Assembly: GCA_000002445.1 (NCBI GenBank)
Contig: CP000070.1
Location: 736,001 to 800,000, forward strand
DNA from: Trypanosoma brucei
Lineage: Eukaryota
Length of the DNA stretch: 64,000 nucleotides
Reading direction: 5' to 3'
Made by a program: the position numbers and the translations under genes. Of the stretch, positions 1 through 64,000 are shown one piece after another. The notes below the pieces were generated by a model, which searched no databases, was not told the origin of the DNA, and saw only the letters and a program-made list of their open reading frames with translations. How positions within the stretch are numbered: the stretch's first letter is position 1; each line of letters starts with the position of its first letter.

Positions 1-86
1 CTCCATTTGTGTGAGGTGGTGCGGACTTGCCGTGTGCACACACAATGTGGTTGTTGTGCATGTGCACGTATCTGTGCTTCCTTTAG

Positions 87-662
<576 letters not shown>

Positions 663-995
663 ATAGAGTAACTCACAGTCGGTCTGGTGAATATCCCGCG
701 ACCTGGAAATAGTTAGATGCCTATGCGGATCCCTCACTGCATCCCTTACGGGATTGTTGCGAGTGAGCCCGCAAACTGTTTACTTCACTCCCTTTTTTTC
801 TTGTTTTTTCTTGATTGTGTGTGTTGTTGGCACTTTTGTCCACAAATCACATTCACCATTTTCTCAATAATTGTTGTGTGGCTCGGTTGTATTTATCGAC
901 AATGTGTGCCTCCATTTGTGTGAGGTGGTGCGGACTTGCCGTGTGCACACACAATGTGGTTGTTGTGCATGTGCACGTATCTGTGCTTCCTTTAG

Positions 996-1571
<576 letters not shown>

Positions 1572-1904
1572 ATAGAGTAACTCACAGTCGGTCTGGTGAA
1601 TATCCCGCGACCTGGAAATAGTTAGATGCCTATGCGGATCCCTCACTGCATCCCTTACGGGATTGTTGCGAGTGAGCCCGCAAACTGTTTACTTCACTCC
1701 CTTTTTTTCTTGTTTTTTCTTGATTGTATGTGTTGTTGGCACTTTTGTCCACAAATCACATTCACCATTTTCTCAATAATTGTTGTGTGGCTCGGTTGTA
1801 TTTATCGACAATGTGTGCCTCCATTTGTGTGAGGTGGTGCGGACTTGCCGTGTGCACACACAATGTGGTTGTTGTGCATGTGCACGTATCTGTGCTTCCT
1901 TTAG

Positions 1905-2480
<576 letters not shown>

Positions 2481-2812
2481 ATAGAGTAACTCACAGTCGG
2501 TCTGGTGAATATCCCGCGACCTGGAAATAGTTAGATGCCTATGCGGATCCCTCACTGCATCCCTTACGGGATTGTTGCGAGTGAGCCCGCAAACTGTTTA
2601 CTTCACTCCCTTTTTTTTGTTTTTTTCTTGATTGTATGTGTTGTTGGCACTTTTGTCCACAAATCACATTCACCATTTTCTCAATAATTGTTGTGTGGCT
2701 CGGTTGTATTTATCGACAATGTGTGCCTCCATTTGTGTGAGGTGGTGCGGACTTGCCGTGTGCACACACAATGTGGTTGTTGTGCATGTGCACGTGTCTG
2801 TGCTTCCTTTAG

Positions 2813-3388
<576 letters not shown>

Positions 3389-3721
3389 ATAGAGTAACTC
3401 ACAGTCGGTCTGGTGAATATCCCGCGACCTGGAAATAGTTAGATGCCTATGCGGATCCCTCACTGCATCCCTTACGGGATTGTTGCGAGTGAGCCCGCAA
3501 ACTGTTTACTTCACTCCCTTTTTTTTTGTTTTTTTCTTGATTGTATGTGTTGTTGGCACTTTTGTCCACAAATCACATTCACCATTTTCTCAATAATTGT
3601 TGTGTGGCTCGGTTGTATTTATCGACAATGTGTGCCTCCATTTGTGTGAGGTGGTGCGGACTTGCCGTGTGCACACACAATGTGGTTGTTGTGCATGTGC
3701 ACGTGTCTGTGCTTCCTTTAG

Positions 3722-4297
<576 letters not shown>

Positions 4298-4635
4298 ATA
4301 GAGTAACTCACAGTCGGTCTGGTGAATATCCCGCGACCTGGAAATAGTTAGATGCCTATGCGGATCCCTCACTGCATCCCTTACGGGATTGTTGCGAGTG
4401 AGCCCGCAAACTGTTTACTTCACTCCCTTTTTTTTCTTGTTTTTTCTTGATTGTGTGTGTTGTTGGCACTTTTGTCCACAAATCACATTCACCATTTTCT
4501 CAATAATTGTTGTGTGGCTCGGTTGTATTTATCGACAATGTGTGCCTCCATTTGTGTGAGGTGGTGCGGACTTGCCGTGTGCGGACAAATATATTTTTTA
4601 TTAGCTTTTCCTTTTTTTCTTTTTTTTTTTAGGTC

Positions 4636-6648
4636 ATGTTTACATCTTTTTTAATAGTTTTAAATTTTTTTAGCAATTTTTCAATGTTGTTATATAATGC
4701 TTTTCAATATTTTGGTGCCTTATCATTTCACAATGAAATATTATTAATATTTGTTTTAGTTTTTTTTTCTGCTGCTGGCGTCGTGCTTTCCGAAGTCTGT
4801 AGAGTTGTAAATTTTTATTTTTCGAGTGGTGGCTCTGTTTTTGTGGAACGCCGTATATCTGTTTATTTGTCTACACATGTTGTGATAGCTGTCTGTGATC
4901 GTAATGCTTTGTTACAGAATGCTATATTTTATTATATGTACGAGAAGTTCCTTGTGTCACCTGTTGGCTCATCGTGTTGGCGTAACATGTCGTCTGTTAT
5001 CTTGCTAATTGATCCGATGCGTAGTGCGTATGAGGAGAGTTATGATTCTCCTTTTCGTGTGGATGATGATGATTCTGATGACGCTGGGCGGTGGGAAAGT
5101 GTGAACTGGAGGTGTCAAAAGCAACTTCGCCGTTTTTTTATTATTAGGGTCCCCACGGATGGATGTTGGTTGCCTGTGGGAAATGATGGTGTGGAGCTGA
5201 CGTATGAGAGGAAACGGGAGACAGTGGATGGCTCTGAGGGTGTTGTTCGGACTATTGTGTTACGGGCGAAAGGTGCCACAGATGCGGCAACTAGGATTGA
5301 CAAATTTGTTGAAACCGCCTTAGATTATTACATAATGAATTTGCCTGATGTAATGAACGAAGGAAAAGTATTTCTTGAGCTTCAGGCACCTTCTTCGTGT
5401 CGTGACGAGGGCGGCCTGTTATTCAAACGGTACCCCCTTGGTTGTGGAAAAACGTTTGATACTCTTTTTTTTCCTGAGAAATCACGCGTCCTTAAGTTGC
5501 TTGACGACTTCATGGGGAAAGGGGGAAGATTTTCGACAGAGGGTTTTCCTCAGAAGTTGGGGTTTCTACTCTATGGACCGCCTGGTACTGGCAAAACGTC
5601 GTTTGTGGGAGCCCTTGCCGAGTATACGCGTCGTCATGTTATATCTATTCATCTTCCCTTCTTGAAGTCGAATCACTCGCTCTATGACGTTTTCTTAAAT
5701 CCCACGTTTCGTTGCATCGGCGAGTCTGACCCTACTTCTTTGGCTGTCGAGGATGTCATTTTCCTCCTTGATGACGTGGATGCCTCTTCCCCACTTGTGC
5801 GTGCTCGTGTGCGTTCTGGACGGACCATTTGTAGGCGGCACCACGCCACGTTGGTATCGGACGGTTCTGTTGCTGATGACTTTGTGGGTGTTGAATCGCC
5901 GGTTCTCGATTCCGAGGTGGATGAGGAGGAGGGTGAGCATGGTGGGTTAGCCCCTGAACCGGAAAACCCAGTGGATCTTGTAAACCAGTTGTTGAAAGCT
6001 ACGTTCGGAAAACGATATACAGGAAAAGTAGGGACAACGAGGGGCGGCGCCGAGAATGAAACATCACTGTTAAAGTGGCTTCGGCCATCGGATGAGCTCA
6101 ACTTATCCGGTTTGTTGAACGTACTGGACGGCGCCGTGGACACACCAGGGCGTATCGTCGTGATGATCACAAATTTCCCAGAAAGACTTGACCCTGCGCT
6201 GGTGCGACCAGGCCGGTTCGGCACGAAGTTGCGTATGGATTACTTGCAACTGCCAGCTCTTTTGGATATGCTCGGTCTACACTTTGGCGCTGTGCTCCGT
6301 GAGAGCGGCGAAAGCGGGACAGATGAGAGTAGTGATGGTAATGATAACGCCGGCGGGGGAGTCAGCCAGCCACTTCGTGCAATTCGAACGTTTGAGAGAG
6401 GGGAGGCAGACAGCGTAAACACCTCAGCACCCCCAAAGCTCAGTGCTTACGATGTGGCGCGCGTGCGTGATGTTGTTGCAGCGCTCAACGACAGTCGAAA
6501 GGGTCGGGAAGGCGAAGACGTTTCAGGTCTCATGATATCTCCTGCCGAGGTGGAATCAATGTGCGCGGTTTCAACGACACTTGATGAGTTTCTTTTGCGC
6601 TTCTCGAGTCGGTTTGGTGCGCCACAGGCTTCTGCCAACGTGCAGTGA
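4636..6648 (+). CDS. AAA+ ATPase, BCS1-like (mitochondrial chaperone BCS1 family), with an N-terminal TM anchor and a large acidic insertion
   Basis: Walker A LLYGPPGTGKTSFVGALAE; Walker B VIFLLDDVDA. BCS1-type sensor region SGLLNVLDGAVDTPGRIVVMITNFPERLDPALVRPGRFG. N-terminal hydrophobic segment ILLIFVLVFFSAAGVVL. Preceded by a T-rich polyY tract and AG at 4600-4631. The start could be a downstream Met (e.g. 4684). Confidence 0.75.
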   Translation: MFTSFLIVLNFFSNFSMLLYNAFQYFGALSFHNEILLIFVLVFFSAAGVVLSEVCRVVNFYFSSGGSVFVERRISVYLSTHVVIAVCDRNALLQNAIFYYMYEKFLVSPVGSSCWRNMSSVILLIDPMRSAYEESYDSPFRVDDDDSDDAGRWESVNWRCQKQLRRFFIIRVPTDGCWLPVGNDGVELTYERKRETVDGSEGVVRTIVLRAKGATDAATRIDKFVETALDYYIMNLPDVMNEGKVFLELQAPSSCRDEGGLLFKRYPLGCGKTFDTLFFPEKSRVLKLLDDFMGKGGRFSTEGFPQKLGFLLYGPPGTGKTSFVGALAEYTRRHVISIHLPFLKSNHSLYDVFLNPTFRCIGESDPTSLAVEDVIFLLDDVDASSPLVRARVRSGRTICRRHHATLVSDGSVADDFVGVESPVLDSEVDEEEGEHGGLAPEPENPVDLVNQLLKATFGKRYTGKVGTTRGGAENETSLLKWLRPSDELNLSGLLNVLDGAVDTPGRIVVMITNFPERLDPALVRPGRFGTKLRMDYLQLPALLDMLGLHFGAVLRESGESGTDESSDGNDNAGGGVSQPLRAIRTFERGEADSVNTSAPPKLSAYDVARVRDVVAALNDSRKGREGEDVSGLMISPAEVESMCAVSTTLDEFLLRFSSRFGAPQASANVQ

Positions 6649-6881
6649 GGGTGACAGGTTTGGAGGCTTGTCAATGAAATTTGTCGTTAAGGTCTTGAAA
6701 CTGACAGAATGTGGAAGAGAATCGAGATGAATATGTGGACCTTTTCTTTTTTTCTTCTCTTCTGTCTTTCCTTCGTATGCGATGGACTTACATGCAGCAG
6801 TTAAGCGTGTAGCTGTACGTCGACTTTTTTGTTTAACGCCTAACCGCCACCTCGTGTCGGCTGGCGCGGCCGCACCTCTTC

Positions 6882-8252
6882 ATGGCGGGCATCAGGTTTG
6901 CTGCGACAGGAGCCTTCTTCGCCGCTGTGGGCTACTTTTCTGTCGATAGATTTATAAACAGCGCCTCATGGTGGGCGCTGTTGCGCTCTAGTGGAGAGGC
7001 CTCCGCTGAGGATGGTGGCAGTGGCGGATGTATCCGCCGCCGGCTCGGAAGTGCAGGAAGCGTTTGGCAGCGTTTCAACCAGTACTCAACACCCGGTGCT
7101 GCAGGGGTCCAAGTGCTGCGTTTTCTTGACTTTGTGGCGTGTGTCTGCCTCTTGGATGAAGAGGACAGGCAACGTCTCCACAGCCGTCTGTGTGGTGCTC
7201 CAACTGAAGGACGAGAGGACCTTTGTAGCCTCTTCAAACTCGTAGATACGAATGCAAGTGGGACGATTACGTATGATGAGTTTTGTGTGCTCATCACACT
7301 TCTGTCGGCATGCCAAAGACATTTGAAGATAGCGTTTGGTGCTTTTGACGTAACGGAAGAGGATTCCCTCTCGAGGGATGGATTTAGACGCATAATAAAT
7401 ACACTCATGGTCGATCCAACTGTTCAGATCGTTGAGAGGACGGGTCATGAGAGTGATGTGCACTCACATGGAGGTGGGAGACGCGATGGGGGTTTGACCA
7501 GTAGTGAGTTTCTCTCATCAAATCTCGTTAAGCTCTTTTTCGGCGTGGATGAAGATGCACGAATTTCGTTCGACGACTTTTGGACAGTGGTTAGAAGAAT
7601 CCAGTGGATGGTAAGGAGGGTTGAGTTTCAGCTGTATGACACACAAAACACCGGTAGAATAAAACTTCACCAGCTTCAAAAGATATTATTTCCCGACAGG
7701 TACTGCTCAACTCAATGTGAGGAGGGGCATAGCGATGAAGAAAGTCGTTACGTCAGCAGTCGCTTAAACTGTTTAAAAGATAAATTTGTTAGCTGGGACC
7801 TGTACATGAAGGTTTTTGATGTGCTCTGCGAGACGGAGAGTATTGTGCGTGGGATGAATCTCGCCTTAAATGCCAGAGACCCGGAAGGGCGGAATGACCA
7901 TACATCCTGTCTTTGTCATCGTGACGACAGTATGACTCCTATTGTATCGGTACTTGCGGATACGGCAGCAGGGCTCACCACGTCTCACTCAGGTAGGGAT
8001 CGTGAACTTGATTATGTCGAGTTCCACCGAGTGTTGCAGAGCTGCGACCATCTGAAACACTTGACTAAAAGTGATGCGGAGGAGATTGTTGAGATATTTG
8101 ATATTGACGGATCGGGGAAGTTATCGCCCGATGAGTTTGGGAAGATGAGTAGAATGTGTACTTCCTTTTTTATGCGGTCCACGCCCCTTTTCTTGGAACC
8201 CCGGAGAAATACCATTCAGAGGTTCGTTTATTGCATGCAACAGCTCAGGTGA
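6882..8252 (+). CDS. EF-hand Ca2+-binding protein, MICU-like (mitochondrial calcium uptake regulator-like)
   Basis: Two canonical 12-residue EF loops far apart: DTNASGTITYDE (~aa 122-133) and DIDGSGKLSPDE (~aa 405-416). N-terminal hydrophobic/amphipathic presequence MAGIRFAATGAFFAAVGYF. Length 456 aa. This architecture (two canonical and two degenerate EF hands, N-terminal anchor) matches MICU1/2. Confidence 0.5.
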   Translation: MAGIRFAATGAFFAAVGYFSVDRFINSASWWALLRSSGEASAEDGGSGGCIRRRLGSAGSVWQRFNQYSTPGAAGVQVLRFLDFVACVCLLDEEDRQRLHSRLCGAPTEGREDLCSLFKLVDTNASGTITYDEFCVLITLLSACQRHLKIAFGAFDVTEEDSLSRDGFRRIINTLMVDPTVQIVERTGHESDVHSHGGGRRDGGLTSSEFLSSNLVKLFFGVDEDARISFDDFWTVVRRIQWMVRRVEFQLYDTQNTGRIKLHQLQKILFPDRYCSTQCEEGHSDEESRYVSSRLNCLKDKFVSWDLYMKVFDVLCETESIVRGMNLALNARDPEGRNDHTSCLCHRDDSMTPIVSVLADTAAGLTTSHSGRDRELDYVEFHRVLQSCDHLKHLTKSDAEEIVEIFDIDGSGKLSPDEFGKMSRMCTSFFMRSTPLFLEPRRNTIQRFVYCMQQLR

Positions 8253-8688
8253 AGAAAAGTGTTGCATTGCGCACCGTTCTTTCCAATTTTGTTCAACATA
8301 TTTGTTTTTAGGGGTGGTAGAGGGCTTGAACTTCCCTTACCTCATCATCTGGCCTCAGATGTTTGTTTGCGCGAGCCGTTGAATAGTTCACTTTCTCCCT
8401 TTGCTCCTTTGTTAGGGTCTACCTTGCTTGATGGTACAAGTCGACGTCTTCCGCGACTTTGAATGAGTAACTGTACACTTCATGTAATAATTCGTTTGCT
8501 TGTGCGCACTTATTTTCCTTATTTCGCATCAAATCTCATACGTTTTCTCGCTCTTAACTCGTTGAATCCAGTTGCTTGCCCTGTTCAGGACTTTTTTTTT
8601 TTGAGAGTTGAATTACTTGAAAGATTACTTAGCGGCGGTTCGGTTTGAATCAGCTACTGGGTATTTGTTTGTTTCCCTGCAGGCAGTG

Positions 8689-8725
8689 CCCCCCCCCCCC
8701 ACAAAAACAACAACAACAAACAACT
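8689..8725 (+). repeat. C12 homopolymer followed by a (CAA)n/(CA)-rich tract
   Basis: cccccccccccc acaaaaacaacaacaacaaacaac, located ~70 nt upstream of the helicase ATG. Confidence 0.9.
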
Positions 8726-8792
8726 GACGAGGTACCCGCTGTGTGCGCAGGTTCGCGGAAAATAAGAAGGGAAGTGATCACAAGTTTGCGCC

Positions 8793-11267
8793 ATGCCCGT
8801 CTCCCTTACTTCAGTCACCACCGATGGAAGAACCAACACCGTCCCGAAACTTCGTCCGTACCAGCAGGAGCTGTTTGAGAAGGCGATACGTGGAGACTCT
8901 ATTATTTACCTTCCAACTGGTGGGGGTAAGACAGTGGTTGCTGCGGCGATCGCACACTATATGCGACGTAAACACGAGAAACGGATAGTCTTCGTCGTGA
9001 ATCGTGTTCCATTGGTGGCACAACAGGCAAAAGTGCTTGAAAGCGTTTTGGGGAAAGGGTCTCGGGTGGCGACAGTTCGTGGCGGTAAGAAATCCGTAAA
9101 GAGCTGGAGTGTGTTGGTGGATGAAGGATGCGATGGCGTTGTTATCACCGATTCCATATTTCACGAGTGGATTATCGGTTCCCCCAAAGCAATCACGGAG
9201 GACACGTGCCTGGTGGTCATCGACGAAGTTCATAACGCTACTGGTGGCTGTCTAAAAAAAATTTTCGAGTATATACATAGAATATGTCCCCGAGAGCCGC
9301 AAAGGTGTGCCTCCAATGATGGCGTCAGCGAACCAACTCTTCCCCTCCTTCTTGGTCTTACTGCTTCACCCGTTTTGTCCTTCACCAGGTCGGACTCGCT
9401 GAACAAACTCATCGACGTGACGCGCTGTCGCATCGTGAATGTGACGGAGAAGATGGACAATCTGCTTCAAGAAGTGCCTTTACCGTTAACTGTAGGAGTG
9501 GAGTATTACCTCTCGCCTCCCGAAGAAGCATTTCTGTTTTATTTGCAGAGAGCCGCAGTGGCCCTACAGGATAATCTCAAAGTAAAGAAAAATGCACATT
9601 TAAGGGCGGGGTTTGCTTGTCCGGTGGCTTCTGATGGTTACATTAATAGGTGTAATGAGATAAAAGTAAAAGCGTGCAGTGGGACAAGCGGCGAGGTTGA
9701 TAGGTTTGCGTACAGTATTGCTACGTTCTTACTTTGTGTGTCCCAAGCTTTCGTTAAACTAAACGAGGTCTCGCTCGGTAGTGCATACAAAACCGTCATG
9801 GATGATAAATTGTTTAAGTCGTTGCAAGAAAGTCCAGAATCGGCGGAGCTTGTTGTACCGATTCTTGAGGGTCTGATGAAGTTGCTACGGGAAAGCAGGC
9901 ACAAGTATCCGGAAAGAGATCCAGGGCAGGACGATTCCTCAGTGGGTTTTGACCCATTTGAGGTATCTTCAAGGGTCCAGTTTTTATTGCAGTTGCTTAG
10001 TTGGATTGGCAAACATGTGGAAGCTAATCATGTAGAAGTGGCTGGCATCATTTTCTGCGATACTCGTGCTTCCGTGTTCCGTATTACTGAAGCTATTGAG
10101 AAGATTCCCACGCTGAGCTCATTGTATAAGCCCCGAGCGCTCGTAGGGAAGGGGAAAACGCTAGTTGATGGGGAAGAAAAGGGTATGACCGATGCCCAAC
10201 AGAGGGATGTTATAGATGAATTCCGGAAGGGCAATACAAGGCTTTTGGTGGCGACGTCCCTAGCTGAAGAGGGACTAGACATCGCCCAGTGCAACCTTGT
10301 TATTAGATATGACTCTTGTGTTTCACTTCGTAGTTTCGTACAAAGTCGTGGGAGGGCCAGGCGGAGGAATGCACTCTTTATCGTTTTTGAGCATGCCCGT
10401 CGGGAGATTAAAGTTGCGGCTGTGGCGATGAAGGCGGTGCGTCTCCAGGATTTTCTTGTGAACGCTGTCCGTGATGCGATTGAGGTGGGGACTCGGCGGG
10501 CCCCCAGAGTTTGGGAGGAATCTCCGAAGTTTTGGTTACGTCGGTTTGAGCGCCGCCACAATGCACCGATTGAGAGGAAGGAGACGGACTGCCGTACGGA
10601 TTTTGGAAGCCACACGCACCCGTTTATTGTAGAGCTCACTGTTACGATACCAAATAACTCTAGTCCTGAAAAAATTGTGATTCCTAAACCGTACGAGGGG
10701 AAGACCATTTCTGTAAAAGCGTCGGGCGGCCGTGTGAAAGCGCGGCAGTATGCCGAATATCAACTCTGTGAGGAACTAGACAAGAGGGGGATACTCATTG
10801 GTGAGGATGGTGAAAGGGCCCGCAGCATTTCAACGATGAAGATGCTGTCCAACGGAATTTTGGTATGTGAGGAGGGATCCCTCTCTACGTCGGAGCTTCG
10901 GAAGCTTTTTTCTCGGAATCCAACTGCAATAGAAACTTATGATAGGAAGGACTGGGGGCCCCACACTCCCTCTTCTGTCCTGCGGGATTCTCTCCGTCGT
11001 CGTCGTTTGCCTGCGCCAGAAATTCACATCAATCGCTCAGGGGACGAGACTAGAGCTGAAATTTATGTGTATATGCGGAGGGACGAAAAAATTGAGCAAA
11101 GAAGGTTTGCTGCAAGCGGGGTTTGTGCTTTGGAGGAGGCAGCGATGAAGGCGCTAAAACATATGAAAATTCAGCTATTTACTGGCACTGGCCACGTCGA
11201 GACCACGGATGACATTGGTAGCAGGGATTTAGCTTGGGAAAGTGAAACCAGCGAATCCGAGAATTAA
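8793..11267 (+). CDS. DExH-box helicase of the Dicer/RIG-I/FANCM (Hef-like) clade with two C-terminal dsRBD-like regions
   Basis: Motif I LPTGGGKT preceded by LRPYQQELFEKAI (the PYQ/Q-motif typical of Dicer/RIG-I/Hef helicases). Motif II VIDEVHNA (DEVH). Helicase-C LVATSLAEEGLDIAQCNLVIRYD. Motif VI QSRGRARRR (closest to the Dicer QSRGRAR). C-terminal segments GGRVKARQYAEYQLCEEL and ASGVCALEEAAMKALKHM resemble dsRBD helix alpha2 (GxGxSKKxAKxxAAxxALxxL). Confidence 0.8.
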   Translation: MPVSLTSVTTDGRTNTVPKLRPYQQELFEKAIRGDSIIYLPTGGGKTVVAAAIAHYMRRKHEKRIVFVVNRVPLVAQQAKVLESVLGKGSRVATVRGGKKSVKSWSVLVDEGCDGVVITDSIFHEWIIGSPKAITEDTCLVVIDEVHNATGGCLKKIFEYIHRICPREPQRCASNDGVSEPTLPLLLGLTASPVLSFTRSDSLNKLIDVTRCRIVNVTEKMDNLLQEVPLPLTVGVEYYLSPPEEAFLFYLQRAAVALQDNLKVKKNAHLRAGFACPVASDGYINRCNEIKVKACSGTSGEVDRFAYSIATFLLCVSQAFVKLNEVSLGSAYKTVMDDKLFKSLQESPESAELVVPILEGLMKLLRESRHKYPERDPGQDDSSVGFDPFEVSSRVQFLLQLLSWIGKHVEANHVEVAGIIFCDTRASVFRITEAIEKIPTLSSLYKPRALVGKGKTLVDGEEKGMTDAQQRDVIDEFRKGNTRLLVATSLAEEGLDIAQCNLVIRYDSCVSLRSFVQSRGRARRRNALFIVFEHARREIKVAAVAMKAVRLQDFLVNAVRDAIEVGTRRAPRVWEESPKFWLRRFERRHNAPIERKETDCRTDFGSHTHPFIVELTVTIPNNSSPEKIVIPKPYEGKTISVKASGGRVKARQYAEYQLCEELDKRGILIGEDGERARSISTMKMLSNGILVCEEGSLSTSELRKLFSRNPTAIETYDRKDWGPHTPSSVLRDSLRRRRLPAPEIHINRSGDETRAEIYVYMRRDEKIEQRRFAASGVCALEEAAMKALKHMKIQLFTGTGHVETTDDIGSRDLAWESETSESEN

Positions 11268-12549
11268 TTATGTATCCCCTCAGCGAAAAACATTCTGTAT
11301 GAACGGTGGTTGTTCCGATTGTTAGGAATGGGGTTGGTGGGGGGACGTTTCACATGCGTGGCAATCGTCCCTCTTATTATTCCTCCTCGTAAACTCCACT
11401 GCCCATCTGAGGCATTGCCCCAAGAACCATATTTCTGGACGTGGTAAGCGCATGTGAACAAAAGGGACGATATCATCTCCATCAGGTGAGGATATTCTCT
11501 TTTCTACGAATCATGGATATGCGAGGGAGACAATAACGGATAAACTTACCGACGTCACCACTCACTTTAGGAAAATGGCAGTTGCGGAGATGTTAAAGGC
11601 CCAAGCATGTTTTCTACCTTTTCCTTTTAAAAAAAGAACGGAATATGAGAGGGAAAATAAACGGAAAGGGGGTAAGAGCCTCAGTTCAAGGGAGAAGAGA
11701 ATACTAGACCTCTTTTAACACCCTGATGTACAGCATCACCGCCACCGACTTTCAGCCGCAGGTTTTTCCCTTCCCTCACTTGTCGTGGCGAAAATTGTGT
11801 GTGGCTACAATGGAGCAAGGTAACTTGCACCGCATGTTTCTCATTTTGAAAGGATTGTTGGCATTAATATTGCTTTCTCGTTTTGTTTTGTTGTTACAAT
11901 ACAGAGCCTCTGCACCGAGGCGACTTATGAGTGTGTGTTTTACATAAAAATATGTGCATGTCTTCGTCACCCTGCTGCTCCCAGTGAAAGAATGCGTCCT
12001 GTAGGGTAAAACCCTGAAGTAGTCCGTGACTTTGCCACTCTCTTAGATCACAGTTGTTAATTATTAAATTATCTACTGACATGGCTGCTCCTACATGAAG
12101 TAAGGGTAGAGATCAAATAGTTTATAATAAAATACTTCTCGTAAACACTTGCTTGCTTTTTGCGTGTTACAAACCTGTCTTCACCAAGGAAAAAAAGTCA
12201 CTCAATCTTGTTATTCTCATTAGTCTTTCGACACCCCTTCATTTTGAGGAAACAACGAATCATTACGATTTCTTTATTTATATTGTAGACAATTGCTCCC
12301 TCATTCAAGTCCTATGCATGATCTACAATTTTCTCGGATCTCTTCCACATTTCACAGAAGGGTCACGTCACGAAGGAGAACATGTGTATGCATACCGGTT
12401 CACTGCCGCTTTGTCAAATACGTACTGTGTTTTTGTACTAGCACCCAAACTCTTCCCTTCCCTTTATCCTTCTCTCTGCCCCAGTGTCATTTTAAGCAAC
12501 AAAGACTAACCAAACAGGAATATTAATATATCTTACAAACGTTTTCACC

Positions 12550-13122
12550 ATGCGCCGGTCTGTATATCAGCTAAGCAAGGAACTCCCAATCTCTGAGGAC
12601 GAGGTTGCGTGTCTGGTGAAGAAGGTGATGCGTGAATGCCCATCAGCCTTCAATTCCCAATCCTCACGTGCTGTGATCCTCTTTGGAGAGCAACACACAA
12701 AGCTATGGAACCTAACGAAGGATAAGCTAAAGGCGACAGTGAAACCCGATTCCTACAATGAGGCCGCCAAGAAGATTGATGGGTGCTTCGCCCCCGCTGC
12801 CGGTACCATATTGTTTTTCGAGGATAAAAGTGTTGTTGAAGGACTTGTCAAGTCGTACCCCGCATACGCAGAAGGTTTCCCAGTGTGGTCAACTGAATCA
12901 TCAGGTATGGCTCAATTCGCCGTGTGGACAGCACTTGCAGAAAAAGGTATCGGTGCGTCTCTGCAGCACTACACATCACTGATCGGTGAGGCGGTGACGG
13001 CGGAGTGGAAGCTTCCGGCAACATGGGAGATGCATGCACAAATGCCATTTGGAAAGCCACTGGAGAAGTGTGGCGAGAAGACGTACATGCCGGATGAAGA
13101 ACGCTTTAAGGTGTTTAAATAA
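12550..13122 (+). CDS. Small nitroreductase-like protein of the Hbn1/Frm2 type (nitroreductase superfamily), paralog A
   Basis: 190 aa. ECPSAFNSQSSRAVILFGEQHTKLWN matches the yeast Hbn1/Frm2 core (PTAFNSQPNRAVILTGETHKKVWD). LQHYTSLIGEAV ~ LQHYNGYIKAAL. C-terminal GEKTYMPDE ~ GEKTYIKND. Same length class as yeast Frm2/Hbn1 (~193 aa). Confidence 0.8.
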   Translation: MRRSVYQLSKELPISEDEVACLVKKVMRECPSAFNSQSSRAVILFGEQHTKLWNLTKDKLKATVKPDSYNEAAKKIDGCFAPAAGTILFFEDKSVVEGLVKSYPAYAEGFPVWSTESSGMAQFAVWTALAEKGIGASLQHYTSLIGEAVTAEWKLPATWEMHAQMPFGKPLEKCGEKTYMPDEERFKVFK

Positions 13123-13952
13123 AGTTCGTTGATATTTTTACCGTACTTGATCACACACATGTATTCCTCCATGGACTGATCTTATTTACACTCTTGGTGT
13201 TATTCACCCTCCTTTAAGCACCAATTTCTTTGCAATACATGCATATACATGTTGGTTTTGGGGCACCTTTATATTGTTATCCAACTGCTTTTTTTGTTCG
13301 CCACGCTTTTCCACTTCTTACCTTTTACACACTAGGTTAATTTGGGCACCGCGTGAGGTTAATATGACCAAATGTATGTTTCTCATGTTTTCCCTTCGTT
13401 TAGCGAGGCAAATGTATTGAAGAAAGTGTCGTGGTTGGGGTAAGTGGTGTTACACGCACGACGTGTTCGTTACCCACCCTTTCCACCCTCTTCTCATGCT
13501 TCTGCACTTCTTTACTTTTTTGTTCATTCGTTTATATACATATATACATATATATTTACGTGTTCTGGCTTCTACGATTTTTAAAAAACACGTATCGCTA
13601 TAATTATAAGCGTGTACGCACTTATTTTTTTGTTATCGCTCTATATACATGTGGTGCATAATACAAGGTGTCTCATTATCACTAGAGGTTTCTTAGGTAC
13701 CGTACCCCGGTCATGTAGCATGATGTAGAGGGATGAGAGTCGATATGAATATAATAAATGATGCTTGTAAGGATGATTTGACCAACTACCGCTTTCGTAC
13801 ACGTGTGTATTTTTGCATGCTTGTGTTTTATCTGCTTTGTTTATTGTAACCCATTTAAATCATATTTTTTTGTTCACTTCTGTTGTCTTTTTGTCACTGT
13901 TGAATTGTTCCCATTGAGTTAGCTGAATTTCATTGGTTTTTGGAGTTATCAC

Positions 13953-14138
13953 ATGATGTACGTGCTTGTAGCCGTGGCCATGTTGGCAATATTCTTCGCA
14001 GCTTTAGTGCTGTTTTTACGCGGTAAGTTATCTGCTGGATCAGTTGCCACGAGCAACGGTGGAATTGGCAGTGATTCTGGGCTGATGCCCGGTGAGTCAG
14101 TCACTACGAGAGTTCGTCGTGCTCGGAAGGAGGAATAA
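13953..14138 (+). CDS. Small ORF (61 aa) encoding a single-pass TM peptide with a charged C-terminal tail; hypothetical
   Basis: MMYVLVAVAMLAIFFAALVLFLRGKLS...RVRRARKEE. Sits in a 1.66-kb intergenic space with an upstream polyY tract (ttttttgttcacttctgttgtctttttgtcactg) and is conserved identically in the duplicate (26622..26807). There is no independent evidence of expression. Confidence 0.25.
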   Translation: MMYVLVAVAMLAIFFAALVLFLRGKLSAGSVATSNGGIGSDSGLMPGESVTTRVRRARKEE

Positions 14139-14468
14139 CGATTATCATCCAACAGTGAATATGAGCGGTTGGTGGCGCCTCAGGTGACACGGTTTGTTCG
14201 CAAGATTCGTGCCGCCGCGTTATTTGTTTCCGATTGAGCGCATATGCCGCAGTTAGGTAAATGTTCGGTTGGTGTTGCTGTGGATCTACTGATGTGATCT
14301 GTTGTTGTTGTGTTGTTTTTGAAGAACATTTTTTTAAATACCTTATATTTGTTTTTAATTCTCTCTTCCTTTTTTGTTACACTAATGTGGCCGTAAAGCA
14401 TCCTTAATTAATATTTTGGTTGCCATTGTTAGGTGTCTCCGCAGTTATGTTTACTGTTGGTAATGAAA

Positions 14469-14490
14469 CTATTCTTATTATTATTATTAT
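14469..14490 (+). repeat. (TTA)7 microsatellite; (TTA)5 with ttcttatta in the duplicate at ~27133
   Basis: ttattattattattattattattc vs ttcttattattattattattc; this is the only length polymorphism of its kind between the duplicated segments. Confidence 0.9.
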
Positions 14491-14782
14491 TATTATTCTT
14501 TTTCTATCCCTTGGCCTTCACCATTATCTTTTTTTTCTTACTTTTGTGACTTCTATGTTTTCAATGGCTACTCAACCTCCCTCCACAGCAGTGCTGTGAT
14601 CTTATCATTTCTCCTGCAAATCCCTGCCGTACATTGTGGTGCTTTCTATATTCTGTCGGCGGAAGCACTCGTGGTAAAAGAGGGGGTAGGGAAAGAGGGA
14701 AACGTGACGAAAGAAGTGGATAGCGTTGAATAACTTGAGAGGCACAATTGTGGAGAGGTTAGATACGAAAGAGTAGTGGAGG

Positions 14783-15721
14783 GTGGGGATCATGTCAAAC
14801 CCACCTAAGCACTACAGTGTGGAGTCATTGCGGACGGTTGGGCTTCTGCCTGCGCAACTGGCCTTGTCCCGTAAGCCACGTCTTCGCCCACACGTAGGTA
14901 ATCTCAAGGGTCTTGTTTACCCTCTACCGTATTACGCAATGTGGCGTGGTAATCACAACAAATACACATATAACAAAAGCACTGTGTGTCTATGGGGAGA
15001 AGGCGATACCCGTTCCATGTACCATCAACATTATGCTCATGCAAAGTGCCCGACGGACTACGGGCGTGGTGGAAGAGAATTTGAATACCTTACAGTGAAG
15101 CGTGGTAAGATGTTACAGAAACCGCTACCGCGGGTGCAATACGTGGCGGAAGGGTCCAAGCCGGTGTGGCTCTTCAAGTCGTGGCATACGCCTCTCAGCT
15201 CACCAAGCATGTGGGAACGAGAGGTTCAGTACGCCGAGCATACACCAGAGCATATTGGTGCCAAGCGGCCGCTTGCAGTAGTCGCACCACGTACAATGCA
15301 TCGCTACCTGTTTCTTATGCATATGGAAAAGGTGACCATTACTGTATCCCCTCTGTTGTTTGGTTATGGTCACACCATACAGAAAGCTGTGTTGGATTTC
15401 TACCGCCGTGCTATAAGTGCTCGCTCTCCATTCCCAAAGGATAAAGTGTTTCTCTTTTATGCCATTGATCACATTACACCTCGTATTGAAGTGACATGGC
15501 TGGATGGGACGTCATATGTTCCACCTGTGTTGGAGGGTGCAAGTTCGCAAGACCTCATTCAGATGGTGATGGAAGAGGCTTGGTTGGCTGCAGATCGCAT
15601 GGCTGCGGAAGGCCGTGTGCTCAATCCGTTAGCAATTGACGATTATAAGTGGGATCAGTTGGTTGTGTTTAAAAAGGTACGGGATAAGGAAGCGAGCAAG
15701 GGTGGTGGCAGAAAGAAGTAA
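14783..15721 (+). CDS. Conserved hypothetical protein (312 aa), basic C-terminus; paralog A
   Basis: Long ORF with coding-like composition and an identical copy at 27449..28387. Ends in a basic KKVRDKEASKGGGRKK tail. No recognisable domain by eye; it could be an organellar/ribosome-associated protein. Confidence 0.6.
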   Translation: MGIMSNPPKHYSVESLRTVGLLPAQLALSRKPRLRPHVGNLKGLVYPLPYYAMWRGNHNKYTYNKSTVCLWGEGDTRSMYHQHYAHAKCPTDYGRGGREFEYLTVKRGKMLQKPLPRVQYVAEGSKPVWLFKSWHTPLSSPSMWEREVQYAEHTPEHIGAKRPLAVVAPRTMHRYLFLMHMEKVTITVSPLLFGYGHTIQKAVLDFYRRAISARSPFPKDKVFLFYAIDHITPRIEVTWLDGTSYVPPVLEGASSQDLIQMVMEEAWLAADRMAAEGRVLNPLAIDDYKWDQLVVFKKVRDKEASKGGGRKK

Positions 15722-17376
15722 GGGATAGGAATTTGTTTGGGTTAGGGGTGGTGGCACCGTGGCCGATTTTTATTTTCCAGTTGTGGTTGTTGTTTTATGG
15801 TACCTCACTTACCCCTTTCCTTTAATTCACAGCTCTTACCGTAGTGTAACTCCTTGTTTTTGCACTTTACGCCAGGTGTGGATGTTGAGTGTTACATTGG
15901 GTTGGTCATTGCCATGCTGATATATATGTGTGCTTTCATTGAAAGTTCATACGGATACTAATATCTTTTCTTTTCATTTACGTTATCACGATATGACGGT
16001 GGTGTTTGTGCCGTTATTGTATTTTGCATCGTGTATGATCCCTTTTCATTTCTCTCTTTCCTCTTTTTCCTCTATTTCACAACACTACTTTAACCTACCG
16101 ACTGACCGAAGTTTAGTGAAGAGGATTGAAACACGACAGGATTAAGCAAAAGGAAAGAAACAGGAAACAGTGTAAGGTGGAAAGGTAGAGTTGTAGGAGG
16201 GACCAAGAAAACGTGTTTGGGCGAAAGGGAAGTTGGGGATTTCTGCATTAAAGGGGAAGTAATGTTTGGCTTTTCAAATTGATTTGTTGGAATTTTGTTT
16301 TTGTGCAAGGTGTGTTGCCGTGTCACTATGTTTATAATGGAGGCTAATTCTATGGGTGCTTGCCTTGTTTGTGCAATCTTTTCCATTTCGTGTTGTATCT
16401 GATCTTATGAACTTCGTCTGGTTTATCCGCTAATAACGTTGTTAATGTAAATGGCAACCATGCGTCGCCCTTTCGGTTTTAAAAAAAACGAACAACTATA
16501 TTCTTTGCCCTTGGTATTTCCATTCCTCAATTTCTCTTTTCTTTTTGTCGCCTTCTCTAGGTGTAGTAAACGCACCGGACTACGCGAAATATAAGACGAC
16601 GGAGGGAAAGAGGATTACATACACGCTACACGAAGGAAAGGGCTTATCATTATTAATTTTCGTGCATTACTTTATTTATCCCGATTTCTCATTCCCCTCT
16701 TTCGTTAGCACCTCCTCTTCCCCTCCCCTTGAGAGTGAAGGGAAGGGAGGTAACGGGTGATTACCAACTGTTTTCGGTGTGACGTGGCCGATCCACCCGT
16801 GTAAGGAACCGGCTTTCACTTTGAGAGACTCTAACGTTCCCGTGTTGGGTCTAAGGAGGGAGGAAACCGGTAGCGACGGGGTATTTAAGACAACTACTTT
16901 TTTTGCGGTAAAAGTGGGCTGGACGTTAGGAAGAAGACGAAGAGGAACCGTGCGTAAAAAAGGTTGTTGTGAGTGAGGTTCCGCTATAGAGGCTAAATAA
17001 GGGTGAGGAGGGTTGTAGGCCCGAAGGGTAGTTGGGTGCTGTGTCACCTGCAGGGAGGAGGTGCGACTACAATTTCGTCAATAGCATCGCTAGTGTTAGT
17101 TACGTTTAGTGTAAAGGCAGAACTGTTTCTAGGGATTGGACTCCGCTAGAACAACGGAACGTGAAGAGTTGCATTTACACAACTCAGTGAGAATTGAGGG
17201 TTGAGGACCCGACGAGAAACCTACGGAGCCGGGGAAAAGAAATCAGTTGCCACAGAACGTTATTTTCATACCCACCATATACTACAGTTTTCCTTAATAT
17301 ATTATTGACTGTTTTTTTTTTTTTAAAGCTACCCAACGACGTGGGTTTCGACTCCTGATAGATTGCAGCCTCTTGC

Positions 17377-20300
17377 TTGCAGTATTCAACGGGGATGACG
17401 TCTCAAACGTCGGCCGTCCTCGTTGCAGTGCGCGTCCGCCCGTTCAACTCCCGGGAGGCTCCTCACGAATGTACAGTTACCGTCACGGATCCGCGTACCA
17501 TCACGCTGACTGATGTCGGTCAGGTTAATCGGTTTAGCACAAGTGTAAGTGGCAGCATGCAACGCCACGTCTTTACGTTCGACAAAATTTTCTGGAGTGT
17601 TCCCGGTTGTGTTCTACCACTTCCTACGACACCCAGTGGGCACAGTCAACAGATGCCGTCCGCGAGCTCCATTAGGTTATCAGTAGCGGATAGTTCTTCG
17701 ACACATTCCCCCTCCCCTACAGAGTCGCCAACGGTGCGAAGGAGTAGCAACAGCAGTGATGCAAGTGTGCCTTGTGCTGCTCCGACGGCGGAGGTTTCTG
17801 TCAGTGCAATAACATGCGTAAGACCTTCATTTCATCGTTTGCCGTGCTTTGCGCAGACCCCAAGTTGTGATAATCAGACTTCTGTCTATTCATTTATCGG
17901 CCCGCTAATGTATGACTCGGTTATGACCGGGTATAACTCATGTTTGTTTGCGTACGGTCAGACAGGGAGCGGCAAAACCTACAGCATGATTGGGCCCCAT
18001 GACAGTTTTTCGGAGAAGGGTGATCAGAGAGGGATTATTCAGCGACTGTGCGAAGACCTCTTCGATATGATGAGGCGTGAGCGTGAAGAGGATGAAGGAA
18101 TCTCCTACAACGTGGAATGTAGCTTTTTGGAGATTTATTGTGAACGCGTGCGTGATCTACTCACCCACACCACGTTTCACAGTACTAATGACGATTATTC
18201 TGCTCCTAACGTTACCACGATGGGCCCACCGTCGAATTTGCGCTCTAAGACCTCGCCGTCTCAGTCGTTGGTGCTGACACCTCGGCAAGGTTCTTCTAAT
18301 CCCTCCCCTCAACTTCGAATTCGGCAGCACCCGACGCATGGACCATATGTCGAGGGTCTTTCCCATGTTAAGGTGCGTGACGTGGAAGGTGTCATGCACC
18401 AACTGACTTGTGGAATGCGAGAACGTGCCACCGCGGAAACACGTATGAACGAACACAGCAGCAGGAGCCATGCATTACTGCAGCTCAATATCACACGTGT
18501 GTCGGCCGTGCGAGAGGAGGAAGCTGTTGTCACACGAACGCGTGTATGTAAGGTTAGTCTCGTGGATCTCGCGGGAAGTGAACGGATTTCGCAGTCAGGT
18601 GCTACAGGTGACCGCTTCGAGGAGGCTCGTAACATCAACCTATCCCTTACAACACTTACTCGTGTAATAATGCAACTCACGGACAAACAGGCGGGGAAGA
18701 ACGTGGTGCCTAGTTACAGGGACAGCGCGCTCACGTGGCTTCTATCAGACAGCCTGGGTGGTAACAGCAAGACAATTATGCTTGCTACGGTGGCTCCTAG
18801 CGCGTACTGCTATCAGCAGACGCTGAATACACTTCGTTTTGCCGGCGTTGCGAAGACGGTGATCAATGTGGCCACGGTCAACGAAGACCAGCGCTTCCAG
18901 AAATTGATTACGTCCTTGAGGGAGCAGATTGTAAAGCTCACTATGCAGGTAGAGGAGGGGAGGATACTTGATCCTCAAAATAGCGAAATAAGGAAGTTGC
19001 GTCGAGATAAAGGTGAGCTGGAGACGCAGCTTGAAGCCATGCGGATAAAAGTGTCCAAAATGGTGCCCGCAACTGATTTGGAGATTCTCCGGCGGCGTGT
19101 GGCAGAGACTGAGGAAGAGAACACACGACTTCACGCGGAAAAGTGCAATTTACAGCGGCAGCTTATGACCACCACGACGAATCTCCGTGAAGAGTTGATA
19201 AGGCGGCGATCGGAGATTGTTAAATTGCAGGAGATGCTCTCAAAGAAGGACGTAGAGGTGCAGGAGTGGAAGCGTCGTCACCATTCGGAAGTGTTGCGAG
19301 GCGGCAAAGCGACACCACAGTCAACTGTACAATTGTCTCGAGGTCGTGCCGCTTCTGGAGGAAGGGCAGCGTCACCCAGTGGTGCCTTCAAATCCAATAA
19401 TAGCTCAAAATGTGGTATGCTCAAGACTGATGTTGCTAGTATTAGCAGTGATTCGATTGTTGAGGGAGATGCCGACTCCGGTTGCGCAGCTGTTGGCGAG
19501 CTGCAGTTTCGCAACCAACAATTAGAGCGTCGGGTAGAGAAGCTAACGGAGAGTGTGAAAGAGGAGCAGAAGCGCCGTGAAGACGTGGAAAAGGTGAATC
19601 ATAATCTGCGATTTGAACTACGCGAGCTGCAGAAGCTACGTGATGCTACAAGAGGACAGTTAGAGGAGGCACAACGTCGGCTCACTGAAAAGTCTCATGC
19701 ACTGGAGGCCGCAGAGAGTGATTTGGCGTCCACGCGGACGTTACTAAGTACTGAGCGGAATGGGAGCTGTGCCAGTGAAAGGGAAGCCCTACTCACCACA
19801 CAGTTGGAAGACCTTCGTGTGGAGTACTTGGGGGAAAAACAGTCCAATGTGGGCCTACTAATGCGTGTGTCTCACATGGAACAACAGTTGTTTCTTTCCC
19901 AGCAGGAGGCAGAAATAAAGTCACGGGATGTTGGTGAGCTTGAGCAAATGCTCTTGGAGGAGACGGAGACATCTGAGCGGTACTATATTTTTCAACTTTA
20001 TTACAGTGGGAAGGCCAACATATGTCACGCTTTCCATCAGAAGATCCTACTCGTTAAAAGTCTCGAACCCACAAATAGTGTTGGGGTCGTCACTGGAGTG
20101 ACACGGCGCTCTTCCTTCTCCGACGGGCCAAGCGTGTGCGTACGAGCGCTGCGCGACTGCGAGTGTAATGAGGGATGTAGACGGCTGCTGCTAGTGGAAG
20201 AGTGGTTCAATACCGTGTTGGACCTTGCAGCGCAACGGCACGCGATGTGGAGATGGTCGGCTTCCGCGTTAAGTGACGAGATACTGTCACTGCGGATTAA

Positions 20301-21423
20301 CTTTGCAGAGGGTGAGGAAAAGCAGCAACGACTTCTTCGGAAGTTAGAGACTGCGGAAATTTCCCTGGAGGAGGCGATAGCGGTCAGAAATTCCGTTCAG
20401 GCGACACTCAGTACCACTGTGGAGCAATGCGAGGAACTTAAACGACAGGTAGAGGACTTGAAGGAGGAGCTTCAGGCGCAGCAGCAGCGCAACGAGATGC
20501 TTATCACCAGAATTGCGGAGGTACAGGCAGTGCGTGACGTGTTCGGTGAACCGTCGCTGAGTGTTGACGATCCTGTTAGTGGTCTCACCTTAGATGGTAG
20601 AGGTGAGGAATACCAACGTTTTAGCCGAGGTAGTGGTGAAAGGAGTTTAGAAGATCTATCGAGTGAGATGACACTGTACAAAGAGAGGGTAGATATGTTA
20701 AGTGCCCAACTAGAAAGTGAACGCAATCGCAGTCACGATCTTCAAGTCGAGATGGAGCGTGAGTTGGAAATACGGCAGCAGGAGGTACAGCGTGTGAAGA
20801 GTAGTTGTAAGGCCTCATTGTTTGAGAGCACGCAAATTGTGCGAGAGTACGAGGCGCGGTTACAGGAATTGCAGGATGTGATTGAGACGTTGCGTACTGC
20901 CTTAGCGGAGGAGAGCAACAACGTGGACATCGCGCAGGAGGAAGTGCGGCAGGCCAAAGTAAGACACTGCACTTTGACGACTGAGCTGCATCGCGTTGTT
21001 GAAGTTAAAGAGTCGCTTGAGCGTAGGCTGGAAGACACGGAGCTTCAGTTTTCTACCATACAGCAGGAGCAACAAAAGTTAAAAAGAGAATTCTGTGAGG
21101 TGGAGCGGCGGTTGCTTGATTTAAGTCAGATGCACGAAGCGGATGTCTACCTCAACGTCAGATGTGGAGGCGAAGACAGCGAGTGGCTCGAAAAGGCAGC
21201 GCGTGAAAAGGAAGCCATTGAGCAGCAGAAGCGTTTAGTTCAAAAGCTTAACAAGGAGCTTCTGGAAGCAATAACGGAACAGAAAGCCTCTCTCCTTGAT
21301 ATGGATCGCCAGATTGCCCTTATGCAGCGAGGGGCGACCTCTCATAATGGTGAGGCGAACCTAACACAAGAGTCTAATGGCGGGGTAAGCCAATTCCAGG
21401 GTTGTATCGACGGGGAGGGATGA
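17377..21423 (+). CDS. Kinesin: N-terminal motor domain with large loop insertions plus a long coiled-coil tail
   Basis: VLVAVRVRPFNSRE (motor N-terminus), P-loop GQTGSGKTYSM, switch I NEHSSRSHA, switch II VDLAGSER, neck/tail with heptad-rich E/Q/R/L sequence. ~95-aa S/P-rich insert before the P-loop and a ~60-aa insert before IRQHPTHGPYVEGL. The start may be Met 17395 (MTSQTS). Confidence 0.85.
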   Translation: MQYSTGMTSQTSAVLVAVRVRPFNSREAPHECTVTVTDPRTITLTDVGQVNRFSTSVSGSMQRHVFTFDKIFWSVPGCVLPLPTTPSGHSQQMPSASSIRLSVADSSSTHSPSPTESPTVRRSSNSSDASVPCAAPTAEVSVSAITCVRPSFHRLPCFAQTPSCDNQTSVYSFIGPLMYDSVMTGYNSCLFAYGQTGSGKTYSMIGPHDSFSEKGDQRGIIQRLCEDLFDMMRREREEDEGISYNVECSFLEIYCERVRDLLTHTTFHSTNDDYSAPNVTTMGPPSNLRSKTSPSQSLVLTPRQGSSNPSPQLRIRQHPTHGPYVEGLSHVKVRDVEGVMHQLTCGMRERATAETRMNEHSSRSHALLQLNITRVSAVREEEAVVTRTRVCKVSLVDLAGSERISQSGATGDRFEEARNINLSLTTLTRVIMQLTDKQAGKNVVPSYRDSALTWLLSDSLGGNSKTIMLATVAPSAYCYQQTLNTLRFAGVAKTVINVATVNEDQRFQKLITSLREQIVKLTMQVEEGRILDPQNSEIRKLRRDKGELETQLEAMRIKVSKMVPATDLEILRRRVAETEEENTRLHAEKCNLQRQLMTTTTNLREELIRRRSEIVKLQEMLSKKDVEVQEWKRRHHSEVLRGGKATPQSTVQLSRGRAASGGRAASPSGAFKSNNSSKCGMLKTDVASISSDSIVEGDADSGCAAVGELQFRNQQLERRVEKLTESVKEEQKRREDVEKVNHNLRFELRELQKLRDATRGQLEEAQRRLTEKSHALEAAESDLASTRTLLSTERNGSCASEREALLTTQLEDLRVEYLGEKQSNVGLLMRVSHMEQQLFLSQQEAEIKSRDVGELEQMLLEETETSERYYIFQLYYSGKANICHAFHQKILLVKSLEPTNSVGVVTGVTRRSSFSDGPSVCVRALRDCECNEGCRRLLLVEEWFNTVLDLAAQRHAMWRWSASALSDEILSLRINFAEGEEKQQRLLRKLETAEISLEEAIAVRNSVQATLSTTVEQCEELKRQVEDLKEELQAQQQRNEMLITRIAEVQAVRDVFGEPSLSVDDPVSGLTLDGRGEEYQRFSRGSGERSLEDLSSEMTLYKERVDMLSAQLESERNRSHDLQVEMERELEIRQQEVQRVKSSCKASLFESTQIVREYEARLQELQDVIETLRTALAEESNNVDIAQEEVRQAKVRHCTLTTELHRVVEVKESLERRLEDTELQFSTIQQEQQKLKREFCEVERRLLDLSQMHEADVYLNVRCGGEDSEWLEKAAREKEAIEQQKRLVQKLNKELLEAITEQKASLLDMDRQIALMQRGATSHNGEANLTQESNGGVSQFQGCIDGEG

Positions 21424-22694
21424 TGCCGGTCTGTCGCTATGGTGCAAAATGCCTTTCCGCAACTTTTCTGAGGTGCCGTATTTGTCAGCAGATTTATGTC
21501 CTCACTCCTCGCTTTTCTTTTATTTCCCACGCTGCGTGTTTTGTCCTCTTTTCACTCTTTCTCTTTTTTTTTTTTGCAGCTACGTGGGCCTAGGTCGTGA
21601 AAGTGACAAAGAGTTCCTCAGTAATTTCCGATTCGTTACATTTTCCCACTTCTTTCCTTATGTTCCAGTCGGTACACATCTTTTTTACCCTTTGGTTTGT
21701 TTACCGTGCTCGTTCAGCCTGTGTGTGCGTATTTGCATTTGGTGAGCTGGGGAGGCGGGGGCCTGGCGGTAATTTTTTCATGTAATAAAAAATGATGGAA
21801 TACATAGTTCTGAGAGAAGTACAGGGTCGACAACGGGGGAGAACGAGACTTCTATGCATAAAGTTTCTTTTTTCAGGGGAGTCGATTTACATTGGAGCGA
21901 AGTTGTGGTGGAGAGAAAAAGGGATATGGTTAGAGTAACGATGTAAACACAAAGAAAGCACGCTTCTGCACGGCACGAAGAGTGGGTTGAAGGGTCCCAT
22001 ATCGTCGGTGGGTGGATTTCGAGGGTTATACGAGTCGATGAACGCGGTTGTCCGATAGTTTGTCCACTACACTATCAAGATATTACAGCGGAAGGAAAGA
22101 GAGAAGTTGGAGAAAAGCGTAGTAAATTAAAGTGTAACGGAGTCAGTGATCGGGTTGTACCATTACTATCATTATTTTGCTACCGCTATTACACAAGTGT
22201 CCCAGTGGTTTTCGTTTGCTATTTGATTCTTTTAGCTGTTCATCCCCCCTTGACCTTCTTCACTCCCCTTCCCAAGGGGTCGCGGAAGGTCAGGTGTGGG
22301 AAGTTATCAAAACTTTCTTTGTTTGGTGTGAACCATGGGAGTAAAGGAGTGGTGGCGGAGCGGGGAAACAGGGAACAAGCTGTTCTCGTGTATTCCTGTT
22401 TTCTTGTCCTCTTATGGTAACGTGTGTTATTTTCGTTCTGTGAAGGCATGCGGGTGAGCACAAGAATGCCCAAATACAAAGAGATGTGCACATGTACACA
22501 CTCTATGCAACACTTTATTTGTGATTGCGGCCACTTCATCCAAAACCAACTGCCCCAATCGCTACACTAAAACTACCGTGTTGTGCGGGTGTATCTCACT
22601 TCTGTCAGGTCATCCTTTTCTTCCTCTGCATTCTCTCCACCTGTGGTGAGCAGTATTTCGGTGGTTGGTTATACATAAACACATATATTAGAAG

Positions 22695-24965
22695 GTGATA
22701 ACGCAGCACCGAAGGGAGTATGAAATGAAGTTCCACCTTCAAAGCGTGCTCTTAATGGCACTGGACGTGGTTAAAGGGCCTTACCTCAGTTGCTTTGCAC
22801 CAGTTAACCCAGTTGAACAAGGAGGGGACGACCAACCTCGTGATGTACAAGGTGACGTAAACAAGGATAGCAGCAGGAACAAAGACATGTTGCACCTTCC
22901 AACGAATGCTGGCCGTTTTAAAGCATTTAGCGATGTCTTTGTGCCGAAATCTGAGTTCTGCCGTCGCGTAATGTGCCTGGTGGAAGCTGAGTCCGGAATC
23001 CTGTACTTGTTTTATCCAGAAGAGATATCTGGTGTCCACTATGAACGAAAAACATTGCGGTACACACTGTGCTTCGCCTTTGCCGTTGACACCAATCTTG
23101 TCACGGCTACTGCAGCGACGGTAGAGCGGCTTCTCCGACCGTATAGCTTTGTCTTGACGAGAATCGTAGAGGGGCTTCGCGAAGCGGAGCAGCGCTCCGG
23201 TTACATGTCTCGCGGCCTTTCCCACAGGCTTTCTACGCATTGTCCCAGCCGTGGAGATTGCCAACAGCAGCAGTCGAAAAATGACCTGATCGGCCAGCCC
23301 TCTCGCAGTGATTTTCACGAATATGGTGGTGGGGTAAGTGCTGAAATACACAGCGTGGTAGGTACAACGTCTTTTGCTTCCCCACCAACCGGGGACGAAG
23401 CGCTCTTTAGGTATGCCAAGGGAACGTCACGGGTCAACGTTTTCTTAACACCACCTCAGGATTCCTCCGGGATGCAGTGGACATCTCTCGAGGCGCTAAT
23501 GGGGGAACTCTTCACGTTTTTAGGAACTGACCCAAAGGAGGGTGAAACTAAGTGCCCGCGACCATGGGCGACAGAAAATACCGTTTCCTTAAGGTTGTGC
23601 GAAACGTTCTTCATTCCCGTGGGTCACAGGGCGCCACCCCATCTACCCCAGCAGCACGCCCTCGATGAAGTGCCCGTTCCCGTAGCCGCGTATGAGCCGG
23701 AGGTATTTGAACACGTGGATTTAGTTATGCACGACGTTTTTAGGATTGTTGATGGGAGGCGTACAATTCGCCAAATTGTACAGGTACTCGCTGCGGAGTG
23801 CGAACGGTACGAAGACAGTGATGAGCTACTCCAAAGGCAAGGACGTATATTTTCTCCCGCAAGCAGCCAGTGTGCTATACATTCGGTATTCGCGCATTCG
23901 CTGCATCCTGTGAACTTTCCCGGAAGCAGGAGCGCCCCGGAGGTTGGCGGTCTCGCATCATCAACTGCGTCAACAAATGCACATCCCAGGGATGCCTTGA
24001 ATACGCAGCGGGCAACCCCTGGGTTGCTCTCCCCGCCGTCAGCAGCAGATATATGTCTTACGTCCCCGTTCCCAAACACAGTATGCTCTGGTACGTGCTT
24101 CAGCGCTCCCACGGTATGCACGTGGTCGAGAACCCTACAGACGTCCCGGTACCTCCCCGAGCGGCAGAATGCTGAAGAAGCAGCAAACAACTCCATCAGC
24201 GACAAGCTCAGCGTTTGGTGTGAGTTGGAGTTACTGGTTGTTGAGGCTCTCCAGCACTTGGAGGTGCACAACTACGTGAAGATCATTCGACCCATTAAAA
24301 TGAAGTACACCTACTTCGCAACGAACGCACTATACTCAATAATGTCCGACAGAAGCAGTCCTGCACGGCAGCTACTAGGAAAACGTATGCTTCTTGTGGA
24401 ATACATGTTTCACAAAGAGAAGGGACAACGCACCAGCTTACAGGGCTCCTCAGGCAATCAGAAGCGACTGCAAGAACTTGCTCCAGAGTACAGAAAAAAT
24501 TTGGAGGGTCTCAACTCTGCAACCCGTCTTACCCCGCCACTGGCTCCACTTAGCGCACATGATAAGGGAGTTGCGGTGGATGATGAAATATCCAGGGAAC
24601 AGCAGTATCATATAAAGCGGGAGCGTTCCAGCGACACTGCTTTGCCGTGTTCCACCTCACTGAGACACAGTTCTACAGAGTGTCTTCAGGATGGGGATTC
24701 ATCACACGATGACGTGGATGTGACTCCAGCCGCGGAAACAAATCCAGATAGACATGAGGCGACCTACACTGAGGTTCTCATTAACATGGCAGCTGCCGCG
24801 GCTCTCTGTGCGCTCGGTAAATTCAGTGGCTCCACAATTTTCAGTGTACAGAGGGATATGCAAGGACACCCTCAGTGGTCGAATGCCTTTGCTAACTGGG
24901 AAGAAAGCTGCTGCAAATCATTGGTCGAAATAGCCATAATTAACGGTTGGCTGGTTGCTCAATGA
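22695..24965 (+). CDS. NPRL2/Npr2-like protein (GATOR1/SEACIT subunit-like) with kinetoplastid-specific low-complexity insertions
   Basis: N-terminal longin-like region [22 protein letters not shown] ~ NPRL2 [40 protein letters not shown] ~ [32 protein letters not shown] ~ [36 protein letters not shown] ~ [20 protein letters not shown]. Alignments were done by eye only. The start could be Met 22725 (MKFHLQ). Confidence 0.45.
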   Translation: [756 protein letters not shown]

Positions 24966-25226
24966 ACTGTACCATAAGTTGTTCAGACGATTGGTTACAG
25001 CAAAGGTACGGTACACTATACATTCCTGCACATCAAGGGTCACATCACGAAGGAGAGCATGTGTATGCATACCGGTTCACTGCCGCTTTGTCAAATACGT
25101 ACTGTGTTTTTGTACTAGCACCCAAACTCTTCCCTTCCCTTTATCCTTCTCTCTGCCCCAGTGTCATTTTAAGCAACAAAGACTAACCAAACAGGAATAT
25201 TAATATATCTTACAAACGTTTTCACC

Positions 25227-25799
25227 ATGCGCCGGTCTGTATATCAGCTAAGCAAGGAACTCCCAATCTCTGAGGACGAGGTTGCGTGTCTGGTGAAGAA
25301 GGTGATGCGTGAATGCCCATCAGCCTTCAATTCCCAATCCTCACGTGCTGTGATCCTCTTTGGAGAGCAACACACAAAGCTATGGAACCTAACGAAGGAT
25401 AAGCTAAAGGCGACAGTGAAACCCGATTCCTACAATGAGGCCGCCAAGAAGATTGATGGGTGCTTCGCCCCCGCTGCCGGTACCATATTGTTTTTGGAGG
25501 ATAAAAGTGTTGTTGAAGGACTTGTCAAGTCGTACCCCGCATACGCAGAAGGTTTCCCAGTGTGGTCAACTGAATCATCAGGTATGGCTCAATTCGCCGT
25601 GTGGACAGCACTTGCAGAAAAAGGTATCGGTGCGTCTCTGCAGCACTACACATCACTGATCGGTGAGGCGGTGACGGCGGAGTGGAAGCTTCCGGCAACA
25701 TGGGAGATGCATGCACAAATGCCATTTGGAAAGCCACTGGAGAAGTGTGGCGAGAAGACGTACATGCCGGATGAAGAACGCTTTAAGGTGTTTAAATAA
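25227..25799 (+). CDS. Small nitroreductase-like protein of the Hbn1/Frm2 type, paralog B
   Basis: Identical to paralog A except for one substitution (ILFFEDK -> ILFLEDK; ttc->ttg). Confidence 0.8.
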   Translation: MRRSVYQLSKELPISEDEVACLVKKVMRECPSAFNSQSSRAVILFGEQHTKLWNLTKDKLKATVKPDSYNEAAKKIDGCFAPAAGTILFLEDKSVVEGLVKSYPAYAEGFPVWSTESSGMAQFAVWTALAEKGIGASLQHYTSLIGEAVTAEWKLPATWEMHAQMPFGKPLEKCGEKTYMPDEERFKVFK

Positions 25800-26621
25800 A
25801 GTTCGTTGATATTTTTACCGTACTTGATCACACACATGTATTCCTCCATGGACTGATCTTATTTACACTCTTGGTGTTATTCACCCTCCTTTAAGCACCA
25901 ATTTCTTTGCAATACATGCATATACATGTTGGTTTTGGGGCACCTTTATATTGTTATCCAACTGCTTTTTTTGTTCGCCACGCTTTTCCACTTCTTACCT
26001 TTTACACACTAGGTTAATTTGGGCACCACGTGAGGTTAATATGAACAAATGTATGTTTCTCATGTTTTCCCTTCGTTTAGCGAGGCAAATGTATTGAAGA
26101 AAGTGTCGTGGTTGGGGTAAGTGGTGTTACACGCACGACGTGTTCGTTACCCACCCTTTCCACCCTCTTCTCATGCTTCTGCACTTCTTTACTTTTTTGT
26201 TCATTCGTTTATATACATATATATTTACGTGTTCTGGCTTCTACGATTTTTAAAAAACACGTATCGCTATAATTATAAGCGTGTACGCACTTATTTTTTT
26301 GTTATCGCTCTATATACATGTGGTGCATAATACAAGGTGTCTCATTATCACTAGAGGTTTCTTAGGTACCGTACCCCGGTCATGTAGCATGATGTAGAGG
26401 GATGAGAGTCGATATGAATATAATAAATGATGCTTGTAAGGATGATTTGACCAACTACCGCTTTCGTACACGTGTGTATTTTTGCATGCTTGTGTTTTAT
26501 CTGCTTTGTTTATTGTAACCCATTTAAATCATATTTTTTTGTTCACTTCTGTTGTCTTTTTGTCACTGTTGAATTGTTCCCATTGAGTTAGCTGAATTTC
26601 ATTGGTTTTTGGAGTTATCAC

Positions 26622-26807
26622 ATGATGTACGTGCTTGTAGCCGTGGCCATGTTGGCAATATTCTTCGCAGCTTTAGTGCTGTTTTTACGCGGTAAGTTAT
26701 CTGCTGGATCAGTTGCCACGAGCAACGGTGGAATTGGCAGTGATTCTGGGCTGATGCCCGGTGAGTCAGTCACTACGAGAGTTCGTCGTGCTCGGAAGGA
26801 GGAATAA
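26622..26807 (+). CDS. Small ORF (61 aa) TM peptide, duplicate copy
   Basis: Identical to 13953..14138. Confidence 0.25.
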   Translation: MMYVLVAVAMLAIFFAALVLFLRGKLSAGSVATSNGGIGSDSGLMPGESVTTRVRRARKEE

Positions 26808-27448
26808 CGATTATCATCCAACAGTGAATATGAGCGGTTGGTGGCGCCTCAGGTGACACGGTTTGTTCGCAAGATTCGTGCCGCCGCGTTATTTGTTTCC
26901 GATTGAGCGCATATGCCGCAGTTAGGTAAATGTTCGGTTGGTGTTGCTGTGGATCTACTGATGTGATCTGTTGTTGTTGTGTTGTTTTTGAAGAACATTT
27001 TTTTAAATACCTTATATTTGTTTTTAATTCTCTCTTCCTTTTTTGTTACACTAATGTGGCCGTAAAGCATCCTTAATTAATATTTTGGTTGCCATTGTTA
27101 GGTGTCTCCGCAGTTATGTTTACTGTTGGTAATGAAACTATTCTTCTTATTATTATTATTATTCTTTTTCTATCCCTTGGCCTTCACCATTATCTTTTTT
27201 TTCTTACTTTTGTGACTTCTATGTTTTCAATGGCTACTCAACCTCCCTCCGCAGCAGTGCTGTGATCTTATCATTTCTCCTGCAAATCCCTGCCGTACAT
27301 TGTGGTGCTTTCTATATTCTGTCGGCGGAAGCACTCGTGGTAAAAGAGGGGGTAGGGAAAGAGGGAAACGTGACGAAAGAAGTGGATAGCGTTGAATAAC
27401 TTGAGAGGCACAATTGTGGAGAGGTTAGATACGAAAGAGTAGTGGAGG

Positions 27449-28387
27449 GTGGGGATCATGTCAAACCCACCTAAGCACTACAGTGTGGAGTCATTGCGGA
27501 CGGTTGGGCTTCTGCCTGCGCAACTGGCCTTGTCCCGTAAGCCACGTCTTCGCCCACACGTAGGTAATCTCAAGGGTCTTGTTTACCCTCTACCGTATTA
27601 CGCAATGTGGCGTGGTAATCACAACAAATACACATATAACAAAAGCACTGTGTGTCTATGGGGAGAAGGCGATACCCGTTCCATGTACCATCAACATTAT
27701 GCTCATGCAAAGTGCCCGACGGACTACGGGCGTGGTGGAAGAGAATTTGAATACCTTACAGTGAAGCGTGGTAAGATGTTACAGAAACCGCTACCGCGGG
27801 TGCAATACGTGGCGGAAGGGTCCAAGCCGGTGTGGCTCTTCAAGTCGTGGCATACGCCTCTCAGCTCACCAAGCATGTGGGAACGAGAGGTTCAGTACGC
27901 CGAGCATACACCAGAGCATATTGGTGCCAAGCGGCCGCTTGCAGTAGTCGCACCACGTACAATGCATCGCTACCTGTTTCTTATGCATATGGAAAAGGTG
28001 ACCATTACTGTATCCCCTCTGTTGTTTGGTTATGGTCACACCATACAGAAAGCTGTGTTGGATTTCTACCGCCGTGCTATAAGTGCTCGCTCTCCATTCC
28101 CAAAGGATAAAGTGTTTCTCTTTTATGCCATTGATCACATTACACCTCGTATTGAAGTGACATGGCTGGATGGGACGTCATATGTTCCACCTGTGTTGGA
28201 GGGTGCAAGTTCGCAAGACCTCATTCAGATGGTGATGGAAGAGGCTTGGTTGGCTGCAGATCGCATGGCTGCGGAAGGCCGTGTGCTCAATCCGTTAGCA
28301 ATTGACGATTATAAGTGGGATCAGTTGGTTGTGTTTAAAAAGGTACGGGATAAGGAAGCGAGCAAGGGTGGTGGCAGAAAGAAGTAA
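27449..28387 (+). CDS. Conserved hypothetical protein (312 aa), paralog B
   Basis: Protein identical to 14783..15721. Confidence 0.6.
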   Translation: MGIMSNPPKHYSVESLRTVGLLPAQLALSRKPRLRPHVGNLKGLVYPLPYYAMWRGNHNKYTYNKSTVCLWGEGDTRSMYHQHYAHAKCPTDYGRGGREFEYLTVKRGKMLQKPLPRVQYVAEGSKPVWLFKSWHTPLSSPSMWEREVQYAEHTPEHIGAKRPLAVVAPRTMHRYLFLMHMEKVTITVSPLLFGYGHTIQKAVLDFYRRAISARSPFPKDKVFLFYAIDHITPRIEVTWLDGTSYVPPVLEGASSQDLIQMVMEEAWLAADRMAAEGRVLNPLAIDDYKWDQLVVFKKVRDKEASKGGGRKK

Positions 28388-29162
28388 GGGATAGGAATTT
28401 GTTTGGGTTAGGGGTGGTGGCACCGTGGCCGATTTTTATTTTCCAGTTGTGGTTGTTGTTTTATGGTACCTCACTTACCCCTTTCCTTTAATTCACAGCT
28501 CTTACCGTAGTGTAACTCCTTGTTTTTGCACTTTACGCCAGGTGTGGATGTTGAGTGTTACATTGGGTTGGTCATTGCCATGCTGATATATATGTGTGCT
28601 TTCATTGAAAGTTCATACGGATACTAATATCTTTTCTTTTCATTTACGTTATCACGATATGACGGTGGTGTTTGTGCCGTTATTGTATTTTGCATCGTGT
28701 ATGATCCCTTTTCATTTCTCTCTTTCCTCTTTTTCCTCTATTTCACAACACTACTTTAACCTACCGACTGACCGAAGTTTAGTGAAGAGGATTGAAACAC
28801 GACAGGATTAAGCAAAAGGAAAGAAACAGGAAACAGTGTAAGGTGGAAAGGTAGAGTTGTAGGAGGGACCAAGAAAACGTGTTTGGGCGAAAGGGAAGTT
28901 GGGGATTTCAGGAGGTGAACTCAGGAGCAACATATATATATATCTTTGTTTTTGTGTGCGAGGGTGTTGATCGTTTGGGGAAGCGGGAAGGAGCTGCTAA
29001 GAGTTACTTCTTCGTTTCTTGAGGCAGAATCCTACTCTAGGGTTTGCTATCTTATCTGAGGGGAGGAGGCGACTTCCCGGATAGTGAAGGAGGAAAGAAA
29101 ATTATTGGTTGAAGTTAAGGAGAGTGATTGCATACACAGGGTCAAGTAGGAAACTGTCCTAG

Positions 29163-31070
29163 ATGATTGACCCATTTCGCTCTTCTTTTAGTGGTAGCAC
29201 CCCCTTCAATGGTGGTGCTATAGATCAACTGCAACACATGCAGCAACCTGTGTTTTCGCTTCACTCGGAGCCACTTCCTCCGTTGGTTAGCAACGTGGGA
29301 GCTAGTCATAACGGCGGTGTTGAAGAAAATACAACGCTGCATATGACTGTCACGGAGGAGGTGGACGCGTTTGATGAAGGCCAGTTGGAGAAACTTCGTA
29401 GGACGCTGCAGTTGTTGGAGGGTATTTCGCAAGGGCGTCACGCTGTGGATTGGAAAGGCCTTATCAATCCTAGCAAACCAGTGGAGTCGGCCAAAAACGT
29501 GAGCTCGATGTTAGCTAGGCCCACAACCCTTCCTAGCGCCATTGAATGTGTTGCAAAATGTATCACAACACCGGAACATTTGTCTATTGTTGCCAAGCTC
29601 GACCAGCCTTTCAGGTCTCAGGTGCGGGACGCCGTGCTCCAAGAGCTCCTCAATACACTAACCACGGAACGGGATCCGCCACCAATGCCCGTCTGCTCAG
29701 AGATGCTAGCGGAAATGGTTCAGTTGAACCTTGTTGTTCTCCGGGGTGTATCGCGGACACTGGAGACGTTACTGAGTGATACAAACACGCGGCGAGCAGC
29801 AATTGCCGTCTTAGGGAAGTTGGCTGACCGTAGCCGCGGTGATGCCGTTTTTGCACGGGCTGTGCAGAACCTTGAGCCGTTAGTGCGAGCTATTAACGAT
29901 ACGGAGTATGAATACGACCGTGTAGCAATTGCCCGACTTCTAAGGTGGGGCGGATCGGAAAGGGAAGCATCACTGGTGCTGGAGAGGATCATAGCGTCGC
30001 AGCCGCAGCAATATCAGGTAACCTCTATGGCATATATTGGCCAACGCGACGAGCTTGCTTCTGCCACATGCGACGGGTCGGTTGTTATTTGGGGGAGCCC
30101 CAACGCCGTGAGTAAAGAGGTCCGCCCAGCGACAAGCATAGACCTACCACAGAACTATGTGCCTGTAGCATTGGAGGCTCCGCCGAATGGTAGCTACATG
30201 GTAGTTGCCGGCATGCCGATTTCTTTAGCCAGTCAACAGGCCATGATGAAGGCGAGTGGGAGCGGCATCAGTGGCCACAACTGGGAGAAGAGGCGACAAG
30301 CTTCACCAAGTCGGGTGAGGGCACCTCTTCTTCGCTTTCTCACTTGTAATGAGGGAACTGGGGTGTGGATGAGTGGCGACACCACAATGCGGAAAGAGAA
30401 TACCGCACTGACTGCGGCGGTTGCGCTACCAAATATGGTGGTATGCACTGCAGAGAGCTACCCATCCGAGCGATCGTCGGAAGCGGGCATACAGCACAAT
30501 CTAGTTTTACTCAACGGTTGCGCGCCTCAACCTCTAGGTGTTTTTGAAGGAGCTCACGAGGACTACATTACTGTGCTTCGTGTTGGCGATGAGAGCGGTC
30601 ATACGCTGTTCACTGGATCCCGCGACTGTGTGGTGAAAATGTGGGACATTCGGAGTAATTCGACTCGATCCGTCTTCTCTCTAGGATCTGCAACAGCTCC
30701 ACATGCCGAGATACCGCTTCACCGTCTAGAGAATGCCCACACTGATACCGTTACGTCAATTTTCCCCCATCGCAAAGTGCTGCTTACGGCTTCCCTAGAC
30801 GGAAATCTCCTCATGTGGGACATTCGGCAGTTGTGTGCGCCAGTGCATGAAATGCAGCTGCATTCACCCATCCTGGATGTTGCCCCTGCAAGTGGTGGAT
30901 TCATGGTGGTCTCGACTGCGCGGAGTCTCAACTTACTATCGCTAGAGACGCTAAAGTTTCATGACATTGTGCCGAATGTGTCGTACACCCAACTGCGCAC
31001 AAACTTTGATGGTCGGGTTATGTTTGGCGCGGGTGGTACCGGCGTTAGTGTGTATTCCGTGAGAGACTGA
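29163..31070 (+). CDS. WD40-repeat protein (C-terminal WD repeats; N-terminal ~300 aa helical region)
   Basis: WD-type segments GSRDCVVKMWDIRS, LLTASLDGNLLMWDIRQL and VVIWGSPN. Long uninterrupted ORF with coding-like codon usage. Confidence 0.6.
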   Translation: MIDPFRSSFSGSTPFNGGAIDQLQHMQQPVFSLHSEPLPPLVSNVGASHNGGVEENTTLHMTVTEEVDAFDEGQLEKLRRTLQLLEGISQGRHAVDWKGLINPSKPVESAKNVSSMLARPTTLPSAIECVAKCITTPEHLSIVAKLDQPFRSQVRDAVLQELLNTLTTERDPPPMPVCSEMLAEMVQLNLVVLRGVSRTLETLLSDTNTRRAAIAVLGKLADRSRGDAVFARAVQNLEPLVRAINDTEYEYDRVAIARLLRWGGSEREASLVLERIIASQPQQYQVTSMAYIGQRDELASATCDGSVVIWGSPNAVSKEVRPATSIDLPQNYVPVALEAPPNGSYMVVAGMPISLASQQAMMKASGSGISGHNWEKRRQASPSRVRAPLLRFLTCNEGTGVWMSGDTTMRKENTALTAAVALPNMVVCTAESYPSERSSEAGIQHNLVLLNGCAPQPLGVFEGAHEDYITVLRVGDESGHTLFTGSRDCVVKMWDIRSNSTRSVFSLGSATAPHAEIPLHRLENAHTDTVTSIFPHRKVLLTASLDGNLLMWDIRQLCAPVHEMQLHSPILDVAPASGGFMVVSTARSLNLLSLETLKFHDIVPNVSYTQLRTNFDGRVMFGAGGTGVSVYSVRD

Positions 31071-31699
31071 GGGAAGGAGACGCTTGTTCCCATTTCGTAA
31101 TTTACTCAATTTTCTTTTCCCCCTTTCCATGTTCGATCTGTTAGTAATTCCTCGTACCCTCTGTCTATTTCTTTCCTTTTAGTTTTCGCGCCGTTAGCCA
31201 CTCTTTTCAGCATTCTTACTCTTGCTCATCTTTACGTTCATTTATCCTTCACAGGGTGCGTGCTGCTGTTGTTGTTGTTATTTAGTTTGCACTGATGCCC
31301 CTCATCCATTCGAATCTGTGGATTGTTTGGTTAATTTGTTACTTTCTGTTTTCACTTTAAAAAAAAAAAACTATAATTATATATAAAAATGAATATTTAT
31401 TTAATTTAACGTTTGTGACGGGTGTTGTAAAGACGACGAGGAGAAAACAAAAGGTATATTGGTGGAGGAAATCAGTTATTAGGAAAACTATTAAATAAAA
31501 AGAAAGAGCAAAAAAATTAAAGAGGCTCATTATGTAGGAGGCACAAGAGAAACACGATGGTGCAATGGGAAGATCATGAACAGTTGTTTTGTGTGCTGAA
31601 GCATCACAGCGGATAAGGATGGATCAATCCCTCCCCTTCACTGGCAAAATGGGAGGGGGAGAAGGATGAATTGAGATGACACTCACTCTTTTTTTTTTA

Positions 31700-31721
31700 T
31701 GTGTGTGTGTGTGTGTGTGTT
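31700..31721. repeat. (TG)11 microsatellite preceded by a T9 tract
   Basis: tttttttttatgtgtgtgtgtgtgtgtgtgtt. Confidence 0.9.
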
Positions 31722-32159
31722 TGCTCGTGTTTTAAAGTGGGATTGTATGGCGTTATGGGTTACACACGTCTCTCCGCCACTTGTGCCTCAAAATATTGAA
31801 AGTTCACACGTCATTTCCCCCTAACCCTTTCTATATTTCTCCATAAGCGTGATGGAGGGGAAATGTGAAGTACTGAGGAAACTACTCGGTTCATTCCATT
31901 TTTTTTTCCATCTCCATTACTTCTCTCTTTGTTTTTCCCCGTCACACATTGCTGCCTTTATTTCCGTTTCTTCACTTCACTTTACTATATTATCGTGTCA
32001 ATCGTTGACTGCTGCAGGCGCTCCGACAGCTGAAGTTGACCACGTAATTTTTTTCTTTATTGGATAGCGTTTGAGGTGTGATTATGAAGCAAGGAAAAGG
32101 AAACAAAAAATAGTGCAGGTTGGGCGGGGGTAAGTGAGGAGTGTGAAGACACATTTATA

Positions 32160-32196
32160 TATATATATATATATTTATTTATTTATATTTATATAA
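32160..32196. repeat. (AT)n / (ATTT)n AT-rich microsatellite
   Basis: atatatatatatatatttatttatttatatttatata. Confidence 0.85.
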
Positions 32197-32548
32197 GAGA
32201 TTAAAGACGAATAATAAATGAAAGCCAAGATGAAAAGTGGAGGCGAAAAGGTGAAAACAAACAGCAACGCGGGGGCACGTGAGAATAAAGAATTGGATAT
32301 GCGCTACCCAATGGGCAAACTAGACAAGATGATGAAAGTAGTGAAAGAAAATGAATGCATGAATTCATGGGATGAGAAAAAAAAAATAAGGGCATACATA
32401 CAGCACACCATTTTTTTTGTTCTTTTTTTTTTTTTTACTTATTGTTTTTGTTATCACTTCGTATAAAATCTTTTTTTTTTTTTTGAGGGACTCTCAAACG
32501 CTTAGGTGAAGGTGATGGAGGTGAAGGTGTGAAGGAGGTTTGCGCGCG

Positions 32549-32551
<3 letters not shown>

Positions 32552-32629
<78 letters not shown>

Positions 32630-32630
32630 G
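32552..32630. repeat. Compound microsatellite (AT)16(GT)~21
   Basis: catatatatatatatatatatatatatatatatat gtgtgtgtgtgtgtgtgtgtgtgtgtgtgtgtgtgtgtgtgtgcgtgtg. Confidence 0.95.
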
Positions 32631-32867
32631 AAGGCGGGGGAAACGAGAAACAAAAATAAGAAGAGAGACAGAATGAGGGGAATAAGGGGGAGGATAATGG
32701 TATGAAGTGTGTGTTGGGCTTTCTGTGTCTCTGCAATCGTTTATTTTGTGAAGTTTGTTTCCTGCTGAGAAGAGAAAGGAAAAGGAAGGTTTGAAAAGGG
32801 AATGGGGAAAATGAGACAAAATGCATCAGTGAGGTCAAACTTGAGTTGAGTGGGATATGGCAGTCAG

Positions 32868-32913
32868 GCAAAGCAAAGCAAAGCAAAATGAAATGAAATG
32901 AAATGAACGGCAA
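32868..32913. repeat. Tandem pentanucleotide repeats (CAAAG)4 then (AAATG)4
   Basis: gcaaagcaaagcaaagcaaagcaaaatgaaatgaaatgaaatgaa. Confidence 0.9.
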
Positions 32914-34141
32914 ATAATAAACTCCGTATCATAATATATCTTTGCTTAGAAGATATGTCTATTCTCCTATATCTCTCTCCCCTTTTTTCCTTTTTTCCTT
33001 TTCCTTGCTTTTCATTTTTTTTCTTTTTCTACCCCCTTGCGGTGTTTTTTCCATGGGGGTGGCGGGTAATGGGCAAGCGATTTTTATGTTTTTTTTTTTT
33101 AGAAAGTAATTTGAGTGGGTGCACGTGAAAGTAATAATGGGCACATACAGGAGAAGGTGAAACTAACGTGAAGCACGTTGTGGTAGCATAAAAAAAAATT
33201 ACATATTTATGTATCGAGCGGGTGTGAGTTGTGAAATCTCTGAGGAGTTTTTTTTTTCAAATTCTGTGGGACGATATGGCGGGTACTATTCTTATGGGAA
33301 AGGAGAGAATTGATGATGGGAGAAAGGTGAAACAAAGAGGGGAAAAAAGAGCAGGGCATGCCTTTCACACATGTTTTTGTGTGTTTGTTTTCTTTTTCTG
33401 TTTGTTTGTTTCGTTCGTCAAGTATTCCTCACTTTTTTCATTGTGTCCGCGTAAGGGATCCCTCTTTTTTTTTTCTTTTTTTTCTTTTTAGGATGGAAAG
33501 GGGAGCAAGAAGGTTGTCTGTCCCCTCAGTTTCCTTTACTAGTCATCACCTTTATCAAATGTGTCTCTTTTTCTTGTTCGTTTTTTTCCCCCCTTTGAAC
33601 AGCACACATACAGGGTTTATGAGGAATACGCCAAGTGCACTGAGACATTTGAGGAAGGAAGGAAGAATGAAAGGGGGGAAGGAAAAAAGAGGGATGAAAT
33701 AAATAAATGAATGAATAAAAGAACAAGAAGGAAAACAGAGGAAAACGTATTAGGTGGGTTTTGTCTTCTCCTCATTTACTTACGCGTTTTTACTTTTACT
33801 CCCGTTGTTTGGTAATGAGAGCACTTCGCTTCGCTTCCGCATGATCAGGAGTACGTCACCTTTAAGCAATTACTCACAAAACATATATGTATGTTTTTAT
33901 ATACATACCTGCGCGCATACGTTTTCCCTCCTGCACTCAAAAAAAAAAAAACAGCAACTTTTGTTTCACTTTTGACAATACTTAGTATATCCCAGTGAAC
34001 AGACCGCGCCTCGCTGTGTTGGCCGATTTTCCGTCCTCGCCTGTTTTTGTCACTATCGTTATTAACTGTCGCGCCCCACCCGCGTGTATGTTTCGGGTCC
34101 GAAGGCTTGCTGGGTTTATACAATGTTCCCCATGCGGAAAG

Positions 34142-37100
34142 ATGGGCCCATTGAAGCAACAAACACGTCGCTACACCCCCATATGGAAGTCTGATCCGGC
34201 TGTCGATAACGTCGCTCCCCTTCGAGACGAGGATGAGCGACGCACCTTGTGGGCGGAGGTGGGCCCCATCTCAGATGTTGGTAGTGCCGTCACCGCGTGG
34301 ATACGCTTCGGAAATGATCCCGTCCTCCATACAGCGGTTCCCACCATGCTTGGCGGGAAGTTTCGAAATCAGCAGCGGGAGAAGGAGTCGCTTCTGCCCA
34401 ACTCGAGCTCTCCTTTTGCGTATGTGGAGGATTACATGGGTACTAACCTTGTTTTTGGCTCTCCAGTGCACGCTAAGGAAAGCGCGGCGGTGTGGGCGAC
34501 TTACTTCGAGCGACGGTATGCCAGTCGACTGCGGTTAAGCCGCCGCACCGTCGCGAATTATGTGGGGCTCATCAATTCACCGGAGGTGTTTGATGATGAA
34601 TCGGACCGACCGGAGACGCGATGGTCACAGGATACTTTTTTTCGGGAGTGCGCCTACTTGTCCGAGAAATTCCTGAAGGAAAAAGTGTCAAACATGCAGC
34701 AGTTTGAGGCGGCCTTGAAACGAGCTTCACCGGAGGCGTATCTCGCCTTCTTTGACGCCTTTCAGCAACAAACCCAAACGCAAATTCCTCTCCCCTCACC
34801 GAGTGTGTGGCATTATGAGGGAGAACGCCGGAAGCAATGGGCAGAGAAGTTTATTAGCATCTCCCACAAAGCGCAGGCCTTCTTCAAGGATGTTCTCTCT
34901 GAAGACGTGAAAAAGTACCAGGAGGTTCCTGGGAAATTGTTGCAGAAGGTTAAACCTGTCTTAGCGGATGTGGGGAAGATATTAGTGAAGCGACACGAAC
35001 GGTGGTTGAAGGGTCGCGTGTGGACCTCCCTTACCGAAGAGGAAAGGGAGGCGTACTGCATGAAGGAAGTAAAGCGCCAGCAGATGCAGGTGGAGGATGG
35101 CGAATTTGATCCCATGATGGAGGACGATGTCGACGATACAGAGTTGGAAGAATGGCAGCGTGAGCATGATGCCATCATGGAACTTATGAACTCACCCATT
35201 GATGGGCTCCATTTCACTACTCTGGAACTGTGGTTGCATGCGATGCGTTGCGAGGAGTTGGAAACGGAACACATCTATACTAGTGCTCGCGTGCGTGCCG
35301 TTCAAGTCGCGGCTAGGAAGAAACTGTATGACACAACCTCGTACGAGGAGGTGATACAAGCAGTGGTGGAATCTATTGCCCGCGGTACGTTAGATTTGGG
35401 AGCTGGGGTACTTCGCCCGCACTTTAACGAAGTGTGGTGCCAGCTGAACTACGCCAAGTTTGGGTCATCAACCATAACGCAACACACGACTACGTCCCGT
35501 CGACAGTTGCTCTTTTTCCACGCTGGGTCGTTGAAGGACATCGCTGCAACCGCCACACTTTATTATGCAACGAAACCCCTGAGCAACTCACTGGACTACG
35601 CATCTCCGTACAAATATCGTCGGTCGTTGATCACTCTCTGCTCTAACTACGGAGTGGAGACTGCGTACACAACTCAACGTCCCCTGCTGCGCAGTGCAGC
35701 CAACCTTGCACGAGCGGAGGATTTAATTCACGCTGTTGTCACAGCCGCTGCACAACCCTTTGGGGAACGACGTCGGGCAGCCACGCGCGATCTTCACATG
35801 GAATTTCAGCGTTTGGCTGTTCCGGTGGAGCGGGTTATTGTAGCTAACCCTGTTTCTGCACTTTTGGAATCTGGAGCTGATCCTGATGAGAAGCCAGTGG
35901 AAGGTGAGAAGGTGAATATGTGGCCACTTGGTGCAAAACGTGTCGTGTTGTATAAGTGGTCAGCACCTAACGTGGAAAAGCTCAAGGCAATGGAGAGCGA
36001 TGCAGCACCCGCTGTTAGCGGGTCATCGCTGACGGCTGAACGTCTGCGGGAAATTCAAGAGCTTAAGCGCCGTGGGTTTCTTGAGGTCTCGCTCTGGCGT
36101 CGCGTCACCGCACAGGAGAGGAAACAGAGGAATGAAATTGTAGAGGCGAAGAAAAAGCAAGTTGAAGAGGTCGTACGGACTGTTCCGTCTTTGGCGCACC
36201 TCCACCAATACGCGACTTCTCTCTACAGTCGCATTGAAGAGAGAGTGGCGTTTCCCACCGAAACCTCGACCGTCACTGACACCACCAATATGAAGGAGGA
36301 AACCAATAAGCCTCTAGAGGATTCAGAGTGGGAATTTGCGGTTTTGCTTGATGATCGAGTTCTACTTAACAAGGAGGAATCAGTTGAGTTGTATCTCCCA
36401 TACAGGGACGCGAATGGGGAGTTACTTGCCCAAGGCGAATACCGCGCGCTGGTGCGTGCATTTGATTTGGAGGCAAACCCCAATCTCCACCCGGCGTACT
36501 GCAGCGTGGGATATTCAGAGTCGTTTCACGTTTTCGACGCTCTACCACAACTTATAGCTCAATTCTTTCGTGTGAAAGATGCGACAGCTGAGGCAGCTGG
36601 TGTGACGCATATCCCCGCCGCCGACTTTACACCATTTTGTGCGTTTCTTCGCGATGCCGGTTTGGACGTTCCACTGCGCTGTGAGTTTGAGGCAGGACAG
36701 GCTGTAACAACGGATGGTGATGTGTACATGGATTATTTTCTGCAACTTCTGCGTGGGGAGGCTTTCCACCAGAGCCACGCGCAGGCGGGTCTTACTGAGG
36801 CACAGCGCGCTATTGAGCCCCTCTGTCGCGCGCACTGGGTTGTTCATCACCCGGGTGCTGACGAGTCGGAGTGGGCTACCGCCCGCCGTAGTGTATTGGA
36901 TCACGCAATGCAGCATGAACGTGAGTGGTGGTTCCCCAATGAAATGCTCGATGTGAAGGATGTTGTCACTGGAAGTACAAATGGACTGACACCACAGATG
37001 TATCCCGCTGCCGTGCGTTACGGCGTGGAGCTCTGCACGGTGCTAACAGCAGAGGGGAAGTTCGTGGACGAAAGGGGTTCGGGGCTCTCTGCAAGATGTG

Positions 37101-37585
37101 TTGTTAACGGGACGGGAGCCGCAGAGTCGGTTGTATTTGACACTGCAAACTGTAATGGCACCAACACTACATCGGTGGAGGATGCTTTGCGAGTGGCCCA
37201 TGGTGCACTGCGAAGCGCACAGGACAGACACAACACGCTTGCAGCTTTCCGCCTTGGACCCCTCTCAAAGCAGTCGCAGGTACTCTTGTTCTGCGGTGTG
37301 AATGCGTATGAGTTTGGTGGTAAGTACGCTCGTACGTATGCATATGCCTTTGAAAAAGCCAAAAAGGAGCTGGAGGTGACGGCAGCATCCGGGTTTATGG
37401 CTCCAAGCCTCAGTCATGAGGACATAGAGCGTCTCTCGGATCAACCAACCACTTCACCATCTGTCGACCGCTTTGCCTCCACCACTCATCCCGAGCAGCG
37501 CAAAGCACAGTTTGTTCCTCGTGTGGGTCCAGGCTCGACACCCCTGGAGGACCCAGCTGCCGATCAGAAATCAGAATGGAGTTGA
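34142..37585 (+). CDS. Large conserved hypothetical protein (~1148 aa from Met 34142; the ORF is open from 33995)
   Basis: Uninterrupted 3.6-kb ORF with GC3-rich coding composition. I recognise no domain; it is Trp/Glu-rich and has a helical character. The start was chosen at MGPLKQQ, just after a T/C-rich upstream tract; the 33995 ATG lies inside that tract. Confidence 0.6.
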   Translation: MGPLKQQTRRYTPIWKSDPAVDNVAPLRDEDERRTLWAEVGPISDVGSAVTAWIRFGNDPVLHTAVPTMLGGKFRNQQREKESLLPNSSSPFAYVEDYMGTNLVFGSPVHAKESAAVWATYFERRYASRLRLSRRTVANYVGLINSPEVFDDESDRPETRWSQDTFFRECAYLSEKFLKEKVSNMQQFEAALKRASPEAYLAFFDAFQQQTQTQIPLPSPSVWHYEGERRKQWAEKFISISHKAQAFFKDVLSEDVKKYQEVPGKLLQKVKPVLADVGKILVKRHERWLKGRVWTSLTEEEREAYCMKEVKRQQMQVEDGEFDPMMEDDVDDTELEEWQREHDAIMELMNSPIDGLHFTTLELWLHAMRCEELETEHIYTSARVRAVQVAARKKLYDTTSYEEVIQAVVESIARGTLDLGAGVLRPHFNEVWCQLNYAKFGSSTITQHTTTSRRQLLFFHAGSLKDIAATATLYYATKPLSNSLDYASPYKYRRSLITLCSNYGVETAYTTQRPLLRSAANLARAEDLIHAVVTAAAQPFGERRRAATRDLHMEFQRLAVPVERVIVANPVSALLESGADPDEKPVEGEKVNMWPLGAKRVVLYKWSAPNVEKLKAMESDAAPAVSGSSLTAERLREIQELKRRGFLEVSLWRRVTAQERKQRNEIVEAKKKQVEEVVRTVPSLAHLHQYATSLYSRIEERVAFPTETSTVTDTTNMKEETNKPLEDSEWEFAVLLDDRVLLNKEESVELYLPYRDANGELLAQGEYRALVRAFDLEANPNLHPAYCSVGYSESFHVFDALPQLIAQFFRVKDATAEAAGVTHIPAADFTPFCAFLRDAGLDVPLRCEFEAGQAVTTDGDVYMDYFLQLLRGEAFHQSHAQAGLTEAQRAIEPLCRAHWVVHHPGADESEWATARRSVLDHAMQHEREWWFPNEMLDVKDVVTGSTNGLTPQMYPAAVRYGVELCTVLTAEGKFVDERGSGLSARCVVNGTGAAESVVFDTANCNGTNTTSVEDALRVAHGALRSAQDRHNTLAAFRLGPLSKQSQVLLFCGVNAYEFGGKYARTYAYAFEKAKKELEVTAASGFMAPSLSHEDIERLSDQPTTSPSVDRFASTTHPEQRKAQFVPRVGPGSTPLEDPAADQKSEWS

Positions 37586-38729
37586 TGATATAACAAAGTA
37601 TCGCATACATGCAGGTGCTCAATCGCCTACGCAACTATTGAATAGTTGAAATTATCGATCGTGCTCCCTCCTTTCCCTCCCTCACTCATCACTACGATCC
37701 CTGAAGGGGAGAAATACTTCACTTGTATGCCCTCGCTCTAACAAGTGTCCGCACCGTCGCGTGACTTTCGGTACGTTAATCACTTTTGTTTTTTTTTTTA
37801 ATGGGATGCCATGCGTAAGTATTGTTAGCGTCCCACCGAAAGTGAGGGAATAAAAAGAGATTGCGGTGCCGCTAGGTGGACGGTGTGTCGTAATTTATGT
37901 TGTGCTGGGCGGGATACATATAATGGATGGGGAAGGGGGTGCTGTCCCGCAAGTTGTCAGGGGAGATGATGAAGCAATACGTCCCTGTTTGGAACATGCT
38001 TGAGTTACACTTAAAGTGAGTCATCATCACACACTTGGATGTTCCGTTTTCCCTTCCTTTACACTCTGAGGGGGGTATATAAAAAAGTTCCCCCCCCTCA
38101 ATTCAGGTGTTGACTACTCCCATTTTACGGTTAGTGTCACCATGCTCTCTTGTATGACTCTCTTGTTGTTATTTACTTATCGACTTCCTCCCCCTTTTTT
38201 TGTTCATCCTGCCGTCGCCACAACATCGGGCGACTTCGTTTATGCTTTGAAGCTCCCACTCTTGGGCACTGCGTCCGTATCGAGGCATTGTCGAGCAGTT
38301 GTCCTGGGGGTGACACCCTGGAGGTTCATTCCTCGGTTTAGGGGACTTTTGTTAGTAAGGGAGGACACCTACGTCAGTTTCACGCTGAGGAACTGGTTGT
38401 GCAAAGGCAGCTCGACTAGTGACGACGCTCGAGCAAGCGTGATACGCAGACCCGGTGTCTCGGCATCAAAAAAAAAAAAGTCAATACATTGAAGGGAAAT
38501 TGTGCCCAAAGTACATTTGTTTCTCTTTGATAATACCTACGGAGAAGGTCTTGTGCATTTACCCTGTTGGAAGAGAAGTGTGCTACACTTGTGCCAACTC
38601 CAATTGTACCGTAGAAGGGGCAGAGGACTGAGAGCAAAAGGAGGGAGCCCAGTCGAGCGGTTTTAAATTCTGTTCGGCGGGTGCATCTGACGCCTCACTT
38701 TCCCTATTATTGTTTTTTTTTTTAAAATA

Positions 38730-39893
38730 ATGTTTTGTTTCTTCCAAAACCGCTGGGAGTCGGGTCTTGGTGCCCATCTAACCGAGGAACTCATTAGTAG
38801 CGCATTCAGCGATTTTGCGCCTTACGCGGGGGCGGAGCAGCAACAGACACGTTTCGTCCGCCGCCAAAGCGATGGGACAACCACCAGAGTTGCTTATGGG
38901 GAAGATGGGGGGTGGTCGGTAAGCATGGGAAATCCTTACGCTGGCGGCATATCTTTTGCAACGACACCAGATTTACTCTGTGATATGCAACTGCGCATAC
39001 CACTGAAGTTGGCTAGGGATGTTGTGGAGCAGAATAGCGAAAGGGGGATCATTGGCAGTGCCGACAACTGTGAGGTGCTTCCAGTTTCCAGAATCTCCCT
39101 AACACCCATAACGACACCCTACGATAGTCGAAGTCCTTTTCAGTATTCTGTGCCCCCTCCACTTGGTCCCACGGGTTGCTTTGGCATGGTGGAACTTTTG
39201 TACTCCTACGTGACACATGTGTATGGCGCTGGTTTACGGGTTGGACCGTTGTCCCTTCGAGCGACGGCTTCCCCGGGAGGCATGCCCTCAATAGACAATT
39301 CGTATGTGAGTGCTTTGGGCCAAACTGCCTGTCTCGTTGACGGTTCGTGGTGCGCTCCGTTGAGTGCCTTTCCGTCGTGTAACCTTACAGTGGCGCTGCA
39401 GCACCCCTTTATGGCCGTTGAGGGTGATACGCTTGCAGCAATTTGTTTGGAGAGTTCGGCGCCAAAAACACCAGAGGGACAAGGGTGCAATAATTTTCGT
39501 CTTCTTGTTGTGCAGACGCTTGCAACAAGTAATAGGCAAAACAAGCAGAATCCCAGTGATTCTCACTCGCATAGCTTCAGTTCGGTTCTCAGGGGCGACA
39601 AAAACTGGCGTGAGCTAGGCACACTCGTTGCTGTACAGAAATCATTTCGCAACCAACGCTTTCGACTCAGTGCTGCTGCTATGATACACGACCGTGAATT
39701 AGACTATGAAACCGCAGCTTTGGCGGATGTAACAGCCATATTTTCTAGACCAACGGTACTGCGGTTGGGTTTCAACAGAGCCCGCCGTGTTGCCATGGGT
39801 ATAGCGACAGAAATACTTAATGGACTTACCCTTACATTGGGTGTCCATTACACAGCGGGGGACTTGCGGTTTGGACTTGAAGCCGCCCTTTAG
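38730..39893 (+). CDS. Putative mitochondrial outer-membrane beta-barrel protein (387 aa, ~42 kDa; VDAC/TAC42-like class)
   Basis: C-terminal strands alternate hydrophobic and polar residues (LTLTLGVHYTAGDLRFGLEAAL), ending in a beta-signal-like motif (polar-G-hydrophobic-x-hydrophobic). Multiple amphipathic beta-strand-like segments (VLRLGFNRARRVAMGIATEILNG). The size matches the ~42-kDa trypanosome TAC-associated beta-barrel recalled from the literature, but this was not verified. Confidence 0.4.
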   Translation: MFCFFQNRWESGLGAHLTEELISSAFSDFAPYAGAEQQQTRFVRRQSDGTTTRVAYGEDGGWSVSMGNPYAGGISFATTPDLLCDMQLRIPLKLARDVVEQNSERGIIGSADNCEVLPVSRISLTPITTPYDSRSPFQYSVPPPLGPTGCFGMVELLYSYVTHVYGAGLRVGPLSLRATASPGGMPSIDNSYVSALGQTACLVDGSWCAPLSAFPSCNLTVALQHPFMAVEGDTLAAICLESSAPKTPEGQGCNNFRLLVVQTLATSNRQNKQNPSDSHSHSFSSVLRGDKNWRELGTLVAVQKSFRNQRFRLSAAAMIHDRELDYETAALADVTAIFSRPTVLRLGFNRARRVAMGIATEILNGLTLTLGVHYTAGDLRFGLEAAL

Positions 39894-40416
39894 CGCCCGG
39901 GAGACTCTACTCCAGTCTGTTTTTTTGTCGTACCCTGCCTATCTTTTCCCTCTTCCCACACATGCATACGCATATAAACCTGCGCACGTGTCTGTTCATT
40001 GATACTCTTTGGCGTCGAGAAGAGTTCCTTTTTTTAAAAAAAAACCCGCTTCTTCTATTCTCTTCTCTTCTGCATTTCCGTCCCTCCCTCACCTTCACTA
40101 AATACATCCGTTTCGCATGTGTTTTCTGATCTCTCGGCACATCCTCTCCGAACTGTCGGTGTTCTTTCCTGTATGTGGCTATGCAGCAACCAATAGGAAC
40201 AGCGGGAAAAGGGGTGAAGGAGGATATCTTCAACCATTTCCCCTCTCTAAGTTATTGAAAAAGCAATCGTGGCACAACAAACTGACACGCGAACAAAAGT
40301 GAGATTAAAGGGAAGGAGAGAGTTAATAATAAAAGAGGGTTAACCGTTGATCATATACTTTCATATTCGTTGCGGGGCAAACCACACTTTGGGAAGCCGT
40401 ACTGTGAAGAGAGAAA

Positions 40417-41913
40417 ATGCTAAGGACAAATGGTAAGATTCTCAATGGCAAAACTCCCAGTAACGTGGTAGCAAAGTCCTCGGGGGTAAAGAAAAAGATT
40501 GTTAAGATAAAGTCGTCCTCTGCTCCGAAGCCTGTGGAATCTGCACTGACGGGGAACTACGGACGTGTCTTGTTTCAAATGGCGATATGTATCGCAGGCA
40601 TTTATGTATGTTTTGGTTTTTGGTCCATCAAGCAGGAGCGCATTATGACAAAACCGTACGACGCCGTTGTGGTTGTGGGAGGTAATACCACTGTGGTGTC
40701 GACGAAGTTGTCGACTGTGTTTGTCCTTGGGTTGGTGCAGGTGGTAATGGCAGTGGTGGTAAGTTGTGTACTTCTGCTGGCTGAGAGACTATATGCTGGG
40801 AAAAGTCAGAAGGCGGAAAAGGAAGAGACACAGAAGCCTAAACTGGAGAAGAAAAAAAAAGGAACCGTGAAACCAAAGAATGGAGAAATGGTGAACAGAA
40901 GGGAAGACAAGAAGGTGGTTGTCGGACGTACGGCGAGCAATAAACCAAAGAGGAAAACGGAGGAGGACAACACCGCTCTCTCGACAGGGGCAGATAAGGA
41001 GTTGGAAGCCAATAAAGCGTTTCGCAACGCGGTACTTATTGGGTTCACCAACGGCTTTGCGTCCATGTTGGGCTTCGCGGCGATGCGACGGTTGCCCTAC
41101 CCTGTGGTCCTCGCAACCAAAATGTCGAAAATGGTTCCAGTGATACTCGTTGGTTTCTTTTGGCACGGCACACGATACTCGCTGAGCAAGTGCCTTGCCT
41201 GTGCCCTCATAACAGGCGGCAGTTTTTGTTTTTACATGCTAGGAGAAGCTGGTGACGAGAGTCAAGCGCTAAAGAGTAAGACACGCAACAGAAGCGAAGT
41301 TGTGAGCTTGTTTGGCTTCGTGTTACTGTTTGTCAACCTGTTGGCTGATGGTTTCACAAACTCTACACAGGATAAACTGGTAAAGGTGCACGGCTGGACA
41401 AGTAATAAACTCATGTTTGTTACGAATCTTTCCACAGCTCTGTGGATTGGCGCCGTCCTGCTGCTCATGGAGTGCCTTCAGCCATTTGCCACCGCGTACC
41501 TCAGCATTAGTGAGCCCGTCACATTCTCCCCTTCTTTTGCGGCGTTTCACCCGTTGCTTCATCGGCTCGACGAATCGTTCAGATGGTTTCTGAGAGATGT
41601 AGCACCCTTCAATGACTTTTCGAAAACCATGGACTTCTTCAATCGGCACCCCGAGGCCTTGTACGATGTCACTGTAATGAGCGTACTGAACGCAGTGGGA
41701 CAGATGTTTATCTTCCGCACTATTTCATTGTTTGGGAGCCTCACCCTGACGGCGCTGACGCTGCTTCGTAAATCCTCAAGCGTTGTGCTGTCTATTATTG
41801 TCCACGGTCACAGTGTGACGCTGGAGCAGTGGTTTTCACTGGCTGTTGTGTTTGCTGGGGCCGTATGGGAAGGGCTTATTCACGCCCGCAAGGAGCCTGT
41901 AAGTAGTAAGTGA
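40417..41913 (+). CDS. Nucleotide-sugar/PAPS transporter, SLC35B (UAA) family, with a Lys-rich loop insertion
   Basis: ICIAGIYVCFGFWSIKQERI matches the SLC35B signature (GxxxxYxxxGxLQExI). Multiple TM helices. C-terminal HGHSVTLEQWFSLAVVFAGAVWEG helix. ~90-aa K/E-rich insertion (KSQKAEKEETQKPKLEKKKKGTVKPKNGE...) between TM3 and TM4. Confidence 0.7.
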   Translation: MLRTNGKILNGKTPSNVVAKSSGVKKKIVKIKSSSAPKPVESALTGNYGRVLFQMAICIAGIYVCFGFWSIKQERIMTKPYDAVVVVGGNTTVVSTKLSTVFVLGLVQVVMAVVVSCVLLLAERLYAGKSQKAEKEETQKPKLEKKKKGTVKPKNGEMVNRREDKKVVVGRTASNKPKRKTEEDNTALSTGADKELEANKAFRNAVLIGFTNGFASMLGFAAMRRLPYPVVLATKMSKMVPVILVGFFWHGTRYSLSKCLACALITGGSFCFYMLGEAGDESQALKSKTRNRSEVVSLFGFVLLFVNLLADGFTNSTQDKLVKVHGWTSNKLMFVTNLSTALWIGAVLLLMECLQPFATAYLSISEPVTFSPSFAAFHPLLHRLDESFRWFLRDVAPFNDFSKTMDFFNRHPEALYDVTVMSVLNAVGQMFIFRTISLFGSLTLTALTLLRKSSSVVLSIIVHGHSVTLEQWFSLAVVFAGAVWEGLIHARKEPVSSK

Positions 41914-41992
41914 GGTATTAATTCCAGAGTGAGTTGAAGGTACATCACTACACTTTGTACACAATCGGGTGGATGTATGTTTGCAGTTATTT

Positions 41993-42004
41993 GCGTCTGT
42001 GTCT

Positions 42005-42070
<66 letters not shown>
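41993..42070. repeat. (TCTGTG)3 + (TG)~29 microsatellite
   Basis: gtctgtgtctgtgtctgtgtgtgtgtgtg...; ~58 bp of pure GT repeat starting immediately 3' of the transporter CDS. Confidence 0.95.
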
Positions 42071-42071
<1 letters not shown>

Positions 42072-43166
42072 GTAGAGATGCTTGCGAAGCCGGCTGAAGG
42101 AAGATGTTTTATCTACACTAGTCTATACTCCTTCGATTTGCAGTTGCGGCGCATGGGGAGGGAGGGTGCGCAACTGAACCGACTGGTTTGCACGTGGCTG
42201 TACTCACCTGTGATGTGACTGTTGGTTTTTATTATTCTTCCTTTTTGTGGTGCAGTTTGTTTTTGGGTCGTTTGCTCCGTCGTGAGTGAAAAAGTAATTA
42301 ACCGCACCCAACGGGCAGGCGCAACCCTGGGGTTCCACAGAGGTGGGGCATTTTAAAAGGGGGGGTGCCACTCCGCGTGAGTGTGTAGACGCAAGGCGTT
42401 TGGCTGACTGTTCAATGTCATCATCGCGCTTGAAAGGTGAGGACGGGGTTGGAGGGGAAAAAAAAAGATTGGAGGTCGGGAGCCTCCTTGTGGAGTGCCC
42501 TCTTCTGATGTTTAAAGGTGTGTGTCGGCGTTACCGAGTGCATATTATGGTGCCCGGTGATTGTGTATGTTTGCATCTCATCCTACCAGCTTCAACTATC
42601 AACCACTGTGTTGCGCGCCTTGTAGTTGTTGACGTGGGGACAACTCATGTGCGCCATCGTGGTCGTGACGTTACCGCCGCATGTTTCTTTTCTTTTTTTC
42701 TTTTATCCTTTCCGGTGACGTACCCGCACGTGACCGATACGATGTTTGAGTGCGTATGCGCGAAGAATTCAACGTGGATACCAGCTGCGGCTCACCTCCA
42801 CGTGGAGTGAAAACGCAGGTAAATAACTTCTTTGTTTATGTGTGGCGGGCCTGGAGGGGGAAGTGGAACAGTGAAGCCACTGAGAAAGAAAAGTGATGTT
42901 TCAGTTGAAAAGAAGGAGGTTGACAAATTACTGGATTCGGAATCGTTCACATCCTCCAGGCACCGGGTTCGCCGCCGCGAATGGACACAAGCCGAAGGTG
43001 AACAGCCTTTCGGAAAGCTAAGTTTAAATCCAACTGTTTGTACGCTCTTTGATGTGAAGATGAAAGAACACTAGACATATACACATGTGTGTATCTTTTT
43101 TCTTGAACTTTTTGTCTCACTCTTTGACAACAAGGAAGAAGGGAAAAAGAAAATAAATCAAGAGTA

Positions 43167-44456
43167 ATGGCAGAGGGAGTACCGGCACCTTCTTCGTCAT
43201 TTGCACAGAAAATGCATCAATTGTTGCAAATCCGTGCGGAGCGACAGCCTCTCGCTGAGGGTTACATGCGCTGTCCACTAAACCCTACACATCAAGTCCC
43301 CATCGCCGCCATAGTAACGCACCTCTCAAAGGCACACCAGCAGGACTCGCTTGACATTGCACCCGATGCGATGTATGGCGTGAACACGCGCTCCAGGCGC
43401 AGTGAATTCCTTAAAGAACAACTTCAGAGGATGCAACCTGTGGATGAAAGTGATCTTAGCGAGAGCGGTTATTCTAATCACCGAAGGAAAAGGTACCGGC
43501 GCAGTTCGAGTCAGTCCTACAGTTCTGACATGGGCTCATCTTCCTCCTGCTGCTCAAATGGAAGGAGCAACGTGTCGCGACAGTCGAACTCCTCTCGAAG
43601 TAGCGGGAAGCATCGCCACTATGAAGAAAGGCCGTACAATAATAGAAGGAGGGAGGAGCAGCCTACGCAACGGTCCTTCCATGGGAATAACACAACAAAC
43701 TGGCACGATCCGTCTAACGTTTTCAAGAGACTCTTGGGTCGTTACCCCTTTGGGGCTTCTATCAACAAACAGCGTCTTACAGAGTTTTTAATCTGTTTTG
43801 GCCCTTTGCAGTCGTTTAATTTTTTGGCGAATGGCACTGAATTTGTGGTGGAATTCGAAAGTTCGGTGGCCGCCTCTAAGTGCTTACAAGCCGCCACGCC
43901 TAACCTTTTGATTGACGATGTTTGTGTGAGAATGTACCCGGTACCGTTACCAAGCCCCGGAGTTGCACCCGAATTTTCTTACGGGGGTGCTGAAATAATG
44001 CGGACCCCTCCACCATGGCCTGATGATGCGGCGCCTCCAACTGTTGTCTCGTCACTTCCAGCGGCGCAGCAGAACCAACCGTGGCCGCCTACTGACATAA
44101 CACCTTCCGTTGCAGTTGGGGTTGGAGCTGGGAGCAAATCAGTTGGTGTCCCTGTGCTGAGTAATGTGGACGACCTTGTAGATGCTTTCACATCAGTCAG
44201 CAGCGCACGGATAACGTCTAACACGGCAATACTTTCGTGTGCTGTGAGGACGACGTGTGGGAAGAATGTCACCACAGAGGACATATGGAAAGAATTGTGG
44301 CACTTTGGTGAGATGAGAAACATTTTATTGGTGGGGCCGCGTGTTGTAGTGGAATTCTCGGATGGCAGGGGTGTGAGGAGGGCAACCCAGGCAATGGAGT
44401 TGGAGCCGGGTAAATTCAAGTTCTGCAGTTTATTGGGCGAGGGTGAAGGCCGGTAG
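43167..44456 (+). CDS. Hypothetical RS/Ser-rich protein with two degenerate RRM-like regions (putative RNA-binding protein)
   Basis: Central SR/RS- and S-rich low-complexity region (RRKRYRRSSSQSYSSDMGSSSSCCSNGRSNVSRQSNSSRSSGKHRHYEERPYNNRRREE). Followed by FVVEFESSVAASKCLQA and VVVEFSDGRGVRRATQAMELEP segments, which resemble RRM beta3-alpha2. Confidence 0.4.
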   Translation: MAEGVPAPSSSFAQKMHQLLQIRAERQPLAEGYMRCPLNPTHQVPIAAIVTHLSKAHQQDSLDIAPDAMYGVNTRSRRSEFLKEQLQRMQPVDESDLSESGYSNHRRKRYRRSSSQSYSSDMGSSSSCCSNGRSNVSRQSNSSRSSGKHRHYEERPYNNRRREEQPTQRSFHGNNTTNWHDPSNVFKRLLGRYPFGASINKQRLTEFLICFGPLQSFNFLANGTEFVVEFESSVAASKCLQAATPNLLIDDVCVRMYPVPLPSPGVAPEFSYGGAEIMRTPPPWPDDAAPPTVVSSLPAAQQNQPWPPTDITPSVAVGVGAGSKSVGVPVLSNVDDLVDAFTSVSSARITSNTAILSCAVRTTCGKNVTTEDIWKELWHFGEMRNILLVGPRVVVEFSDGRGVRRATQAMELEPGKFKFCSLLGEGEGR

Positions 44457-45167
44457 GTTTTGCAGGGGCGCGTGCGTTCCGCACTCATTCGGGCGATGCC
44501 CAGTGCGGCACTAATCCCTGTGACGGTGGTCCTCTCAGTAATCACGTTCGCCGAAGCAACGAAGCACGAAAGGCTTTTGTGTGTTGGAGGGCCAAGTTAA
44601 CCTAATGGAAATAATGCGCGTACATCTTATGGTCGACGACGTGTAACTTTTTCGCCAAACCTGCGGACGTGCGGAAGAAGTCGCACACTCCAGCTTAATA
44701 AATGGGGGCAAGGGGATGGGATGAAGATTTTTTTAAAAAAAGAAATGAGCACGGCACGTATACCGTTCCCTCTTTTTTCGTTATTGCCTTCTGTTTTCTC
44801 TTTTCTGCTACACGAAGAGGAGGGAAATGATCTAAGTCGGATGGCACATTAATCTCTTCTATTTATTTCAAGCTTTCTTTTATTTCGCTGCCCCTCTTAA
44901 CGTAACTGTAGGGTTTGGGAAGGCTCTTTCCCGTGGTAGTGGCGGGGGCGAAGTGAACAGCGAAAAAAAAAAGAGGGAAGTGTTACAAGTGAATCAAAGG
45001 GCCAGGTAAAGGGCCCCGCAGGTGACAAAATAGTCACTGTATTTAGGAAGTGCGTCTGCGTTTTTGTTCAAGGTATTCTAAAGCATACATATATATATAT
45101 ATATATTACTAACTCTTTGATTCCTTTCCATTTTCCGGATAGCAATTGCCACATACGCTGAGTCTCG

Positions 45168-48100
45168 ATGTGGAATGAAGTTAGCGCTAGTGAAGTCGAA
45201 GCCCTTCTAGGCGAGTTGAGGGACATTGTCAGCGACCCCGTGGTTATGTCTGTCACAAAAAGTGGAGAGGACAAGCAGCTAATCTCAGAAGAAAAGACGA
45301 AACCCAAAGCCGTGGGGCGTGTGGGTTTCTCAACGTACGCCAGTGTTACGGAGAGTAGACGAACAGTTGTTCCTCTTTATGAGCGACTTCCACCCATCAC
45401 CCCGCCTGTTGTCTGCAGCATACGGGATGAATTAACCATGTCTGGCGCAGACACGTTGCGTAAAGGGTTTCTGCTACTGCCTAACCTCACTGGGGATGGT
45501 GAGGGCATGCCCCAACGGCCGATGTCGCCCAACGAAGTGCGAAGGCTTTTGTGTTGTGCGGAGAGTTCTGCACGAGGCGGTGCAGCGAATAATTCTGCAA
45601 CCTCACCGACTGCGGGGGAGGGGGGTGACGTTAAGGATAGTTACAGGGAACCCAACTTTTTGCCCATCATGTGTGCGAGACATATTTGTCCTGGAGGTAT
45701 TGTACCCCGGGCGCGTTGGGGCCATACTTTAACGGCTGTGCAAGGACACAAGCTCGTGCTATTTGGTGGAATGGACTTAAAGGAAGGTGATACGTCGGAC
45801 CTTTTTGAATATGACGCTCATCACGTCGTGTGGGACCCCGTGTTTGTTGCTGATGGTGTAGGTCCGGCACCCCGTACAAATCATGCTGCGTGTGCCGCTG
45901 AGGACCGCTGGCTGTACGTTAGTGGGGGGACAACTGCCCGTGGAACAATTATCCTCGGTGACATTTATCGCTTTGATACATGGACTCATGAGTGGAAATG
46001 CCTGTGGGAGTACAGAGGCATCGGCACCAGTGCCAGCAATAGCACAAGCAAGAATGAACCCACACCTCGTTTTGGACATTCAATGTTACATCGTGACGGC
46101 CGGTTGTACATTTTCGGTGGACGAGCACTCAAGCGCAATCAGAGTGGGTCACGGGGCGATGCCGTCACGTGCATGGCCTCCACTGATGTTTACGTTTTTT
46201 CGTTGACCAGTGGTAAATGGAAGAAACGCATTCAAGCTGGGAAGGAAAACACAGTGAGTGATGAGGCCAAAGCACCGGGGAGTGCGGGGCCATGTGCCTC
46301 AGAAAGGCAGGAAAGTGAGAATGCCGTTGAACTACCGCCTACGCGCCCCACTGTGCGGTTCCATCATGCGGCGTGTATTATGGATTCCACTATGTTTATT
46401 AACGGAGGTGTTGACGGTGACAGTGTTACATTAGCTGACACATGGGCACTCAATCTCAAGGAAGGGCGATGGATAAGATTGCACGATGGAAGTACAGCGG
46501 ATGCTCATCCACGAGAAAAGCATCATTTATTTGCCTGCGGCGGTTGCTTGCTTGCGGTTGGGGGTTGCAGCGCTAGCGACCGCCGTAGCTTAGTCTCTAG
46601 AAGATGCCGAAACTTTGTTGCGGTACTGGCTCTTGAAAGTGAAAACAAGTTGGGTTCTGTCTCATGGTTCCCACTGGCAATGGGGAACGCGGCGGCAGTG
46701 GTTCCAAACAGAAAATCGTTTGGTGCGGCCTTCAGTGGGGGGTTTGTGCACGTGTTTGGTGGCATCTGCGGATGCGAACCGCCCTCCAATACGATGGTAC
46801 GTTTTCTTGCGGCAGATGGTTACTTTGCGACAGACTCTACAATGGTTCCCTCTTCCTCTGCAGGCAACAAAGAAGGCGCTATTTCCATGATGCGTTCTGT
46901 GCGAGAGAGTGGCGACTTTGTCACGTATGACGCGTATATCCTTCCACGCAGCTGGGATGGTGATGTAGAAGTTGACACTGTGGCCAACAAGCCATTTGGC
47001 GTGCATCGTGCTTTGGTGCAGCAACGGGCTCCAAAGTTTTGGGAGGATGTTCTGCGCTGCCGGACAAGCGTTGCGAAGTCTATCATCTCCCCAATTGCAG
47101 ATGCGTCGTCCCAACTGGTTAATTTTGCATGCAACCCTGGGTTAGCGGAGAGCGGTAACGCCGATAATCCCACTGTGGGCTCTTGTAATCGCGCCGGTTG
47201 TGATGAGGAGCCCAATCAGGCGCATGTCACTGCGTATTACACGGAAGGGAATTCCCGTGTCCAGGGCCTATCAGTCTCTCTCACGGCAAACCAGTTGCAG
47301 TGTTTACTAGATTATATCTATTGGGGGGACATGCACCTCAGTATGCTCGCAGAACTGGATGACGATAACGTGTCTAATAGGGGGAGGGAGGACCTACAGA
47401 AAACCGCAGCTCAGGAAGAAGTCCGAACGGTACAGTCACTTATGCGCGCGGCGGAAGTCTATGAGTTACCCCTTCTCCATGCGCTCTGCAATGCACTCTC
47501 CTCGGGTAACATCAAGGAGCTAAGAGAAGCAAGGGAGAGATGCGGCGAGCAACTTCAGGAGGATCTGTTGCATTTGTTGGAAACCTCCCGTGGGGCTACT
47601 GCAACAGTTCTCTTTGTTGACCCACACACAAAACAGCAGGTATCGTGTTCTCTTCATCCGTTCATTCTGACTGCCTCCAACTCCTTCTTCAAGGACTTAC
47701 TTCGGCCTTTACTCACCGGTGAAAAGATGGCCTTCCAAATGGGATCCGTTTCCGCCAAACTGTGCGCGGCAGGACGGTACGCAGCCTCCAAGTCACGCCG
47801 TGGGATAGTTGTTGGGCCCGTGCCGATGCCATACTTGGCCGTGCAGCCAGTGCTCTGCTTCTTGTACACACGTCAATTGCAAATTCCGCGTGAGTCAGTC
47901 TTTGCCACGATGCTGGGATCTCGTCTTCTGGATGTGGCGCCCCTACAGGCATATTGCGAAACCATTCTTGCGCGGGAGGAGGTGAACTACGACACCGCAT
48001 TACACTTTTTCTCACTGGCGGGGAGGTATCAGGCTCCACTTTTGCAGGAGATCGCCCTACTGACGGCAGTGATGGGCTATGGGGTGATTCGACCCACCAT

Positions 48101-48254
48101 GAGAACGGTTGATTTGTCTGAGGAGGAGGTGAAGGAAATCGCTGCTGTTGCGGAGGAATTGGGAACCGACACGTGGGTACCTCCCCCACAGACATCTACT
48201 GTCGCGAAGACACGTGAGGAGTACCAAGCCCGGTGGGATGCGTCACTGCCGTAA
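45168..48254 (+). CDS. Kelch-repeat + tandem BTB/POZ protein (LZTR1-like architecture)
   Basis: N-terminal Kelch/beta-propeller blades (RARWGHTLTAVQGHKLVLFGGMD; PRTNHAACAAEDRWLYVSGG; PRFGHSMLHRDGRLYIFGG; RFHHAACIMDSTMFINGG; REKHHLFACGGCLLAVGG). Two BTB-like regions (DAYILPRSWDGDVEVDTVANKPFGVHRALVQQRAPKFWEDVL and TVLFVDPHTKQQVSCSLHPFILTASNSFFKDLL). Confidence 0.65.
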   Translation: MWNEVSASEVEALLGELRDIVSDPVVMSVTKSGEDKQLISEEKTKPKAVGRVGFSTYASVTESRRTVVPLYERLPPITPPVVCSIRDELTMSGADTLRKGFLLLPNLTGDGEGMPQRPMSPNEVRRLLCCAESSARGGAANNSATSPTAGEGGDVKDSYREPNFLPIMCARHICPGGIVPRARWGHTLTAVQGHKLVLFGGMDLKEGDTSDLFEYDAHHVVWDPVFVADGVGPAPRTNHAACAAEDRWLYVSGGTTARGTIILGDIYRFDTWTHEWKCLWEYRGIGTSASNSTSKNEPTPRFGHSMLHRDGRLYIFGGRALKRNQSGSRGDAVTCMASTDVYVFSLTSGKWKKRIQAGKENTVSDEAKAPGSAGPCASERQESENAVELPPTRPTVRFHHAACIMDSTMFINGGVDGDSVTLADTWALNLKEGRWIRLHDGSTADAHPREKHHLFACGGCLLAVGGCSASDRRSLVSRRCRNFVAVLALESENKLGSVSWFPLAMGNAAAVVPNRKSFGAAFSGGFVHVFGGICGCEPPSNTMVRFLAADGYFATDSTMVPSSSAGNKEGAISMMRSVRESGDFVTYDAYILPRSWDGDVEVDTVANKPFGVHRALVQQRAPKFWEDVLRCRTSVAKSIISPIADASSQLVNFACNPGLAESGNADNPTVGSCNRAGCDEEPNQAHVTAYYTEGNSRVQGLSVSLTANQLQCLLDYIYWGDMHLSMLAELDDDNVSNRGREDLQKTAAQEEVRTVQSLMRAAEVYELPLLHALCNALSSGNIKELREARERCGEQLQEDLLHLLETSRGATATVLFVDPHTKQQVSCSLHPFILTASNSFFKDLLRPLLTGEKMAFQMGSVSAKLCAAGRYAASKSRRGIVVGPVPMPYLAVQPVLCFLYTRQLQIPRESVFATMLGSRLLDVAPLQAYCETILAREEVNYDTALHFFSLAGRYQAPLLQEIALLTAVMGYGVIRPTMRTVDLSEEEVKEIAAVAEELGTDTWVPPPQTSTVAKTREEYQARWDASLP

Positions 48255-48844
48255 GGTGTGAGTTGTAATCCCCCCTTTTTTCGTTGTGCAACCATGGATG
48301 CAAGAAGTATTACCCGTTCCTCAGCACCTACAGTTCTACGTACTGTCCTTCACGCAATATTGTGTGATGCCTTCTTTTCTTGTGAAGGGATCGCACTTTA
48401 TTGGTTGGTCTCTCTGAGAGTTGAAATAAAGCAGTTGTTTTGTTGGAGGCTGAAGAGGGAATGCTGGGATTCATCTTTCCTCCCTTGTTACGCGTTGTTC
48501 CTTTATTGTTGTACACTTCTCTGGCGTCATCCTGTACATAATGCAGACAATGTATCTGTGAGTGACTTTCGGCCCTTCCTACCCTTTCTTATCCGTTGCT
48601 TTCAACGGTGTATCGCAGCGTGCGTTTTACATCTCTCTTTTATTCATCGGTTTTTTGTTTGTTTTCTTTTCCGGTCTTTCCACCCTTTTCATCCCCCTCC
48701 ATCGAGTTGTGAACGTGCCCAGATGCGGGGAAGTGTTTTCCGTAGCCAATGGAATGATGGAAACCGTGTCTGAGTACATGTCGCTTGTAGTGCAGTGGCT
48801 AAGGCGGAGCACCGTGTAAGTAATTCCTTGGCTCCCTCTTCGGG

Positions 48845-48846
<2 letters not shown>

Positions 48847-48877
<31 letters not shown>
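48847..48877. repeat. (TA)15 microsatellite
   Basis: tatatatatatatatatatatatatatatat. Confidence 0.95.
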
Positions 48878-48880
<3 letters not shown>

Positions 48881-50189
48881 CACATGAATCATATCATATT
48901 TGCACAGTCTTACATGTTAATATATAGTACATGTCATTTCTTTGTGACGTGCACGCTTCAAATACGCTTGATGGACCTTGTGGGTAGTGGAGTTTTCTAA
49001 ATACACATCAAATGATTTTCAACGTTATTACATATTTTGTTGTTTCGGTTTGTTTTACTTTCCTTTTTTTAAAAAATCTCATACTTTAACCGGAACTTTA
49101 TTTACGAAGCAGTGGTTCTGGAACGCGCGGCAAAGTTAAGAGTGAGAAGTGAAGCGCTAGTATATGAATCGGAACGGAGAGAGACGACAGATACAGTTCA
49201 AAGTGAAGGAAATGTAAGTAGGGGGCAGGGAGAAAATTAAAGGAAGTGTGGTCTATTGATAACTGGGGACAAAAGGAAATCGAAAGAGCAAACGATGGGA
49301 AGCAGACAATAAGCGCGGGTACCTGCGTGCTATGAATGACTTGCTTCCCCCCAAAACGTACATATCCTGCTGTCATTTCACTGTCGGTGGGTACTTGGCG
49401 GCTTGACACCGAAAGATGTAAGTTTACCGAGTACGAGAGAAAGAAAGGTTGATTGGCGACAAGAGGATGTAAGAGGAATGGAGAGGAGGAGAAAAGTAGA
49501 GTAAGGGATAAGTGAGAGTGACGAAACCACGTTGAATGATGTCAATGAAGACAGATGTTATCCGCGCTTGTGTTATGAACACGACTGCCCGAAACCCTCG
49601 ATGTGTGTTTTATCCTTTTTTTCTTGTGCATGTATGCCTTGTTTCCCATTCATCCACTTAATAGGGTAAATTTGGCCGTTTATACTTAAAACTATCATTA
49701 AAGTCTGTCCATTTGTTCTCGATATGTTTGTCTATTCGTCACGTCTTTCGGTTACGGAGACCGTCATGTGGTTCTCCCTCAAGTTCCTGACCCCGTTCGC
49801 CACCACCGGCAATACCCCATTTCATACGTGTTGTCAAGACAAAATTCAGATGCTGAGAAATGAAAAAAAAATTCGTTACAGGCGTTTTAGTTTTGGACTC
49901 CTGCGGGTACAAATAGGAAAAAAAGTGAGGTTGAAAATGTCTTTCGGAGGAAAGGTCGTGTAACCGGCACTCCAGCGGCCAGTTTTTTCCCCCTCTTGTT
50001 CGTTTCCCCCCTCCATCCCCCAACATGTACCTGCCTTCATGTGGCATTGTTGTAGCCCTTTTCAATTTGTTCACTCCCCAGCGACGTTCTACATTTTTGT
50101 TTGAGGTCCTGCATCAACTACCCCTCATACATCTGTTCTCTTTTCTCATTGTGCGCATTTGTCTCCTCTGTTGAACTAAGTGCCCAGTT

Positions 50190-52016
50190 ATGACGGGGCC
50201 AACGCGTGCTCTGTTTCTGTCGAGCGGAATCAATTTGGGCCGACTCCGCCTGGCGGAGCAGTTCTCCTCCATGAATGGATGGCAGTCAAAAGAAGATCCC
50301 GCGTTTGACGCTTATGTCAAGGAGCGGAGGCGAAAGGAGAACTACGAGGCCTTTGACCAACGTGTCGAGCGGGGCTACGCCGCCGCCGCGAAGCTGCACA
50401 AAGCAGAGATTCAAAACGCCGTGAAGCGGCGACTGAAGTCGAGTGGAGCGAAGTTTACGGCAGAAACGCTACGTGAGATGAGTAGTGCCGTAACGGAGCG
50501 TCTGGCGTGGTTGCGTGACGTTTGGGCACAAATCGATTCTGATTATCGCAGTGGCGATTCAGCCCGTCAGGAGACGGCTGCACAGGAGATTTCTGCGGCG
50601 TTGCGCGGAGAACCAAACGATCACATGCGATGGGTGTACGAGACGAAGCGAGAATTGCGGTTTGCAGGACCCGTTGGTCGTCGTGCCATCCAAGAAGAAC
50701 TGCAGGCAGCTGAACTACCTGAAGTTTTGGACGAGGAGGTTAACCGCTACCACGATCTGAAACTCAACATGATGGAAATCGAACGTGAGGTGAAAGCCAA
50801 ATATGGTGTGGCTGGCCAGCAGCACTGGGCCGAACTGCAGGCAGCGAAGGATGAAGAGTACATACAGAAGCTAGATGAGGCCGCTGAGGTTTATAAGCAA
50901 CTTCTTGATCAAAGTGCTAGATTGGACGAGTCCCGCCGGTCGGAACTGCAACGGAGTTATGTAGAACGAGTTCACCAGGCACAAGTTCGTTTTAAGGCAG
51001 CCATGGAGCTTGAGGGTCAGCGTGAGCAACTCATTGAGGCTCACCAGGCAATGAAGGAAGAGAGAATGCGTACAGAGCGTGAAAAGAGACGGCAGCTGCT
51101 ACGTGAGGCAGCGGAACTTCGCGCACAAGGAAAGGAGAGCGCGGACGTTCTCACCGCACTGAAGGAACGACAACTCGATGCCAATGCAAAGCGGCAAGCT
51201 GAGTATGAACTGAAAGAATGTGAGGACATCCTCAAACGGAAGTCAGAGATGTTGGACATGATTGCTCACTTTAAGCATGATGTCGAGGAGCGGGAGGGAC
51301 GTGAAATGTTGCAGCGTCAGAAGAGTGATGAGGAGCGTCAGGTCAACGTTTTCGGCTTTTACGAGGAGGTGGGTGTCGAGGACGGACTTTCCATTAGCAG
51401 TGAAGGAACCACTTCCCAGGGTGTCTCCTCTGGCCTTGGCACTGTATCAACTTCTACCTCGTGTGCTAAGAGTGCTGATAGTAACAGCAGCGCACAACCA
51501 TCGCAAAAATTACGGAAGGAAGAACTGTGGAAGGCAATCAACGCCGACACGTACGAGGACCCGTTCCGCACTGTTCACCAGGCTCGTTTAGATGCCGTGA
51601 AAACTTATGATCCCGCGTATGCCCGAACCTTCCCGCTGAACCTTGTCCTCGGTCGCAAGTATTCTAGGCAGGGTGCTGGTGAAATGGCTGCGGGTAATGA
51701 GACAGACAAACAGATTCTGCAGAAAGGAAATAACATTCTCTACAGTTTCCAATGGGGTCTCAACAACGGCACTGTGCACGACCTCGATGCTGACGGAAGC
51801 ACGGATTACTTCATGGATGGCGCATTTCATGTGCGTGATAAAGAAACTGGCGATATTGACTGGCGCTACGAGAAGAAGAGGGGTGGTCCCGTGTTTAGAG
51901 GACCTAAATTTTATCGGCTTGGTGCACAGCGTGAGGCGGCAGACCCGGGTGAGCGGGCCATGGATCCCACTCCATACACTTCTACACCACGGGAACATAA
52001 GTGGCGTAGCAGCTAA
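50190..52016 (+). CDS. Coiled-coil hypothetical protein (608 aa)
   Basis: Long ORF. The central ~300 aa are E/R/K/Q/L-rich with a heptad character (EIEREVKAKYGVAGQQHWAELQAAKDEEYIQKLDEAAEVYKQLL...). No enzymatic motif recognised. Confidence 0.55.
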   Translation: MTGPTRALFLSSGINLGRLRLAEQFSSMNGWQSKEDPAFDAYVKERRRKENYEAFDQRVERGYAAAAKLHKAEIQNAVKRRLKSSGAKFTAETLREMSSAVTERLAWLRDVWAQIDSDYRSGDSARQETAAQEISAALRGEPNDHMRWVYETKRELRFAGPVGRRAIQEELQAAELPEVLDEEVNRYHDLKLNMMEIEREVKAKYGVAGQQHWAELQAAKDEEYIQKLDEAAEVYKQLLDQSARLDESRRSELQRSYVERVHQAQVRFKAAMELEGQREQLIEAHQAMKEERMRTEREKRRQLLREAAELRAQGKESADVLTALKERQLDANAKRQAEYELKECEDILKRKSEMLDMIAHFKHDVEEREGREMLQRQKSDEERQVNVFGFYEEVGVEDGLSISSEGTTSQGVSSGLGTVSTSTSCAKSADSNSSAQPSQKLRKEELWKAINADTYEDPFRTVHQARLDAVKTYDPAYARTFPLNLVLGRKYSRQGAGEMAAGNETDKQILQKGNNILYSFQWGLNNGTVHDLDADGSTDYFMDGAFHVRDKETGDIDWRYEKKRGGPVFRGPKFYRLGAQREAADPGERAMDPTPYTSTPREHKWRSS

Positions 52017-52737
52017 ATGGAGGGGGAATACATGGATGCAACGAAGGAGGAAAACGACTGGCTACGGTGGTTAGGACGTTACGTTGGCACACTCTCTATG
52101 GTTGGCGGCCACAGAGGGAACACCTCCTGTTGTTGGTTTCTAGCTATCACTTTAGCGTAGTGACGGGGAATTGTTTTGCATGTGGTTTCACGTTGTTTAT
52201 GAGTGGAAGTAGTGGAGGGGGAGGGGCGCACTAGCAGGGTTGCCTCATCCTTCCTTCACAAACAAAGAATTCTTGCGTTGGTGCTGATTTTCATCAGGAG
52301 CAGCGTACTCCCCTCTGTATGTGTCCTCCCTTTCTCACAGAGCTCTCTTGTTTGCCTTTTCTGTTCGTTTTCCTACATCAGTAGAGTATTAGGGACGCCA
52401 CACCGCTTCGCCTCCGCTCTCACTGGTCGTACTAGAAGCAAAGCTCATCGTTTAATAACCTCATACAATTCTCCCCTGAAACCCGAGACAACTCCGGAAA
52501 CACAAAGGGGGAAGAGCAGCCCATACATTGTTCTCTACAATTTCAGACAACGTGGCTCGGAGTGGTGATAGCCTAGGTGGTGTCAGCCGCTGCGCCGCTG
52601 CCCCATAACAACGCGGGAGGAAAAGAAAAGCTAACGTGTATACAAAAAGCAAGTAACCGTCTGTGGGAAATTTTCCATATATACATTTGCTTTCAGCTAA
52701 GCATAGGAGCAGTTTCTTGCTGTTTCGCTGCGCCACA

Positions 52738-54342
52738 ATGGCGAAGCGCCGTGAAGTTGCCGATGATAGCGATGTATACGTGTTGGAGTTTCAAAAGAAC
52801 TACTCTGACACTACCCGACAATCCCTGATTGTTTCAGACGAAGTGCCTGACAGCACTTTACTATGGCGCAATATGGTGATGTTCACACTTCTCAAAATCA
52901 TTGGTTCGTACGATTCAGGGGCCTTCAGTGCTGCTGTTGGAGCTGAAAATGGCATTGCTGATGAATGGGGTCTCACGAATTTGGAGCAAGGAGCGCTTAG
53001 CGCAAGCGTATTTTTGGGATGTATGGTTGGCTGCCCGCTGGCGGGTCATCTCTTTTCTCAGTACAGCGCAAAAATCGTACTAATTCGAGTGCTCGTCCTT
53101 CACATATTTTTTACCTTCTGCTTCGCGACTGTTACGGTGTATGTCATCTCCATGGTGTCGCGGTTTCTCATAGGTGTAACGTTATCGTTCATTTTCGTAT
53201 ATGTTCCCGTATGGGTTGATGACTTCGCCCCGCGCGACCGGCAGTCCGTTTGGATGGCGTTGCACAATGCAGGAGTACCCGTGGGTGTTCTTGGCGGATA
53301 TCTGTGCGGTGCCATCCTTCCTTCATACACACGGATAAGCTGGGAGTGGGCTTTTTACTCCAAGTGCATCTTTACCGTTCCGGTGATTGTATATTTCTTA
53401 CGTGTCGATCACCGATCTGTTGACAGAAACAGCAGCAGGAAGAGTAACGTTCAAGGATCGCTAGGCATCGGGCACGGAGGGAACGGTTTGCCAACCAACG
53501 GTACAGAATCGGCAGTGAGACGGGGAAACGAAAATGTGTTTGACAGGTCAAGCGGGGCCAGAAATCTCGTTAGTTCGGCATGTGATGCCGTACTGCATAT
53601 ATGGAAGACCGCAGCTGTGCTCCTTGGTAACATTGAGTACACTTGCAGCGTACTTGCTATGTGCTCCCTCTACTTTGTTGTATCGGGTTTACAAAACTTC
53701 ATGACACAGTACCTTCACGCGGAGCCTTTCAATGCTTCCATGAAAACCATCATGGTTGGCTTCGGTACGGCGATTGTGGCATCTCCCATCGGCGGTGTGA
53801 TCACCGGCGGTGTGCTTCTCGATCGACTTGGGGGTTACCAACAAAACACGCGGCGGGTTATGATATTCACCACCGCATGGGGTGCCGGGGCCGCTTTTTT
53901 CAGTGTCTTATGTATTTTCGCTGGAAGCACCAGCGCACTTCTTGTGCTCATGTCGCTGATGCTTTTCTGCGGTGGGGCAGTTGTGCCATCTGGAAGCGGC
54001 CGAGTGATGGCTTCCCTTCCCGATACCCAACGACCCGCAGGTGCCGCGCTTGCACAGATGGTGTACAACTTAGTTGGGAACTTCAGCGGCCCACTGGTGT
54101 GTGGTTCCATCGCACAGTGGATGGGCGACCTGAAGTATGGCATCCGCGCCGTGTTCTGCTGCAGCGTCATAGGGCTCGTTCCCATGGTGATACTCCTATT
54201 CGCAGCTGACAGGCACCCCAGCGGTGTATGTGCTATGTCAAGTTGCGGCCCCGTTAGCACTGTGGTGGAGGAGCGGTTGGAGGTAAAAAGCAGTGGCGTT
54301 GTTGTAGAAAATGGGAATGATGACACTGTGGATGCCAAGTAG
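52738..54342 (+). CDS. Major facilitator superfamily (MFS) transporter
   Basis: ~12 predicted TM helices. MFS-like loop motif between TM2 and TM3 (GCPLAGHLFSQYSAKIVL). Central hydrophilic loop (VDHRSVDRNSSRKSNVQGS...) separating two six-helix halves. Start chosen at MAKRREV; the ORF is open from 52663. Confidence 0.65.
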   Translation: MAKRREVADDSDVYVLEFQKNYSDTTRQSLIVSDEVPDSTLLWRNMVMFTLLKIIGSYDSGAFSAAVGAENGIADEWGLTNLEQGALSASVFLGCMVGCPLAGHLFSQYSAKIVLIRVLVLHIFFTFCFATVTVYVISMVSRFLIGVTLSFIFVYVPVWVDDFAPRDRQSVWMALHNAGVPVGVLGGYLCGAILPSYTRISWEWAFYSKCIFTVPVIVYFLRVDHRSVDRNSSRKSNVQGSLGIGHGGNGLPTNGTESAVRRGNENVFDRSSGARNLVSSACDAVLHIWKTAAVLLGNIEYTCSVLAMCSLYFVVSGLQNFMTQYLHAEPFNASMKTIMVGFGTAIVASPIGGVITGGVLLDRLGGYQQNTRRVMIFTTAWGAGAAFFSVLCIFAGSTSALLVLMSLMLFCGGAVVPSGSGRVMASLPDTQRPAGAALAQMVYNLVGNFSGPLVCGSIAQWMGDLKYGIRAVFCCSVIGLVPMVILLFAADRHPSGVCAMSSCGPVSTVVEERLEVKSSGVVVENGNDDTVDAK

Positions 54343-56433
54343 GCAAGTGATTGTGAAAAGGAGTGATGAATCATCAGATGGCATCTTGGCTTTGCTGCTG
54401 TTTTGTGGACTTGTTCTCCAAATTGTGCAATAGAGGACAAGGTGAACACACATACATCCCGATACGTACATGTTTAGGGGTCTGTGCTCACTTGTGTATG
54501 TGCCTGTGTTTAGCGCTTTATATTTAAGCTTCCCCTCCTTTCTTTCTTTCTTTTTAAAATTTTGGGGTCGGTATACATCACTTATTTGTTTATTTATCTA
54601 AGCACCTCCCCATCCGAACACATACGTACACAAACACGCAGTTACTTCATTGACCTGAACGGAATACAGGTATGCAGTGATTGATCATCGCGCTGTGTGC
54701 GTGTGTGTAAGCGAAAGGCGTAAAAGTGCCACACGCTTCCCTCTGCCATCTCCCGCGCGAATGTGGTCGATGAATGGCGGAAGTCAAACGGGAATGGTAG
54801 ACAAGAAAGGAGGGAAGGGAATTGAACGATGGGTGTAATGCTGAGGATTGCAAAAAAAAAAGAAAAATAATGATAAAGAAAAACAGGTAGGACCGGGGAT
54901 GGAGAGAAATAACAGAACTAAGGGGGGTATAGTCCCGTTTCAATGTTGTGATACTGTTCTGACCATAGCTGTGGCAGAAATGAAGCAACGGTCGGAGCGG
55001 TGGGAATCGTTGGAAATGGGCTATGATAATTGACTGAGAATCAGGAGCGTGTAGGGGCGCCTTTTAATAAATTTATACGAATGATGAGATGAGAGGAGTG
55101 GGTGAGGGCTCCCTATGGTCGTACATCCGGTTTTAAGTTCACTCTGTTTTGGATTACACTTTGTTACACACGCACATGCGCGCAAATAATCGTTTGTGCA
55201 TTTTTTGGCAAACCCGCCCATGGGCGTGTGCGTACTTGTATATATATATATATGTACTAATAAGCACCAGTGTAGCGCATATTACACACGAGTACAGGCG
55301 GACGCGTGCGTTTTGCGGACTGGTTTAAAATAATACCTTCAGCGCCCTAGCTATGTCTTTGGCATGTTTCCAGAGGATGGAAAGAAGGCAAAAGAAAGAA
55401 AAAAATAAGAGTGAAGTGTCCGATTAAATATAAAGGGTTAATCATATTTTTGTGCGAAGCGTAAGGGTTGATGGAAGGCGCGGAACATGTGTTGCAATCC
55501 TCTTTCCTATTACCATTTCGCCCCTTTCTTCGAATAAGAAGGAAAGAATTGAAACTGTGGTGTGTGTGGAGAGGGGAGCGGTATTCTACGGAGGAGAAAA
55601 GGAAGGAACGACAACGACAACAAGTTGGTTTGTAGAAAATGCGCGAACGGACACTGGTCTTGTGCCTTTCGTTTCATTTTTTTTGTTGTAAAGGGGAAGG
55701 GGGGGGGATGTATTAACTAAACCTCATATATACAACGTGTGGTGTAGCGGCAAGGCGGCATGATCCACTTTTGGTATTGTTTGTATTGTTTTTTCTTTTG
55801 AGTGTTCGAACGTTTCCTTGTTCATGCATACTTCCCTTTGACATCGTAGCCGCTTCTTTCTCTACCTTTTTTGTGCTCTTTTCTAGTGCATGTGCATTGT
55901 GTATGTACGTATGCATGTGTGCGTGCGGTTTTGTGCTTGGCGTACACATTGTCTGTATATTATTTCACCTCTTATTGCGATTCGTCCTTTTGTTAATCCA
56001 GCTAATCATTGTTGTTCTTCATCCTCTTTTTTTTAAACCAACATTATCACACACCCCTTTTTCTTTGTGTACGGTGGTGACTCGCTTCACAACGGTTATC
56101 CACTTGTGCAAACAAACGGGAAACATTAAGGAACAACACCTAGGAAAGGGAAAGGAAGACGAATAATAATAATAATAAAGGCGCTGGTAATAAGCAAAGG
56201 CCGACCGGAGAAGGAATTTATCCAATCGGTTAGTTAGTGAGTGAGCGTCTTGTTGGCTGGCTTGAATTACCAAACAAGCATATTGGCACGCGGGAGGGTA
56301 CGTTGGTGGCGTATAATTACATCTATTTTAGTGAAAGGAGGGAGAAACGGGAGTCAGTTCGTGATCTTTCACTTGCTGTTTCTCTTCCCTTTATTTGGCG
56401 TGCTTGTACTTACTCTTTACTTGAATCAGTGCA

Positions 56434-56754
56434 ATGCCCGCGGCGGAGTCCTCGACGCTCATCGGCTTTCTTCAGCAGCTGCGTGGGACGCAAGTTGAGA
56501 TTGAGATGATGAACTCGACCATTGTCACCGGGGAAATAACATTCGTGGAAGCCAACATGAATACATACATGCGTCATGTGAAGATAACGGCAAAGGGGAA
56601 AAATCCCGAAATGGCTGAGACGTATATGGTTTGTGGCAGTAAAATCCGTTACGTAATTCTTCCAGAGGCAATGAATACGGACGATGTGCTTGTGAAAGCT
56701 GCGGCCGCGAAGGCGAGACCGGGAAGCAAAAGGACGGAGCGATCAAATGAGTGA
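56434..56754 (+). CDS. SMD1: Sm-D1 small nuclear ribonucleoprotein (Sm fold)
   Basis: LIGFLQQLRGTQVEIEMMNSTIVTGEITFVEANMNTYMRHVKIT...IRYVILPEAMNTDDVLV aligns along its whole length with human SmD1 ([44 protein letters not shown]...IRYFILPDSLPLDTLLV). The Sm1 and Sm2 motifs are intact and the C-terminus is basic. Confidence 0.8.
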   Translation: MPAAESSTLIGFLQQLRGTQVEIEMMNSTIVTGEITFVEANMNTYMRHVKITAKGKNPEMAETYMVCGSKIRYVILPEAMNTDDVLVKAAAAKARPGSKRTERSNE

Positions 56755-57577
56755 GTGTTCCTGCGGCCGAGGGACGGGACTCGTTTTTAAGGGAAAGAGC
56801 GGGAAAGTGAAGGCACACACGAAGGCGCAAAGAGAGGAAGGGAGCGAGAGAATTCCTCTTTCCAGAGATGCGCACTGCAAAGGAACCCCTCCATTTCCTG
56901 TTTCTCTCCTCGTCGCCGCTGCCGTCATGTTCTTTTTTTCGGTTTCTGGTACGTATCTATGACTCCGAGGGGAGCAGAAAAAAGAAAAACAAAACCGACC
57001 AACACTTTGGTGAGCTACTTTCTCATTACTTCGTTTGTGCCCCTGTGCTACTGTTTGGCTTCTCCCATCACAGACATACACACACACATATATATATATA
57101 AATAGCGGAGCTGTCGTTCACTACTATAACACACTTTTTCCACTTTTTTTTTCTTGACAACTCATACTACTCATTGCAACGTGTGTGCGATGGTTGAAAA
57201 AACTCAACACACCATCGCGAAAACAACAATGCAAACATTACAATGACATTTAGGGGCCAACCATAGTGTATCATTACAGGACCACTGTGAGGAATTATAG
57301 GAGCCTAGAGATACTCTAAACGAAGGGGAAATAGTGACACGTTGCTGTCGTTGGCACACGCCTCCCCTTTTCATTGTGTTATCACAGACACCCACGCGCG
57401 TACTTAACAAAAGAAGGGGGAGAGAAACGTACTTCAACCGTCTACTATTACATCTCGTAGGAGTGATAGACGGGTACATAGATTAAGTAGATCGATAGAC
57501 ATATATTACTCACCGTCTCGGCCTTTGGGGGCCTCCTCTTTAATTTTTTAAAAGTTCTTTCGTCGACTCTCTTAGTC

Positions 57578-60484
57578 GTGTGCACTCCGCTTAATTCACT
57601 TGCGGCGGGACACATGGACGTGGCAGCATTACGTCGATTGCAGCATCGCATGGAGGCGCGCGGTAGGGCCGCCCAAAGCTGCGTTGTGAATTGTGACTAC
57701 AGTAGACCACATTGCACCTGCGTGCCGCGCCATCAGCATGATGAGGGAGGAGGTAGGGATGACACCGAAGTGGCGACCGCTTCAAATCATATCAACAAGC
57801 AGGGCAACAACGGCAATAGCTCCATAGTCACTCTCAGTGGCGCCGCGCGGTCGTGGCTGGTGCAACGGCTGGAGGACATAGAAGTAGATATAACGGGAGG
57901 TGCTGCGCAGCACAGTCGGGCCGTCCCGTGCTGCTGCAGTTGCTGTCAAGGTTACCATCACAGCTACCATGAGCCAAAGGAAGGCTCCAATGTGTATGCG
58001 GGATGTTTAAATGGGAAAGGCAGCGAAAAGGGACAAGCGGCAACACCGTCAGTGAGTGAGGTACGTGCTGATTGTATTCAGCAACAGGCTGATGGCTCTC
58101 CCACCGTGGCGGATGGGCGCATCAATTCCTCTTCACCAGCTCCACGAACGTACGACGTGCCGACTCTTAGGGGAACTCAAAATGTGCTCAAACCTGCCAA
58201 ATCATCAAAGTTGCTACATGCTTTACTCCGGAACGCGCAGATGGTTGCAGTACCAGCAAAGGCACGAGAGTGGGAAAACGACCCCGAGAGTGAGCCTGAC
58301 ACTCCCTCGCGTAGCGCAGGTTCAACGTTGGAAAGTGCCAAAAGGGTATTCAGGGAACGGAAGCGAGCTGCTACCGTGCCAAAAACACATAGTGCTACCG
58401 AGTCTACCCGTACTTCTGCCATGCGGACTCGATCGTCGTCGCTTCTACCGACAGATAGGCAGCATCGGACCGCAACAGAGACAGCAACGGAGGGTTATTC
58501 CCAACCTCCGTCCGTTACTGTGTATCCCCACGTCAACCGTGAGGTGTCTCAGCGTCCTGTTGGGGTTAGTCCAAGGGATGCAGCAACCGACACATCGCCT
58601 TTAAAGTCCGTTGTAGAGCGCTCGGTGCAGTGCACACCGTTGGTAACATCGGCATCCACCCAGCGAGCGCTTGCCCTTTCGGTTGCTATACAAACAGAGG
58701 ACGTCGCCGACCCTTCGCGTTCGTTTCCAAAGGGATCTTCGGGGTCCCTTGCGGGGAAGCAGTTGCAGCAATCATCCTCGACTAGCACTAACGGCCCTGC
58801 TACTCTCTCAGCGGAGGTGACGTCTCCGACATCGCGGTCAGGAGCGTCGGAGTCTCACGAACAAGGTTCAGCAGGACGATATGTTTCTAACACAAAAGCA
58901 ACGACAGCAACGATGGAACCGTCACCAACTGAAGTTATTAACGCCCTGCGTGAGAAATTGCTGTTAGAGAAAGCGGATGCGTACGTACGTTTGCTGGAGC
59001 AGCAAGTGAGTGGAGAGCTTCATACAAAGGGCAGAGTAGAGGAGGAAGAGGCGCACGCTCGAAGTCACAACCAGGAGAGGATTCTTTCTTTACTTTCCCG
59101 CCTGCACCAGGAAGACCGAGAGATCATGGAGGCCTTGTATGACGCCGTGAATGAGAAAGAGACCCTAGAACAAGCCCGCAGTCTGGTAGCATCCTCTCTT
59201 CCTGTTTCATCTCCGTCTGTCTCCGCTTCCGCTTCCGTGCCTCCTCCAGGGCAGTCCTTCGGTGATGTTTCCCAGGAGTCGATGCAGACCTCAGCGCGGC
59301 CGGTGTACGGTAAAAACTCATTTCCAGAAGAGGTGTTGGCCGCGTATGAACAGTGTTCAGCGGAACCGTCACCGCATCCTAAACCGCCAGCAGGCATGAC
59401 GCCACTGACTACAGCGGGATCCCCACAGACAGAAGTTTCACAGGGGAGCATGAGGGCTTGGGTCGACAGATACTTCAGCGACTCTCTGGACCCGCAGCAC
59501 CGGGCACTCCTGCATCACGTTCTTCTTTCGAGGGAGGCGGAAGTTCGACGTGCTGAAGCTGCGGAGTCACAATGCAGGAAATTAAAAAGCAGGCTCTGCA
59601 CCGCGGATGCACCGTCGTTGATGTTAACAGAAGGATCAGGGAAACATGAAAGTCAGAAACTGAGCGTCCCAGCCGTTTCAGGTGGAAACGAGGAGGAATC
59701 AAAGGTACCCGACCTCCGACGCGATGGATCGGGGATCAAGTCTAGCGAGCTGAGTTGTTCAATGCCACCACCGGCCCCACCACGAACTGAAAACCTCCCC
59801 AGTCGCGGCAACGATCGTGCGGTGAACGCTTGTGGTGCTAACCCTTCCGCTACTTCCTCTTCTCCTTCGAGGGCGGTAAACGAGGAGGAACTGCAGCGCT
59901 GGAAAAGCCGCTGTGACGCTATTGAACAACAACACCGCGCCAGTGTTCATCGATTAGCGGAGCTACAAACTTATATTGAGCAGCTGCGGCGCGATGCTCA
60001 CCAAGCGGTCGTAAAAGTTGCGACTGCCGGCACCGTTACAGTGCCCACCGCTCCCAATCTCCCCACCACCACGCTGCCGCAGCCAAACGAATCGACTGTC
60101 CAAATGTCTTCCGTCCGTGACATGTGGTCTCCAGGGAGCGGCCCCACGAGAGGCGTGAGTGATACATTGTCTTTTACGCAGCCACCATCCAGCACGTGTC
60201 AACCCCACTCGACAGTAGCGCCTCTGTCTACTTTTGAGCGGCCTTCCAAACCAGCAACAGAAATGGGACCCCTTAGCGGCGTGACTCCTCCCACTTCCCT
60301 TTATCCCACTTCTGTTCCTACTACTACCACCGTACAGACGTCTACTGGAAACCGTGAGGCAGCATTGCAGATGCTTCGGGAGGAGTTGGATGCAGAATGC
60401 TCTCGGTTTGCTGATGAATCACGCCGCTGGCAACAGTTTGTGGAAACCCAGAGAATTTCTTTACAGAAGGGTAAGGGTGGCTGA
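57578..60484 (+). CDS. Large S/T/P-rich hypothetical protein (968 aa) with short coiled-coil segments
   Basis: Continuous 2.9-kb ORF with coding-like GC3. Low-complexity Ser/Thr/Pro-rich regions interspersed with helical stretches (LREKLLLEKADAYVRLLEQQV; LQRWKSRCDAIEQQHRASVHRLAELQTYIEQLRRDA). Alternative start at Met 57614 (MDVAALRRLQ). Confidence 0.5.
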   Translation: MCTPLNSLAAGHMDVAALRRLQHRMEARGRAAQSCVVNCDYSRPHCTCVPRHQHDEGGGRDDTEVATASNHINKQGNNGNSSIVTLSGAARSWLVQRLEDIEVDITGGAAQHSRAVPCCCSCCQGYHHSYHEPKEGSNVYAGCLNGKGSEKGQAATPSVSEVRADCIQQQADGSPTVADGRINSSSPAPRTYDVPTLRGTQNVLKPAKSSKLLHALLRNAQMVAVPAKAREWENDPESEPDTPSRSAGSTLESAKRVFRERKRAATVPKTHSATESTRTSAMRTRSSSLLPTDRQHRTATETATEGYSQPPSVTVYPHVNREVSQRPVGVSPRDAATDTSPLKSVVERSVQCTPLVTSASTQRALALSVAIQTEDVADPSRSFPKGSSGSLAGKQLQQSSSTSTNGPATLSAEVTSPTSRSGASESHEQGSAGRYVSNTKATTATMEPSPTEVINALREKLLLEKADAYVRLLEQQVSGELHTKGRVEEEEAHARSHNQERILSLLSRLHQEDREIMEALYDAVNEKETLEQARSLVASSLPVSSPSVSASASVPPPGQSFGDVSQESMQTSARPVYGKNSFPEEVLAAYEQCSAEPSPHPKPPAGMTPLTTAGSPQTEVSQGSMRAWVDRYFSDSLDPQHRALLHHVLLSREAEVRRAEAAESQCRKLKSRLCTADAPSLMLTEGSGKHESQKLSVPAVSGGNEEESKVPDLRRDGSGIKSSELSCSMPPPAPPRTENLPSRGNDRAVNACGANPSATSSSPSRAVNEEELQRWKSRCDAIEQQHRASVHRLAELQTYIEQLRRDAHQAVVKVATAGTVTVPTAPNLPTTTLPQPNESTVQMSSVRDMWSPGSGPTRGVSDTLSFTQPPSSTCQPHSTVAPLSTFERPSKPATEMGPLSGVTPPTSLYPTSVPTTTTVQTSTGNREAALQMLREELDAECSRFADESRRWQQFVETQRISLQKGKGG

Positions 60485-61401
60485 GTCTGGCACCCCTGCT
60501 GTTTTATACGTGTATCACTTTTGCTGTTCTGTGCCGCTGTCTCTATATTCTACCAGCATCGTCACTGTTGTTCCCAGTTGTTGCGGCAAATCTTCCCTAC
60601 CTCTTGTACAATGATAGGGGAAGGAGGGGAGAGTAGACACGTATAAACTAGGAATCAAAAGTGGTAGTTTCTTTTTTGCCAGCGGACAAAGGCTATCGAA
60701 ACATACGCCCCTTTATAATTAAGCGTAGAAAAGAAACAAAAAGGAGGTTGCTTGATTAAGTATCGGTCTCTTGTCTCTCTTTTATTTGTTGTACCGTGTG
60801 CGTCCCAGTGGGTGTAGTTGCTGTTGGCAGGCAGAACATTTGACTTTTCAGATTTTTCTTCCCTTCTTTCGTTCGTCCCTTCCCTTCCACTCTTCCATTA
60901 CACATTTGACTAACAAATTAACACGGCAAACGCTTCTCGGCATGCCTGGAAAAATATTTGTGTTAATTGGCCCTTCAATCGCGTGACCTGTTGATCTTCC
61001 CCCCTTTCTCTTCTCTACGTTTCGATTTCTATGATTAGACTTGAGGTGGTGCTCGTCGCATTGTGGACAAGGGGGTTGTAGCGGCTGAAAACCACACCGA
61101 GCCCGTTTGATTTTTTTTTATCGAAACAGTTTTTTCAAGAGCGCTGCCTCTTCGACCGCTCACGTGCTTGGGCTAACACCGGAAAGTTAACAAAGGCGAC
61201 TGTGGCCGTAGGAGCGGAACATTAACTTCATCTTCCTCATCGTCACCCGCCTATTAGGCGGTAAAGAAGTCTGAGGGGATCCAGTGAAGTGGCAACAGCA
61301 TTAATATTAGTGGTTTTTACCGATTCTTTCTGTTGTACTAATTTAGCATTGGTGGTTTACCCAATCGCATTCTTTCGTTTTTAGTTAACGACATCATAAT
61401 C

Positions 61402-61986
61402 GTGTGTGTGGTAGACATTCAGACGATGAGCACTTTATCATCGTGGCTCACGGGAGGTAAGACAGGTGGAGGTAAGGAATCCGAGAAAGAAGACGCAGCA
61501 GCCATTGCTGCCAGGAATGAGTTGCTCAACGTCATAGAGGGGGCCCCACCATCGCTTGTCAGCCAACAGGCGGACCAGTTTGCTTTTTTACGCAGCAACG
61601 CAAGACACAAGATTGCAGATGTGGTGCTGGCACTGACAGCATATACCTTCAGTGGGTTCATTCATATGTACGGCCAAAGCACGGCGCTCACTACCCTCTC
61701 CATGTGGGCTGCAGGGACCACCTTCTTTCTTAACATGCAAGTACGAAAGGTTTTTGAGTTGGAGGATGAGACGAGACGGAAACAAGCCGTGATTGACATG
61801 GGTTTGCAGGAAAAGAATGTTTTCCAGCTAGAAGCTGTAGCCTCGTGGGTGTGGATGCTTTCCTCCCTGCAACAGTTTAAGATTCACAAGCGACTGAAGT
61901 ACTGCGGGTACAGCAGCTGGACAGCGCTTTGTTGCTGCACTTACTTCACCTTTCGTCACATGTACCAGATGCTTCTCGAAGCGTAA
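61402..61986 (+). CDS. Small hypothetical membrane protein (194 aa; ~3 predicted hydrophobic segments)
   Basis: ADVVLALTAYTFSGFIHMY, ALTTLSMWAAGTTFFL and ASWVWMLSSL are hydrophobic segments. The N-terminus is G/K-rich. The start may be Met 61426 (MSTLSS). Confidence 0.4.
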   Translation: MCVVDIQTMSTLSSWLTGGKTGGGKESEKEDAAAIAARNELLNVIEGAPPSLVSQQADQFAFLRSNARHKIADVVLALTAYTFSGFIHMYGQSTALTTLSMWAAGTTFFLNMQVRKVFELEDETRRKQAVIDMGLQEKNVFQLEAVASWVWMLSSLQQFKIHKRLKYCGYSSWTALCCCTYFTFRHMYQMLLEA

Positions 61987-62591
61987 CCCCTCCTTCCCTC
62001 CTTCCACCCACCCGCTCATCCCTCAAAAAAAAAAAATGGTGATTTTTTTTTTTTGAGCAGGGGGCGAATCTGTGGGAACGGAAAAAAAAAGGTAAGAAGA
62101 GTATTCATTTTGTGGAAAAGAAATGGGCTGCCACGATACTCGGGCCATTGTTCCCCTCTCAGACACGCGACCACAGCTTTTTTTTCACCTCTGTTCACTA
62201 TCATCAGTTTGTTATTTTGTCGAACGACAAGCGTTGTTTGTCACACATGCGCGACTATGGTTACTACTTTCCGACCTAGAAGTTACTCTTTGCACCATGA
62301 TCGGATACCGCTGGTTACCTTTTTCAGGTGTTTTGTCTGTAATCATGAAGTTTTCCCTCCTTTGTTGTTATTATTACTCTCTTGTTTTGTTTCGAGGTGC
62401 CACAGCGCAGTCATAAACGTAGGTAAAGGCTTACTTGAAGGCAAAACATCGGGTGTAGAACCCTCACGCACTACGTAAACCCGCACAGGTAGGTTGAACA
62501 TACGGACTTTTAAGCACTGCATATTGACACGTATATAATACACGGTTAATTTAATATATTTTCTTCGTGGTTTACCAAAACCATAGGTGGG

Positions 62592-64000
62592 ATGGTGAAA
62601 ACGGTGTCGTCGTTGAATTCGGTGGATAAACTCTCACATGGAACGGTTAGTGAATCCTCATCCCGCGCGCAAGGTCAGTGCCCGCAACGTGTGTTGCGAG
62701 AGTTGAGGGACTACTTGAGCATAACACCCCACAATGAGGCAGACGGCTTAACAGAAGCATATCTCCTGCGCTGCTTAGAGGCCACCGAACATTCCATTCC
62801 GAAAACGGTACAACTTCTAAGGCAGCGGCGTGTATTTGAGCAAACTTTCCCCACCATTCGGCTGACACCCCAGGTTCTAACGGCTTTACGTAGTGGTGCA
62901 ATTTCCACCATTGGCCGGGACCTGCAAGGCCGACTTGTACTGTATATCCACCCAAAGTGCTTTAAGCAGGACCCGCTAGACGAACAGGAAACTCAGCGCC
63001 TATTTGTTATCGTTATGGAGTACGCCCTGGGGTGTTGCACAGCGAACCAAGCACCTCAGCAGGTGTTAACGACAGAGTCTCCACGTGTTGTACACACAGA
63101 TAGAAGGACTTCTGCTAGTGAAGTGCAGAAGCAACAAATTGTCGTCCTAGTAAACGAAGAAGGCTCCTCGTGGCATTCTAGTAATATGGCTCTATCTAGG
63201 GCAAAATCACTGCTTGCGCTGTTGACAAAATACTACCCTAGGTTGGTTGTGCAAATACTTCTTTATCAACCATCGTGTGATGTTAAGCTGTTGGTGAAGC
63301 ATGTCCTTCCGAGCGGCCCGGCAGCGTCAGGTGCACTGACTGCAGTAGAAGTGGTGACACCGAATCATATTCAAAAGTATATTAGTCCCACAACACTTCC
63401 TGAGGAACTCGGCGGTACAAGCAATTTTGTGAGCTCCTCCTCTTCTTCCGCATTTGCCGATGCCGTGCTCCGCCACTGGTTTCTGGAAACGAGTTACCTT
63501 CTGACGGAAGATGCCTCGTCACGACCCATCTGGAAGTTGCCACCGTGCACAGTTGCAGCAGCTGGATGGTCGAACCTTCTTGCTCGTGCCTCGGCTGCGG
63601 CTGTAGCAAAATGTGGGACAACAAATTACGTTGCAATAACTGACGGTAATGAGGGAGCGGATTACCATGTAGATCCGCTCAGCGGCGAGGTGAACAGGGA
63701 GCAACTCCACGCGCGTGTGGATAACTGGGTGCAGGAGTCCCACGTGATGTACTCTCGATGTCGCGGTCAGATCCGGTGTTCTAGCGCTGAAGCGGAAAAT
63801 GATGACGGCGGCGGCTCGATCCTCTCCGATGTGCATTTTTTGTCCTGCCGTGAAGCGGAGTTATCGACCTCGGATGTATGGTTGGGTGTGGATGGGTTTA
63901 ACAGCGCAGCAGAGAGGGAAGCGTTGCTCAGGGAGCTGCAGAATGAGCGCAATCGCCGCTTTGCGATGGAAAAACAACTTTTGAACAGCCGAACGAGCCT
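62592..64000 (+). CDS. CRAL-TRIO (SEC14-like) lipid-binding domain protein, 3'-truncated by the window end
   Basis: Manual translation from ATG 62592 (an in-frame TAA lies at 62547-62549 upstream). The frame is open to the window end (~469 codons). It is absent from the ORF track because no stop is reached. CRAL-TRIO N-terminal-like EAYLLRCLEATEHSIPKTVQLLRQRRVF. Core-like region LQGRLVLYIHP...IVVLVNEEGSSWHSSNMALSRAKSLLALLTKYYPRLVVQILLYQPSCDVKLLVKHVLP. Confidence 0.55.
   Translation, partial: MVKTVSSLNSVDKLSHGTVSESSSRAQGQCPQRVLRELRDYLSITPHNEADGLTEAYLLRCLEATEHSIPKTVQLLRQRRVFEQTFPTIRLTPQVLTALRSGAISTIGRDLQGRLVLYIHPKCFKQDPLDEQETQRLFVIVMEYALGCCTANQAPQQVLTTESPRVVHTDRRTSASEVQKQQIVVLVNEEGSSWHSSNMALSRAKSLLALLTKYYPRLVVQILLYQPSCDVKLLVKHVLPSGPAASGALTAVEVVTPNHIQKYISPTTLPEELGGTSNFVSSSSSSAFADAVLRHWFLETSYLLTEDASSRPIWKLPPCTVAAAGWSNLLARASAAAVAKCGTTNYVAITDGNEGADYHVDPLSGEVNREQLHARVDNWVQESHVMYSRCRGQIRCSSAEAENDDGGGSILSDVHFLSCREAELSTSDVWLGVDGFNSAAEREALLRELQNERNRRFAMEKQLLNSRTS

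What the first reader, a model, noticed from the sequence alone, without database searches (positions are those of the whole stretch)
8793..11267. Stand-alone Dicer/RIG-I-type DExH helicase with C-terminal dsRBD-like motifs: a candidate for the Dicer helicase module missing from the trypanosome RNAi machinery
The helicase core carries the motif set that distinguishes the Dicer/RIG-I/Hef clade. The motifs are a PYQ Q-motif, DEVH, and QSRGRARRR, which is almost exactly the Dicer motif VI. After the core come two segments whose helix alpha2 regions resemble dsRBDs. As far as I recall, the characterised T. brucei Dicer-like RNase III enzymes lack an N-terminal helicase domain. A separately encoded DRH-like helicase with dsRNA-binding modules would therefore be a plausible trans-acting partner. 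An alternative is a Hef/FANCM-like fork-remodelling helicase. The domain order (helicase, then dsRBDs, with no nuclease) is unusual in either case.
Basis: partly seen in the sequence, partly recalled or inferred. Interest (0 to 1): 0.6.

Follow-up and report, generated by a model that had tools for sequence, protein, structure and literature searches.

The report
Stand-alone Dicer-type helicase in trypanosomes
Trypanosoma brucei gene Tb927.7.2970 encodes, as a separate protein, the helicase-plus-DUF283 front half that its Dicer enzymes are reported to lack, which makes it a testable but still unproven candidate accessory factor for RNA interference.

Summary
The ORF is real: 8793-11267, + strand, 824 aa, identical to Tb927.7.2970 on T. 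brucei chromosome 7.

Profile, fold and tree analyses place the helicase core in the Dicer/RIG-I-like clade, far from Hef. It groups with Dicer helicases (NJ bootstrap 87%; 4% with RLRs). No eukaryotic FANCM was in the profile or tree sets.

Homology to Dicer continues past the helicase and pincer into the first C-terminal domain (C1). C1 matches Dicer's DUF283 in position, predicted fold and profile (hhalign P=1.4e-5). A second dsRBD-fold domain (C2) follows. There is no PAZ, RNase III, RIG-I C-terminal domain, ERCC4 or HhH.

The protein is therefore the homologue of Dicer's N-terminal half encoded on its own. The family is small and, among named members, kinetoplastid-only (Bodo saltans plus six Trypanosoma species).

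Every named Trypanosoma carrier has RNAi genes reported. However, T. melophagium, which keeps all five core RNAi genes, has cleanly lost the helicase, and none was detected in Leishmaniinae. It cannot be a core RNAi factor; an accessory role is plausible but untested. T. cruzi status is unresolved.

No publication on this gene or architecture was found.

The parts
8793..11267 (+). Complete ORF, 824 aa plus stop; Tb927.7.2970.
   Evidence: ORF list; 100% identity to the T. brucei TREU927 protein; in-frame stops upstream of the ATG.
8844..9437 (+). Hel1 (RecA-like domain 1, aa 18-215). Carries the Q motif LRPYQ (8850-8864), motif I PTGGGKT (8913-8933), motif II DEVH (9222-9233) and motif III TASP (9360-9371).
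   Evidence: Pfam DEAD 1.3e-15 and ResIII 2.1e-15; motif coordinates; conservation across the family; model.
9516..9905 (+). All-helical insertion domain between the two RecA lobes (Hel2i-like, aa 242-371).
   Evidence: AF2 model secondary structure, pLDDT mostly 88-97. Aligned within the collinear hhalign matches to Dicer and RLR profiles. Foldseek top hits are RLR and Dicer helicases.
9969..10394 (+). Hel2 (RecA-like domain 2, aa 393-534). Carries motif V ATSLAEEGLD (10251-10280) and motif VI QSRGRARRR (10341-10367).
   Evidence: Pfam Helicase_C 1.7e-16.
10413..10484 (+). Long 'pincer'-like helix (aa 541-564) that connects Hel2 to the C-terminal domains.
   Evidence: AF2 model helix H541-564. 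The hhalign match to RLRs ends here, whereas the match to Dicers continues through it.
10512..10793 (+). C1 (aa 574-667): a dsRBD-fold domain homologous to Dicer DUF283 (Dicer_dimer). In trypanosomes it has insertions in the beta-strand loops.
   Evidence: alpha-beta-beta-beta-alpha in two models. hhalign against DUF283 gives P=7.8e-5 and 1.4e-5, with reversed controls at 0.1-0.5. It lands on DUF283 within the whole Dicer N-terminal profile (P=2.6e-4) and finds nothing in the RLR or Hef profiles. The only Pfam touch is Dicer_dimer at E about 0.18, below threshold. The C-terminal (A3) profile hits two multi-dsrm proteins over the C1 region at E=1e-10 and 1.9e-5 library-wide.
10800..10955 (+). 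Linker or mini-domain (aa 670-721), lower confidence, function unknown.
   Evidence: Short helices and strands with pLDDT 49-85. Poorly conserved.
10956..11183 (+). C2 (aa 722-797): second, non-canonical dsRBD-fold domain with an Arg-rich helix alpha1 and no KKxAK-type motif at helix alpha2.
11187..11264 (+). Acidic, disordered C-terminal tail (aa 799-824).
   Evidence: pLDDT below 50. Not conserved.

Best explanation
Tb927.7.2970 is a stand-alone homologue of the N-terminal half of Dicer. It has a RIG-I-like-family SF2 helicase (Hel1, Hel2i, Hel2, pincer) with all ATPase motifs intact. This is followed directly by a DUF283-type dsRBD-fold domain and then a second, non-canonical dsRBD-fold domain. 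It has no PAZ and no RNase III. This part is shown.

The following is inferred by analogy with Dicer-2, plant DCL and ancestral Dicer helicases. The protein is an ATP-driven dsRNA-binding motor that recognises or translocates along long dsRNA. Its DUF283-like and dsRBD-like domains hold dsRNA and/or dock a partner protein. It most likely works in trans as an accessory, dispensable subunit for the helicase-less trypanosome Dicer-like enzymes (DCL1 and/or DCL2). There it would improve the handling of long or blunt-ended dsRNA without being needed for dicing itself.

The evolutionary origin would be either fission of an ancestral full-length Dicer in the kinetoplastid lineage or retention of a helicase-DUF283 gene that never fused.
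For: Identity
- PDB sequence hits are led by an ancestral Dicer helicase, MDA5, LGP2 and RIG-I.
- The Foldseek top 50 for the full model are all RLR, Dicer or DRH-1 structures.
- Profile-profile against the Dicer N-terminal half gives E=5e-64, collinear over aa ~22-667 and running through the pincer into DUF283. Against RLRs it gives E=1.6e-61 but stops in the pincer. Against Hef it gives only E=1.1e-36.
- In the NJ tree the family groups with Dicers at 87% bootstrap.
- C1 matches DUF283 at P=1.4e-5, but matches the Dicers' own C-terminal dsrm only at P=0.06.
- ATPase motifs are conserved in all family members from Bodo saltans to Trypanosoma.

Context
- TbDCL1 is described as having only two RNase III domains (PMC7827160).
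- DUF283 is a known partner-docking domain in Dicers (same paper).
- All named Trypanosoma carriers have RNAi genes reported: T. brucei and T. congolense (PMC3359990), T. vivax (AGO1 predicted, PMC2965760), T. grayi (PMC5737535), and T. rangeli AM80 and T. conorhini (PMC6201504; strain confirmed).
- The published comparative screen for RNAi factors required presence in L. braziliensis, so it could not have found this gene. The same paper describes HEN1 as an RNAi factor that is absent from L. braziliensis and dispensable.
Against: - No experimental data on this gene were found.
- T. melophagium has all five core RNAi genes (PMC9099014), yet the helicase is absent at the syntenic site with no detectable remnant.
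- No family member was detected in Leishmaniinae by an exhaustive C-terminal profile search, although L. braziliensis and Crithidia make siRNAs (PMC2965760). RNAi therefore does not need this protein.
- Conserved ATPase motifs do not prove activity. [quoted passage not shown]
- The C1-DUF283 link is below Pfam's own threshold (E about 0.18).
- C2 has no significant sequence match to anything.
- The tree is neighbour-joining with limited sampling and no eukaryotic FANCM.
- Trypanosome polycistronic gene order carries no functional information.
Confidence: 0.45

Rival explanations
1. It is a DCL-independent dsRNA helicase. It would sense or remodel dsRNA, for example viral dsRNA or sense/antisense duplexes from convergent transcription, in the manner of RLRs or nematode DRH proteins. 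Its dsRBD-fold domains would serve RNA recognition, and it would not feed substrates to Dicer-like enzymes.
For: The helicase core scores almost as well against RLRs as against Dicers (E=1.6e-61 vs 5e-64). The top structural neighbours include MDA5, LGP2, RIG-I and DRH-1. Loss in RNAi-gene-positive T. melophagium and non-detection in Leishmaniinae fit a function separable from the core RNAi pathway.
Against: There is no RIG-I C-terminal regulatory domain and no CARDs. Grouping with RLRs has only 4% bootstrap support. The domain after the pincer is DUF283-like, which is a Dicer feature. No downstream signalling partners of this kind are known in kinetoplastids (own knowledge).
Confidence: 0.3
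2. [quoted passage not shown] Its degenerate dsRBD folds would serve only as protein-interaction modules, and its Dicer ancestry would have no bearing on its present function.
Against: Repeated clean loss in whole lineages argues against a housekeeping role. Bodonid C1 domains keep a KKAR/SKAR motif at the position of the canonical RNA-binding motif. All characterised relatives of this helicase clade act on dsRNA (established knowledge of Dicer and RLR helicases).
Confidence: 0.15
3. It is a Hef/FANCM/Mph1-like DNA fork-remodelling helicase.
For: The best NCBIfam match is Hef nuclease, but at 124 bits against a cut-off of 610. Archaeal Hef proteins appear among the distant sequence hits.
Against: The Hef profile scores far lower than the Dicer or RLR profiles (305 vs 519 and 509) and aligns only to aa ~537. 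Hef forms the outgroup at 100% bootstrap. There is no ERCC4, HhH or Hef-type insertion-domain hit. The C-terminus is made of dsRBD folds. No FANCM or Hef structure appears in the Foldseek top 50.
Confidence: 0.04

Closest known systems
N-terminal helicase-DUF283 module of canonical Dicers (Drosophila Dicer-2, plant DCL4, fungal Dicers, the reconstructed ancestral animal Dicer helicase AncD1D2)
   Same: It has the same SF2 core with a helical insertion domain and a pincer, the same motif set, and the same domain order with a DUF283-type dsRBD fold directly after the pincer. The profile alignment is collinear over about 640 residues. It is sister to Dicers in the tree.
   Different: It is encoded as a separate 824-aa protein with no platform, PAZ or RNase III domains. 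It carries an extra C-terminal dsRBD-fold domain. The trypanosome copies have loop insertions in C1. Sequence identity to Dicers is only about 21-23%.
RIG-I-like receptors and nematode Dicer-related helicases (LGP2, MDA5, RIG-I, DRH-1, DRH-3)
   Same: They are stand-alone helicases of the same clade whose C-terminal domains recognise RNA. LGP2 has a comparably simple architecture. DRH proteins work alongside a Dicer in trans (own knowledge). Core similarity is nearly as high as to Dicers.
   Different: The C-terminus consists of dsRBD folds, not the zinc-binding RIG-I C-terminal domain. Pfam RIG-I_C-RD gives no hit. There are no CARDs. Grouping with RLRs has 4% bootstrap support. RLR and DRH proteins are regarded as an animal family (own knowledge).
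MLE / DHX9 (RNA helicase A) and dsRBP Dicer cofactors (Loqs, TRBP, R2D2)
   Same: Tandem dsRBD folds are combined with, or work alongside, an RNA helicase. These are the best structural matches for the C-terminal region.
   Different: MLE and DHX9 are DEAH/RHA helicases with the dsRBDs at the N-terminus, so there is no homology of the cores. Loqs, TRBP and R2D2 have no helicase. This is resemblance of parts, not family membership.
Archaeal Hef / eukaryotic FANCM-Mph1
   Same: The SF2 core is distantly related, and Hef-like helicases are thought to be ancestral to the Dicer/RLR group. phmmer gives Hef 8.5e-21 and FANCM 6.4e-18.
   Different: There is no ERCC4 nuclease and no HhH. The profile score is much lower, and Hef is the outgroup in the tree.

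Membership tests
Dicer | Two RNase III domains | tested here: not met
   There is no Ribonuclease_3 or Ribonucleas_3_3 hit at E<=1, and the protein ends at aa 824. Genuine Dicers scanned the same way give 1e-37 to 1e-47.
Dicer | PAZ/platform domain | tested here: not met
   There is no PAZ hit. The region after C1 folds as a short linker plus a dsRBD fold.
Dicer N-terminal module (helicase + DUF283) | RIG-I-like-family SF2 core with Hel1, a helical insertion (Hel2i), Hel2 and a pincer | tested here: met
   hhalign against the Dicer N-terminal profile gives E=5e-64. The tree groups the family with Dicers at 87%.
Dicer N-terminal module (helicase + DUF283) | DUF283 (Dicer_dimer) domain immediately after the pincer | tested here: met
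   Position: C1 starts 49 aa after Helicase_C ends, against 49-85 aa in seven Dicers. Fold: alpha-beta-beta-beta-alpha. Profile-profile: P=1.4e-5, and the match lands on DUF283 within the whole Dicer profile. Caveat: Pfam's own model reaches only E about 0.18, below its gathering score.
Dicer N-terminal module (helicase + DUF283) | dsRNA-dependent ATPase or translocase activity | not testable with these tools
   Only motif conservation could be shown. Biochemistry is needed.
RIG-I-like receptors / DRH | C-terminal regulatory domain (RIG-I_C-RD, zinc-binding) | tested here: not met
   There is no PF11648 hit at E<=1, whereas the LGP2, RIG-I and DRH hits all carry it. The hhalign match to RLRs stops in the pincer. 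The C-terminal fold is dsRBD.
RIG-I-like receptors / DRH | Phylogenetic placement of the core within RLRs | tested here: not met
   The bipartition grouping the family with RLRs has 4% bootstrap support, against 87% for grouping with Dicers. The method was NJ with limited sampling.
Hef / FANCM / Mph1 | ERCC4 nuclease(-like) and HhH2 C-terminus, with a Hef-type insertion domain | tested here: not met
   There are no ERCC4, HhH or PF21210 hits. NCBIfam Hef nuclease scores 124 bits against a cut-off of 610. Hef is the outgroup at 100%. Eukaryotic FANCM sequences were not in the tree.
dsRBD superfamily (C1 and C2) | [quoted passage not shown] | tested here: met
dsRBD superfamily (C1 and C2) | Canonical dsRNA-binding residues (KKxAK-type motif at helix alpha2, loop-2 His) and Pfam dsrm membership | tested here: inconclusive
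   Pfam dsrm is not hit. C1 keeps KKAR, SKAR or VKAR at the motif position. C2 has none. C1 matches dsrm-repeat proteins at hhalign P=4e-9. RNA binding was not tested.
Core trypanosomatid RNAi machinery (AGO1, DCL1, DCL2, RIF4, RIF5) | Present in all RNAi-proficient and absent from all RNAi-deficient trypanosomatids | tested here: not met
   It is absent from the syntenic locus of T. melophagium, which has all five core genes (PMC9099014). It is not detected in Leishmaniinae, some of which have functional RNAi (PMC2965760). Absence from RNAi-deficient species could not be checked for T. cruzi.

The most novel reading that the evidence does not exclude
Kinetoplastid Dicer is a natural 'split Dicer'. 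On this reading, the ancestral helicase-DUF283 half survives as this separate gene and assembles in trans with the RNase III-only DCL1 and/or DCL2. Because the module is optional, it has been discarded repeatedly (T. theileri group, Leishmaniinae) without loss of RNAi. A more radical variant is that the gene is a never-fused relic of the state before the helicase and RNase III halves of Dicer were joined.
Probability: 0.3. Interest if true: 0.8.

Novelty: new variant of a known kind. Interest (0 to 1): 0.6.

Why it matters
Trypanosome Dicer-like enzymes are textbook examples of minimal Dicers without a helicase, and five genes are regarded as the complete core RNAi set. If the Dicer helicase-DUF283 module exists as a separate gene, several things follow:

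1. There is a concrete, easily tested candidate for an overlooked accessory RNAi factor in the main model organism for parasite RNAi.
2. Nature would have supplied a separation-of-function experiment on what a Dicer helicase contributes, because related species with and without the module both keep RNAi genes.
3. It adds a data point from a deeply diverging eukaryotic lineage on how Dicer was assembled or taken apart during evolution.
4. It bears on attempts to transplant RNAi into RNAi-negative parasites.

If the protein turns out to be unrelated to RNAi, it would still be a non-animal, stand-alone member of the Dicer/RLR helicase clade with an undescribed architecture.

Tried and rejected
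- **Pfam and NCBIfam on the whole protein.** These gave only generic helicase domains. There was no dsrm, Dicer_dimer, RIG-I_C-RD, ERCC4 or HhH.
- **Word-indexed homologue searches.** I first read these as 'no orthologue in T. grayi or T. vivax'. That was wrong. Synteny and the exhaustive search found both. The index missed all five true family members tested, even though each shared 60-82 five-residue words with the query set. Negative results from those searches were therefore discarded.
- **Retention together with DCL2 in RNAi-dead T. rangeli.** This lead came from PMC4169256 and was dropped. My T. rangeli orthologue comes from strain AM80 (accession MKGL), whose RNAi genes are intact (PMC6201504). 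The status in strain SC58 is unknown.
- **T. cruzi.** I could not resolve this. A copy at about 60% identity would be hidden inside the T. conorhini 50% cluster, and no tool gave access to T. cruzi genomes.
- **Supplement of PMC6201504.** A 'DEAD/H RNA helicase' hit there sits next to an ARD1 gene, not in this synteny block. I judged it to be a different helicase and did not pursue it.
- **Literature.** The gene identifier occurs in no searchable main text. It also does not occur in the held supplements of TrypTag, the T. theileri paper or the T. melophagium paper. Two key papers are not held: Matveyev 2017 and Gargantini 2012.
- **AFDB50 fold search.** This library was unavailable.
- **C2.** It shows no significant sequence similarity to C1, DUF283 or dsrm, so it is not a recognisable internal duplication of C1.
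- **Antisense ORFs inside the gene.** One example is 10028-10708 on the minus strand. I treated these as chance ORFs and did not analyse them further.
Full report
**1. Observation.** The window carries a single uninterrupted ORF at 8793-11267 on the + strand, 824 aa long. The ATG is the first one after in-frame stop codons. Pfam finds DEAD/ResIII (aa 19-167) and Helicase_C (418-525). Nothing else reaches threshold, and the last 290 residues have no hit at all.

**2. The helicase core.**
- By sequence against solved structures, the best matches are a reconstructed ancestral Dicer helicase (2.7e-33), MDA5 (9.4e-33), LGP2 (2.5e-30) and RIG-I (about 1e-27). Hef (8.5e-21) and FANCM (6.4e-18) come well behind.
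- An AlphaFold2 model built on 35 sequences has mean pLDDT 81. It shows Hel1, an all-helical insertion domain (aa 242-371), Hel2 and a long pincer-like helix at 541-564.
- The 50 best Foldseek matches in the PDB are all RLRs, Dicers or DRH-1.
- Profile-profile comparison of the family gives: Dicer N-terminal halves E=5e-64 (score 519); RLRs E=1.6e-61 (score 509); archaeal Hef E=1.1e-36 (score 305).
- A neighbour-joining tree used 39 cores, 452 columns and 200 bootstraps. The kinetoplastid family is monophyletic at 100%. It groups with Dicers at 87% and with RLRs at 4%, and Hef is the outgroup.
- Limits: the tree is distance-based, has few Dicers, and contains no eukaryotic FANCM/Mph1.

**3. 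The C-terminal region.**
- Two independent models, one of the full length and one of aa 566-800 alone, have pLDDT 81 and 82. Both give the same topology: alpha-beta-beta-beta-alpha at 578-664 (C1), a short poorly defined linker, alpha-beta-beta-beta-alpha at 726-790 (C2), and a disordered acidic tail.
- Foldseek's best hits are tandem-dsRBD proteins aligned over 220-283 columns, which means both domains are being matched.

**4. C1 corresponds to Dicer's DUF283.** Four lines of evidence agree.
- Position: in seven Dicers, DUF283 begins 49-85 residues after Helicase_C ends. Here the gap is 49.
- Pfam: the only family C1 touches, in two orthologues that are 30% identical overall, is Dicer_dimer (E about 0.18, below threshold).
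- hhalign: C1 against a DUF283 alignment gives P=7.8e-5 with 7 family sequences and P=1.4e-5 with 14. Reversed controls give 0.1-0.5, and the Dicers' own C-terminal dsrm gives 0.06.
- Collinearity: the full-length alignment to Dicers runs from Hel2 through the pincer into DUF283. C1 is aligned to residues 537-592 of a fungal Dicer whose Pfam DUF283 spans 516-599. The RLR and Hef alignments stop at the pincer or earlier. C1 alone picks exactly the DUF283 region out of the 753-column Dicer profile (P=2.6e-4) and finds nothing in the RLR or Hef profiles.

In addition, the library-wide C-terminal profile search hits two multi-dsrm proteins over the C1 region (E=1e-10 and 1.9e-5). That ties C1 to the dsRBD superfamily by sequence. 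C2 has only faint profile similarity to dsRBDs (P about 0.01). It also lacks the basic motif at helix alpha2, so its assignment rests on the fold.

**5. Distribution.** The word-indexed homologue searches were badly incomplete, so I rely on two other sources: the exhaustive C-terminal profile search of 1.84 billion representatives, and synteny.
- The exhaustive search found 14 proteins. Twelve form the family: T. brucei, T. congolense, T. vivax, T. grayi, T. conorhini (with T. rangeli in the same 50% cluster), Bodo saltans, and environmental sequences that group with Bodo in the tree.
- The locus is syntenic in T. brucei, T. rangeli and T. grayi, in the order AAA ATPase, EF-hand protein, helicase. 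The T. conorhini EF-hand and helicase genes are reported on contigs of identical length, 55,566 bp.
- All ATPase motifs are conserved throughout the family.
- In T. melophagium the EF-hand gene is followed directly by the kinase, which lies downstream of the helicase in T. rangeli and T. grayi. tblastn finds no helicase remnant there.
- No Leishmaniinae protein was detected. The search used the fast-evolving C-terminus, so a copy consisting of the core alone cannot be excluded.
- T. cruzi is unresolved. T. rangeli and T. conorhini are 63% identical, so a T. cruzi copy would be hidden inside their cluster.

**6. Relation to RNAi.** From the literature:
- TbDCL1 contains just two RNase III domains (PMC7827160).
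- The accepted core set is AGO1, DCL1, DCL2, RIF4 and RIF5. [quoted passage not shown] A gene missing from Leishmania could not pass that filter.
- The same paper notes that HEN1 acts in T. brucei RNAi although it is absent from L. braziliensis and dispensable.
- All named Trypanosoma carriers of the helicase have RNAi genes reported: T. brucei and T. congolense (PMC3359990), T. vivax AGO1 (PMC2965760), T. grayi (PMC5737535), and T. rangeli AM80 and T. conorhini (PMC6201504; the MKGL accession is confirmed as AM80).
[quoted passage not shown] L. braziliensis and Crithidia make siRNAs (PMC2965760), and I detect no family member in that lineage.

The pattern fits 'carried only where RNAi genes exist, but not needed for RNAi', which is what an accessory factor would look like. 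It rests on few lineages and lacks the key T. cruzi data point.

**7. Most likely mechanism.**
- Shown: the protein is the homologue of Dicer's N-terminal helicase-DUF283 half, encoded alone, with an extra dsRBD-fold domain and intact ATPase motifs.
- Inferred by analogy with Dicer-2, DCL and ancestral Dicer helicases: it is an ATP-driven motor on dsRNA whose C-terminal domains bind dsRNA and/or dock a partner. DUF283 is a known partner-binding domain (PMC7827160).
- The most economical role is an optional trans-acting subunit for DCL1 and/or DCL2.
- I put about 0.85-0.9 on the identity claim and about 0.35-0.4 on the RNAi-accessory mechanism.
- Rivals are a DCL-independent dsRNA sensor or remodeller (0.3), a helicase in an unrelated RNP process (0.15), and a Hef/FANCM-like DNA enzyme (0.04, nearly excluded).

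**8. Comparison with known families, and novelty.**
- It is not a Dicer: no RNase III and no PAZ (tested, not met).
- It is not an RLR or DRH: no C-terminal regulatory domain, and tree placement not met.
- It is not Hef or FANCM: no ERCC4 or HhH, and Hef is the outgroup.
- It works like, and descends with, the Dicer helicase-DUF283 module.
- I found no paper that mentions the gene or a kinetoplastid Dicer-type helicase or DUF283 protein. Two relevant papers could not be read.
- I rate it a new variant of a known kind, with interest 0.6. It would surprise RNAi specialists moderately, and it makes a specific question directly testable in a tractable organism.

Noticed in passing
window 1-4582: Tandem array of five histone H2A genes with a period of about 909 bp and copies about 99.5% identical. 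H2A also lies upstream of the AAA ATPase gene in the syntenic loci of T. rangeli, T. grayi and T. melophagium.
   Followed up: partly
window 12358-16243 and 25035-28909: A 3.9-kb segmental duplication at 99.5% identity. Each copy carries a 190-aa nitroreductase-family ORF (12550-13122 and 25227-25796; Pfam PF00881, 5.5e-17) and a 312-aa ORF with no Pfam match (14783-15721 and 27449-28384). Neither ORF has a match in the syntenic T. rangeli, T. grayi or T. melophagium loci.
   Followed up: partly
window 11268-17376, compared with L003:9694-10893, L004:14020-15024 and L005:6674-8050: The protein kinase gene lies just downstream of the helicase in T. rangeli and T. grayi, and directly after the EF-hand gene in T. 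melophagium. It has no tblastn match anywhere in the 64-kb T. brucei window. Synteny therefore breaks immediately after the helicase in T. brucei.
   Followed up: partly
P0074 (ENA metagenome, 648 aa) and P0077 (Symbiodinium natans, 625 aa): These proteins carry three or four near-identical repeats that hit both Pfam dsrm and Dicer_dimer. They are the closest non-family match to domain C1 (hhalign P=4e-9). Their function is unknown.
   Followed up: partly
tool behaviour: The word-indexed protein search missed all five true family members tested (T. grayi, T. vivax, Bodo saltans and two environmental sequences). Each shares 60-82 five-residue words with the query set, yet LGP2, which shares 28, was returned. 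Negative results from that tool should not be read as absence.
   Followed up: yes
P0003 (T. rangeli AM80): The 90%-identity cluster of the AM80 helicase has a single member. No near-identical full-length protein from T. rangeli SC58, the strain with pseudogenised RNAi genes, is clustered with it. This may mean the SC58 copy is missing, fragmented or unannotated; it was not checked.
   Followed up: no
L005:6674-8050 (T. melophagium): The kinase orthologue carries long poly-Asn and poly-Thr low-complexity runs at both ends. These are absent from the T. grayi and T. rangeli orthologues.
   Followed up: no

What the first reader, a model, noticed from the sequence alone, without database searches (positions are those of the whole stretch)
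12358..28909. A 3.9-kb near-identical direct duplication brackets an 8.8-kb kinesin + NPRL2-like segment, giving a 12.7-kb amplifiable unit
The segments 12358-16243 and 25035-28909 are about 99.9% identical. I noticed one coding change (F93L in the nitroreductase-like paralog), a (TTA)n length difference, one small indel and a couple of intergenic SNPs. Each copy carries three co-linear ORFs. This level of identity implies either a very recent duplication or ongoing gene conversion. The right-hand copy starts only ~70 bp after the NPRL2-like stop codon. The kinesin and the WD40 gene are therefore driven by different 5' flanks, while the helicase and the NPRL2-like gene share identical downstream processing signals. 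Direct repeats of this size are classic substrates for unequal crossing-over or looping out of the intervening 12.7 kb. They are also a classic source of assembly collapse or expansion, so the true copy number may differ from what is seen here.
Basis: seen in the sequence. Interest (0 to 1): 0.55.

Follow-up and report, generated by a model that had tools for sequence, protein, structure and literature searches.

The report
Old gene-cassette duplication kept identical
A real 3.9-kb three-gene cassette is present twice on Trypanosoma brucei chromosome 7 and is kept almost identical by gene conversion; both copies are already annotated in the reference genome, so this is an ordinary case of a known process.

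Summary
The repeat is real. Window 12358-16243 (R1) and 25035-28909 (R2) differ by 7 substitutions and 2 indels, with sharp edges.

The window is T. b. brucei TREU927 chromosome 7. Each copy carries a nitroreductase-family gene (Tb927.7.2980/3020), a conserved 61-aa membrane micro-ORF, and mitoribosomal protein mL53 (inferred IDs Tb927.7.2990/3030). Between the copies lie the kinesin TbKINX1B and an NPR2-like gene.

It is not an assembly artefact. A gap-free T. b. equiperdum chromosome has the same two-copy layout. The deviant layouts in gambiense DAL972 and T. equiperdum OVI have runs of N exactly at the odd junctions.

R2 is ancestral and R1 is derived. T. vivax and T. melophagium have one cassette, in the R2 position. 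T. rangeli and T. conorhini have a protein kinase gene where R1 sits.

The near-identity reflects gene conversion, not youth. At 25 sites both copies share a strain-specific base, and only 1 site is copy-specific across strains. Paralogs differ by about 0.2%, strains by 0.8-0.9%.

Spliced-leader-tagged transcript contigs place the trans-splice acceptors inside the repeat, so both copies are complete expression units, probably doubling dosage.

There is no evidence for amplification or excision. Low interest.

The parts
12358..16243 (+). R1, the upstream (derived) copy of the 3.9-kb cassette, inserted between the helicase and the kinesin
   Evidence: Searches give the boundaries. T. vivax, T. 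rangeli and T. conorhini have no cassette at this position.
25035..28909 (+). R2, the downstream copy at the ancestral position between the NPR2-like and WD40 genes
   Evidence: T. melophagium and T. vivax have the single cassette at this position.
12550..13122 (+). Nitroreductase-family gene, copy 1 (F90). Exact match to AAZ12362; Tb927.7.2980.
   Evidence: Pfam PF00881, E = 5.5e-17. Exact cluster look-up. Named as a pair with Tb927.7.3020 in PMC5879877.
25227..25799 (+). Nitroreductase-family gene, copy 2 (L90, a change private to TREU927). Exact match to AAZ12366; Tb927.7.3020.
13953..14138 (+). 61-aa single-pass membrane micro-ORF, copy 1. Its exact sequence is not in the protein collection, and the flanking TREU927 entries AAZ12362/AAZ12363 are consecutive.
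   Evidence: A positional homologue is an intact ORF in T. melophagium (41% identity, E = 5e-6) and in T. vivax, with a shared C-terminal RKE[ED] stop motif. Exact sequence absent from the collection.
26622..26807 (+). 61-aa micro-ORF, copy 2
14792..15721 (+). Mitoribosomal large-subunit protein mL53, copy 1 (AAZ12363; inferred ID Tb927.7.2990)
   Evidence: PDB 6HIV chain Ap 'mL53', E = 8e-217..
27458..28387 (+). mL53, copy 2 (AAZ12367; inferred ID Tb927.7.3030). Protein identical to copy 1.
12450..12484 (+). Polypyrimidine tract plus AG trans-splice acceptor of the nitroreductase mRNA, inside R1. The twin in R2 is at 25127-25161.
   Evidence: Logan contig L007 begins with 27 nt of the spliced-leader 3' end, joined at the AG at 12483-12484. 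Tract scan.
14527..14588 (+). Polypyrimidine tract plus AG trans-splice acceptor of the mL53 mRNA, inside R1. The twin AG in R2 is at 27253-27254.
   Evidence: Contig L023 begins with 13 nt of the spliced leader, joined at the AG at 14587-14588. Tract scan.
12380..12380 (+). The only copy-specific site conserved across strains: A in R1, G at 25057 in R2. It lies 23 bp from the repeat edge.
   Evidence: Alignment column 23: A in every R1 and G in every R2, across TREU927, T. b. equiperdum, DAL972 and OVI.
16244..25034 (+). Single-copy 8.8-kb segment between the repeats: kinesin TbKINX1B (17395-21423, Tb927.7.3000) and the NPR2-like gene (22725-24965, Tb927.7.3010)
   Evidence: Pfam hits. Exact matches to AAZ12364 and AAZ12365. 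PMC8906236. PMC5879877.
8793..11267 (+). Upstream neighbour: DEAD/H helicase Tb927.7.2970
   Evidence: 100% identity to Tb927.7.2970. Pfam.
29163..31070 (+). Downstream neighbour: WD40 protein (AAZ12368; inferred ID Tb927.7.3040)
   Evidence: The abstract of bioRxiv 10.1101/2020.05.19.104984 names Tb927.7.3040 as a ZC3H5-complex member.

Best explanation
This is a genuine dispersed segmental duplication specific to the T. brucei lineage. A three-gene cassette (nitroreductase-family protein, 61-aa membrane micro-protein, mitoribosomal mL53) was copied from its ancestral site between the NPR2-like and WD40 genes (R2) to a site 8.8 kb upstream, between the helicase and the kinesin TbKINX1B (R1). 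Both sites lie in the same polycistronic transcription unit.

Each copy carries its own polypyrimidine tracts and trans-splice acceptors and the same intergenic and UTR sequence. Both copies should therefore be expressed and regulated alike, which would double dosage in a genome without gene-specific promoters.

The duplication predates the divergence of the T. brucei-clade strains sampled. The copies stay about 99.8% identical because intrachromosomal gene conversion, or an equivalent homologous exchange, repeatedly homogenises them almost to the repeat edges.

Shown here: the repeat is real, R1 is derived and R2 ancestral, the copies evolve in concert, and the splice acceptors lie inside R.

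Inferred: dosage as the benefit, the molecular route of the original copying event, and conversion as the specific homogenising mechanism rather than unequal exchange.
For: Reality of the duplication:
- The same order, helicase-R-kinesin-NPR2-R-WD40, occurs in GCA_003543875.1, which its source names T. brucei equiperdum. There are no Ns, and the copies are 12,201 bp apart.
- All four junctions exist in DAL972 contigs.
- The R1|kinesin junction is also present in T. equiperdum OVI.

Ancestry:
- One uninterrupted T. vivax stretch reads helicase, kinesin, NPR2, nitroreductase, mL53, WD40.
- T. melophagium reads kinesin, NPR2, nitroreductase, mL53, WD40.
- T. rangeli and T. conorhini read helicase, protein kinase, kinesin, NPR2.

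Concerted evolution:
- At 25 sites both copies share a strain-specific base. Only 1 site is copy-specific and none is crossed.
- Paralog divergence is 0.18% in TREU927 and 0.23% in T. b. equiperdum. Between those two strains, R differs by 0.78-0.88% and the unique flanks by 0.67-1.51%.
- The repeat boundaries are identical in all strains.

Expression units:
- Spliced-leader-tagged transcript contigs place the acceptors at 12483-84 and 14587-88, inside R.
- Tb927.7.2980 and Tb927.7.3020 are reported together as about 50-fold up-regulated in procyclic forms (PMC5879877).
- The dosage rationale for duplicates in polycistronic genomes is stated in PMC1855330.
Against: - No read-level data could be examined, so the copy number in TREU927 rests on assemblies only.
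- The transcript contigs come from another strain and cannot be assigned to R1 or R2, so expression of both copies is inferred and not shown.
- T. congolense DNA could not be retrieved, so the age of R1 is bracketed only as after the T. vivax split and before the T. brucei-clade radiation.
- The copy-specific signal rests on a single site.
- The strains fall into only two haplogroups (TREU927 with OVI; DAL972 with T. b. equiperdum), so the number of independent homogenisation events is small.
Confidence: 0.85

Rival explanations
1. The duplication is young and has simply not had time to diverge, with no gene conversion involved.
For: The copies differ at only 7 substitutions in 3.9 kb. Seen in one genome alone, that is what a recent event would look like.
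Against: - The same duplication, with identical boundaries, is present in strains whose R sequences differ by 0.8-0.9%.
- In each strain both copies carry the same 25 strain-specific bases.
- Without conversion this would need 25 parallel mutations, or independent duplications with identical breakpoints.
- The shared copy-specific marker at 12380/25057 argues for a single origin.
Confidence: 0.04
2. The second copy is an assembly artefact, a false expansion of one cassette.
For: Repeats of 3.9 kb exceed Sanger read length. Two other assemblies are visibly mis-scaffolded at this locus.
Against: - An independent gap-free assembly has both copies in the same order.
- Four distinct unique junctions are found in DAL972 contigs.
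- The mis-scaffolds are collapses or misplacements, which is what a true repeat produces.
- The copies carry a conserved copy-specific site.
Confidence: 0.02
3. The direct repeats act as a recombination substrate that lets the parasite amplify the 12.7-kb unit (as circles or tandem arrays) or loop out the kinesin/NPR2 segment. This would be a Leishmania-style adaptive amplicon.
For: Direct repeats flanking genes drive extrachromosomal amplification in Leishmania (PMC4028189). The evidence for frequent exchange between R1 and R2 shows that the two copies do interact.
Against: - The two gap-free assemblies examined have exactly two R copies and one intervening segment.
- TbKINX1B is reported as essential in bloodstream forms (PMC8906236), so deletion products should be lost.
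- No circular or tandem junction (NPR2-R-kinesin) was seen in any contig retrieved.
- From my own knowledge, not tested here, such amplification is much less characteristic of T. brucei than of Leishmania.
Confidence: 0.08

Closest known systems
Concerted evolution of duplicated genes in T. brucei tandem gene arrays (Jackson 2007, PMC1855330; gambiense genome paper, PMC2854126)
   Same: Duplicates lie within one polycistronic unit and are homogenised by gene conversion. Coding and UTR sequence are both duplicated, and dosage is the usual rationale.
   Different: - This is not a head-to-tail array. The two copies are separated by 8.8 kb holding two unrelated single-copy genes.
- The locus is not named in the main text of either survey. 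The neighbouring H2A array is listed.
- Here the copies cluster by strain even within T. brucei. Jackson reports that brucei and gambiense sequences were usually interspersed.
Repeat-mediated extrachromosomal amplification in Leishmania (Ubeda et al. 2014, PMC4028189)
   Same: Direct repeats bracket a gene-bearing segment in a trypanosomatid polycistronic genome.
   Different: - No amplicon, circle junction or copy-number variation was observed here.
- The repeats here are a gene cassette.
- The bracketed segment contains a gene reported as essential.
Subspecies-specific segmental duplications catalogued between T. b. brucei and T. b. gambiense (Table 1 of PMC2854126)
   Same: Multi-gene segments of a few kb are duplicated on core chromosomes.
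   Different: This duplication is shared by brucei, gambiense and both equiperdum assemblies, so it is not subspecies-specific. The apparent difference in the DAL972 assembly is a scaffolding artefact.

Membership tests
Segmental duplication under concerted evolution (ectopic gene conversion) | Two or more copies in one genome with far higher identity than chance allows | tested here: met
   3.9 kb with 7 substitutions and 2 indels.
Segmental duplication under concerted evolution (ectopic gene conversion) | The duplication is orthologous (same boundaries and positions) in the lineages compared | tested here: met
   Identical end sequences and the same flanking genes in TREU927, T. b. equiperdum, DAL972 and OVI. 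A copy-specific marker is shared.
Segmental duplication under concerted evolution (ectopic gene conversion) | Paralogs within a genome are more alike than orthologs between genomes | tested here: met
   0.18-0.23% within a genome vs 0.78-0.88% between genomes. 25 concerted sites vs 1 orthologous site.
Segmental duplication under concerted evolution (ectopic gene conversion) | Individual conversion tracts or their direction can be resolved | tested here: inconclusive
   Concerted sites span alignment columns 67-3747 and the marker at column 23 escapes. There are too few strains and differences to delimit separate events.
Tandem gene array (head-to-tail repeats) | Copies are adjacent, with no unrelated genes between them | tested here: not met
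   8,791 bp containing the kinesin and NPR2-like genes separate the copies.
Transposable element or retroposon insertion (ingi/RIME/SIDER-like) | Target-site duplication, terminal repeats, a poly(A) tail, or a transposase/RT ORF | tested here: not met
   No shared word longer than 4 nt flanks R1. There is no terminal inverted repeat and no A-tail. The content is three host genes with their intergenic regions.
Leishmania-type repeat-bounded amplicon | Direct or inverted repeats bracket the amplified segment | tested here: met
   Direct repeats R1 and R2 bracket 8.8 kb.
Leishmania-type repeat-bounded amplicon | Observed extrachromosomal or tandem amplification, or copy-number variation between lines | not testable with these tools
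   No read data were available. The assemblies that resolve the locus show no variation.
Nitroreductase family (Pfam PF00881) | Full-length match above the curated threshold | tested here: met
   62.9 bits vs a 23.5-bit cut-off, covering profile positions 4-167 of 167.
Kinetoplastid mitoribosomal protein mL53 | Sequence identity to the chain modelled in solved T. brucei mitoribosome structures | tested here: met
   6HIV chain Ap over residues 1-309, E = 8e-217.

The most novel reading that the evidence does not exclude
The two repeats are not just a passively homogenised duplicate. They would form a working recombination module that lets T. brucei populations reversibly change the copy number of the 12.7-kb unit, including the kinesin TbKINX1B and the NPR2-like nutrient-signalling gene, as Leishmania does at its repeats. 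The frequent R1-R2 exchange detected here would be the footprint of that process.
Probability: 0.06. Interest if true: 0.45.

Novelty: new member of a known kind. Interest (0 to 1): 0.18.

Why it matters
The practical value is mostly technical.
- **Mapping:** the pairs Tb927.7.2980/3020 and (by inferred ID) Tb927.7.2990/3030 are not uniquely mappable. Tb927.7.2990 was one of two genes missing from a genome-wide RIT-seq screen (PMC4445814). The paper does not say why; multi-mapping is my inference.
- **Assembly errors:** the repeat has caused visible mis-scaffolding in the T. b. gambiense DAL972 and T. equiperdum OVI assemblies. Those joins should not be read as rearrangements.
- **Biology:** this is a clean small example of a non-tandem duplication kept identical by gene conversion within a species. 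It adds an extra copy of a strongly procyclic-induced, bacterial-like nitroreductase and of a mitoribosomal protein. It does not open a new question.

Tried and rejected
- **Real rearrangement in DAL972** (kinesin/NPR2 block about 59 kb away) **and in OVI** (WD40 followed by kinesin). Rejected: N runs sit exactly at the odd joins.
- **Transposon or retroposon origin.** Rejected: no target-site duplication, terminal repeats, A-tail or element ORFs.
- **Originally longer duplication with decayed ends.** Rejected: no residual similarity or gene remnants beyond either edge.
- **R1 replaced a protein kinase gene and left a remnant.** No kinase trace is found in the window. T. vivax also lacks the kinase at this site, so its absence need not be linked to the insertion.
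- **The 61-aa ORF is spurious.** I first assumed so, because transcript contigs run from the nitroreductase straight through it. Rejected after finding intact positional homologues in two other species.
- **Known RNA genes inside the unit.** None at Rfam gathering thresholds.
- **Look-ups that returned nothing.** The L90 variant and the TREU927 helicase gave no contig. The T. congolense proteins have no contig on record, so the closest outgroup could not be examined.
- **Error in my notes.** I first called GCA_003543875.1 'Lister 427'. Its source names it T. brucei equiperdum. The labels '427_R1' and '427_R2' mean that assembly.


Full report
**1. Observation**

A self-comparison of the window finds one long direct repeat outside the histone array: 12358-16243 (R1, 3886 bp) and 25035-28909 (R2, 3875 bp). 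A global alignment with 400-bp flanks shows 7 substitutions, an 8-bp indel (13533-13540) and a 3-bp TTA indel (14475-14477). Similarity is lost abruptly at both ends.

Identity is 99.82% over aligned bases. The single coding change is F90L in the nitroreductase-like protein, not F93L. F is the state conserved in bacterial and other trypanosome homologues.

**2. What the sequence is**

All long ORFs lie on the + strand, and a 909-bp histone H2A tandem array sits at the left end. This is the pattern of a trypanosomatid polycistronic unit.

The helicase is 100% identical to Tb927.7.2970. The seven proteins from 12550 to 31070 are exact matches to consecutive TREU927 GenBank entries AAZ12362-AAZ12368. 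The window is therefore T. b. brucei TREU927 chromosome 7, and both repeat copies are already annotated there.

Each copy holds three genes:
- A nitroreductase-family gene (PF00881). Tb927.7.2980 and Tb927.7.3020 are named as a nitroreductase pair in PMC5879877.
- A 61-aa single-pass membrane ORF.
- Mitoribosomal protein mL53 (PDB 6HIV chain Ap, E = 8e-217). The IDs Tb927.7.2990 and Tb927.7.3030 are inferred from the numbering.

Between the copies lie the kinesin Tb927.7.3000, which is TbKINX1B (PMC8906236), and the NPR2-like gene Tb927.7.3010. Downstream is a WD40 protein (inferred ID Tb927.7.3040).

**3. Is it an assembly artefact?**

The exact nitroreductase protein is encoded twice in GCA_003543875.1, a chromosome-level assembly that its source names T. 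brucei equiperdum. The gene order is the same, the examined stretch has no Ns, and the copies are 12,201 bp apart.

Two other assemblies look different:
- In T. b. gambiense DAL972, helicase-R-WD40 is contiguous, while kinesin-NPR2 with partial R on both sides sits about 59 kb away.
- In T. equiperdum OVI, helicase-R-WD40 is followed by the end of R and then the kinesin.

In both cases a run of N lies exactly at the anomalous join (L003 12522-12621; L005 15346-15355). These are scaffolding errors caused by the repeat. Together the DAL972 contigs contain all four unique junctions. The duplication is therefore real and shared across the T. brucei clade.

**4. Which copy is ancestral?**

- One uninterrupted T. 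vivax stretch (L015) reads helicase, kinesin, NPR2, nitroreductase, mL53, WD40, then the next conserved gene.
- T. melophagium reads kinesin, NPR2, nitroreductase, mL53, WD40.
- T. rangeli and T. conorhini read H2A, AAA, EF-hand, helicase, a 399-aa protein kinase, kinesin, NPR2.

No outgroup has a cassette between helicase and kinesin. R2 is therefore at the ancestral site, and R1 is a derived insertion made after the T. vivax split. No kinase remnant is present in the window. T. congolense DNA was not retrievable, so the lower bound on R1's age is open.

R1 has no target-site duplication, terminal inverted repeat or A-tail. It has no decayed homology beyond its edges and no Rfam family inside it. 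It looks like a DNA-level copy of host sequence and not a mobile element. The molecular route of the copying event is unresolved.

**5. Why are the copies so alike?**

I compared R1 and R2 of TREU927 with R1 and R2 of the T. b. equiperdum assembly:

| Site pattern | Sites |
|---|---|
| Both copies share a strain-specific base | 25 |
| Copy-specific across strains (column 23 = 12380 A / 25057 G) | 1 |
| Crossed pattern | 0 |

The single copy-specific site is 23 bp from the repeat edge. It also holds in DAL972 and OVI.

Substitution divergence:

| Comparison | Divergence |
|---|---|
| R1 vs R2 within TREU927 | 0.18% |
| R1 vs R2 within T. b. equiperdum | 0.23% |
| R between the two strains | 0.78-0.88% |
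| Unique flanks and intervening segment between strains | 0.67-1.51% |

The boundaries are identical in all strains, so the duplication arose once. Sharing 25 lineage-specific bases between copies therefore requires homogenisation after the lineages split. That means gene conversion or an equivalent exchange, reaching almost to the repeat edges. A 'very recent duplication' is rejected.

**6. How it most likely works**

Several Logan contigs are transcript-derived.
- L007 starts with 27 nt of the spliced-leader 3' end, joined after the AG at 12483-12484.
- L023 starts with 13 nt of the spliced leader, joined after the AG at 14587-14588.

Both acceptors and their polypyrimidine tracts lie inside R. 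Each copy is therefore a complete processing unit.

Kinesin transcript contigs begin at 16577-16652, in unique DNA past R1. The strongest polypyrimidine tract upstream of the WD40 ATG (28715-28739) lies inside R2, and its twin lies in R1.

Trypanosomes lack gene-specific promoters, and duplicates are thought to raise dosage (PMC1855330). The simplest functional reading is a doubled dose of a nitroreductase that is about 50-fold induced in procyclic forms (PMC5879877), and of mL53. This step is inferred. The transcripts cannot be assigned to one copy.

**7. The 'amplifiable unit' idea**

Direct repeats do drive amplification in Leishmania (PMC4028189). The conversion signal shows that R1 and R2 interact. 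However, the two gap-free assemblies have two R copies and one intervening segment. No circle or triplication junction was seen. The bracketed kinesin is reported as essential in bloodstream forms (PMC8906236). I give this reading under 10%.

**8. Comparison with what is known, and verdict**

The gene pairs are annotated and are treated as duplicates in the literature. The process, concerted evolution of duplicates in T. brucei, is well described (PMC1855330, PMC2854126). Neither survey names this locus in its main text.

Two features are mildly unusual:
- The duplication is non-tandem.
- Its copies cluster by strain even within T. brucei, whereas Jackson reports that brucei and gambiense sequences were usually interspersed.

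This is a new, well-behaved member of a known kind. It matters mainly for read mapping and for recognising mis-assemblies. Interest is low.

Noticed in passing
window 13953-14138 and 26622-26807; L009 about 9511-9681; L015 about 11399-11572: A 56-61-aa ORF with an N-terminal transmembrane helix and a conserved C-terminal R-x-x-RKE[ED] stop motif lies between the nitroreductase and mL53 genes in T. brucei, T. melophagium and T. vivax. Its exact sequence is absent from the protein collection, and the TREU927 entries on either side of it are consecutive. It looks like a real, conserved micro-protein gene.
   Followed up: partly
window 12550-13122 (protein): The nitroreductase-family protein is as similar to gammaproteobacterial proteins (Morganella, Brenneria; 52-59% identity) as to its T. 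vivax and T. melophagium orthologues (57-58%). That pattern suggests an old bacterial gene transfer into trypanosomes. No phylogeny was made.
   Followed up: no
L001 about 4504-4512 and L002 about 16705-16713 (window about 19269-19719): The T. b. equiperdum assembly GCA_003543875.1 lacks about 450 bp inside the TbKINX1B kinesin gene. The junction has a 9-bp microhomology, and the ORF stops at codon 625. DAL972, OVI and the transcript contigs keep the segment. It could be a real truncating allele of a gene reported as essential, or an assembly error.
   Followed up: partly
L013 9694-10893; L014 9921-11120: T. rangeli and T. conorhini have a 399-aa protein kinase gene between the helicase and the kinesin. 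It is absent at that position in T. vivax and T. brucei. Whether it was lost or relocated in the salivarian trypanosomes was not checked.
   Followed up: no
L003 12522-12621 (FN554970.1, about 747-767 kb); L005 15346-15355 (CZPT02001705.1): Public assemblies of T. b. gambiense DAL972 and T. equiperdum OVI are mis-scaffolded at this locus. In DAL972 the kinesin/NPR2 block is placed about 59 kb away next to a 100-N gap, and partial mL53 fragments are annotated as separate genes (CBH12345, CBH12350).
   Followed up: yes
L006 1-387: Logan contig ERR7929161_920 joins the nitroreductase start codon to the reverse-complemented start of an unrelated 127-aa ORF that, by eye (not scanned), looks like an M20-peptidase N-terminus. 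It is probably a chimeric transcript-assembly contig.
   Followed up: no
window 1-4600: There are five or more copies of a 909-bp histone H2A tandem repeat at 98-100% identity, with a degenerate last unit (69%) at 4427-4726. This is the known H2A array (Tb57 in PMC1855330).
   Followed up: no
window 32540-32640 and 41990-42070: Long (TA)n(GT)n and (GT)n microsatellites lie in intergenic regions. The OVI contig breaks just before the first one.
   Followed up: no
window 16049-16110 vs 28715-28776: A 25-nt polypyrimidine tract followed by AG, the only strong candidate splice signal upstream of the WD40 gene, lies inside R2. It is therefore duplicated in R1, about 1.3 kb upstream of the kinesin ATG. 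Kinesin transcript contigs start further downstream, so the R1 twin may be an unused or alternative acceptor.
   Followed up: partly

What the first reader, a model, noticed from the sequence alone, without database searches (positions are those of the whole stretch)
12550..13122. Duplicated Hbn1/Frm2-type mini-nitroreductase genes in a kinetoplastid genome
The 190-aa protein aligns almost motif-for-motif with the yeast Frm2/Hbn1 nitroreductase-like proteins (SAFNSQ...RAVIL, LQHY, GEKTY). This is a family distinct from the larger mitochondrial type-I nitroreductase known to activate nitro-drugs in trypanosomes. Two virtually identical copies (12550-13122 and 25227-25799) suggest dosage amplification. 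The family is essentially bacterial/fungal, so its presence here could reflect an ancient horizontal acquisition. A second, uncharacterised nitroreductase fold could matter for activation of, or resistance to, nitroheterocyclic drugs, or for quinone and oxidative-stress metabolism.
Basis: partly seen in the sequence, partly recalled or inferred. Interest (0 to 1): 0.5.

Follow-up and report, generated by a model that had tools for sequence, protein, structure and literature searches.

The report
Duplicated bacterial-type nitroreductase genes in Trypanosoma brucei
The two small genes are real, near-identical copies of a bacterial-type flavin nitroreductase in Trypanosoma brucei (already annotated as Tb927.7.2980 and Tb927.7.3020) that was most likely acquired from bacteria by an early trypanosome, but whose biochemical role has never been tested.

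Summary
Two 190-aa ORFs (12550-13122 and 25227-25799, + strand) differ by one residue and match Pfam Nitroreductase (E 5e-17).

The window is T. brucei TREU927 chromosome 7. The genes are Tb927.7.2980 and Tb927.7.3020, already annotated as "nitroreductase family". They are published as the transcripts most strongly induced (50-fold) in insect-stage procyclic forms.

They belong to the Frm2/CinD subgroup. Solved bacterial enzymes are closer (BT_3392, SMU.260, CinD: 43-49% identity, TM 0.88-0.94) than yeast Frm2 (32%, TM 0.75).

The repeat is a 3.9-kb segment, 99.5% identical, that also carries a conserved 61-aa ORF and the mitoribosomal protein mL53.

Synteny shows copy 2 is the ancestral site, between an NPR2-like gene and mL53. 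T. vivax, T. melophagium and T. theileri have the gene there. T. cruzi and T. conorhini have an empty site. No homologue lies beside mL53 in Leishmaniinae, and none surfaced in the protein searches.

Nearest relatives outside Trypanosoma are Proteobacteria (50-63% identity). Bacterial acquisition in an early trypanosome, with later loss in the T. cruzi clade, is the best reading. My tree does not resolve the donor.

Salivarian proteins have lost the N-terminal dimer-interface helix.

A nitro-drug role is untested and not favoured. The finding is correctly read but ordinary and already annotated.

The parts
12358..16243 (+). Copy 1 of the 3.9-kb duplicated segment. This is the derived insertion between the DEAD/ResIII helicase gene and the kinesin gene.
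   Evidence: blastn shows 99.54% identity to 25035-28909. The junctions are sharp. T. vivax has nothing between its helicase and kinesin genes.
25035..28909 (+). Copy 2 of the duplicated segment. It sits at the ancestral position, downstream of the NPR2-like gene and upstream of the WD40 gene.
   Evidence: The same order (kinesin, NPR2-like, nitroreductase, mL53, WD40) is found in T. melophagium, T. vivax and T. theileri.
12550..13122 (+). Nitroreductase-family gene copy 1 (Tb927.7.2980, AAZ12362), 190 aa, Frm2/CinD subgroup.
   Evidence: Gene ID and name come from PMC5879877 and PMC9585242.
25227..25799 (+). Nitroreductase-family gene copy 2 (Tb927.7.3020, AAZ12366 / XP_845925), 190 aa, carrying L89 instead of F89.
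12450..12484 (+). Polypyrimidine tract followed by AG, a likely trans-splice acceptor about 65 nt upstream of the ATG. The same sequence occurs in copy 2 at 25127-25161.
   Evidence: Read directly from the sequence. Its function is inferred from the standard kinetoplastid splice-acceptor pattern. An in-frame stop at 12493 rules out a longer N-terminus.
13953..14138 (+). Conserved 61-aa ORF with one hydrophobic helix, inside the duplicated unit. Copy 2 lies at 26622-26807.
   Evidence: tblastn finds it at the same position between NPR2-like/nitroreductase and mL53 in T. cruzi (3 strains), T. melophagium, T. theileri and T. conorhini.
14792..15721 (+). Mitoribosomal protein mL53 gene (Tb927.7.2990), co-duplicated. 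Copy 2 lies at 27458-28387 (Tb927.7.3030).
   Evidence: It is 100% identical to P0350. Orthologues occur across kinetoplastids, and a Leishmania donovani cluster member is named mL53. PMC4445814 lists Tb927.7.2990 among mitochondrial proteins.
13623..13870 (+). Two UAUUUUUU motifs (13623-13630 and 13863-13870) downstream of the nitroreductase stop codon. Copy 2 has them at 26292-26299 and 26532-26539.
   Evidence: The pattern search found 9 matches in the window against 3.5 expected, 4 of them here. The link to procyclic-stage regulation rests on my own recollection and was not tested.

Best explanation
The window is Trypanosoma brucei TREU927 chromosome 7. The two ORFs are Tb927.7.2980 and Tb927.7.3020.

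What the protein is (shown): each gene encodes a 21-kDa protein with the nitroreductase fold, belonging to the Frm2/CinD subgroup of the nitroreductase superfamily.

How it probably works (inferred): it is a homodimeric FMN enzyme working by a ping-pong mechanism. NAD(P)H reduces the flavin, and the reduced flavin passes two electrons to a quinone or nitroaromatic acceptor. This is the chemistry I recall for CinD and Frm2; I could not open those papers, and no activity has been measured for this protein. It has no N-terminal extension and no C-terminal SKL-type signal, so it is probably cytosolic.

Where it came from (shown by synteny, inferred as transfer): a bacterium, most likely a proteobacterium, donated the gene to an early Trypanosoma. 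The gene landed between the NPR2-like gene and the small-ORF/mL53 genes. It survives there in Salivaria and in the T. theileri group, and it was lost from the T. cruzi clade. It has fully adopted host base composition, a host splice-acceptor context and stage-regulated expression.

Duplication (shown): in the T. brucei lineage a 3.9-kb block (nitroreductase, 61-aa ORF, mL53) was copied to a second site 12.7 kb upstream. Because trypanosome genes are transcribed polycistronically, this probably doubles dosage (inferred).

Likely role (inferred): transcripts rise about 50-fold in procyclic forms, so the job is most likely redox or xenobiotic detoxification in the tsetse-midgut stage, not drug activation in the bloodstream stage.
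For: Identity:
- The protein is 99-100% identical to T. brucei proteins AAZ12362/AAZ12366. Both copies are also present in T. b. gambiense, and the sequence is present in T. equiperdum.
- Gene IDs and the name 'nitroreductase' appear in PMC5879877 and PMC9585242.

Family:
- PF00881 hit at E 5.5e-17.
- PDB sequence hits: 8cqv 9e-61, 2ifa 1.5e-49, CinD 5.5e-47, 1ywq 5.5e-43, Frm2 1.2e-29.
- 2IFA is the structure used to represent the Frm2 subgroup in PMC6017928.
- The AlphaFold model has pLDDT 92.4 and pTM 0.88. Foldseek gives TM 0.94 to BT_3392 and SMU.260, 0.88-0.90 to CinD and 0.75 to Frm2.
- Residues invariant across 40 homologues include R2, R3, N35, Q37, R40, G135, A136, Q139, H140, K177 and R185, consistent with an intact flavin site.

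Acquisition:
- A Trypanosoma-specific profile searched against 5.8 billion proteins returned only the T. brucei group, T. congolense, T. vivax and T. melophagium, then directly Proteobacteria.
- The same database does hold T. cruzi, T. rangeli, T. conorhini, T. theileri, Leishmania and Leptomonas proteomes.
- Identity to Proteobacteria is 50-63%, against 41-46% to a fungus.
- The syntenic position is shared in T. melophagium, T. vivax and T. theileri.
- T. cruzi (3 strains) and T. conorhini have an empty site with no tblastn trace.
- Leishmaniinae carry mL53 in a different gene context without the nitroreductase.
- GC3 and codon fit equal those of neighbouring genes.

Duplication. T. theileri has an independent tandem pair, 89% identical at the nucleotide level.

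Expression: 50-fold up in procyclic versus stumpy forms, and also up in proteomes (PMC5879877).
Against: - No enzymology, flavin content, localisation or knockout data exist for this protein in the literature I could search.
- The neighbour-joining trees do not resolve where the trypanosome clade attaches. All five trypanosome sequences are monophyletic in only 54% of bootstraps in the small set and 11% in the large set, and deep nodes are weak. The donor lineage and the direction of transfer therefore rest on similarity ranking and distribution.
- Fungi also carry the family, so an old eukaryotic gene with many losses is not formally excluded.
- Salivarian proteins lack the roughly 10-residue N-terminal helix. 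PMC6017928 describes this helix as one of two conserved dimer-intertwining motifs, so oligomeric state or activity could differ from the bacterial enzymes.
- The duplicated block has three genes, so the nitroreductase need not be the gene under dosage selection.
Confidence: 0.8

Rival explanations
1. Vertical descent. The gene is an ancient eukaryotic Frm2/Hbn1-type gene, as in fungi, that was retained in some trypanosomes and lost many times in other kinetoplastids and other eukaryotes.
For: Fungi have the family: Frm2 (4urp) matches at E 1e-29 and Phaffia rhodozyma P0135 at 46% identity. Deep nodes of my trees are unresolved, so the topology does not exclude this.
Against: Trypanosome proteins are clearly closer to Proteobacteria (50-63%) than to fungi (41-46%; Frm2 32%). 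T. melophagium is closer to Brenneria (63%) than to T. brucei (57%). No other kinetoplastid or other eukaryote sequence appeared above the bacterial hits, although their proteomes are in the database. The mL53 neighbourhood in Leishmaniinae has no such gene.
Confidence: 0.1
2. The enzyme is a significant second activator of, or resistance factor for, nitroheterocyclic drugs (nifurtimox, fexinidazole) in T. brucei.
For: Family members are reported to reduce nitroaromatics (my recollection for CinD and Frm2). BT_3392 is one of nine known or putative nitroreductase genes deleted together in a B. thetaiotaomicron strain that showed reduced nitroreduction of tolcapone and entacapone (PMC13171619). 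The predicted flavin-site residues are intact.
Against: Transcripts are about 50-fold lower before the procyclic stage, so the drug-relevant bloodstream form expresses little (PMC5879877). Selection, whole-genome sequencing and genome-scale RNAi work on nifurtimox and fexinidazole resistance converges on the mitochondrial type I NTR, flavokinase and ubiquinone synthesis, and never mentions Tb927.7.2980/3020 (PMC4743696).
Confidence: 0.1
3. The second copy is an assembly artefact or contamination, and only one gene really exists.
For: The two copies are 99.5% identical, and near-identical repeats are a common source of assembly error.
Against: The two copies have different unique flanks with sharp junctions. 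They differ by 7 substitutions and 2 indels. Two separate accessions exist in both TREU927 and T. b. gambiense DAL972. The literature treats Tb927.7.2980 and Tb927.7.3020 as two genes. Host-like composition and a splice-acceptor context exclude bacterial contamination.
Confidence: 0.02
4. In salivarian trypanosomes the protein has changed function, for example becoming a monomer, a flavin-binding or regulatory protein, or acquiring a different substrate class, because it lost the N-terminal dimer-interface helix.
For: T. brucei and T. vivax start at M-(E)-RRS with in-frame stops upstream. T. melophagium, T. theileri and the bacterial homologues keep about 10 more residues. The N-terminal helix is described as a conserved intertwining element of the dimer (PMC6017928). 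The salivarian branch is longer in the tree.
Against: The rest of the fold is predicted with high confidence and superposes at 1.7-1.8 A on the bacterial enzymes. The conserved residues are all retained. The C-terminal strand-swap segment is present.
Confidence: 0.15

Closest known systems
Bacteroides thetaiotaomicron BT_3392, FMN-dependent nitroreductase (PDB 8CQV)
   Same: Best solved relative: phmmer E 9e-61, 49% identity, Foldseek TM 0.94, rmsd 1.8 A over 189 columns. It has the same length class and the same conserved motifs.
   Different: It is a bacterial protein with the N-terminal helix that the T. brucei protein lacks. By identity it is not the closest bacterial lineage; Proteobacteria are closer at 50-63%.
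CinD (YtjD) of Lactococcus lactis (PDB 2WQF/4BN6) and SMU.260 of Streptococcus mutans (PDB 2IFA)
   Same: Same Frm2 subgroup, 43-46% identity, TM 0.88-0.94. 2IFA represents the Frm2 subgroup in PMC6017928. [quoted passage not shown]
   Different: These are bacterial genes. The trypanosome gene is trans-spliced, developmentally regulated (procyclic-specific) and N-terminally shortened.
Saccharomyces cerevisiae Frm2 / Hbn1 (PDB 4URP)
   Same: E 1.2e-29 and TM 0.75. This is another eukaryotic lineage that carries the family.
   Different: Only 32% identity with rmsd 6.6 A, clearly more distant than the bacterial members. There is no evidence that the trypanosome and fungal genes share a eukaryotic ancestor.
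Trypanosomal type I nitroreductase (TbNTR, Tb927.7.7230)
   Same: It is also an FMN nitroreductase-superfamily enzyme of bacterial type in trypanosomes, and it is also on chromosome 7 (the Tb927.7 gene ID is my recollection; the excerpts place the NTR locus on chromosome 7).
   Different: From my own knowledge, TbNTR is larger, mitochondrial and NfsB-like, and is present in T. cruzi and Leishmania. It is the established activator of nifurtimox and fexinidazole (PMC4743696). The gene studied here is 190 aa with no presequence, is absent from T. cruzi, and is procyclic-induced. I did not compare the two sequences directly.

Membership tests
Nitroreductase superfamily (Pfam PF00881) | Significant profile match over the whole domain | tested here: met
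   E 5.5e-17, 62.9 bits against a gathering score of 23.5, covering residues 2-169 of 190 and profile positions 4-167 of 167, for both copies.
Nitroreductase superfamily (Pfam PF00881) | Alpha+beta nitroreductase fold | tested here: met
   AlphaFold2 model with pLDDT 92.4 and pTM 0.88. The top 50 Foldseek PDB hits are all nitroreductase-fold proteins (nitroreductases, FbiB C-terminal domain, IYD, BluB-like, AlbAB oxidase).
Nitroreductase superfamily (Pfam PF00881) | N-terminal helix of one chain packing between helices of the partner chain (a dimer-intertwining motif, PMC6017928) | tested here: not met
   The T. brucei and T. vivax proteins begin at the RRS motif. In-frame stops lie 19 and 12 codons upstream. 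T. melophagium and T. theileri keep the helix. This is a variant feature, not grounds for exclusion from the family.
Nitroreductase superfamily (Pfam PF00881) | Binds FMN as a homodimer and oxidises NAD(P)H | not testable with these tools
   This needs recombinant protein. Only conservation of candidate flavin-site residues could be checked: R2, R3, N35, Q37, R40, G135, A136, Q139, H140, K177 and R185 are invariant in 40 homologues.
Frm2 subgroup (Frm2/Hbn1/CinD/SMU.260; Akiva et al. 2017 classification as used in PMC6017928) | Closest relatives by sequence and structure are subgroup members, including the representative 2IFA | tested here: met
   All six PDB sequence hits (8cqv, 2ifa, 4bn6, 2wqf, 1ywq, 4urp) form this group, at E 9e-61 to 1e-29. 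They are also Foldseek ranks 1-10; the next fold hit drops to 15% identity.
Frm2 subgroup (Frm2/Hbn1/CinD/SMU.260; Akiva et al. 2017 classification as used in PMC6017928) | A His near flavin N5 where NfsB has Glu (PMC6017928) | tested here: inconclusive
   H140 in the LQHY motif is invariant in every alignment. That this is the His meant in the paper is my inference from motif position. I did not inspect coordinates.
Trypanosomal type I NTR (TbNTR/TcNTR, NfsB-like, mitochondrial) | Larger protein with an N-terminal mitochondrial presequence, and orthologues in T. cruzi and Leishmania | tested here: not met
   The protein is 190 aa and starts directly at the RRS motif. No orthologue is present at the syntenic site in T. 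cruzi or T. conorhini, and none appeared in the protein searches. A direct sequence comparison with TbNTR was not run.

The most novel reading that the evidence does not exclude
A CinD/Frm2-class flavoenzyme captured from a (possibly insect-gut) proteobacterium by the ancestor of Trypanosoma has become an insect-stage-specific detoxification enzyme. It is under repeated copy-number selection: a dispersed duplication in T. brucei and a tandem duplication in T. theileri. It was discarded by the T. cruzi clade. In salivarian trypanosomes it has been remodelled by loss of the dimer-clamping N-terminal helix, giving an enzyme with altered quaternary structure or substrate range that matters for survival in the tsetse midgut.
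Probability: 0.2. Interest if true: 0.5.

Novelty: already known. Interest (0 to 1): 0.27.

Why it matters
The genes are already annotated, and the family chemistry is well understood, so the finding does not change the picture of trypanosome biology.

It still marks a functionally untested, highly stage-regulated enzyme. It is among the transcripts most strongly induced when T. brucei enters the insect stage.

It has a clean evolutionary history that can be dated by synteny:
- gain in an early trypanosome;
- loss in the T. cruzi clade;
- independent duplications in two lineages;
- loss of a conserved dimer-interface helix in Salivaria.

That makes it a tidy case study of bacterial gene domestication in a parasite. 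It is also a reasonable candidate for redox or xenobiotic defence in the tsetse midgut. Relevance to clinical nitro-drugs is doubtful.

Tried and rejected
Literature:
- Searches for Frm2/Hbn1 plus Trypanosoma, for nitroreductase plus horizontal transfer plus trypanosomatid, for 'nitroreductase family' plus procyclic, and for 8CQV found no functional or evolutionary study of these genes.
- The primary papers on CinD, the Frm2 structure, the superfamily classification and the RIT-seq screen are not in the held library. Their content is cited only second-hand or from my own knowledge.

Phylogeny:
- Neighbour-joining with bootstrap on 158 and on 34 sequences did not resolve the attachment point of the trypanosome clade or a donor lineage. 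No maximum-likelihood program was available.
- I could not obtain the Frm2 sequence for the tree, because it was always the sixth PDB hit and only five alignments are printed.

Synteny:
- In Leishmaniinae the mL53 neighbourhood is rearranged on both sides, so it is uninformative about an empty site.
- The T. grayi and T. rangeli contigs stop at or near mL53, so they cannot be scored.

T. theileri pseudogene reading, rejected: two 100-109-aa called 'Nitroreductase' fragments first looked like pseudogenes. They are simply cut by assembly gaps, with runs of N at L012 6051-6745 and 7167-9361.

Contamination or recent transfer, rejected: GC3 and codon usage match those of neighbouring genes.

NCBIfam gave only sub-threshold FbiB C-terminal-domain hits, which reflect the shared fold and not orthology.
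Full report
**1. Observation**

They differ by one residue, F89L, caused by a C/G difference at 12819/25496. Both match Pfam PF00881 (Nitroreductase) at E 5.5e-17, 62.9 bits against a gathering score of 23.5, over essentially the whole domain.

The repeat is larger than the ORF. Segment 12358-16243 matches 25035-28909 at 99.54% identity over 3886 columns. The differences are seven substitutions, an 8-nt TA-repeat indel and a 3-nt indel. The junctions are sharp, and I saw no flanking repeats at them.

**2. Where the window comes from and what surrounds the genes**

The protein is 99-100% identical to T. brucei brucei TREU927 AAZ12362 and AAZ12366 (XP_845925, UniProt Q57YB2) on a 2.2-Mb contig. 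T. b. gambiense DAL972 has two accessions with the same sequence, and T. equiperdum has it too.

All large ORFs lie on the + strand, as expected for a kinetoplastid polycistron. The gene order, from Pfam and the literature, is:

- histone H2A tandem array (909-bp period, 1-4700)
- AAA ATPase
- EF-hand protein
- DEAD/ResIII helicase
- [nitroreductase + 312-aa gene]
- kinesin
- NPR2-like gene
- [nitroreductase + 312-aa gene]
- WD40 protein

Published gene IDs fit this order. Tb927.7.2980 and Tb927.7.3020 are called 'nitroreductase', and Tb927.7.3010 is NPR2 (PMC5879877). Tb927.7.2980 is listed as 'Nitroreductase family' in PMC9585242.

The co-duplicated 312-aa gene (Tb927.7.2990/3030) is conserved across kinetoplastids at 47-90% identity. 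A Leishmania donovani member of its cluster is named mitoribosomal protein mL53. PMC4445814 lists Tb927.7.2990 among mitochondrial proteins.

Between the nitroreductase and mL53 lies a 61-aa ORF with one hydrophobic helix (13953-14138). It is conserved at the same position in T. cruzi, T. melophagium, T. theileri and T. conorhini. The duplicated unit therefore carries three genes.

**3. Gene structure**

A 33-nt polypyrimidine tract followed by AG (12450-12484) lies about 65 nt upstream of the ATG. This is the usual look of a trans-splice acceptor; that it functions as one is an inference from the sequence. An in-frame stop at 12493 excludes a longer N-terminus. GC3 (0.545) and synonymous-codon fit are indistinguishable from those of the neighbouring genes. 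The gene is therefore neither contamination nor a recent arrival.

**4. What the protein is**

Sequence search of the PDB finds only one group of structures:

| PDB entry | Protein | E-value |
|---|---|---|
| 8cqv | BT_3392, B. thetaiotaomicron | 9e-61 |
| 2ifa | SMU.260, S. mutans | 1.5e-49 |
| 4bn6 / 2wqf | CinD, L. lactis | 5.5e-47 |
| 1ywq | B. cereus protein | 5.5e-43 |
| 4urp | Frm2, yeast | 1.2e-29 |

2IFA is the structure used to represent the 'Frm2' subgroup of the nitroreductase superfamily in PMC6017928, which follows the Akiva et al. classification.

An AlphaFold2 model built on 40 homologues is confident, with mean pLDDT 92.4 and pTM 0.88. Foldseek places it as follows:

| Target | TM-score | Identity |
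|---|---|---|
| BT_3392 | 0.94 (rmsd 1.8 A) | 49% |
| SMU.260 | 0.92-0.94 | 43% |
| B. cereus protein (1ywq) | 0.92 | 37% |
| CinD | 0.88-0.90 | 45-46% |
| Frm2 | 0.75 | 32% |

The next hits drop to about 15% identity.

However, the protein is a much closer relative of the bacterial CinD/SMU.260/BT_3392 enzymes than of yeast Frm2/Hbn1.

Residues invariant in 40 homologues include R2, R3, N35, Q37, R40, G135, A136, Q139, H140, K177 and R185. These include the Arg and Lys residues and the LQH(Y) histidine expected for a working flavin site. The role I assign to each residue is inferred from PMC6017928 and was not read from coordinates.

**5. A variant feature**

T. brucei and T. vivax proteins start directly at the RRS motif. 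T. congolense probably does too: its annotated 34-residue N-terminal extension has no homology, and an internal Met aligns with the T. brucei start. T. melophagium, T. theileri and all bacterial homologues have about 10 more residues (MSxxFLxxIKxRRS). In-frame stops 19 codons (T. brucei) and 12 codons (T. vivax) upstream show that this is real at the DNA level.

PMC6017928 describes this N-terminal helix as one of two conserved 'intertwining' motifs that hold the nitroreductase dimer together. Its loss is specific to the salivarian clade. The functional consequences are unknown.

**6. Origin**

- **Distribution.** A profile of the four Trypanosoma sequences was searched against 5.8 billion proteins. 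It returned the T. brucei group, T. congolense, T. vivax and T. melophagium, and then immediately Proteobacteria: Brenneria, Pectobacterium, Morganella, Proteus, Pasteurellaceae, Pelistega, Luteimonas. No T. cruzi, T. rangeli, T. conorhini, Leishmania or other eukaryote appeared, although those proteomes are in the database.
- **Similarity.** Pairwise identities are 50-63% to Proteobacteria, 41-46% to the basidiomycete Phaffia and 32% to Frm2. T. melophagium is more similar to Brenneria (63%) than to T. brucei (57%).
- **Tree.** Neighbour-joining trees give a solid salivarian clade (98% bootstrap in the 34-sequence set, 85.5% in the 158-sequence set). Support for all five trypanosome sequences together is weak: 54% in the 34-sequence set and 11% in the 158-sequence set. 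Deep nodes are unresolved.
- **Synteny.** Synteny settles what the tree cannot. In T. melophagium (L001), T. vivax (L002) and T. theileri (L012) the gene sits in the same slot, in the order kinesin, NPR2-like, nitroreductase, mL53 (then WD40 where the downstream gene was identified). That indicates a single insertion before Salivaria and the T. theileri group diverged.
- **Empty sites.** In three T. cruzi strains and in T. conorhini the same slot holds only the small ORF, with no tblastn trace of a nitroreductase.
- **Leishmaniinae.** mL53 lies in a different neighbourhood there (acetyltransferase, CFAP141, mL53, ABC-F) with no nitroreductase.

From general knowledge, Salivaria branch outside the group that contains both T. 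theileri and T. cruzi. On that basis the simplest history is a gain in an early Trypanosoma followed by a loss in the T. cruzi clade. Transfer from a bacterium, probably a proteobacterium, is the best-supported source. It rests on distribution and similarity, not on a resolved phylogeny.

**7. Duplication**

The synteny comparison shows that copy 2 (25227-25799) occupies the ancestral site. Copy 1, with the small ORF and mL53, is a derived insertion between the helicase and the kinesin. T. vivax has 1.4 kb and no such genes in that position. T. vivax and T. melophagium each have one copy in gap-free sequence.

T. theileri has at least two tandem nitroreductase paralogues, 89% identical at the nucleotide level with different N-termini. 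Each is cut off by an assembly gap, not by mutation. The nitroreductase has therefore been duplicated independently in two lineages. This makes selection for dosage of this gene plausible, but it remains an inference. In T. brucei the two copies share the upstream splice region and the downstream sequence, so both should be expressed alike.

**8. Expression and likely role**

[quoted passage not shown] It adds that the proteins also rise in differentiating and procyclic proteomes.

Two UAUUUUUU motifs lie downstream of each copy. I recall this motif as a procyclic-stage 3'-UTR element, but I did not test that.

The protein has no N-terminal extension and ends in KVFK, so a cytosolic location is my inference.

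By analogy with CinD and Frm2, I propose an FMN-dependent NAD(P)H:quinone/nitroaromatic oxidoreductase that protects the insect-stage parasite. [quoted passage not shown] Their activity on 4-nitroquinoline-N-oxide and DCPIP is my recollection; the primary papers were not available.

**9. The drug idea**

Work on nifurtimox and fexinidazole resistance in bloodstream T. brucei converges on the mitochondrial type I NTR, flavokinase and ubiquinone biosynthesis. That work covers drug selection, genome sequencing and genome-scale RNAi. It does not mention these genes (PMC4743696). Given the low expression outside procyclic forms, a clinically relevant role in drug activation is unlikely, although it has never been tested directly.

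**10. Verdict**

The genes are, however, already annotated as nitroreductase-family genes, and their striking stage regulation is already published.

What this analysis adds:

- a synteny-based history: gain in an early trypanosome, ancestral versus derived copy, loss in the T. cruzi clade, and an independent duplication in T. theileri;
- the true extent and content of the duplicated unit;
- the closer affinity to bacterial CinD/BT_3392-type enzymes than to yeast Frm2;
- the salivarian loss of the N-terminal helix.

None of this is very surprising to a specialist. The biochemical function remains untested.

Noticed in passing
window 1-4726: Tandem array with a 909-bp period. There are five near-identical units (98-100%) plus a diverged sixth partial unit (67-69%). 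Five units carry a 177-aa ORF that matches histone H2A (PF16211, PF00125). This is the T. brucei chromosome 7 H2A array.
   Followed up: partly
window 13953-14138 and 26622-26807: A 61-aa ORF (MMYVLVAVAMLAIFFAALVLFLRGK...TTRVRRARKEE) with one hydrophobic helix lies between the nitroreductase and mL53. tblastn finds it at the same syntenic position in T. cruzi, T. melophagium, T. theileri and T. conorhini, where the C-terminal 11 residues are identical. No gene is called there in any of those loci, so it is probably a real small gene that annotation has missed.
   Followed up: partly
window 14792-15721 and 27458-28387: The mitoribosomal protein mL53 gene (Tb927.7.2990/3030) is duplicated together with the nitroreductase. 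The two coding sequences are identical. A duplicated mitoribosomal subunit gene is unusual, and it could be either a passenger or the driver of the duplication.
   Followed up: partly
L012 5722-7164 (T. theileri NBCO01000019.1): There are two tandem nitroreductase paralogues, 89% identical at the nucleotide level. Each is truncated by an assembly gap (N runs at 6051-6745 and 7167-9361). They are annotated as 109-aa and 100-aa proteins and could be mistaken for pseudogenes.
   Followed up: yes
window 12819 / 25496: The only coding difference between the copies (F89L) falls in the LFFED motif, at a position that is at least 90% conserved as Phe in homologues. The L variant is in TREU927 copy 2 only. 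Both T. b. gambiense accessions carry F.
   Followed up: partly
window 13623-13870 and 26292-26539: Each copy has two UAUUUUUU motifs in the sequence downstream of the nitroreductase stop codon. These four make up 4 of the 9 matches in the whole window, against 3.5 expected by chance. They may be related to the procyclic-specific expression.
   Followed up: no
window 32001-34000: This is the lowest-GC stretch of the window (GC 0.376) and has the strongest GC skew (+0.268). It lies in the roughly 2.9-kb gap between the WD40 gene and the 1196-aa ORF. I did not examine it.
   Followed up: no
P0002 (T. congolense CCD17442): The annotated T. congolense protein has a 34-residue N-terminal extension with no homology to anything in the alignment. 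An internal Met aligns with the T. brucei start codon, so the annotated start is probably wrong.
   Followed up: no
P0003 (ENA metagenome, 264 aa, 1299-bp contig): The top-scoring non-trypanosome hit is a nitroreductase with an internal duplication of about 64 residues. This may be an assembly artefact or a genuine repeat.
   Followed up: no

Follow-up and report, generated by a model that had tools for sequence, protein, structure and literature searches.

The sequence profiles and the predicted structure support the assignment of Tb927.7.3010 as the Trypanosoma brucei orthologue of NPRL2/Npr2. The gene is located on the plus strand of the stretch of DNA analysed here, a window of 64,000 nucleotides (contig CP000070.1, positions 736,001 to 800,000). 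NPRL2 is the arginine-finger subunit of GATOR1, which switches off the Rag GTPases upstream of TOR. An NPRL2-like protein was predicted originally from the DNA sequence. The Pfam NPR2 match, the profile and fold matches in the PDB, the exclusion of NPRL3 and the conservation of the catalytic arginine all agree with that prediction. The NPRL2 identity of Tb927.7.3010 is already known; the UniProt and NCBI name of the protein is "nitrogen permease regulator 2, putative", and the gene is listed under the same name in the literature (PMC5879877). The present analysis adds confirmation and detail.

Gene model and genomic context

According to the ORF listing, an uninterrupted ORF runs from 22695 to 24965 on the plus strand. 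The ORF is real, and the start and length given in the original prediction need revision. The length of 756 residues is counted from an in-frame GTG at 22695, and the first ATG is located at 22725, giving a protein of 746 residues. The 746-residue translation from ATG 22725 is identical end to end to the T. b. brucei TREU927 protein XP_845924.1/Q57YB1 (Tb927.7.3010). On this match the product is assigned a start at ATG 22725, and GTG 22695 is assigned as an unused start. The coding sequence of the NPRL2/Npr2 orthologue (746 codons plus stop) thus occupies 22725–24965 of the plus strand.

In trypanosomes, the signal for trans-splicing is a polypyrimidine tract followed by AG. Upstream of Tb927.7.3010, a polypyrimidine tract is present at approximately 22610–22642, and it is followed by AG dinucleotides at 22649–22653, 72–76 nt upstream of the ATG. 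The plus-strand segment 22610–22653 is therefore a candidate trans-splice acceptor, as read from the sequence. Two antisense ORFs within the gene (22752–23351 and 23624–24271, minus strand) were rejected as shadow ORFs, the unit being polycistronic on the plus strand.

A copy of a 3.9-kb segmental duplication starts 70 nt beyond the stop codon, in accordance with the duplicated segment described originally next to the gene. This downstream copy (25035–28909, plus strand) lies outside the NPRL2 gene and is 99.5% identical by blastn to the other copy, 12358–16243, across 3,886 nt. The downstream copy carries the nitroreductase gene Tb927.7.3020 (Pfam Nitroreductase) and a 312-aa ORF; the gene ids in the duplicated region are taken from PMC5879877. 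The early/late procyclic difference of Tb927.7.3010 in the reads of PMC5879877 may be spill-over from the nitroreductase transcript. The downstream WD40 gene gave generic WD40 matches only, with no link to GATOR2.

Sequence similarity to the NPRL2 family

The protein matches the Pfam NPR2 profile (PF06218), the family expected from the original prediction, scoring 31.9 bits where the gathering cut-off is 27.5 bits (E = 7.8e-8). The match spans residues 74–368 of the 756-residue ORF and covers only positions 42–247 of the 440 profile positions. At E ≤ 1, NPR2 is the one longin family matched by the Trypanosoma orthologues, and all nine match it. In an exhaustive profile search, 38 relatives were found, some of which have the canonical length (397–623 aa). 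These shorter euglenozoan relatives score 45–59 bits with Pfam NPR2 and form a bridge to the family.

Two profiles were prepared. A1 contains Trypanosoma sequences only, and A2 is a euglenozoan-type profile of 14 sequences, composed of the trypanosomatid orthologues and assembly-derived relatives. The single-protein phmmer search against the PDB did not find NPRL2, and its sole match was a chance match to eL6; the search with A1 against the PDB did not find NPRL2 either. The sequence similarity to NPRL2 is weak. NPRL2/Npr2 surfaced in the PDB search only after the distant euglenozoan sequences joined the profile. With A2, the top three matches are human NPRL2 (6ces_N and 8fw5_B, E = 5.7e-5 and 6.4e-5) and yeast Npr2 (8adl_S, E = 0.0098). 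According to hhalign, the alignment to human NPRL2 has a probability of 92.3% and an E value of 5.6e-7 over 253 columns, and residues 5–544 of the T. brucei protein are aligned to residues 7–259 of NPRL2, with about 20% identity across the aligned columns. The A2 alignment has 12 invariant columns, including Arg108, and Pro317, Asp332 and Gly344 are invariant or nearly so.

Overall structure

The protein has the two-lobe architecture of NPRL2: a longin domain forms the N-terminal part, and the C-lobe consists of two small subdomains of helices and strands. The AF2 model of the whole protein has a mean pLDDT of 58.6 and a pTM of 0.39, and this low mean confidence makes the relative placement of the domains unreliable. 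In the Foldseek search with the full model, every one of the 13 best PDB matches is a GATOR1/SEACIT chain; NPRL2/Npr2 takes first place (E = 3.2e-7), and NPRL3 forms the second group.

The N-lobe longin domain (residues 1–169; 22725–23231, plus strand) is aligned to residues 7–116 of NPRL2. It consists of a five-stranded sheet (residues 4–14, 18–25, 83–87, 92–102 and 110–120) plus helices, including the following helix 130–170, with pLDDT values of 70–90. The domain is split by an insert, named insert A below. In the Foldseek search, NPRL2/Npr2 chains come first and other longin domains after them. The middle conserved block (residues 249–371; 23469–23837, plus strand) is aligned to residues 131–219 of human NPRL2 with pLDDT values of 72–90, and it is composed of helix 255–267, a beta-hairpin region and a further helix, with a short loop insert at residues 270–284. 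The first subdomain of the C-lobe (residues 490–575; 24192–24449, plus strand) is composed of a helix, strands and helices. The C-terminal subdomain (residues 678–746; 24756–24962, plus strand) follows.

In the original prediction, four conserved blocks were aligned by eye to NPRL2. Three of these, the longin N-terminus, the Y-x-R-x-x-L-x-x-x-L-x-F block (residues 106–119) and the DG-R-x-I block (residues 343–348), lie within the hhalign alignment to human NPRL2. The fourth block corresponds to the C-terminal subdomain and is identified by the structural model only. For this block alone, the hhalign comparison with NPRL2 was not significant (E = 0.05–0.1), and Foldseek with the C-lobe alone gave no match. 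The C-lobe is shared with the solved NPRL2/Npr2 structures.

The order of the longin domain, the middle beta-hairpin/helix block and the two-subdomain C-lobe is the same as in human NPRL2 (PDB 6CES chain N, 8FW5 chain B). The motifs Y-x-R-x-x-L, D-V-P and I-D-G-x-R-x-I are common to both proteins, whereas the C-terminal subdomain of T. brucei is recognisable by fold only.

Arginine finger

In GATOR1 and SEACIT, the documented catalytic arginine is carried by NPRL2/Npr2, as Arg78 in human and Arg84 in yeast (PMC10316081, PMC9646525, PMC8534245). In the profile search and in hhalign, the profile segment "ehYdRktLrY" is aligned with the human Arg78 segment and with the yeast segment "IYARNFFSF". 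The corresponding residue of the T. brucei protein is Arg108 (codon 23046–23048, plus strand). Arg108 is invariant across the 14 euglenozoan sequences of A2, and in the AF2 model it is located in the loop joining strands 92–102 and 110–120, so that the arginine lies on a longin loop in both the human and the T. brucei proteins. From the alignment, its invariance and the loop position, Arg108 is predicted to be the catalytic arginine finger of T. brucei NPRL2.

Disordered inserts

Long insertions between the conserved blocks had been noted from the sequence, and they are confirmed here as four or five disordered and fast-evolving inserts. The AF2 pLDDT is below 50 at residues 29–58, 170–248, 270–284, 372–489 and 576–677, all of which human NPRL2 lacks. 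About 44% of the T. brucei residues lie in the inserts, which make the protein roughly twice as long as human NPRL2 (746 versus 380 aa).

Insert A (residues 29–58; 22809–22898, plus strand) lies inside the longin domain. Insert B (residues 170–248; 23232–23468, plus strand) shows a pLDDT of about 30, has 30% S/T/P and contains the QQQQ run of the Q/S-rich insertion described originally; NPRL2 has a gap at this position in the hhalign alignment, and the identity of insert B among trypanosomes is 33–38%. Insert D (residues 372–489; 23838–24191, plus strand) falls in the gap between NPRL2 residues 219 and 220, with a pLDDT of 25–30. Its S/T/P content is 34%, compared with 22% for the whole protein, so the S/T/P-rich segment of the original prediction is present; its length is 118–143 residues depending on the boundaries, rather than about 150. 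The identity of insert D to T. cruzi, T. grayi and T. rangeli is 18–21%. Insert E (residues 576–677; 24450–24755, plus strand) is charged and serine-rich, and it is 15% identical to T. cruzi.

Overall, the identity to T. cruzi is 3–38% in the inserts and 56–77% in the N-terminus, the longin core and the C-terminal domain; the middle blocks (residues 249–371 and 490–575) are only 35–40% identical. By these values, the folded blocks are under purifying selection and the inserts are not. Yeast Npr2 (SEACIT; PDB 8ADL chain S) has its own S/T/P-rich insert at the position of insert B, but the insert sequences are unrelated, and the T. brucei protein has further inserts, located within the longin domain and between the two subdomains of the C-lobe. 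Most likely, the inserts are flexible loops tolerated by the fold. They could carry lineage-specific regulation, for example by phosphorylation or turnover; specific functions are made less likely by their very low conservation, which holds even within Trypanosoma.

Orthologues in other kinetoplastids

The orthologues of the Leishmaniinae, Phytomonas and Bodo are all annotated as hypothetical proteins. They show E values against the Trypanosoma profile of about 1e-118 (Phytomonas), 1e-101 to 1e-112 (Leishmaniinae) and 9e-38 (Bodo). The blocks of the T. brucei protein are kept, including "HYQRKTLRYSLC" with the arginine, "LVDGVRTVADLV" and the C-terminal "...LVEVAVLNNWL", whereas the inserts are far longer than those of T. 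brucei. The Leishmaniinae proteins reach 1.8–2.4 kaa, of which the inserts are estimated to make up 80% or so. Examples are L. donovani LdCL_220015300 (1,946 aa), Leptomonas seymouri KPI89438.1 (2,133 aa) and Bodo saltans CUI14856.1 (1,116 aa). With Pfam NPR2, the four Leishmaniinae proteins tested fall below the cut-off (15–21 bits), and the Phytomonas protein passes (30.6 bits).

In a BLAST survey of Leishmania, RagA, RagC and GATOR2 subunits were reported, the DEPDC5 match was weak (80 aa), and NPRL2 and NPRL3 were scored absent, including NPRL2 in L. donovani (PMC7901767). The published absence of NPRL2 is probably explained by the size of the orthologues and their annotation as hypothetical proteins.

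Functional assignment

Tb927.7.3010 is probably an NPRL2/Npr2 orthologue that works as in GATOR1/SEACIT. By analogy with these complexes, T. brucei NPRL2 would use its longin domain and C-lobe to form a pair with an NPRL3-like paralogue, and would dock on a DEPDC5/Iml1-like subunit. Arg108 would then enter the nucleotide pocket of a RagA/Gtr1-like GTPase. This insertion would stimulate GTP hydrolysis, and TORC1 would be turned down under amino-acid scarcity.

A true NPRL2 orthologue might also act outside the canonical three-subunit GATOR1, for example in the absence of NPRL3, as a homodimer or independently of TOR, and the inserts might then give new interactions. We regard this as unlikely. 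The Leishmania survey, with no NPRL3 and only a short DEPDC5 match, is in its favour, as are the large share of inserts in T. brucei, the great length of the Leishmaniinae orthologues and the functions apart from mTORC1 regulation reported in other organisms (PMC8534245). However, the same survey missed NPRL2, which is clearly present, so that its negatives weigh little, and Trypanosoma is listed with RAG and GATOR1 by Tatebe and Shiozaki in 2017 (PMC5745459). Moreover, the catalytic arginine and both lobes, including the heterodimerisation surfaces of the solved complexes, are strongly constrained, whereas the inserts are poorly conserved even inside the genus. It is likewise doubtful, and a little more so, that the kinetoplastid GATOR1 is structurally remodelled, with the NPRL2 inserts as lineage-specific regulatory or scaffolding modules, for example phospho-regulated in life-cycle nutrient shifts, which might make up for an NPRL3 that is missing or no longer recognisable.

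The protein would belong to a different longin-domain family (CCZ1/INTU/HPS4, FLCN/Lst7, SMCR8 or DENN-like) if the NPR2 match reflected only the shared longin fold. The UniRef name of the T. cruzi and T. rangeli orthologues, "CCZ1/INTU/HSP4 first Longin domain-containing protein", points in this direction, and there is a distant relationship among the GEF and GAP families with longin domains (PMC3521125). This identity is largely refuted and highly improbable, because no such Pfam family is matched by any of the orthologues at E ≤ 1, the fold matches to FLCN/FNIP and Lst4 are far weaker (E = 0.26–2), and the similarity is not confined to the longin domain but also includes the middle block and the C-lobe. 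The paralogue and heterodimer partner NPRL3/Npr3, which has the overall fold in common with the T. brucei protein, is also largely refuted as its identity and has scarcely any probability left: the hhalign probability is 0.09% for human NPRL3, Pfam NPR3 is matched by none of the nine orthologues at E ≤ 1, NPRL2/Npr2 ranks first in both the PDB profile search and the fold searches, and the NPRL2-specific catalytic arginine is conserved.

Implications

A literature search, with several key papers outside its reach, found no functional study of Tb927.7.3010, nor any in which NPRL3, DEPDC5, Iml1, RagA or GATOR1 was connected with Tb927 gene ids or kinetoplastids. As an annotation already exists, the value of the identification itself is limited. 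The most useful by-product concerns the Leishmaniinae: their 1.8–2.4-kaa proteins, LdCL_220015300 among them, represent the NPRL2 orthologues scored absent by the published pathway survey. Arg108 offers a defined residue for a clean loss-of-function allele in T. brucei.

T. brucei has four TOR kinases and nutrient-driven differentiation. A link of NPRL2 to the switching between glucose and proline is speculation. According to the present results, T. brucei has kept the predicted catalytic subunit of the GAP by which Rag GTPases are inactivated and TORC1 is restrained, and its arginine finger is intact. The retention supports the view that Rag/GATOR1 amino-acid sensing is older than the divergence of the kinetoplastids from the other eukaryotes.

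Gene model and locus

An NPRL2-like ORF of 756 residues had been proposed at 22695–24965. The ORF is located on the + strand and runs without interruption, as described, but its length has to be revised: the ORF tool starts at a GTG at 22695, and the first ATG, at 22725, gives a product of 746 residues. According to sequence comparison, this product is 100% identical to XP_845924.1/Q57YB1 of T. brucei brucei TREU927. This places the window on T. brucei chromosome 7 and identifies the gene as Tb927.7.3010. The T. equiperdum protein differs from the product at one residue.

A polypyrimidine tract followed by AG is read from the sequence on the + strand, 70–115 nt upstream of the ATG; it fits the expectation for a trans-splice acceptor and is regarded as a candidate. 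All the large ORFs of the window are on the + strand, the usual arrangement in a trypanosome polycistronic unit. Two antisense ORFs within Tb927.7.3010 were rejected as shadows.

An earlier study (PMC5879877) already calls the product 'nitrogen permease regulator 2, putative', and UniProt and NCBI give this name to the proteins of both T. brucei and T. equiperdum. The NPRL2 identification is thus correct, and it recovers an annotation that already existed and was derived automatically. In the literature searched, experimental work on Tb927.7.3010 or on kinetoplastid GATOR1 was not found.

Identification as NPRL2

With the Pfam NPR2 profile (PF06218), the ORF product scores 31.9 bits (E 7.8e-8) and so exceeds the profile's curated cut-off (27.5). 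At E <= 1, each of the nine Trypanosoma orthologues hits NPR2, and none hits NPR3 or another longin family. The UniRef name of the orthologues from T. cruzi, T. cruzi marinkellei and T. rangeli (P0005, P0007 and P0008) is 'CCZ1/INTU/HSP4 first Longin domain-containing protein'. The CCZ1/INTU/HSP4-type Pfam family has no match at E <= 1 in any orthologue, whereas NPR2 matches all. These names look like mis-annotation or under-annotation.

At the sequence level, the similarity of the T. brucei protein to NPRL2 is weak. Searches of the PDB sequences with the protein alone, or with a profile of Trypanosoma orthologues only, did not find NPRL2. Searched exhaustively by profile, 1.84 billion representatives yielded 38 relatives. 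Those of near-canonical length (397, 475 and 623 residues) match the Trypanosoma profile with E 2e-10 to 1e-31 and Pfam NPR2 with 45–59 bits, and they were included in a 14-sequence profile of euglenozoan type (A2). Using A2, the best three PDB matches are two chains of human NPRL2 (E 5.7e-5 and 6.4e-5), followed by yeast Npr2 (E 0.0098). The hhalign comparison with human NPRL2 (query identical to 6CES chain N) gives a probability of 92.3% and E 5.6e-7 over 253 columns, aligning residues 5–544 of the T. brucei protein to NPRL2 7–259. Identity as NPRL3 was rejected, as human NPRL3 (query checked against 6CES chain M) reaches only 0.09% probability.

The AF2 model built from A2 has a mean pLDDT of 58.6, a low confidence overall, but the pattern along the protein is clear. 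The confident blocks are residues 1–28, 59–169, 249–371 (with a short loop at 270–284), 490–575 and 678–746, and pLDDT is below 50 at residues 29–58, 170–248, 372–489 and 576–677. In the Foldseek search of the PDB, places 1–13 are all GATOR1/SEACIT chains. The top five are NPRL2/Npr2 chains (best E 3.2e-7); below them, NPRL3/Npr3 chains are interleaved with more NPRL2 chains. The longin domains of FLCN/FNIP and Lst4 are far weaker matches. Pfam, the PDB profile search, hhalign and Foldseek support the original prediction of NPRL2.

Arginine finger

The arginine finger of GATOR1 is Arg78 of NPRL2, on a longin-domain loop, and that of yeast SEACIT is Arg84 of Npr2 (PMC10316081, PMC8534245, PMC9646525). 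In the profile alignments, trypanosome HYERKTLRY is aligned to a ten-residue human segment and to yeast IYARNFFSF. Arg108 (codon 23046–23048) therefore stands opposite human R78 and yeast R84. Only twelve columns of A2 are invariant, and Y106 and R108 are among them. The block read by eye as Y-R-L-x-x-x-L-x-F is the segment that carries these two residues. In the AF2 model, R108 is located in the loop between the strands 92–102 and 110–120.

Inserts

Compared with human NPRL2 (380 residues), the protein has inserts in five places: residues 29–58 within the longin domain, 170–248 after the longin helix, a short loop at 270–284, 372–489 before the C-lobe, and 576–677 between the two C-lobe subdomains. 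The expected Q-bearing and S/T/P-rich insertions are found here: 170–248 holds a QQQQ run, and 372–489 contains 34% S/T/P versus 22% overall. Between T. brucei and T. cruzi, identity is 77% in the N-terminal block, 63% in the longin block, 56% in the C-terminal block and 35–40% in the two middle blocks, whereas the inserts show only 3–38%. Insert length also differs from species to species. Yeast Npr2 (615 residues, only 402 modelled) carries an S/T/P-rich insert of its own where 170–248 lies; thus, inserts are not unusual for the NPRL2 family. The expansion is extreme in other trypanosomatids (Phytomonas 1,444 residues, Novymonas 1,879, Leishmania 1,828–2,000 and Leptomonas 2,133), and a further relative has 2,431. 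Most simply, the inserts would be disordered loops that the fold tolerates; a role in regulation is conceivable.

The T. b. gambiense protein (P0011, 750 residues) differs from that of T. equiperdum (P0001) at 18 positions, 11 of them within the disordered inserts, and from the TREU927 protein at 17, I189 being common to both. P0011 has a 4-residue C-terminal extension (…VAQSTVP), which indicates a changed stop codon.

Orthologues in other kinetoplastids

In a BLAST pathway survey, NPRL2 was scored absent in L. donovani (Lypaczewski et al., PMC7901767). The L. donovani protein LdCL_220015300 (P0021/P0050, 1,946 residues, 'hypothetical protein') matches the Trypanosoma profile with E 3.8e-101, and its Arg motif, DG-x-R block and C-terminal block are all intact. 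It was overlooked because Pfam NPR2 reaches only 19.7 bits, and the reported absence is most likely a BLAST false negative. Pfam NPR2 is under threshold in all four Leishmaniinae tested. The orthologues of Leishmaniinae, Phytomonas and Bodo (P0021/P0050, P0013–P0020 and P0053) have 1.1–2.4 thousand residues and are annotated as hypothetical.

Neighbouring genes and expression

The gene lies beside a duplicated segment, as noticed originally: 12358–16243 and 25035–28909 form a segmental duplication of 3,886 nt with 99.5% identity. The layout is A-B-A, with a kinesin gene and NPRL2 between the copies. Each copy contains a nitroreductase-family gene (Tb927.7.2980 or Tb927.7.3020) and a 312-residue ORF without a Pfam match. 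A 635-residue WD40 protein with generic WD40 matches only is encoded at 29163–31070. In P0023, a EukProt gene model of 1,454 residues from a kinetoplastid-type genome, the NPRL2 orthologue is fused directly to a homologue of this protein. It is therefore probable that NPRL2 was ancestrally followed by the WD40 gene, and that insertion of the duplicated nitroreductase segment separated the two in T. brucei.

For Tb927.7.3010 itself, a single published observation was found, from 3'UTR read mapping (PMC5879877): early and late procyclic forms differ 3.74-fold. In the same study, the two nitroreductase genes are up about 50-fold in procyclic forms, their early/late ratios (3.47 and 3.16) are nearly equal to that of Tb927.7.3010, and Tb927.7.3010 is not in the CDS-based lists. 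The interval from the NPRL2 stop to the nitroreductase ATG (24966–25226) is just 261 nt. The splice-acceptor tract (polypyrimidine/AG) of the nitroreductase gene is located at about 25128–25162, about 165 nt past the stop, and the NPRL2 3'UTR is therefore at most about 165 nt. According to the ratios, the lists and the close splice acceptor, the 3.74-fold difference may well be spill-over of nitroreductase reads and not NPRL2 regulation.

Elsewhere in the window, 1–4726 holds five or more 909-nt units in tandem, with 98–100% identity, and a degenerate sixth unit (67–69%), each encoding a histone H2A-like protein. A low-GC stretch at 32001–34000 (GC 0.376, GC skew +0.27) includes an intergenic (AT)n(GT)n microsatellite at 32532–32646. 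A second long (GT)n run, at about 41990–42070 (within 41945–42081), is an intergenic simple repeat.

Implications

The product of Tb927.7.3010 is almost certainly an NPRL2 orthologue and, though insert-rich, an ordinary member of a known family. This analysis contributes evidence on the C-lobe and the arginine finger, a map of the inserts and grounds for excluding NPRL3. The full statement, that it is the arginine-finger subunit of a GATOR1-like Rag GAP, is quite probable; GATOR1 membership and GAP activity are predicted from homology and from the published statement that RAG and GATOR1 are present in Trypanosoma (Tatebe and Shiozaki, 2017, PMC5745459). Of the arguments that the protein would still work as a Rag GAP subunit, its retained catalytic residue is the best one available, with catalysis itself predicted.
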